A stretch of 24,000 bases of DNA from Kordiimonas marina (GTDB lineage Bacteria; Pseudomonadota; Alphaproteobacteria; Sphingomonadales; Kordiimonadaceae): positions 30,863 through 54,862 of the forward strand of contig NZ_JAINDF010000001.1 in NCBI RefSeq assembly GCF_023006325.1, in the 5' to 3' direction. The notes beneath the pieces were generated by a model. It was given only the letters and a program-made list of their open reading frames with translations, searched no databases and was not told where the DNA came from. Shown here piece by piece: positions 1 through 24,000 of the stretch. A program made the position numbers and the translations under genes. Numbering within the stretch: the stretch's first letter is position 1; each line of letters starts with the position of its first letter.

Positions 1-173
1 GGGCCTTGGCTTCGTCTTCCTCGCTCGGCCGGGCGGTGATGACGCGGAGGTCCCGATAGACCTGCATACTGTCGGCATTGATGATGACGCCGTTCGTGTC
101 AGCCGCGAGCCTCAGCGACAAAGCCGACTTGCCGCTCGCTGTCGGACCTGCAATAAGAATGGCAGTTTTCAAA
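1..173 (-). CDS. miaA: tRNA dimethylallyltransferase MiaA, N-terminal fragment (gene runs off the left edge)
   Basis: Reverse translation from TTG at 173 gives (M)[56 protein letters not shown]. It has the P-loop GPTASGKS and the ADSMQVYR block typical of MiaA. An in-frame stop lies just upstream of the TTG. The fragment is too short to appear in the ORF track. Confidence 0.85.
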
Positions 174-210
174 CCCGTCGCCTTTTGTGCGCATGTTGGA
201 AGTTCGTCCT

Positions 211-1095
211 ATGAATATGGTGCTGACCCTGATCGTCAACCCCCAGAATAGCGAAGCGCTGAAAAGCGCGGAGGAAAAGGCGCGTGTGGCGCTGCCTGCG
301 CTCGGCCCCACGCATGAGCTGGCGCCCGGTGAAGCGGTCGACATGACCTATGCGGGCGACGCGGCGGAGGCCCGCGAAAAACTGGCAAGCGCACTTGAGG
401 GCATGCCGGTCGATTGGGCGCTACAGGAAGCGCACGGCCGCAAGAAGAAGCTGTTCCTCGCCGATATGGATTCGACCATGATCACGGTTGAATGCATCGA
501 CGAGCTGGCTGACTTCGCGGGCATCAAGGAGCATGTCGCCAAGATCACCGAGGCCGCCATGCGCGGCGAGCTGGATTTCGAAGGCGCGCTTACCGAACGG
601 GTAGCACTCCTGAAGGGCCTGCCGCTTGAGACGCTGGCCCGCTGTTATAACGAGCGGATCGAGATCATGTCCGGCGCGCGCACGCTGGTGCGGACCATGA
701 AGGCTGCAGGCGCCCGTGCCGTGCTCGTCTCCGGCGGTTTCACCTATTTCACCGAGAAGGTCGCGGCAGAGATCGGCTTCGACATGCACCGCGCCAACGT
801 GCTGTTAACCAGCGGGGACGCGCTTGCGGGCACCGTGCAGATGCCGATCTGCGGCGCCCACACCAAGCTGGACACGCTGAAGGAACAGGCTGACGCGCTC
901 GGCTACACGCACACGGATGTGCTGGCGGTCGGCGACGGCGCCAACGATATCCCGATGATCCAGGCCGCGGGCCTCGGTGTCGCCTACCACGCCAAGCCGA
1001 AAACCGCGGCGGCCGCGCAGGTGGCGGTCAACCATAATGACCTGACCGCGCTTCTGTACCTGCAGGGCTACAGCAAGGACGAGTTCGTCTCCTGA
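211..1095 (+). CDS. serB: Phosphoserine phosphatase SerB (HAD superfamily)
   Basis: HAD motif I DMDSTMITVECIDELA and motif IV GDGANDIPMI are present, plus VSGGF. The track ORF opens at GTG 187. ATG 211 (MNMVLTLIV) is preferred because GGAAG lies upstream and it is further from the divergent miaA start. The start is uncertain by about 30 nt. Confidence 0.9.
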   Translation: MNMVLTLIVNPQNSEALKSAEEKARVALPALGPTHELAPGEAVDMTYAGDAAEAREKLASALEGMPVDWALQEAHGRKKKLFLADMDSTMITVECIDELADFAGIKEHVAKITEAAMRGELDFEGALTERVALLKGLPLETLARCYNERIEIMSGARTLVRTMKAAGARAVLVSGGFTYFTEKVAAEIGFDMHRANVLLTSGDALAGTVQMPICGAHTKLDTLKEQADALGYTHTDVLAVGDGANDIPMIQAAGLGVAYHAKPKTAAAAQVAVNHNDLTALLYLQGYSKDEFVS

Positions 1096-1130
1096 CGCTT
1101 CGTCCCACGGGCACAACCAGCATTCCCATG

Positions 1131-1166
1131 CAAAAAGGGCCGGTGAAAACCGGCCCTTTTCTTTTG
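1131..1166. terminator. Bidirectional rho-independent terminator between convergent serB and degP
   Basis: Stem gggccgg (1137-1143), loop tgaaaa, stem ccggccc (1150-1156). It is flanked by an A-run upstream and ttttctttt downstream, so it reads as hairpin plus U-tract on both strands. Confidence 0.8.
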
Positions 1167-1186
1167 TCTTGGCGGTGAAGCCCGGC

Positions 1187-2698
1187 TTATTTCCGGCGCT
1201 TCATCAGCTTGTCTTCTTCTGCCTTGCTCATCAGCTTCAGCGGAATATGCACGGTGTTACCGCGGGCATTGACCAGAAGCAGGACACGCTCCCGCTTTTC
1301 ATCGCGGGCTTTGTTGATCTGCTTAACCACATCCGACGGGTTCGAAACCTTATGCTGGTTGACCCGAAGGATAACGGTCCCCGGACGCATGCCTGCGAAG
1401 TAAGCAGGACAGCCCGGCGCGGTGCGCAGGATAACAACACCATCGACACCATCATCAAGGTTATAGCGGCGGCGCATATCGTCATTGAGCGGCGCCAGTT
1501 CCATGCCCTGGACAAGCTCACGGTCAGCACGGTAGCCATCGTTCGGTCCGCCGTCTTCGCGGTCACGGCCTTCGGCTTCCGCCAGTTGCTCGCCTTTGAG
1601 CTCACCGGTGGTGACATTGATTTTCTGGTGCTTGCCGTCACGGATGATGTCAACCACAACAGGCTTGCCGATTTCGGTCCGCTTGACCAGACGGCTGAGG
1701 CCTGCGCTGTCGTCAACTTCCTTGCCGTCCCAGGTGACGATGATGTCGCCCTGATGCAGACCAGCTTTTGCGGCCGGGCTGTCATCCTGTACGTTGCCGA
1801 TGATCGCACCCTTATGGGTATCGAGGCCGAGCGATTCGGCGATTTCCGGGGTCACGCCCTGGATACCGACACCGAGCCAGCCGCGGCGAACCTTGCCGTA
1901 TTTCATCAGCTCTTTCATCACGCGGGATGCATCGTTGGACGGGATCGAGAAACCGATACCGACGTTGCCGCCCGACGGCGAGAAGATGGCCGAGTTCACG
2001 CCGATGACTTCACCCTTCATGTTGAAGAGCGGACCACCGGAGTTACCACGGTTGATCGGAGCATCGGTCTGGATGAATTCAACATCACCCGAATTGTTGA
2101 TCGCACGGTTGCGGGCCGACACGATACCGGCAGTCACAGAACCGCCGAGGCCGAACGGGTTGCCGATGGCAATAACCCAGTCACCGATGCGTTCCTTGTC
2201 GGAATCGCCCCACGGCACGAAGGGCAGCTTTGTACCATCTTTCGGCGTGATCTTGAGAACGGCGATGTCCGACAGGGCATCCTTGCCGAGAACCTTGGCG
2301 GCATATTTGGTGCCGTCAACGGTGATCACACTGATTTCGTCGGCGTCTTCAACCACGTGATTGTTGGTAATCACGATACCCGAAGGGTCGACAATGAAGC
2401 CTGAACCAAGCGAGCGAGCCTGACGCGGTTCGTCATCTTCGCGGCCACGGAACTGATCCCACAGGTCGCCAAACGGCAGGCCTTCAGGCATCTGTGCACG
2501 ATCGCTCTTGGATTCACGGATGGTTTGGATGGTGGAGATATTCACCACAGCCGGCGAAAGTTTTTCCACGAGGTCGGCAAAACTGTCCGGCGCGCCACGG
2601 GCTGCCGCCGGCTTCACCATGATCATGGCGGCTGCCAGTATGGCAAATCCCATCATCATGGTCCGCCAGAAGGCCGCCGTCTTCCGTCCATCAATCAT
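1187..2698 (-). CDS. degP: Periplasmic serine endoprotease, DegP/HtrA (Do) family, with two PDZ domains
   Basis: Trypsin-like catalytic blocks TNNHVV, DIAVLK and GNSGGPLFN are present, followed by two PDZ-like regions. The signal-like N-terminus is MIDGRKTAAFWRTMMMGFAILAAAMIMVKPAAA. The track ORF extends to 2839, which is implausible. An alternative TTG start at 2719 has GAAGGAG 8 nt upstream. Confidence 0.9.
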   Translation of the reverse strand: MIDGRKTAAFWRTMMMGFAILAAAMIMVKPAAARGAPDSFADLVEKLSPAVVNISTIQTIRESKSDRAQMPEGLPFGDLWDQFRGREDDEPRQARSLGSGFIVDPSGIVITNNHVVEDADEISVITVDGTKYAAKVLGKDALSDIAVLKITPKDGTKLPFVPWGDSDKERIGDWVIAIGNPFGLGGSVTAGIVSARNRAINNSGDVEFIQTDAPINRGNSGGPLFNMKGEVIGVNSAIFSPSGGNVGIGFSIPSNDASRVMKELMKYGKVRRGWLGVGIQGVTPEIAESLGLDTHKGAIIGNVQDDSPAAKAGLHQGDIIVTWDGKEVDDSAGLSRLVKRTEIGKPVVVDIIRDGKHQKINVTTGELKGEQLAEAEGRDREDGGPNDGYRADRELVQGMELAPLNDDMRRRYNLDDGVDGVVILRTAPGCPAYFAGMRPGTVILRVNQHKVSNPSDVVKQINKARDEKRERVLLLVNARGNTVHIPLKLMSKAEEDKLMKRRK

Positions 2699-2775
2699 TT
2701 TTGTCAAGTTGGTGCTCAAGGCACTTACTCCTTCGATTATTATTCTCTGCGTTGGCCGCACAGCTGACGCACAAA

Positions 2776-2970
2776 TCACGGTTTGTTTACCAGCCAAACC
2801 ATCGCAACACCAATTGCCGCCAGGGTCAACCCTAGCCACCGAAGCTTTGCGACAGGTTGTTCCAGCATTGCGATAAGGTGCCGCCTGATGCTGTCCGGAA
2901 TAAGAGCATAGGCCGCGCCCTCAATAAAGAGAGCGAGGCCTAGCCCTGTCAGTAGAAGAGTCCAATTCAT
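2776..2970 (-). CDS. yjeT: DUF2065 small membrane protein (YjeT-like)
   Basis: The 64-aa product has two hydrophobic helices (MNWTLLLTGLGLALFIEGAAYALIP...LGLTLAAIGVAMVWLV). It lies directly downstream of hflC, as yjeT does in E. coli. Confidence 0.75.
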   Translation of the reverse strand: MNWTLLLTGLGLALFIEGAAYALIPDSIRRHLIAMLEQPVAKLRWLGLTLAAIGVAMVWLVNKP

Positions 2971-2976
2971 GGAAGC

Positions 2977-3852
2977 TTAACGCTTGGCCTTCTCGTCCCC
3001 ATTCTTGAACAGCTTGAGGAAATCGCTGTCCGGTGACAAGACCAAAGTGGTGTTGTCCTTGTTCAGCGCTTTCTTGTAGGCCTGCAGAGTACGATAGAAT
3101 TCGAAGAAGTCTTCGTCCTTGCCGAACGCCTGGGCGAAGATTTTCACCGCCTGCGCATCGGCCTGACCACGGATGATCTGGGCTTTACGGCCGGCATCGG
3201 CGTTCAGTTCAGCGGCATTACGGTCCGCCATAGCCTTGATCTTCACGGCATCCCGCTGACCAACAGCACGCTTCTCAGTGGCTTCCCGCTTACGTTCTGT
3301 TTCCATCCGGGCGAAGATCGCCTGGCTGTTCGCTTTCGGAAGATCAACGCGCTTCAGGCGAACATCGACCACTTCAAGGCCAAAGCTTTTGGCTTTGTCG
3401 TTGGTGATGTCACGGATGCGCTGCATCAGCTCCGCCCGCTGGCCAGAGACGATATTTTGCATCGTCTCCTTGGCGAGCACTTCCCGGACCGTTGATTCCA
3501 TCGCGTTTTCCAGAAGGCTGGCAGCACCGGTTTCAGTCCGGGCGGCTTGATAGCGCTTAAGCGGATCAACGATGCGGTAACGGGCAAAGCTATCGACGAC
3601 AAGACGCCGCTGATCGCTGGCAAGGACTTCCTGCGGACGGATATCCAGGCTCATGATCCGCTTCTCAAGGGTGATCACCTGCTCCATGAAAGGAATTTTC
3701 ACATGCAGGCCTGCCTCGGTGACTGTCCGTTTCGGGTCACCGAATTTCACGACGAGAGCCTGTTCACCTTCTTTAACAACATAGAGACTGCTCAGGCCCG
3801 TGAAGGCGAGAACGGCGAGAAGCACAAGGCCAATCAGGGTTTTAGTATTCAT
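2977..3852 (-). CDS. hflC: Protease modulator HflC (SPFH/band-7 family)
   Basis: N-terminal anchor is followed by YVVKEGEQALVVKFG and an SPFH domain. Its ATG lies 3 nt after the hflK stop codon, indicating an operon. Confidence 0.9.
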   Translation of the reverse strand: MNTKTLIGLVLLAVLAFTGLSSLYVVKEGEQALVVKFGDPKRTVTEAGLHVKIPFMEQVITLEKRIMSLDIRPQEVLASDQRRLVVDSFARYRIVDPLKRYQAARTETGAASLLENAMESTVREVLAKETMQNIVSGQRAELMQRIRDITNDKAKSFGLEVVDVRLKRVDLPKANSQAIFARMETERKREATEKRAVGQRDAVKIKAMADRNAAELNADAGRKAQIIRGQADAQAVKIFAQAFGKDEDFFEFYRTLQAYKKALNKDNTTLVLSPDSDFLKLFKNGDEKAKR

Positions 3853-3855
3853 GAC

Positions 3856-4932
3856 TTATTTCCCCCCGCTTTGCGTTTTGAGCAAATCACCGACCGGCAG
3901 GTAGGTCACGGTCCCACCCTTGGCATCCAGAATAACCTTGTGCATCCCTGAAAGAACGTCTTCCATGGTTTCCAGATACAGGCGTTTCTTGGTGACATCC
4001 TTTGCCAGGGCATACTGGGCGTAGACATCCTTGAAACGGGCAGCTTCACCTTCGGCACGGGCAATGGTTTGTGCTTTATAAGCTTCAGCCTGCTGGATGG
4101 TTTTCTCAGCGTTACCTTCAGCTTCGTTCACAACCTTGTTCCGGTAGGCTTCCGCCTCGTTCCGGAAACGTTGCTGGTCGGCTTCAGCCCGCTGAACATC
4201 AAGGAAGGCATCCTTCACTTCTGCGGGAGCTTCAGCTTCCAGGATCTGGACACGGATGACTTCAACGCCGGCTTGATAGCTATCGAGCGTCTGCTGGATC
4301 AATGCACGGGCATCTGTCTGCAGCCGGTCCCGGCCCTTGGTAATGATCGGCACGATGTTTGTCTCGCCAACCAATTCCCGCATGACACTTTCCGAAACAG
4401 CCTTAACTGTTTGCTCTGGCCGCTTGATCTTGAACAGATACTGGCCCAGGTCCTTGATTTTCCAGACCACGTTGAAGCGGACATCAACAATATTCTCGTC
4501 CGCCGTCAGCATCAGGCTTTCATCCGGACGTGCTGAAGAACGGATTCCCCGGCGATCTTCGGACTCACGGCTGCCGATCAGCGTTTGCTGTTCATCGGTC
4601 ACACCGCGTACTTCGGCGGACTCGATCGGATACGGCAGGTGCCAGTGCAGGCCCGGCGCGGACGATTCGATCCATTTACCGAAAAGGAGAACGACACCTT
4701 GTTCGTTGGTCCCGACCCGGTAGATACCGCTTGCGAGCCACAGCATGAACGCCACGAGGAGCATGATCACGACACCGCCGCCGCCACCGGGCAGCGCCTT
4801 GCGGATCTGTTCCTGTCCTTTACGGATGATATCGTCGATTTGCGGGGGTTCGCCGCCACCGCCGCCACCGCGACGCGGGCCGGAGCCCCATGGGTTCGGG
4901 CGGTCACCGTCACCGTTATTTTGCCAAGGCAT
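3856..4932 (-). CDS. hflK: Protease modulator HflK (SPFH/band-7 family)
   Basis: Starts MPWQNNGDGDRPNPWGSGPRRGGGGGGEPPQIDDIIRKGQ, the Gly-rich N-terminus typical of HflK, followed by a TM segment and an SPFH domain. GGGGAGA lies upstream of the ATG at 4932. The track ORF reaching 5493 is an antisense extension over mrp. Confidence 0.9.
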   Translation of the reverse strand: MPWQNNGDGDRPNPWGSGPRRGGGGGGEPPQIDDIIRKGQEQIRKALPGGGGGVVIMLLVAFMLWLASGIYRVGTNEQGVVLLFGKWIESSAPGLHWHLPYPIESAEVRGVTDEQQTLIGSRESEDRRGIRSSARPDESLMLTADENIVDVRFNVVWKIKDLGQYLFKIKRPEQTVKAVSESVMRELVGETNIVPIITKGRDRLQTDARALIQQTLDSYQAGVEVIRVQILEAEAPAEVKDAFLDVQRAEADQQRFRNEAEAYRNKVVNEAEGNAEKTIQQAEAYKAQTIARAEGEAARFKDVYAQYALAKDVTKKRLYLETMEDVLSGMHKVILDAKGGTVTYLPVGDLLKTQSGGK

Positions 4933-5080
4933 ACTTGTCTCCCCTGTGGTGCGGCCTGAACAGCCGCCTTGCCAGCCTAACGTGAATAGAAAGGCCGTGT
5001 CTTGCTTTGCTATATATGGTAGGCACCGCGTGGCTGCAACGGCACCAGCCCAAATTAGTTGAATTAAGAGGCTTTCTCCC

Positions 5081-6175
5081 ATGTCCGACACGCTTAAACA
5101 GGCTGTTTTCAACCGGCTCAAGGAAATCACGCTGTCCCCTGGCCCCGACGGGCAGGATATTGTGGCCGCCGGGATTGTCAGCGCCGTGATCGCTGATGGC
5201 GGACAGGTGGGCATCGTGCTGGATTTCGGCACCCAGGCGCCGCCGAACCGGGAAGACCTGCGCGCTTTCGTCGAACGTGCGGCCCTGGAAGTGGACGGCG
5301 TTGAAGCCGCCAATGTGGTTGTCACCGCCTCACGGCCCGCGAGCGCCAAGCCGCAACCGCCGAAGATGGAAACACCGAAAATGGAAGGCGCACACAAGGC
5401 GCCGCCGACCCCGGTCGAGATTCCCGGCGTGAAGCACATTATCGCGGTAGCAAGCGGCAAGGGCGGCGTCGGCAAATCGACGACCAGCATCAACCTCGCG
5501 CTCGCGCTTCAGGCGCAGGGCTTGAAGGTGGGTGTGCTGGACGCCGATATTTTCGGCCCCAGCCTGCCGATGCTGGTGGGCACGGACGAGCGCCCCGAAA
5601 TCAAAGACAAGATCATCCAGCCGCTGATGGCCTATGGCCTCAAGGTCATGTCGGTCGGCTTCCTGATCGATGTCGACCAGCCGGTGGTGTGGCGCGGTCC
5701 CCGCGTGATGGGCGCGACCCAACAGCTTCTCAAGGATGTGGCGTGGGGGCCTTTGGACGTTCTGGTGGTCGATATGCCGCCGGGCACCGGCGACGTACAG
5801 CTGACCATGGTGCAGCAGGCGCCGCTTTCGGGCGCCGTGATTGTCTCCACCCCGCAGGACCTGGCGCTGATTGACGCGCGCAAGGGCCTCGCCATGTTCC
5901 AGAAAGTGAATGTGCCGATCCTCGGCATTATCGAGAATATGAGCAGCTTCGTCTGCCCGCACTGCGGCGGCGAAGCCCATATCTTCGGCCATGGCGGCGC
6001 GGAAGAGGTGGCGAAAAAGCTCGGCCAGCCGTTCCTCGGCGGTATCCCGCTGCATATGAGCGTGCGCGAACATGCCGATGCCGGCACACCGATTGTGGCC
6101 GCGGAGCCGGACAGCCCGATCTCCGCCGCCTACCGTGAGATTGCCGGAAAAATCGCTGAAAGCCTGAAGGTCTGA
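5081..6175 (+). CDS. apbC: Fe-S cluster carrier ATPase, Mrp/ApbC/NBP35 family
   Basis: Has an N-terminal DUF59/MIP18-like region, a deviant Walker A SGKGGVGKSTT, and the CPHCG cluster-ligand motif. Confidence 0.9.
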   Translation: MSDTLKQAVFNRLKEITLSPGPDGQDIVAAGIVSAVIADGGQVGIVLDFGTQAPPNREDLRAFVERAALEVDGVEAANVVVTASRPASAKPQPPKMETPKMEGAHKAPPTPVEIPGVKHIIAVASGKGGVGKSTTSINLALALQAQGLKVGVLDADIFGPSLPMLVGTDERPEIKDKIIQPLMAYGLKVMSVGFLIDVDQPVVWRGPRVMGATQQLLKDVAWGPLDVLVVDMPPGTGDVQLTMVQQAPLSGAVIVSTPQDLALIDARKGLAMFQKVNVPILGIIENMSSFVCPHCGGEAHIFGHGGAEEVAKKLGQPFLGGIPLHMSVREHADAGTPIVAAEPDSPISAAYREIAGKIAESLKV

Positions 6176-6178
6176 GCC

Positions 6179-6661
6179 TTAAACCCGGACGTAGCTGACG
6201 AACGCGTAAGCGGGCTTGTCGTCTTCGGCCGGGAAGGCCTCACGACTTTCCTCCCGCCACTCAGACGCGACGATTTCCGGGAAGAAAGCATCGCCATCGA
6301 CCGTGAGCGCCACTTCGGTGACCTCAAGCCGGTCAGCCACATCCATCGCCTGGGTGTAAATCTCACCGCCGCCGACGATCATGACATCGCCCTCACCCGC
6401 CAGCGCCATGGCATCCTGAAGGCTGTAGGCAACCTCGACGCCGTCTGCCGACCAATCCTTGTTGCGGGTCACCACAATGGTGCGGCGCCCCGGCAGCGGA
6501 CGGCCGATCGACTGGAAGGTCTTGCGGCCCATGATCATGGCCTTGCCCATGGTCACCGCCTTGAAATGCTTGAGGTCAGCCGGCAAGCGCCACGGCAGGT
6601 CGCCGTTCTTCCCGATTGCCCTGTTTTCCGCCATTGCGACAACGAGGATTACAGCCATCAT
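6179..6661 (-). CDS. folA: Dihydrofolate reductase
   Basis: VAMAENRAIGKNGDLPWRLPADLKHFKAVTMGKAMIMGRKTFQSIGRPLPGRRTIVVTR aligns by eye with E. coli DHFR blocks. The size of 160 aa fits. Confidence 0.92.
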   Translation of the reverse strand: MMAVILVVAMAENRAIGKNGDLPWRLPADLKHFKAVTMGKAMIMGRKTFQSIGRPLPGRRTIVVTRNKDWSADGVEVAYSLQDAMALAGEGDVMIVGGGEIYTQAMDVADRLEVTEVALTVDGDAFFPEIVASEWREESREAFPAEDDKPAYAFVSYVRV

Positions 6662-6684
6662 AAAACTCCAAAACCGGATCTGGA

Positions 6685-8577
6685 TCAGATCATCATATCG
6701 TCTACATCCTCGGCATCCGCCGGTTCAAGCGGCAGATGCGCACGGATGGTGGTGCCCACGTCCGGGATGCTGCGCACGCTGATCTTGCCGTGCATCCGGT
6801 CGACCAGTTCGCGGCAGATGGCGAGCCCGAGCCCCACACCGCCATGACGGCGGGAGAGCGAGGGGTCCACCTGGGTGAAGCGGTCGAACAGCGTGCTTTG
6901 CTTGTCCTCGGGGATGCCGATACCGGTATCCTGCACCTCCAGCACCCAGCCGGCTTGGCCGTTCGCGAAAGGTTTCGGCAGCAAGCGGATGACAACAGAC
7001 CCCTTGTTGGTAAACTTGATCGCATTCGAAGCCAGGTTGATCATGATCTGCCGGAGCCGAAGCTCATCCCCCCAGATATGGCTCGGCATCGCCTCCGCCA
7101 CCTCGGCCTTGAACTCGATCCCCTTATCCTCCGCCTGCTGCCCCAGAAGCGTCAGCACACGGTCCACCAGCGCCCGGGTATCGACCACCTTGCGTTCGAT
7201 ATTGATCTTGCCGGCCTCAAGCTTGGCGAGGTCGAGGATATCGTTGATCAGGCTAAGGAGGTGTGAGCCGCTGGTGTGGATATCGACAGCATATTCCACA
7301 TAGCGGGCATCGCCCAGGTCCCCGAGCGGCTGCTCCCGGAGAAGCTGGGAAAAGCCGAGAATGGCATTCAGCGGGGTCCTCAGTTCATGGCTCATGGTCG
7401 CGAGGAATTCGGATTTCGCACGGTTCGCGGTTTCCGCGGACTGGCGCGCCTCCTCGACATCCTTGTTGAGGTTCTGCAGGAGCTTATAATGCTCCTCCAG
7501 TTCCTCATGCGCTTCCTTGAGCGCACGGGTGCGGCGGTTGACGATCTCGACCACCCGCTTCGCCCGCTCGGACTGTGACCAGACGATAAAGAGCACAAGG
7601 CCGGTCAGCAGCAGGCACACGCTGGCGGTGATGACCGCCGGGCCATAATCCACCCTGAATGCGCGCAAGGGCGCCCAGGGCGTCAGGTCCCAGACCTGCG
7701 GGCCGAGCTGAAGTTTCTCATGGATCTGCCAAATGGCCTGGTTCTTGGGAAGCGGCTGGTTGTCTACCTCCGTCCCTTGGTGACGGATGCTGAAGCCCTC
7801 GGATATCTTGCCCTGGTTCCAGCTGCTTCGCACTTGCAGGTTCAGGCTGGAAAGGCTGTGCGTCTCGGCGATCGAGCGCATGACAGCGCCCATATCGACA
7901 ATCTGGACAATCACGGCCCGCCGCGGCCCCTCGCGCGTGACAATCGGCGTCGCGATCATCACATTCCCCGGGCTGGGGGCAATATCATGGCCAAGCATCG
8001 GAAGGGGGATTGCCGCCGGTTTATTGGTGGCCATAACTTCATCCAGGAAGCTGTGGACCGCGGGCCAGGCACCAATGTTCAGCCCGGTCCAGGCTGTCTC
8101 ATTTTGTTTGTCCGGCGCCCAGACATAGAAAAGATAATAGCCGATATCGGTATCTTTCGCCGGGGACGTCACGCCGACCGGCTCATGCGCATGATAGGGT
8201 TCGCTGTCGCGGGTGCGCGCCACCTGTTCCAACAGGCCGATCCTGCCATGCGGTACCGGGGCGACAATGGCGACAAGGCGGCGGTTTTGGTGCAGGATTG
8301 AGGTGGCATCGACAATGCTTGAAAACCCGGCCCGGGTCATATGATCGGAGGCGTAATAATAGCGGTTAAGGTCCCCCGCCATGGTGATGCCGGTCTTGAA
8401 GGTGCCGGAAATACGGTCGGTATAAAGTTCCGCAGCCGATTCAAAGCGCGCCATGGCTTCCGACTGGGCGGAATGCACAGCCTCACGCGTCGCCGACCAG
8501 GTAAGCCCAAGGCCGATGACAAGCACGAATATTAAAAGCGCCAACTGGCGTAAATCGACGTCGCCTTCCCGCGGCAC
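6685..8577 (-). CDS. Membrane sensor histidine kinase (HisKA + HATPase_c) with a large periplasmic sensor domain and no receiver domain
   Basis: H-box SHELRTPLNAILGFSQLL, N-box LRQIMINLASNAIKFT, G1 VQDTGIGIP and G2 GGVGLGLAICRELV are present. Two TM segments (LALLIFVLVIGLGLTW and VITASVCLLLTGLVLFIVW) bracket about 290 aa that look CHASE-like by eye; this is unverified. The GTG start at 8577 has AGGGGGGA upstream. Confidence 0.88.
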   Translation of the reverse strand: MPREGDVDLRQLALLIFVLVIGLGLTWSATREAVHSAQSEAMARFESAAELYTDRISGTFKTGITMAGDLNRYYYASDHMTRAGFSSIVDATSILHQNRRLVAIVAPVPHGRIGLLEQVARTRDSEPYHAHEPVGVTSPAKDTDIGYYLFYVWAPDKQNETAWTGLNIGAWPAVHSFLDEVMATNKPAAIPLPMLGHDIAPSPGNVMIATPIVTREGPRRAVIVQIVDMGAVMRSIAETHSLSSLNLQVRSSWNQGKISEGFSIRHQGTEVDNQPLPKNQAIWQIHEKLQLGPQVWDLTPWAPLRAFRVDYGPAVITASVCLLLTGLVLFIVWSQSERAKRVVEIVNRRTRALKEAHEELEEHYKLLQNLNKDVEEARQSAETANRAKSEFLATMSHELRTPLNAILGFSQLLREQPLGDLGDARYVEYAVDIHTSGSHLLSLINDILDLAKLEAGKINIERKVVDTRALVDRVLTLLGQQAEDKGIEFKAEVAEAMPSHIWGDELRLRQIMINLASNAIKFTNKGSVVIRLLPKPFANGQAGWVLEVQDTGIGIPEDKQSTLFDRFTQVDPSLSRRHGGVGLGLAICRELVDRMHGKISVRSIPDVGTTIRAHLPLEPADAEDVDDMMI

Positions 8578-8604
8578 AAATCCCCCCTTTGGTCCTGCCG
8601 AGCG

Positions 8605-9399
8605 TTAGACCGCTACAGCCCCCTTGATGTGCGCATGTGCCTGATAATTGTCTATGCGAATGTCATCATATGTAAAGGCAAACAAATCGTCGACCGCCGG
8701 ATTGAGCCACAGCGTGGGCAGCTTGAGCGGCTCCCGCGTGAGCTGGAGGTCGGCCTGTTCGATATGGTTGCTGTAGAGATGCGCGTCGCCCAGCGTATGG
8801 ACGAAATCCCCCACCTCAAGGCCGCATACCTGCGCCATCATGTGGGTCAACAGCGCATAGGAAGCGATGTTGAAGGGCACGCCCAGGAAGACGTCGGCGC
8901 TGCGCTGATAAAGCTGGCAGCTAAGCTTGCCGTCCGCGACATAGAACTGGAACAGGCAGTGGCACGGCGGCAACGCCATATTGTCGACATCGGCCACATT
9001 CCAGGCCGACACGATCAGGCGGCGGCTGTTCGGATTGGTCTTGATCTGGTTGATGACATTCGTGATCTGGTCGATGGTGCCGCCGTCCGGCGTCGGCCAG
9101 CTGCGCCACTGGTGGCCGTATACGGGCCCGAGGTCGCCATTTTCATCGGCCCATTCGTCCCAGATGGAAACGCCGTTTTCCTTGAGATACCGGATGTTGG
9201 TGTCACCGGTGATGAACCACAGAAGCTCATGAATGATCGAGCGCAGGTGCAGCTTTTTCGTGGTAACGAGCGGAAAGCCGTCGGCAAGATTGAAGCGCAT
9301 CTGGTGGCCGAACACACTGTAGGTGCCCGTCCCCGTACGGTCGCCCTTGAAGACGCCTTCTTCCCGGATACGTGCCACGAGATCAAGATATTGCCGCAT
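8605..9399 (-). CDS. thyA: Thymidylate synthase ThyA
   Basis: [38 protein letters not shown]..., the active-site block [13 protein letters not shown], and [12 protein letters not shown] are present. The product is 264 aa from the ATG at 9399, matching E. coli ThyA length. The track start at 9477 adds 26 implausible residues. Confidence 0.93.
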
Positions 9400-9503
9400 G
9401 AACGCGCTGCCCCCCCTTACCAAGCTGATACAGTCAAAATCTATAGGGCCTGGCACGGCCTGAGGCAATAGCCACATACCCGGCTGCGGCCAATCACGCG
9501 CAC

Positions 9504-9528
9504 AAAAAAGGGCCGCAAAAAGCGACCC
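9504..9528 (-). terminator. Rho-independent terminator downstream of yjdM
   Basis: The minus strand reads gggtcgc-ttttt-gcggccc followed by tttttt. The stem has one G-U pair. Confidence 0.65.
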
Positions 9529-9553
9529 TTCCGGTTCAGGCCCTTACGGCGCC

Positions 9554-9892
9554 TTATACTTTCTTGACGAATTCCGACTTGAGGCTCATCGGGCCGATAC
9601 CGTCAATCTTGCAATCAATGTCATGGTCACCATCCACCAGGCGGATATTCTTGACCTTGGTGCCGACCTTGACGGTGGTGGACGAGCCTTTGACCTTAAG
9701 GTCCTTGATTACCGTAATGGTGTCACCGTCCGAGAGAATATTGCCAACAGCGTCGCGGATTTCTTTCTCATCCGAGCCCAGGGCTTCGGTGCCCGGCGCC
9801 CACTCATGGCCACATTCGGGACAGATCAGCATGATGCCGTCCTCATAGGTGTATGGGGACTGGCATTTCGGGCAGGGCGGCAGGTCGCTCAT
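9554..9892 (-). CDS. yjdM: Zinc-ribbon protein YjdM/PhnA family
   Basis: N-terminal CPKC...CPEC zinc ribbon ([31 protein letters not shown]) and a C-terminal PhnA-like beta domain ([36 protein letters not shown]). Confidence 0.88.
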
Positions 9893-9980
9893 GGGAATTC
9901 CTTTCAGCTTTCGCCGCCATATAATGTTTTAAACATCAAAATTCAAAGAAATAATTATAAAATAGCCCGATAATCTAGCA

Positions 9981-10015
9981 AAAGAACCCAGCCCCCGGCG
10001 CAAGTAACGCCGGGG
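9981..10015 (-). terminator. Rho-independent terminator downstream of the 200-aa membrane protein gene
   Basis: Stem ccccggcg (9993-10000), loop caagtaa, stem cgccgggg (10008-10015). On the minus strand this is followed by gctgggttctttt. Confidence 0.55.
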
Positions 10016-10038
10016 TCATAGGTTTCAGGCAAAGCCTG

Positions 10039-10641
10039 TCAGTGGACGGCAGCCGCACCCGCGGGTCCATGCAGGTGCACATCGCGCCCGGCGTGACGCC
10101 TGAGAATATCGAGGGCACGCTGCTCCTGACCCCGGCTACCGGTCCTGACCCACAGAAGCAGGCCACCCCAGGATTTTTCCTTGCGCGCCCGGTCCTTCAT
10201 CCGGGTAGCGTGCCGGTAAGCAATCAACCCGCCGCCAAGCGCCCCGATGACGCCGAGCCCGGACACCAGCACAACAGCCTGCCACGGCTCCATGCCATGG
10301 GCTGTCGCAAGCCCCGTCCCCGCGAGCAACAGGATATAGATCGGGGCAAAGACCGTCACCATCAGCGCGGTCGACCGGCTATTCCTGTCGATATAGGGTT
10401 CACGCGGGACGCGGGAATCGTCCTCAAGTTCCGCAACACTCCTGATGCTGCGGCGCAGGGTGGATTCGATTTCTTCCGGGGATACGGGCCGCGAGATGGC
10501 AGCGTTCGAAAAGCCGTGGCTTTCCAGGTCATCCACTGCTTCCTGCAGGTCCTGTTCGGTATCGAAAAGGGCAACCGCTTCACGGTAATTACCGCGCGGG
10601 CCGGTTACATCCCTCCATTCCCAGTGTTCCTTGTCTGCCAT
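10039..10641 (-). CDS. Hypothetical membrane protein: two central TM helices between two small soluble segments
   Basis: Coding-like composition. TM candidates are ALMVTVFAPIYILLLAGTGLA and AVVLVSGLGVIGALGGGLIAY. GGGAGA lies 6 nt upstream of the ATG at 10641. No family was recognised. Confidence 0.6.
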   Translation of the reverse strand: MADKEHWEWRDVTGPRGNYREAVALFDTEQDLQEAVDDLESHGFSNAAISRPVSPEEIESTLRRSIRSVAELEDDSRVPREPYIDRNSRSTALMVTVFAPIYILLLAGTGLATAHGMEPWQAVVLVSGLGVIGALGGGLIAYRHATRMKDRARKEKSWGGLLLWVRTGSRGQEQRALDILRRHAGRDVHLHGPAGAAAVH

Positions 10642-10687
10642 GGTCTATCTCCCATCACAAAACGCCCAACACCGGTCCATTATGCCA

Positions 10688-10727
10688 CAAAAAGGCGTCA
10701 GCCCCGAATCTCATCTTTCGGGGCTGA
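10688..10727 (-). terminator. Rho-independent terminator ending the ars operon
   Basis: An 11-bp stem tcagccccgaa (10698-10708) pairs with ttcggggctga (10717-10727). On the minus strand it is followed by cgccttttt. Confidence 0.7.
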
Positions 10728-10746
10728 TTTCGACTATGCAGTCTGC

Positions 10747-11616
10747 CTAAGCAGGCGGCTCGGTGCCCGGGACCAAAAAGATCGGCATCTCATCCGCCGG
10801 CTTTTCTGCGAGCTGCGCCTCGGTCAGGCGCGCATAGATCTCAATCAGCGTGCCATCCGGGTCCTTAAGCCACAGTTCATGCAGCGGTGTGCCCTTCCAG
10901 GTGGTGCGCGGCGGTTTTTCAACATGGGCGCCGAAGCTGACCGCCCTGTGATAGGCGTCCACCACCGCTTCCCGGTCCGACATACCGACCCCGAGGTGGT
11001 AGAGCGTATCATGGTGCAGCTCCTTACCGTCCGACACCACCACAACGAAGTTCAAATTGAGGTCCGGCCGGATGAAGGTGGCGTAGCGGTGCGTCCAATC
11101 CTTGGGCCAGGTCCCGAGAAGCCAGGCATAAAAGCGCACGCTGGTTGCCAGATCGGCCACACGGATGCTGGCGTGAAACTCGTCCGACGGTGGGCCGTCC
11201 GGCACATCCGCCAGCGCCGCCAATACCTCGATGCGGCCCTTGATCTGGTCCCGCGCCGTGCGGAAGCGCTGACGCAGCTCATCAGCCGATACCGTGCTCT
11301 CCTTGGGCGTGGGGTCCATAATCGGCCAATGGAGCCGCTTTACAGGGCCGGGAAACACCGGGCAGACGGCATCCGCACACAGGGTGACAACAAGGTCCAC
11401 CGCGCCTGCGTCGATGTCGTCTACAGACTTGGATCGCTGGGCCGAAATATCGATCCCCAGCTCAGCCATAACTTCAACCGCCAATGGGTTGACACCTGCG
11501 GGCTCAGACCCCGCGCTTTGCACGGTCACGTCCGACCCCAAAATGTCCCGGGCCAGACCTTCGGCCATTTGGCTACGGGCGGAATTGCCGACACAAAGAA
11601 ACAGAATGTTACGCAT
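10747..11616 (-). CDS. arsC: Fusion protein: LMW-PTP-type arsenate reductase ArsC (aa 1 to about 135) plus ArsI/CadI-like VOC (glyoxalase-fold) domain (aa about 146-289)
   Basis: P-loop CVGNSARS (Cys8), TLCADAVCP (Cys80, Cys85) and HWPIMDP are present. The C-terminal half, [22 protein letters not shown]...YHLGVGM...[15 protein letters not shown], has the VOC beta-alpha-beta pattern with candidate His/His/Glu ligands. AGGAGAG lies upstream of the ATG at 11616. Confidence 0.85.
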
Positions 11617-11637
11617 AACTCTCTCCTATTCGGAAGC

Positions 11638-12690
11638 TCAGGGCGTATCGAACCAGCGTGCTTTCAGCTTGAGCGCCACCGTGACCAGCGAGATCAGGAC
11701 AGGTACCTCGACGAGTGGGCCGATCACCGTTGCGAACGCGATCGGCGACGCGAGCCCGAAGGCGGCGATAGCGACCGCGATCGCCAGCTCGAAATTGTTG
11801 CTGGCTGCGGTGAAGGAAATGGCCGTGGTGCGGGGATAGTCGATCCCCATCAGCTTGCTCATGACGTAACTGACGACGAACATGATGACGAAATAAAGCG
11901 CGAGCGGCACCGCGATCCGGAGCACATCGTGCGGCAGATCGAGCACCATGCCGCCCTTGAGCGAGAACATGGCGACAATGGTGAACAGAAGCGCGATCAA
12001 AGTGACCGGCGCGATCTTCGGCAGGAAATGGCCTTCGTACCAATCCCGGCCCTTCCGCTGCATCAGGGTGCGGCGTGTCAGGTAACCGGCCGCGAAGGGA
12101 ATGCCGAGATAGATCAGAACCGCCTGGGCAATGGTCCAGAAGTCGACATCGACCACCCTGCCCTCAAGCCCGACCATCGGCGGCAGGACGGTGAGGAAAA
12201 ACCAGGCATAGACGCTGAAAAACACGATCTGGAACACCGAGTTGAAGGCCACGAGCGCCGCCACATACTGATTGTTGCCGCCCGCCAACTGGTTCCAGAC
12301 GATGACCATGGCGATACAGCGCGCCAGGCCGATCAGGATCAGACCGGTCATATATTCGGGATAGTCCCGCAAGAAAATGACGGCGAGCGCGAACATCAGC
12401 ACAGGGCCGATCAGCCAGTTCTGGATCAGCGACAGGGCAAGCGCCCGCCGGTCCCTGAACACCATCGGCAGGTCCTCATAATGGACGCGCGCGAGCGGCG
12501 GGAACATCATCAAGATCAGGCCTATGGCGATGGGCACATTGGTGGTGCCAAAAGACAGGCTGTCGAGAAACACAGGCAAGCCCTTGAAGGCCGAGCCAAG
12601 CCCGACACCAAGCGCCATGGCCGCGAAAATCCAGACTGTCAGGTATCGGTCCAGGAAAGAAAGCCGCTTGCGGGGCATGTCAGTGTCCAT
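11638..12690 (-). CDS. acr3: Arsenite efflux transporter, ACR3 family
   Basis: N-terminus [24 protein letters not shown], about 10 hydrophobic segments, 350 aa, and a position between arsR and arsC. Confidence 0.9.
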
Positions 12691-12716
12691 GATCGTTTCC
12701 TTCGTTTATGGCTATC

Positions 12717-13094
12717 TCACGCGGCGCCTTCAGGCCCACACGCGCCGGGCGGGCAGCAGATAGAGCCCATGAGCTCGCCCTGGCTCTCCTGTTCAAACAC
12801 GAGGTTCAGCAATCCTGCGAGCGGGAGAAGTCTGTCCGCATTGAGCGAATAACAGACCCGCGGATGCTCGACCTCGCCCTTGATGATGCCTGCGGCCTTC
12901 AAGATGCGCAGATGCTCGGACACCGTGGATTGGGCCAGCCCGACTTCCTCGACAATATCGCAGCCGATACAAGACTGTTTTGCGAGGAGCACCCGCACGA
13001 TGTGGATACGCGCGGGATGGCCCAGTGCCTTGGCGGTCAAGGCGATGTCGTCGTCGCTATATCCTGCTGTTTCCACTGTCGGCAGCATACTCAT
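12717..13094 (-). CDS. arsR: ArsR/SmtB-family metalloregulator of the ars operon
   Basis: Winged-helix core LGHPARIHIVRVLL...CIGCDIVEEVGLAQSTVSEHLRILKAAGII and a C-terminal ICCPPGAC. AAGAGG lies 5 nt before the ATG at 13094. The track uses GTG 13100. Confidence 0.88.
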   Translation of the reverse strand: MSMLPTVETAGYSDDDIALTAKALGHPARIHIVRVLLAKQSCIGCDIVEEVGLAQSTVSEHLRILKAAGIIKGEVEHPRVCYSLNADRLLPLAGLLNLVFEQESQGELMGSICCPPGACGPEGAA

Positions 13095-13110
13095 GAACAC
13101 CTCTTATTCG

Positions 13111-13132
13111 TATATCGTCGATTAACGATATA
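13111..13132. promoter_or_regulatory. Candidate ArsR operator: 8-6-8 inverted repeat
   Basis: tatatcgt-cgatta-acgatata has perfect 8-bp arms and lies 17-38 nt upstream of the arsR start. Confidence 0.5.
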
Positions 13133-13215
13133 AAGGACGATGCCCTGGAAGGTCAATGATGAAAATGTCGCACCCCTGCCCGGCTGCGGAATTCCATTTC
13201 AGCCGTCATTAGGTC

Positions 13216-13244
13216 TTTAAATTCGGGGCTGGAACGCTTATATC
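13216..13244 (+). promoter_or_regulatory. Possible sigma70-type promoter of the tmRNA gene
   Basis: tttaaa (13216-13221), a 17-nt spacer, then tatatc (13239-13244). It would place the transcript start near 13250, just before the acceptor piece. This rests on a hexamer match only. Confidence 0.3.
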
Positions 13245-13246
13245 AG

Positions 13247-13600
13247 GCGTGCTGGGTAACCAGCTATGGCGATAAACGGCGCATTAAGTAGGTATTGCGG
13301 ACCCGGGGGCGGTACCCGGCGCCTCCACCAGAAGCGGCCAGAAGGCTGAGAACGGATTTCAGACCGTTTCTGATGGGGGCGAAATAGGATCGACGTGTAT
13401 TGAACGGTGTATTGCTCTTCGCTCAGGATGGTACCGCTGTGATGGGCCAAAACAAATAAATGCTAACGACAACAACGTCGAGTTTGCTGTTGCTGCGTAA
13501 GCAGTCCCAGTAAGCTACATTTATAAATTCCTGGGGGTTGACGCCTTCAGGTGGGGTCCGGGCCACCTAGCAACAGAACGGCCCACTTCTATCCTTTTCC
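13247..13600 (+). ncRNA. ssrA: tmRNA (ssrA), circularly permuted two-piece form: acceptor piece, then intervening loop, then coding piece
   Basis: The acceptor piece ends with T-arm ccggg/ggcggta/cccgg (13303-13319), 3' acceptor strand cgcctcc (13320-13326), discriminator A and CCA (13328-13330). The coding piece starts with gggggcg (13375-13381), which pairs perfectly with that strand and includes a G3:U70 pair (13377:13324). It continues with aaataggatcgacg, the analogue of GGAUUCGACG. The tag frame at 13462-13497 (gct aac gac aac aac gtc gag ttt gct gtt gct gcg) gives ANDNNVEFAVAA, followed by taa at 13498-13500 and preceded by aaataaat. The outer ends (13247, 13600) are approximate. Confidence 0.88.
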
Positions 13601-13656
13601 CAGACATTGTTACCTGCCCTGCCCGCCATCCCCGGCGGCGCCTTTATGCTGCCCGC

Positions 13657-13703
13657 AATAAAAAAACCGCCAAAACCGGGTAGCCACGCCCGGTTTTGGC
13701 GGT
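13657..13703 (-). terminator. Strong rho-independent terminator ending the luxI-orf116-phyH transcription unit (may also stop ssrA read-through)
   Basis: A perfect 15-bp stem accgccaaaaccggg (13666-13680) pairs with cccggttttggcggt (13689-13703) around an 8-nt loop. On the minus strand it is followed by ttttttt. Confidence 0.8.
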
Positions 13704-13753
13704 TGGTCTGCCCCGCCGGAGTCCTGAAAGACGGCGGAACGAGAGAGAGCAGT

Positions 13754-14638
13754 TTAGGCGGCCATTTCTTTCACCATGGCCTCGATTTCAGGCGGCAGTA
13801 GGTCGAGGGTCGGCACAGGGCCTTCCGTCACATCGTCCGCCAGGATGCGCATGGGTTCCTGCCCGTCGAGCCAGCCAAGGTTGGGCCGGTGGGCGCGGTA
13901 GCCGATCAGCTCCTGCAGCTCGACCGGAAAGCGCTTCGCCACCTCTGGCGGATAGGCCAGATACTGGTTTTCCGACTGCCGGAGCCAGCCGAGGCTGTAG
14001 GAGATCACCAAGCCGTCCCGCGGCGCCTCAGAACGATTGGCACCGCCACAGTGCAGGGCCGAGCCGAGGTAAAGCACCACATCGCCCGCCTCCATGGTGG
14101 CGTAATAAACGTCGTCGTAACTGGGCTCGCGCGTGAGGTCGTCTTTGTGCGACCGGGGCCAGATGCGCGTTCCGCCGTTTTCCTCGCTGAAGTCACTCAG
14201 GGCCCACATGGCGTTGACCATGAAATGGGTTCCCTGGTGCGGGAACGGGAACATTTCATCGTCGCGGTGCGGTAGTTGTTCCTTCTCGCCCGGTTCGATC
14301 CGGATCGCCTGGGTCAGGTTGATTTGGTAGCGGTCACAGAAGGGGCCGAGTATCTTGTTCATAACCCCGGTGACGACCGGGTGGGTCGCCAGCGCCCATG
14401 ACGCGTCTGATTTTGAGAAAACGCTGCCGAAACGTTTGGTCTGGTAGCCGAAAAACATGCCTTCGCAAGTAGGGTAGCTTTCCAGATGCGGCTTCAGGTC
14501 TTCCTGCAGGCGCGCGAAAGTTTCCTTGAGCGCGGGGAAACGCAGATGCACGAGGCCTTCCGTTTCCAGCTCAGCGGTGATGGCGGCGACCGTCTGGTCG
14601 TCACTGTCACTGACAATAAGGGGTTTCATAGCACTCAT
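13754..14638 (-). CDS. Fe(II)/2-oxoglutarate-dependent dioxygenase, phytanoyl-CoA dioxygenase (PhyH) family
   Basis: Facial-triad candidates are H-x-D in LPHRDDEMF and a distal His in GSALHCGGAN. GGTRIWPRSH and RDGLVISYSLGWLR blocks are typical of PhyH proteins. The preferred start is ATG 14638 (MSAMKPLIV) with GGAGCG upstream. The track start at 14674 is less likely. Confidence 0.85.
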   Translation of the reverse strand: MSAMKPLIVSDSDDQTVAAITAELETEGLVHLRFPALKETFARLQEDLKPHLESYPTCEGMFFGYQTKRFGSVFSKSDASWALATHPVVTGVMNKILGPFCDRYQINLTQAIRIEPGEKEQLPHRDDEMFPFPHQGTHFMVNAMWALSDFSEENGGTRIWPRSHKDDLTREPSYDDVYYATMEAGDVVLYLGSALHCGGANRSEAPRDGLVISYSLGWLRQSENQYLAYPPEVAKRFPVELQELIGYRAHRPNLGWLDGQEPMRILADDVTEGPVPTLDLLPPEIEAMVKEMAA

Positions 14639-14957
14639 CGTTCGCTCCATCCAAAACAGCCTGAATTTCGGCATAGGTCAGGGCAAAAACCCGGTCCTCA
14701 TAGCTCATGCCGGCAACGGCATAGAGAATGCGGGCGATCGCCTGCTGGACCCGGGCATGGATCGGCAGGGCGGCTTCTTCCCCATCGGGGGCAGTGCCAT
14801 GGTCGACGTCGGCAACATCGGCGAGCCGTTCGACCTTGGCCGCGATGGCTTCAACCTTGCTGCCGTCCAACTGACCGAGAAGGAAACCGAGCTGATTGGC
14901 TGCGCCGCTGAGATCAAGCGGGGTCGCCTGATTGAATTCCGCTGTGAACACGCTCAT
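14607..14957 (-). CDS. Orphan acidic 116-aa protein of unknown function, translationally coupled to the luxI homologue
   Basis: Its ATG overlaps the luxI TGA (ATGA on the minus strand, 14954-14957) and GGAGG lies 7 nt upstream. Third-codon positions are mostly G/C/T, as in neighbouring genes. Both competing plus-strand ORFs are Arg-rich or otherwise non-protein-like. No motif was recognised. The C-terminus is ..DGANDECYETPYCQ. Confidence 0.65.
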   Translation of the reverse strand: MSVFTAEFNQATPLDLSGAANQLGFLLGQLDGSKVEAIAAKVERLADVADVDHGTAPDGEEAALPIHARVQQAIARILYAVAGMSYEDRVFALTYAEIQAVLDGANDECYETPYCQ

Positions 14958-15589
14958 ACCGCAACCTCCAATTCAGGCACCAATGTGGGTGCGTTATAAA
15001 GAACGCTGCCTTCGACACCGCGGGTGGCGCAGACAGACTGATAATGGCTTTCGTCAAGGTCGATCTGGAAGGCGAGGACCACCTCGCCATCGACGACGTC
15101 CGGCAGGCCGAGCGGCGTAACGTTCCACCCAGCTTTCAAAATCGTTGGGAACAGCACCATGCTGGCCACGCAGGTCACGTGGCGGATGTCATGCATCAGG
15201 CCATATTCGAACAGACCGCAGACAAGCTCGCTGACCGTCCGGTCGCGTTCGAGCAGCAGATGACGCCCTGTCAGGCTGTAAAAGCGGGAAACTTCCCAGG
15301 TATCGGCTGCCGTCGGCACCTTGTCGGCGCAGAGGTTCGGGAAAGCTTCACCCAGCAGGTGCGGCTTCTCCGTCGGCAGCAGGCGCATGGCCCCCTTGAG
15401 GAGACCCTTGTCGTTGATCGAGAGGAGGTAAATGGTTTCCGCATGGTCGAAACGGTCGCGCTCGATCCCTTTGGCGCAATCGAGGCTCCAGCCCATTTTT
15501 TCGACAAAAACCTCGTACCGCTGTTGCCAGAGCTGGCGCAAGTAACTGCGGTATTCAGACCGGTTTACATCACTGACAACATGGATCAT
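14954..15589 (-). CDS. luxI: LuxI-family autoinducer (acyl-homoserine-lactone) synthase
   Basis: Family-invariant pattern is present: R..VF...MGW, then IERDRFD (the E, D, D positions), RLLPT and WEVSRF, and the C-terminal block VTCVASMVLFPTILKAGW...GE.V. GGAGG lies 5 nt before the ATG at 15589 (MIHVVSD...). The symbol is family-level only. Confidence 0.88.
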   Translation of the reverse strand: MIHVVSDVNRSEYRSYLRQLWQQRYEVFVEKMGWSLDCAKGIERDRFDHAETIYLLSINDKGLLKGAMRLLPTEKPHLLGEAFPNLCADKVPTAADTWEVSRFYSLTGRHLLLERDRTVSELVCGLFEYGLMHDIRHVTCVASMVLFPTILKAGWNVTPLGLPDVVDGEVVLAFQIDLDESHYQSVCATRGVEGSVLYNAPTLVPELEVAV

Positions 15590-15637
15590 GCGGACCTCCA
15601 TCAATATGTGGACGCCCCATGATCAAACATTCATTTT

Positions 15638-15649
15638 AATAGGCCTATT
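15638..15649. promoter_or_regulatory. Perfect 12-bp palindrome in the luxR-luxI spacer
   Basis: aataggcctatt is centred about 55 nt upstream of the luxI ATG. Its function is unknown. Confidence 0.3.
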
Positions 15650-15676
15650 GGCCGATCAGACTAGTTTTCGGAAAGT

Positions 15677-15693
15677 GGTAGCATAGTGCTACC
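15677..15693. promoter_or_regulatory. lux-box-like 17-bp inverted repeat (7-3-7) overlapping the luxR stop codon
   Basis: ggtagca-tag-tgctacc is centred about 96 nt upstream of the luxI ATG. Its dyad symmetry and length resemble LuxR-type binding sites. The sequence does not match the classical lux or tra boxes. Confidence 0.4.
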
Positions 15694-16426
15694 TATAGTG
15701 AATCAGGTTCGAGAGGAACGCCTTCACCACAGCCTGTACCCTTGTATGCACGCCAAGCTTTACCTTGGCGCTTTCCACATGGTTATGGACCGTGCGTTCG
15801 GCGATCGACAGAATCGCGGAAATCTCCCAGTCCGTCTTGCCCGCGGCCACCCATTCCAGGCATTCGCGTTCCCGGGTTGTCAGCTTGGTGATCGGCTCCA
15901 CCTGGCCATCGTTCTTATATTTCAGCCTGAGCGCCGCATCATGCAGATAAACGCTCATGAGATGGATGGCATGTTCAGCCGCCGGGTCGACATCCCGGTT
16001 TTCCCCGACCACATTCACAGCCCCTGGGAAAGCGCCAACCACATGGATCGGGACCGTCACGCCATACAGAAGCCCGGCATCTTCGGCCTCACTGAAAATC
16101 TCGCTCTGCTGGGCGTTCATGCCCTTGGTGACAATCTCGTTCTCCCAGTTGAACGGCAAATGCTGCTTCAAAGACACCTGCAGAATGCGGTCTTTGCGCT
16201 CATAGCTGTTCTCGAGATAATAATTGGTCCAGTCCTCGGGGTAATCGGCCAGGAAGACGGCCCCTTCCGGCATGGAGCCGAACTCGACGCAGGAGACGCA
16301 GGCATAATGTTCGAAGCCCAGCTTGCGCGCCGTATTCTGAAATGAACGGCCCAGGTCGTCCAAATTGTCGATCGTTTTGGACGATTCAATAAATTCCATT
16401 GCCAGTTGGAAATACTCAAGGTTCAT
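15689..16426 (-). CDS. luxR: LuxR-family transcriptional regulator (autoinducer-binding domain plus GerE-type HTH)
   Basis: Ligand-pocket residues have canonical spacing: W..YY (W57/Y61 equivalents), D at +13, W at +28 (LPFNWEN), and YGVTVPIH. The C-terminal HTH is LTTRERECLEWVAAGKTDWEISAILSIAERTVHNHVESAKVKLGV. The start is taken as MNLEYFQL (16426). The track start at 16534 adds 36 implausible residues. The symbol is family-level only. Confidence 0.88.
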   Translation of the reverse strand: MNLEYFQLAMEFIESSKTIDNLDDLGRSFQNTARKLGFEHYACVSCVEFGSMPEGAVFLADYPEDWTNYYLENSYERKDRILQVSLKQHLPFNWENEIVTKGMNAQQSEIFSEAEDAGLLYGVTVPIHVVGAFPGAVNVVGENRDVDPAAEHAIHLMSVYLHDAALRLKYKNDGQVEPITKLTTRERECLEWVAAGKTDWEISAILSIAERTVHNHVESAKVKLGVHTRVQAVVKAFLSNLIHYR

Positions 16427-16858
16427 AAAGGCAATATAGATGCCTGGGCATCTTCCCTGTTTTTCCGCCCCAGAAGACGGCCTACACCAAACCCGCTCAA
16501 ACACTTGTCTGGCCTCTGCCCCCAGGCCCCTCACCCAGGTTTCAGCGCCGAAGCCTCACCAAAACTGGCAAGAATTCCACTAAAGTGACAATTGACAGGT
16601 TAATAACGATTTAACCGCCTGCTTATGAAACAATCTACACTTTCAATTATGTCTTGCAAACATCCGCCGCGCCAAAACCTGTGTTTGTGCCCTTCCCTGA
16701 CGGGCGAAAAGGACCGCTCATGAAGGTCCGCCCCCACCGCCCACCAGCACACAACCTGCCTCAGGGTCGTTTTTTTCCTTCACGACCCGGAAAGCTCGTT
16801 TTATAAGGGGCGCAATTGGGCTTGACTGCCGCATTTTCAGAAAAGTTTGGGTTACCGC

Positions 16859-17407
16859 ATGTCAGACACCTACATCGACTATGACGCCAAAGTGCAGGAT
16901 GCCCTGCGCGGTGTCGTCCGTTCAGTCCTTCAGGACACCGAGCGTGACGGCCTCATGGGCGAGCATCATTTCTATATCGCCTTCAAGACCCAGGCGCCCG
17001 GCGTCAATATCCCCGCGAGCCTGATGAGCCGCTTCCCCGATGAGATGACCATCGTGCTCCAGCATAAATTCTGGGGGCTGAAGGTCTATGACGACCGGTT
17101 CGAGGTCGGCCTTTCCTTCAATCAGAAGCCGGAACATCTGGAGATCCCGTTCGATGCCGTGGTCGGCTTTGTCGACCCCAGCGTCCAGTTCGCGCTTCAG
17201 TTCCATGATGAAGGCGATGAAATCGACGCGGAAGAATTTGGCGAGAACGGCGAAATCGAGGATGGCGACATCGTTGCCGAGTTCGCCCCAGCCGTGGCCG
17301 AAGCGCCTGAAGCCAACGCACCGCAGGATAAAACCCCGGTAGACACCCCCCCGAGCAACGGCGATGGCGGCAATGTCGTCACGCTCGACGCTTTCCGCAA
17401 AAAATAA
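16859..17407 (+). CDS. sspB: ClpXP adaptor SspB, alphaproteobacterial type
   Basis: YDAKVQDALRGVVRSVLQDT...GEHHFYIAFKTQAPGVNIP..L..RFPDEMTIVLQHKFWGLKV..DRFEVGLSFN..PEHLEIPFDAVVGFVDPSV.FALQF closely resembles Caulobacter SspB-alpha as recalled from memory. It also has an acidic linker and a C-terminal tail VVTLDAFRKK that looks like a ClpX-binding peptide. Confidence 0.85.
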   Translation: MSDTYIDYDAKVQDALRGVVRSVLQDTERDGLMGEHHFYIAFKTQAPGVNIPASLMSRFPDEMTIVLQHKFWGLKVYDDRFEVGLSFNQKPEHLEIPFDAVVGFVDPSVQFALQFHDEGDEIDAEEFGENGEIEDGDIVAEFAPAVAEAPEANAPQDKTPVDTPPSNGDGGNVVTLDAFRKK

Positions 17408-17420
17408 AATCAGCATCGCC

Positions 17421-17461
17421 GGGGCGGCTCTCCGCCCCGCCCGCCCGAGCCACAGGCGGGC
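17421..17461 (+). terminator. Two tandem GC-rich hairpins between sspB and the fumarase gene (weak terminator or attenuator candidate)
   Basis: Hairpins are ggggcgg-ctct-ccgcccc (17421-17438) and gcccgcc-cgagccaca-ggcgggc (17439-17461). No U-tract follows either one. Confidence 0.25.
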
Positions 17462-17501
17462 TTGCCCCTAATTCCCAGTTCCTAATCTGAGGACCCGCAT
17501 C

Positions 17502-19112
17502 ATGACCGAATGGACCTATTCCAAGCTCTTCCAACTTGGCGAAGACAAGACCGAATACCGCAAGCTCACAAGCGACTTTGTCTCGGTGATCGAGGTGGAC
17601 GGCAAGCGCGTCCTGAAGGTTGAAGACGAAGGGCTGGAACTGCTGAGCCGCACCGCCATGTCGGACATTGCGCACCTCCTGCGGCCGAGCCACCTGAAGC
17701 AGCTTGCCAGCATCCTTGATGACCCGGAAGCCAGCGGGAACGACCGTTTCGTCGCGGAAGAGCTTCTAAAGAACGCTAACATCGCCGCGGGCCGCGTGCT
17801 GCCGAGCTGCCAGGACACCGGCACCGCCATCATCGTCGGCAAAAAGGGCCAGTATGTCTGGACCGACGGCGACGACGGCGCACCGCTGACCAAGGGCGTG
17901 ATGCGCACCTATACGGAGACCAACCTCCGCTATAGCCAGATGGCGCCCTTGAGCATGTACAAGGAAGTCAACACCAAGAACAACACCCCGGCGCAGATCG
18001 ACATCTATGCCGACAAGGGCATGGAATATAACTTCCTGTTCATGGCGAAGGGCGGCGGCAGCGCCAACAAGACCTACCTTTACCAGCAGACGCCCGCCAG
18101 CTTGCGCGAAGACAAGATGATGGCGTTCCTGGAGGAGAAGATCAAATCGCTTGGTACCGCGGCCTGCCCGCCCTACCACTTGGCGATCGTGATCGGCGGC
18201 CTGTCGGCGGAACAGAACCTCGCCACGGTCAAGAAGGCCTCTGCGCGGGACTATGACACCCTGCCGACCACCGGTGACGAAACCGGCCGCGCCTTCCGCG
18301 ATGTCGAAATGGAAGCTAAAATCCACAAGCTCACGCAGAACCTGGGCATCGGCGCCCAGTTCGGCGGCAAATATTTCTGCCACGACGTGCGGGTGATCCG
18401 CCTGCCGCGCCACGGCGCCAGCCTGCCCGTCGGCATCGGGGTTTCCTGCTCGGCCGACCGTCAGGCCAAAGCCAAGATCACCGAGGAAGGCATCTTCCTG
18501 GAGGCGCTGGAGACCGACCCGGCCAAATACATGCCGGAGATCGACCACAGCAAGCTGTCCGACCATGTGATCAAGGTCGACCTCAACCGCCCGATGAAGG
18601 ACATCCTGGCTGAACTGAGCCAGTATCCGATCAAGACGCGGCTGAGCCTGACCGGCACCATCGTGGTCGCGCGTGACCTGGCCCATGCCCGCGTGCAGAA
18701 GATGATCGAGGACGGCGCACCGATGCCGGACTATTTCAAGGATCACATCATCTATTACGCCGGTCCCGCCAAGACGCCGGAAGGCTATGCCTCGGGCTCG
18801 TTCGGGCCGACGACCGCAGGCCGGATGGACAGCTATGTCGGCCCGTTCCAGAAACTCGGCGGCAGCATGATCAGCCTCGCCAAGGGCAACCGCTCGCGCA
18901 TGGTCACCGACGCCTGCAAGGAAAACGGCGGTTTCTACCTCGGCTCCATCGGCGGCCCGGCGGCCATTCTCGCCAAGAACAACATCAAGCATGTCGAAGT
19001 GCTGGATTTCGAGGAACTGGGCATGGAAGCCGTGTGGAAGATCGACGTCGAAGACTTCCCCGCCTTCATCATCGTCGATGACAAAGGCAATGACTTCTTC
19101 AAGGACCTCTAA
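17502..19112 (+). CDS. fumA: Fumarate hydratase, class I (Fe-S dependent)
   Basis: 536 aa. [27 protein letters not shown] and the C-terminal beta-subunit-like region ([14 protein letters not shown]..., GPTTAGRMD) are typical of single-chain class I fumarases. Confidence 0.9.
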
Positions 19113-19132
19113 GGCCCCAAGACTTTAAGCGG

Positions 19133-19160
19133 AAAGGGCGGCCAATCAGCCGCCCTTTTC
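19133..19160. terminator. Rho-independent terminator between the convergent fumarase and decarboxylase genes
   Basis: gggcggc (19136-19142), loop caatca, gccgccc (19149-19155), then tttt. aaa precedes the hairpin. Confidence 0.7.
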
Positions 19161-19165
19161 ATTTA

Positions 19166-20536
19166 TCAGCCGATCACCGCTTCCTTGGCAGCCCGGATGG
19201 CGGCCAGAGACCGGTCGACATCCGCCTCGGTCGTGCGCCAGCTTGAAATCGCGATCCGGATGGCATCGCGCCCCAGCCAGTGGGTCGGCCCGAACCAGCA
19301 TTCGCCAGACGCCTCCACGTGCGCACGGATGGCCTTGAGCTCCTCCGGCGTGCCGATGGTCGCCACCACCTGGTTGAGCATAACATCATTCAGCACCTCG
19401 AACCCGATATCTTCAAGCCCGGCGGCGAAAGCACGCGCGTGAATGCGGAAGCGGTTAAACATATCGATCAATCCCTGACGGCCGAGGCTGGCCATCGCGG
19501 CCCACACCTCAACCCCGCGCGCGCGGCGGGACGATTCAGGCACCCGGTCTTTCGGCTCGCCCATCGCTTCCGGCAAATAGGCGGCTGAGATACCCATTGC
19601 CCGGTGAAGTGCTGCGGCTTCCTTCACGATCACGATGCCGCAGTCATAGGGCGTGTTGAGCCCCTTGTGACCGTCGGTCACCCAACTGTCGGCAAGCACG
19701 ATCCCTTCGGTCGTCTCGGCGAGGTCATCCAGCGCCAGCGCCCAAAGGCCGACGGCCCCGTCCACATGCACCCAGGCACCAACCTTGCGCGCCTCACGCA
19801 CGATGGCGCCGATCGGGTCGATGGAACCGGAATTCACATTGCCGCACTGGGTACAGACGAGCGTCAGCGCATCCAAAGGTGGCAGCGCATCCGCGCGCAT
19901 CCGGCCTTCACTGTCCACCGGCACACGCGTTACCCGGTTGCGGCCGAGGCCCAGCATCGCCAGGTCTTTCTCGATCGTGGCATGGACATCATCTGACACC
20001 ACGACCTTGATCTCCGGCGCGCCATAAAGGCCGTCCGCCTCCACGTCCCAGCCGGCGCGGGCGAGAAGCGCACTCCTGGCCGCGGCGAGCGCGGTGAAGC
20101 TGGCCACCGTCGCGCCCGTCGTCAGGCCCACGGCGCTTTCACGCGGCAGATCGAGGAAATCAAGCAACCAGCGGCAAGCGACATCCTCGATATAGGTGCC
20201 CGCAGGTGAGTTGACACTCGAAGTTACGACCTGGTCCCAGGCGCCCGCCAGCCAGTTGGCCGCCACGGTCACCGGCAGCGCACCCCCGATCACGAAGCCA
20301 TAATACCGGCCACCCGCGTTCGCCACTGTGGCCGGACTGCCCGCGCCATGCAGGCGGTCGATGACGTATCGCGGATCGATACCGACCTCCGGCAAGGCCT
20401 CATCGAACGCACTGAGCCCGGCGCGCGCGGCAACGCCGGGGAAAACCGGCATATCGGGCAGGCCCTCGATATAGTCGGCAGCATGGGCGGCGGCGAGGTC
20501 TAAAAGCGGCGCGTATCGGGGGTCCGTCATGGTCAT
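19166..20536 (-). CDS. Pyridoxal-phosphate-dependent decarboxylase family protein (fold-type I, group II decarboxylase-like); substrate unknown
   Basis: Candidate PLP-lysine block is SWVTDGHKGLNTPYDCG. There is also a Gly-rich TTGATVASFTALAAAR region, and the size is about 456 aa. The start ATG at 20536 overlaps the stop of the upstream regulator gene (ATGA). The track ORF reaching 20710 is an out-of-frame overlap artefact. Confidence 0.75.
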   Translation of the reverse strand: MTMTDPRYAPLLDLAAAHAADYIEGLPDMPVFPGVAARAGLSAFDEALPEVGIDPRYVIDRLHGAGSPATVANAGGRYYGFVIGGALPVTVAANWLAGAWDQVVTSSVNSPAGTYIEDVACRWLLDFLDLPRESAVGLTTGATVASFTALAAARSALLARAGWDVEADGLYGAPEIKVVVSDDVHATIEKDLAMLGLGRNRVTRVPVDSEGRMRADALPPLDALTLVCTQCGNVNSGSIDPIGAIVREARKVGAWVHVDGAVGLWALALDDLAETTEGIVLADSWVTDGHKGLNTPYDCGIVIVKEAAALHRAMGISAAYLPEAMGEPKDRVPESSRRARGVEVWAAMASLGRQGLIDMFNRFRIHARAFAAGLEDIGFEVLNDVMLNQVVATIGTPEELKAIRAHVEASGECWFGPTHWLGRDAIRIAISSWRTTEADVDRSLAAIRAAKEAVIG

Positions 20537-20847
20537 AAATCCTCGCTGATAGTCCGCTTGAGGCGGCTGATCGCCGCTTCGTCGCGGCGGTAGAAGGTCC
20601 AGCCCTTCTTGCGGGTGGGGATGATAAGCCCGGCGTCCGCCAGCACCTTGAGGTGCCGGGCCGCCGTCGGTTGGCTGACCCCCAGCTTGTCGGTGATGAA
20701 GTTGGCGCATACGCCGTCGGTGATCAGGTCGCCATCCACCTGCGGCGGAAAGTTGCCCACAGGGTCCTTCAGCCAGTCCAACACCTGAAGCCGCTTGTCA
20801 CTCGCCAGTGCCTTCAGGGCCATTTCAATCTGCTTGTCTATCGTCAT
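20533..20847 (-). CDS. ArsR/SmtB-family HTH transcriptional regulator (non-canonical; a single Cys)
   Basis: LKALASDKRLQVLDWLKDP...VCANFITDKLGVSQPTAARHLKVLADAGLIIPTRKKGWTFYRR has the wHTH pattern of the ArsR family. It carries an insertion of about 18 aa (VGNFPPQVDGDLITDG) before the recognition unit. Confidence 0.8.
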   Translation of the reverse strand: MTIDKQIEMALKALASDKRLQVLDWLKDPVGNFPPQVDGDLITDGVCANFITDKLGVSQPTAARHLKVLADAGLIIPTRKKGWTFYRRDEAAISRLKRTISEDL

Positions 20848-20865
20848 ATAGCAATATTGCTATAT
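20846..20865. promoter_or_regulatory. Perfect 20-bp palindrome, candidate operator of the ArsR-family/decarboxylase operon
   Basis: atatagcaat|attgctatat has 10-bp perfect arms. Its left edge overlaps the regulator start codon (20845-20847). Confidence 0.55.
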
Positions 20866-20974
20866 AGATGACAAAACGACAAACCAGTTTTCGTTGCCGC
20901 CGCCATAAGCGGAGATTGAACAGGCTTGCGTCAAGCGGCTTGACCTCAGGCGCCACCGGTGCAACATCGGGGAC

Positions 20975-21208
20975 ATGCTGAACCTTGAAGACGCAAAGCT
21001 TGAAAAACATTCGGTGACCATCGCCGGGCACCGCACGTCTATTTCGCTGGAAAAAGGCTTCTGGCGGCACCTGCGCGTCATTGCCGAAGCGGACGGCCTG
21101 TCGATCAATGAACTGGTCCGGCAGATCGACGAGGCCCGGGCAGGTTCGTTAAGCGGGGCGCTCAGGGTGCTGGTGCTCCAGCATCTGGAAAGCAAGGCGG
21201 GGGCTTAA
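20975..21208 (+). CDS. Ribbon-helix-helix domain protein (RHH_4-like small DNA-binding protein)
   Basis: KHSVTIAGHRTSISLEKGFWRHLRVIAEADGLSINELVRQIDEAR..SLSGALRVLVLQHL matches the pattern recalled for alphaproteobacterial RHH proteins (GHRTS.SLE..FW..L..IA). ATG 20975 is the first possible start after an in-frame stop. The SD is poor. Confidence 0.65.
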   Translation: MLNLEDAKLEKHSVTIAGHRTSISLEKGFWRHLRVIAEADGLSINELVRQIDEARAGSLSGALRVLVLQHLESKAGA

Positions 21209-21220
21209 GCGCCCCTTCCC

Positions 21221-24000
21221 TCACTTGGGCTTGCTGCCGGGCTCCTGCTTCTTGGCTGTGTCGTCTTTCTTCTTCGTGTCAGCCGTTTCCTGCTTTTTCT
21301 TCAAGGACATAAGCATATCGAAGGCCCGGCCGAACACCGCAGCCCCCGGGTTGGCTTCCGCCCCTTCCCCGGTCTTCTGGGCCTGCTGCTCTTTGAACAG
21401 GCTTGACCGCAGACGGCTTTCCACCCCGGAGATAACAAACTTTTCAAGCGCGCGGCTGGTCCAGTTTGCCGCCGGATCATCCAGCCTCCCCTTATAGGTG
21501 ACCGGAATCGCGGGCGTGTCCGGCGGGCTCGTGAGCGCGAGCACGCCTTTCATGTCCATCTGCCGCGCCAGCAGGTTGATCTGACCATCGAGGGTTAAGT
21601 TCCCCCATGTCCCGGCAGCCTTGGCGGTTTCGACAAGCGCGGTACCGCCATCGAGCGTGAAGCTGGCATCCATATCGCTATAGGTGGTCTGCCCGGTCCG
21701 CAACAGACCGCCAACCACATTGAGGAATGAAAGCCCCGACGGCGCCGACCTTATTTCCTGCACAAGCTGCGGCACCGAAAGGAAGTTGAGCGTGCCCGCA
21801 CGCCCCTTGAGGACACCATGCCCCTTGGCGGAGCGGAGGATCGCGTCGCCGCTTGCTCCTTTCGCATCGAAATCGAAGGTGAAGCCCGTGCTACCGCTTG
21901 CGATGCCGCCCAAGCCTTGCGCCTTGAAGAAGCTGCCGATATCGACGGAATCCAGCTTCATCCGGCCGTTCAGCACCGGGATCTTGCCGTCCTTGAGGGT
22001 AAAACTGCCTGCCGCAGGTGCGCCGTTCAGTTTGGCGTCGGCCCCGAGGTCAAGCGTCAGCGTGCCCTTGTCGGCCACCGCCGTCGCATGGGGCGCATCC
22101 AGCCGCTGGCCCGAAATAGCCAGGCTGTCAATCGCAAGCGCGACTTTCCCGCTGTAACCTTCCCAGCCTGTCGGCATCTGGAAGCTGTTGTCGGTCTCCG
22201 GCGCCGCCGAGCCAAGACGCCCGGTGCGCACCCGGTACCCGGCGAGCTTCAGACTGCCGGTTACATCCGCCGTGCCTTTACCGGCAAGCGCGCCGCGCAG
22301 AGAGGCCCCGCCATTGCGCATATCGACACCGTCCAGACGCCAGCCGCCCTCCTCCAGAACGAGGGTAAGGTCGGCGTGGACCGGCTCAGCCGGTTCAGGC
22401 GCTGCAAGCCCGAGCCCAAACCGCCTGAAGGCCTGTGCCGCCACCTTATGGTCATAGGTAACCTGGATCTTGCGGCCCGCGGGCGCCATGCGGCCATCCG
22501 CAATAATCTGCCCCCCGGCGAGGTCCCCGCTCAGGCGCAGGGCCAGCGGTGCCCCGGCTTCCTGACGCGCGGCGCTGACCGTCAGCGACGCAGGCAGGTT
22601 GCGGGCATCCTTGAGCCCGAGAAGATGCATCAGCGGCGCCAGATTCTTGTGGCTGACCGTGCCTTGCACATTGAGGGCATCAAGTGCCCCGCCTTTCACC
22701 CCGGCGCTGCCGTTCAGGACCCAGGTGCCCACCCCCTGGTCCAGATGGCTGGACAGGCGGAGGTTGCTCATGGGGCCGGTCAGGCTCACCTTACCGCTGA
22801 CGCTGTTTGCCCTGAGGGCCGTCAGATACGGCTTTGCTTCCGGCATGAAGGCCCGGACAAACGGCAGTCGCCACTTGTCGGCGTTCAGGTTGAGGTCCGC
22901 GACCCAGGTGTCGGCATCGTGGCGCAGGTCCCCGGCCAGGGCCAGGCGGCCGTCTTCATAGGAAACATCGCCTGCTTCCAGCGACAGATGCTTGCCCCCG
23001 GCCTTACCGTTCAGATGAACATTGCTGAACTGGCTGCCCTGCCACAAAAGCGCCCCTGCCTGCAGGTCGAACGCCATGGGCTTCAGCGGCATCAGGGCCG
23101 CGAAGTCCGCCTCGCCCTTGCCAGCTTTCGCCATATAGGCATCCAGATTGACCTGATCGACTGTCAGCGCCACGTCGGTCGGCATCCCGTCATCCCGCGC
23201 GCCAGAGATATGGCCCTTGAGCGCCATGGTGTCGACCTTGCCCGTGAGGTCCTTGAGCGACCAGTCGTCCGCGGAAACGGTAAGCGTGCCACTAAGGTCC
23301 GCAGTGGCGAGCCGGCCCGGCTGCACGCTCTTGGAAACATCACTCCCGAGCCATTTCAGAAACGCCTGCAGGTTGCCTGAGGTCATCCGAACCTGGCCTT
23401 CGCCACCGTCCTTGAGGGCAACATGCCCCTGGAAGGACACCGCACTGCCGCCCGGCATCAGGCCTTGAAGGCTGGTCACATAGGGGCCGTCAGGCGCGAG
23501 ACCGGCTACAGCTTCCAAATGCTGGACAGCATCGCCGCCGATCTGCAGTGCCTCCACCGAGATATCGAGCGTACCCGTCAGGGGCATCTTCATCGCTTGG
23601 GCCTGCCCCTTGCCCTTGGCGGGGGACTGCACCGAGGCCGGAGCCGGGGACTGCGTAGAGGATTGGGCTGGGGACGAACCAGAAGGCTGAGCTGAAGACT
23701 GGGCCTGAGCCGGAGTGCCCTCAGCCTTCACCGGCAGCGTCTTGAAAGCATCCGCCCAGGGCTTCAGGTCGATAATGCCGAGGGTCAAGGCACCCGCCAC
23801 ATGCGGCTGACCGCCTTTTTGCGCAAGCGTGAGGTCCAGCCGGCCCTGCGTGCTGCCAAGCTCCACCTGCCTGGAAACAAGATGGGTGACATCGCCCTTG
23901 CGGTCCGCCTGCACATCGAGCGAGAAACCCATGTCCGGCATGGTCACATCAGCCCCACCGCCCACAAAGACGCGGCGCGCGGCGCTCAGGAAATTCTTGA
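21221..24000 (-). CDS. AsmA-family outer-membrane biogenesis protein, C-terminal about 925 aa (gene continues past the right edge)
   Basis: The frame stays open to position 24000 (..KNFLSAARRVFVGGGADV..). It is a long beta-rich repetitive sequence of G/L/D/S/T with an AsmA-like C-terminal region (LTLDGQINLLARQMDMKGVLAL). It also has an internal Ser/Gln/Pro/Ala low-complexity stretch and a Lys-rich tail. Confidence 0.7.
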   Translation of the reverse strand, partial: KNFLSAARRVFVGGGADVTMPDMGFSLDVQADRKGDVTHLVSRQVELGSTQGRLDLTLAQKGGQPHVAGALTLGIIDLKPWADAFKTLPVKAEGTPAQAQSSAQPSGSSPAQSSTQSPAPASVQSPAKGKGQAQAMKMPLTGTLDISVEALQIGGDAVQHLEAVAGLAPDGPYVTSLQGLMPGGSAVSFQGHVALKDGGEGQVRMTSGNLQAFLKWLGSDVSKSVQPGRLATADLSGTLTVSADDWSLKDLTGKVDTMALKGHISGARDDGMPTDVALTVDQVNLDAYMAKAGKGEADFAALMPLKPMAFDLQAGALLWQGSQFSNVHLNGKAGGKHLSLEAGDVSYEDGRLALAGDLRHDADTWVADLNLNADKWRLPFVRAFMPEAKPYLTALRANSVSGKVSLTGPMSNLRLSSHLDQGVGTWVLNGSAGVKGGALDALNVQGTVSHKNLAPLMHLLGLKDARNLPASLTVSAARQEAGAPLALRLSGDLAGGQIIADGRMAPAGRKIQVTYDHKVAAQAFRRFGLGLAAPEPAEPVHADLTLVLEEGGWRLDGVDMRNGGASLRGALAGKGTADVTGSLKLAGYRVRTGRLGSAAPETDNSFQMPTGWEGYSGKVALAIDSLAISGQRLDAPHATAVADKGTLTLDLGADAKLNGAPAAGSFTLKDGKIPVLNGRMKLDSVDIGSFFKAQGLGGIASGSTGFTFDFDAKGASGDAILRSAKGHGVLKGRAGTLNFLSVPQLVQEIRSAPSGLSFLNVVGGLLRTGQTTYSDMDASFTLDGGTALVETAKAAGTWGNLTLDGQINLLARQMDMKGVLALTSPPDTPAIPVTYKGRLDDPAANWTSRALEKFVISGVESRLRSSLFKEQQAQKTGEGAEANPGAAVFGRAFDMLMSLKKKQETADTKKKDDTAKKQEPGSKPK

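Follow-up and report, generated by a model that had tools for sequence, protein, structure and literature searches.

A LuxI-linked oxygenase and a predicted small helical protein in a Kordiimonas marina quorum-sensing locus suggest that a classic bacterial signal is chemically modified or controlled in an unexplored way

The decorations of acyl-homoserine lactone (AHL) signals are thought to derive from the fatty-acid pool rather than from dedicated tailoring enzymes. Operons containing luxI often carry regulated cargo. Two LuxI synthases, RpaI (p-coumaroyl-HSL) and BjaI (isovaleryl-HSL), are CoA dependent and make non-fatty-acyl signals, and we know of no oxygenase partner for either. Some sphingomonads carry a gene for a PhyH-type Fe(II)/2-oxoglutarate (2OG) oxygenase beside luxI and, to our knowledge, the literature describes no unusual oxidised AHL from these bacteria. 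This luxR-luxI-phyH arrangement was described earlier, though without characterisation, in Sphingomonadaceae and in a metagenomic clone (Hao 2010; Gan 2013, 2015, 2016), and the novR-novI-phyH form in Sphingomonadaceae is known as "topology T" (luxR-luxR-luxI-phyH-X-virB). As relayed in PMC3704786, Hao et al. (2010) viewed phyH as a quorum sensing (QS)-regulated member of the operon and nothing further. Sphingomonad NovI enzymes, when expressed alone, produce ordinary AHLs (PMC5012321). The synteny was first noted in 2010-2013, and the reaction of the enzyme is still undescribed. The original prediction did not take account of the published luxR-luxI-phyH order.

We analysed a 24,000-nucleotide stretch of the Kordiimonas marina genome (the window), in which luxR, luxI, orf116, and phyH follow one another in the same orientation on the minus strand (Table 1). 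The start codon of orf116 and the stop codon of luxI share the sequence ATGA (14954-14957), and the phyH start (14638), which is preceded by GGAG, lies 32 nt inside orf116. This phyH start is supported by the finding that five relatives also have a 294-aa PhyH, and the ATG of the 211-aa reading of luxI has GGAGG just 5' of it. Between luxI and the tmRNA gene, we found a single terminator-like site on the minus strand, located 3' of phyH, with 10 G-C pairs in the stem of its hairpin (13704-13665) and a T-run after it. The coordinates, gene order, overlaps, and sole strong terminator thus agree with the original prediction, as do the Pfam assignments of the LuxR, LuxI, and PhyH families. From the overlaps and the single strong terminator, luxI-orf116-phyH is predicted to be a translationally coupled three-gene operon.

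Table 1. Positions in the window of the quorum-sensing genes, their candidate control elements, and the flanking genes.
Feature	Position	Strand	Details
luxR-type AHL receptor/transcription factor	15689..16426	(-)	245 aa; Pfam Autoind_bind (PF03472) 2.8e-26, GerE (PF00196) 2.4e-19
luxI-type acyl-homoserine-lactone synthase, operon gene 1	14954..15589	(-)	211 aa; Autoind_synth (PF00765) 3.1e-28
orf116, predicted small helical protein, putative new LuxI-linked family	14607..14957	(-)	116 aa; Pfam/NCBIfam match: none
phyH, Fe(II)/2-oxoglutarate oxygenase, LuxI-linked subfamily	13754..14638	(-)	294 aa; PF05721 1.6e-21
lux-box-like palindrome, candidate, ATCGGCCAATAGGCCTAT	15639..15656	(-)	7/9 arm positions pair
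intrinsic terminator, predicted, end of luxI-orf116-phyH unit	13655..13704	(-)	16-bp stem, 8-nt loop, T-run
ssrA, alphaproteobacterial two-piece tmRNA gene, convergent with operon	13212..13587	(+)	Rfam RF01849 244.9 bits; ARAGORN
sspB, divergent from luxR, far flank of conserved insertion site	16847..17407	(+)	Pfam SspB 4.8e-45

The LuxR protein has both the autoinducer-binding domain and the GerE helix-turn-helix that define its class, and two relatives (L003 and L005) have a LuxR of identical length. LuxI scored 99 bits against PF00765 (cutoff, 24), and the catalytic and SAM-site residues of LuxI enzymes, noted as present in the original prediction, are conserved in two alignments (R24, W34, E43, D45, D48, R69, and R102 invariant and F28 nearly so). 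We also found that sspB adjoins luxR in six relatives (L001, L008, L093, L094, L095, and L102) and that ssrA lies beside the QS genes in five. Because the sspB-QS-ssrA layout is common to five relatives and no integrase is present, we conclude that the QS genes are ancestral at this site, and the same observations rule out a tmRNA-associated genomic island.

The candidate palindrome upstream of luxI begins 67 nt 5' of its ATG. Palindromes were scored with a custom scan, as an inverted-repeat tool missed the short palindrome at this position. In the interval from -120 to -31, a palindrome pairing at least 8/9 positions is present in 48% of 73 related loci, compared to 4% of control windows, and these elements cluster at -71 to -80 from luxI. 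The element in the window is a weaker match, and it may be a LuxR operator.

The predicted PhyH protein scored 78 bits against PF05721 (cutoff, 22), and its AlphaFold2 (AF2) model is a jelly-roll with a pLDDT of 87. The HxD...H triad (H124, D126, and H196) noted in the original prediction and a 2OG-binding arginine (R207) are invariant among 26 relatives. Its closest neighbours in both sequence and fold (TlxJ, SptF, AndA, AsqJ, FtmOx1, and DhiD) are oxygenases that tailor free hydrophobic metabolites, and the closest solved structures share no more than 27% identity with it. A search for a characterised close orthologue with an unrelated substrate, a finding that would have spoken against a link to LuxI, returned none, and a literature search for a characterised 2OG oxygenase acting on AHLs likewise found none. 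No NCBIfam model matched PhyH. Orthology to a true phytanoyl-CoA 2-hydroxylase was not supported, since there is no NCBIfam equivalog and the top neighbours tailor free metabolites, and assignment as an ectoine hydroxylase was rejected on the same two grounds.

The distribution of this oxygenase subfamily ties it to LuxI. A PhyH-profile scan of species-representative genomes yielded 80 loci (83 with earlier loci added), and in 75 of the 83, drawn from alpha-, beta-, and gammaproteobacterial groups, luxI lies directly upstream of phyH in the same orientation. The two genes are separated by a median of ~12 nt, and overlaps of 4 or 8 nt are common. The LuxI-linked subfamily occurs in several orders and in a wide variety of genomic settings, and annotated plasmids of Novosphingobium, Sphingobium, and Variovorax have the same luxI-phyH arrangement; in Sphingobium SYK-6, the unit runs on into virB conjugation genes. 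A reverse census with a narrow LuxI-profile scan for LuxI relatives gave 14 loci. Pairwise distances for LuxI and PhyH are correlated with an r of 0.90 (Mantel, 0/999 permutations as high), close to the 0.91 for LuxI and LuxR; the LuxI-PhyH correlation may partly reflect shared species phylogeny. PhyH is more conserved than either LuxI or LuxR. In addition, there are three mutually divergent natural LuxI-PhyH fusions, each with both Pfam domains; one occurs on seven contigs from different sequencing runs, with luxR upstream wherever the contig reaches, and the other two are singletons. Where two genes share 4 nt, a single indel can fuse them. The nearly constant LuxI linkage of this subfamily and the natural fusions are new observations, and they bear out the functional tie between PhyH and LuxI proposed from the window. 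Judged by gene order and strand and by identity to sphingomonad members (threshold, about 40%), the window PhyH itself belongs to the published novI-phyH subfamily, its locus departing only in the intervening orf116.

Neither Pfam nor NCBIfam contains a model that matches the orf116 product. A search of a 5.8-billion-protein database identified a family of 21 members, 54 to 121 aa long with a conserved two-helix core, and the family HMM matches only ORFs of luxI operons. Since homologues occur in 20 loci (E values of 1e-13 to 1e-27) and dN/dS is ~0.20 at a dS of 0.47, we conclude that orf116 is a real gene and not a chance ORF. At every locus inspected, the small ORF sits in the luxI operon, either before phyH, after phyH, or without phyH. 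The AF2 model of orf116 has four helices (pLDDT, 79), while short family members are single helical hairpins, which could pair into a bundle. Comparison with hhalign was suggestive of an internal duplication of the hairpin (51% probability, E value of 1.5e-4). The tail, DECYETPYCQ, which is disordered by prediction, contains two Cys residues; across the family, the helical core is conserved and the C-terminal tail is variable or absent. The Cys-rich tail had raised the idea of a RiPP precursor, which was ruled out by the lack of conservation in the tail and by the persistence of the gene at loci without phyH. Foldseek found no fold match in the PDB (best E value, ~4), and with Pfam, NCBIfam, and Foldseek, no likeness to known regulators was detected in sequence or fold; these same searches gave no homology to TraM/QslA. 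By these comparisons, orf116 appears to represent a new, clade-restricted family, one that lacks a Pfam model.

The original prediction treated the three genes as one module, and on this point the related loci disagree with it. In four relatives in which the sspB/ssrA site is confirmed (L001, L093, L094, and L102), luxI and the small ORF are kept and phyH is absent, and the same gene content is found in L095 and L092. In contrast, most LuxI-PhyH loci lack the small ORF. The small ORF and phyH thus occur independently and are two separate accessories rather than parts of one obligate three-gene module. In several close relatives that have lost phyH, LuxR is still 74 to 76% identical, and this loss fits a dispensable accessory better than an enzyme that makes the cognate ligand.

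From these results we infer, with somewhat less than even confidence, a chromosomal LuxR/LuxI circuit in which PhyH oxidises the LuxI product, orf116 modulates the circuit, and LuxR autoinduces the operon. LuxR would probably act through the palindrome 5' of luxI. PhyH most likely works in the pathway of LuxI, and its most probable role would be to hydroxylate or desaturate the acyl-HSL once LuxI has released it; the signal emitted by the cell would then be a modified one. In keeping with this, phyH lies beside a luxI-P450 pair in two loci (L015 and L016), surroundings typical of tailored signals. The orf116 protein, by analogy with small anti-activator proteins, would most likely bind LuxR or LuxI and so modulate the circuit. 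A broader proposal, which we regard as distinctly tentative, is that LuxI-linked PhyH proteins are dedicated tailoring enzymes that give rise to an unrecognised class of oxidised acyl-HSLs and that the orf116 family comprises new small QS modulators. Such AHLs could be hydroxylated or desaturated away from C3, for example, or on the lactone ring. The taxa concerned would be Kordiimonadales, Emcibacterales, Hyphomonadaceae, Sphingomonadales, and Steroidobacteraceae, along with conjugative plasmids.

We consider it unlikely that PhyH is instead a quorum-regulated output enzyme with an unrelated substrate, comparable to the trb genes behind traI, with orf116 as unrelated cargo too. Regulated cargo is common in luxI operons, the SYK-6 unit extends into virB genes, and mere membership in a QS-regulated operon is what Hao et al., as cited in PMC3704786, proposed for phyH. 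However, cargo varies between lineages, whereas the PhyH subfamily adjoins luxI throughout several orders and is sometimes fused to it.

It is less probable still that PhyH is a turnover enzyme, induced together with luxI, that inactivates the AHL by oxidation and so provides negative feedback or signal resetting. Oxygenase inactivation of AHLs has a precedent in P450 BM-3, phyH lies in the luxI transcription unit as judged from the overlaps and the single terminator, and close relatives lack it at this same site, as would be expected of a homeostatic accessory. Against this, fusing a synthase to the destroyer of its own product would be a futile arrangement, and PhyH, which has been closely co-inherited over the long term and is better conserved than its LuxI and LuxR partners, looks in this respect more like a biosynthetic partner.

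We give a similarly low probability to PhyH acting before LuxI, hydroxylating or desaturating an acyl-CoA to provide an unusual acyl donor for a CoA-dependent synthase. The closest solved structures to LuxI are the CoA-dependent RpaI (3e-26) and BjaI (1.4e-23), followed by TofI (1.3e-22), and the small margin of the top CoA-type match over ACP-type TofI (96 versus 84 bits) led us to drop a CoA- versus ACP-type call for this enzyme. Pfam places the oxygenase in the PhyH family, and true phytanoyl-CoA hydroxylase acts on acyl-CoA. The luxI operon of L015 also contains an acyl-CoA ligase. Fusions of PhyH to SCP2, a lipid/acyl-CoA carrier domain, occur in more distant relatives and point the same way. 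In contrast, the closest PhyH neighbours use free metabolites rather than CoA esters, and since the LuxI enzymes of sphingomonad phyH loci give ordinary AHLs when PhyH is absent (PMC5012321), PhyH is not needed for acyl-donor supply.

Finally, the position of orf116 between luxI and phyH, overlapping both, and its two-Cys tail could suggest an accessory subunit or carrier for PhyH or a ribosomal peptide precursor whose tail PhyH would hydroxylate, a very improbable role that its distribution largely refutes, as the family conserves the core and not the tail, six loci keep the small ORF without phyH, and most clades have PhyH without the small ORF, leaving only the short luxI-phyH gap.

In the reading that we favour, the co-evolution of this oxygenase with LuxI, together with the gene overlaps and occasional fusions, in several proteobacterial orders and on conjugative plasmids, suggests that a step of AHL chemistry has been missed, one that standard biosensor and targeted mass spectrometry screens would overlook. 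The locus is well suited to testing this directly, since a single chromosomal site has natural variants with and without phyH, LuxI-PhyH fusions occur in nature, and the three-gene operon is compact. The orf116 family is in turn a candidate new class of regulators for LuxR/LuxI circuits.

Among known systems, TraM and QslA, small LuxR anti-activators, offer a functional comparison only. Like them, orf116 is a small protein of roughly 100 aa or fewer, predicted to be helical, encoded at a QS locus, and, from the layout, probably co-expressed with it; it differs in having no Pfam or fold match and belongs to neither family, and binding of LuxR by orf116 would be an analogy. RpaI and BjaI are the top-scoring solved relatives of the window LuxI, which scores them barely above TofI. 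AndA, SptF, TlxJ, PrhA, AsqJ, FtmOx1, EasH, and DhiD share the PhyH fold (TM scores of 0.70 to 0.77, E values of ~1e-20) and the HxD...H iron site and act on hydrophobic metabolites in free form, but they are mostly fungal and only 20 to 27% identical to PhyH. Their reactions range over hydroxylation, desaturation, ring rearrangement, and endoperoxide formation, so their chemistry is not transferable to the window PhyH. As in traI-trb type operons, luxI leads a multigene unit behind a LuxR-type operator-like palindrome, but the genes after it, for an oxygenase and a small protein, evolve in step with the synthase and are not variable cargo. The novR-novI-phyH systems and the clone of Hao et al. 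(2010) have the gene order and orientation of the K. marina locus; the novI-phyH systems share the PhyH subfamily (39 to 46% identity over >90% of the protein) and have a 4-nt luxI/phyH overlap. In contrast to these systems, the K. marina (Kordiimonadales) module is chromosomal, lies between sspB and ssrA with no mobile-element or T4SS genes nearby, and carries an extra small-protein gene between luxI and phyH.

The luxI-orf116-phyH locus of K. marina is real and well formed, and the orf116 and PhyH proteins of the window match those of K. marina with 100% identity. The four consecutive minus-strand genes of the original prediction were recovered with their coordinates and families, and profile matching assigned luxI and phyH to the expected families (see table). 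Both predicted overlaps are present in the sequence: ATGA at 14954-14957 combines the luxI stop with the orf116 start, and the phyH start at 14638, with GGAG ahead of it, lies 32 nt within orf116. The single strong terminator proposed to follow phyH was also found, as a 16-bp G+C-rich stem plus T-run (13704-13655) immediately 3' of phyH and the sole terminator-like site on the minus strand. Alignments agreed that LuxI keeps its canonical residues and that PhyH has an HxD...H triad (H124, D126, H196), which together with R207 is invariant in 26 relatives.

Features of the quorum-sensing locus and the neighboring arsenic-resistance cluster (window coordinates)
Feature	Position	Strand	Match or description
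luxR	15689-16426	-	Autoind_bind + GerE
luxI	14954-15589	-	Autoind_synth, 99 bits
orf116 (116 aa)	14607-14957	-	no Pfam or NCBIfam match
phyH	13754-14638	-	PhyH family
arsR	12717-13100	-	arsenic-resistance cluster (10747-13100)
Acr3/SBF-type transporter	11638-12690	-	arsenic-resistance cluster
LMW-phosphatase-type ArsC-glyoxalase domain fusion	10747-11616	-	arsenic-resistance cluster

About 75 nt upstream of luxI, we found an 18- to 20-bp palindrome, often centered on CTGATCAG, that scores at least 8/9 in 48% of 73 loci versus 4% of control windows and is perfect in Emcibacter (ACCTGCCTAACTAGGCAGGT). The best palindrome in the window, ATCGGCCAATAGGCCTAT at 15656-15639, is weaker (7/9). We infer from these sites that LuxR controls the operon. 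At 16581-16602, in the luxR-sspB intergenic region about 155 to 175 nt upstream of the luxR start, is an overlapping palindrome, TAAAGTGACAATTG/CAATTGACAGGTTA, that could be an operator.

Scanning one genome for each species with a PhyH profile gave 80 loci, spanning Kordiimonas, Emcibacter, Hyphomonadaceae/Terricaulis, Caulobacteraceae, Parvibaculum, Sphingomonadales, Rhodospirillales, the gammaproteobacterial Steroidobacteraceae, and one Hydrogenophilaceae MAG. The expected co-occurrence of luxI and phyH held: luxI is directly upstream of phyH on the same strand in 75 of 83 loci (scan plus previously fetched loci), with a median gap of about 12 nt and many pairs overlapping by 4 or 8 nt, and the next gene upstream is usually luxR. 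The layout recurs on annotated Novosphingobium, Sphingobium, and Variovorax plasmids, whose PhyH proteins are 39 to 46% identical to that of the window, which ties the window enzyme to the published sphingomonad family. On two of these, both conjugative, L114 (Sphingobium sp. SYK-6 pSLPG, 1231-7801) and L113 (Variovorax), luxR(-luxR)-luxI-phyH continues into virB/T4SS or other transfer-related genes, which suggests conjugation under quorum control with phyH inside the operon. Two MAG loci (Rhodospirillales/alphaproteobacterial) are exceptions. There, phyH and luxI are divergent, head to head, and luxI is followed in its operon by a cytochrome P450 gene in L016 (1204-4630) and by P450 and AMP-binding acyl-CoA ligase genes in L015 (1715-6828). 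These gene sets may represent a richer signal-tailoring cluster.

Pairwise distances of LuxI and PhyH are correlated (r = 0.90; Mantel test, reached by 0 of 999 permutations) as strongly as those of LuxI and LuxR, and among these three proteins conservation is highest in PhyH. Autoind_synth and PhyH also occur in single polypeptides, P0101 (513 aa), P0124 (512 aa), and P0128 (549 aa), the latter two each no more than 40% identical to P0101. Seven sequencing runs gave identical assemblies of P0128, and luxR precedes it wherever the contig is long enough to show this. Since P0101 and P0124 are singletons and genes overlapping by 4 nt are easily fused, we count the fusions as support that falls short of proof. 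More distant relatives include proteins that join PhyH to an SCP2 lipid-carrier domain (P0207, P0213) and tandem PhyH-PhyH proteins of about 600 to 650 aa (P0125, P0127).

In a database of 5.8 billion proteins, a first search with orf116 yielded just three relatives. The longer luxI-phyH gaps contain short ORFs with a common core, and a profile search gave a family of 21 significant members of 54 to 121 aa, sharing about 35 residues (…QEWvARfxYAxAxL(S/P)P…EHxLxLxE). A75, R76, Y79, and A80 are invariant in the 21 members; R76 is Q in long members found later. When applied to the 11,302 ORFs of all loci, the family HMM matched only luxI-operon ORFs, at 20 loci, and no hit had an E value between 3e-13 and 10. 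The AF2 model (pLDDT 79) has two helical hairpins, which make up a four-helix unit, and a loop and tail predicted to be disordered; short members have a single hairpin. Foldseek returned no solved relative of orf116, and an internal duplication is suggested, not established, by hhalign (51%). orf116 is under purifying selection, with a dN/dS of about 0.20 versus 0.03 for luxI and phyH. It represents a new, clade-restricted family of LuxI-linked small proteins.

The proposed three-gene synthase module did not hold up. In the window and in L003, L007 to L012, and L088, the small gene separates luxI from phyH; in L090 it lies 3' of phyH; and in L001, L092 to L095, and L102 it follows luxI and phyH is absent. 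Conversely, the majority of PhyH-linked loci leave no space for such an ORF. Because the small gene persists without phyH and most phyH loci lack it, these are two separate accessories: the locus combines a LuxI-PhyH pair of wide distribution with a small, clade-restricted protein linked to LuxI. The window shares its chromosomal site with five relatives (L001, L008, L093, L094, L102), in which sspB, the quorum-sensing cassette, and a convergent tmRNA gene are followed by a conserved gene for a 200-aa protein and by thyA; phyH is missing from four of the five.

In the window, the cassette is flanked by sspB and the tmRNA gene ssrA (13212-17407 with both flanking genes), SspB being the adaptor for ssrA-tagged proteins. 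The 200-aa protein (10039-10641), which adjoins thyA, has no Pfam domain and is 61 to 70% identical in the five relatives. Between the tmRNA gene and the 200-aa gene, the window carries an arsenic-resistance cluster; since these two genes follow each other directly in the five relatives, the cluster appears to be an insertion confined to this K. marina genome. A 936-aa plus-strand ORF (10042-12852) antisense to the ars genes is almost certainly a spurious frame of the G+C-rich opposite strand, given the clear Pfam matches of the genes on the minus strand.

The AF2 model of PhyH is confident (pLDDT 87), and its closest sequences and folds, TlxJ, SptF, AndA, AsqJ, PrhA, FtmOx1, EasH, and DhiD (TM 0.70 to 0.77, 20 to 27% identity), are oxygenases that tailor free hydrophobic metabolites. 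Given these neighbors and the lack of a match to curated NCBIfam models, we consider it a PhyH-fold enzyme and reject a phytanoyl-CoA hydroxylase orthologue. The window LuxI scores best with the CoA-dependent RpaI and BjaI, by a small margin over the ACP-type TofI.

Most likely, PhyH acts in the LuxI pathway and would oxidize the acyl-HSL after its release from LuxI, as argued by the almost exclusive linkage to luxI, the fusions, the neighbors that act on free metabolites, and the normal AHLs made by sphingomonad LuxI (NovI) enzymes alone (PMC5012321). The main counterargument is that close relatives have lost phyH repeatedly, which better fits a dispensable signal-turnover enzyme or unrelated quorum-regulated cargo. 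PhyH might alternatively prepare acyl-CoA for LuxI. For orf116, which tracks luxI and not phyH, the most likely role would be modulation of the quorum-sensing circuit through LuxR or LuxI; the same pattern largely excludes a PhyH partner or peptide substrate.

The luxR-luxI-phyH order itself is already published. Transposon data from a metagenomic clone reportedly led to phyH being proposed as a member of a quorum-regulated operon. In the literature, with Hao et al. 2010 known through citing papers, we found no characterization of a LuxI-linked PhyH enzyme. The clone of Hao et al. 2010 is cited by PMC3704786, PMC4288048, and a third paper. Four of the five Novosphingobium novI genes show this arrangement (PMC3704786), which is also included in "topology T" of Sphingomonadaceae (PMC4288048). 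The K. marina locus is a new variant of a described but never characterized synteny, to which our analysis adds the breadth of the linkage, a reproducible natural fusion, a new small-protein family, and naturally occurring phyH-plus and phyH-minus variants at one site.
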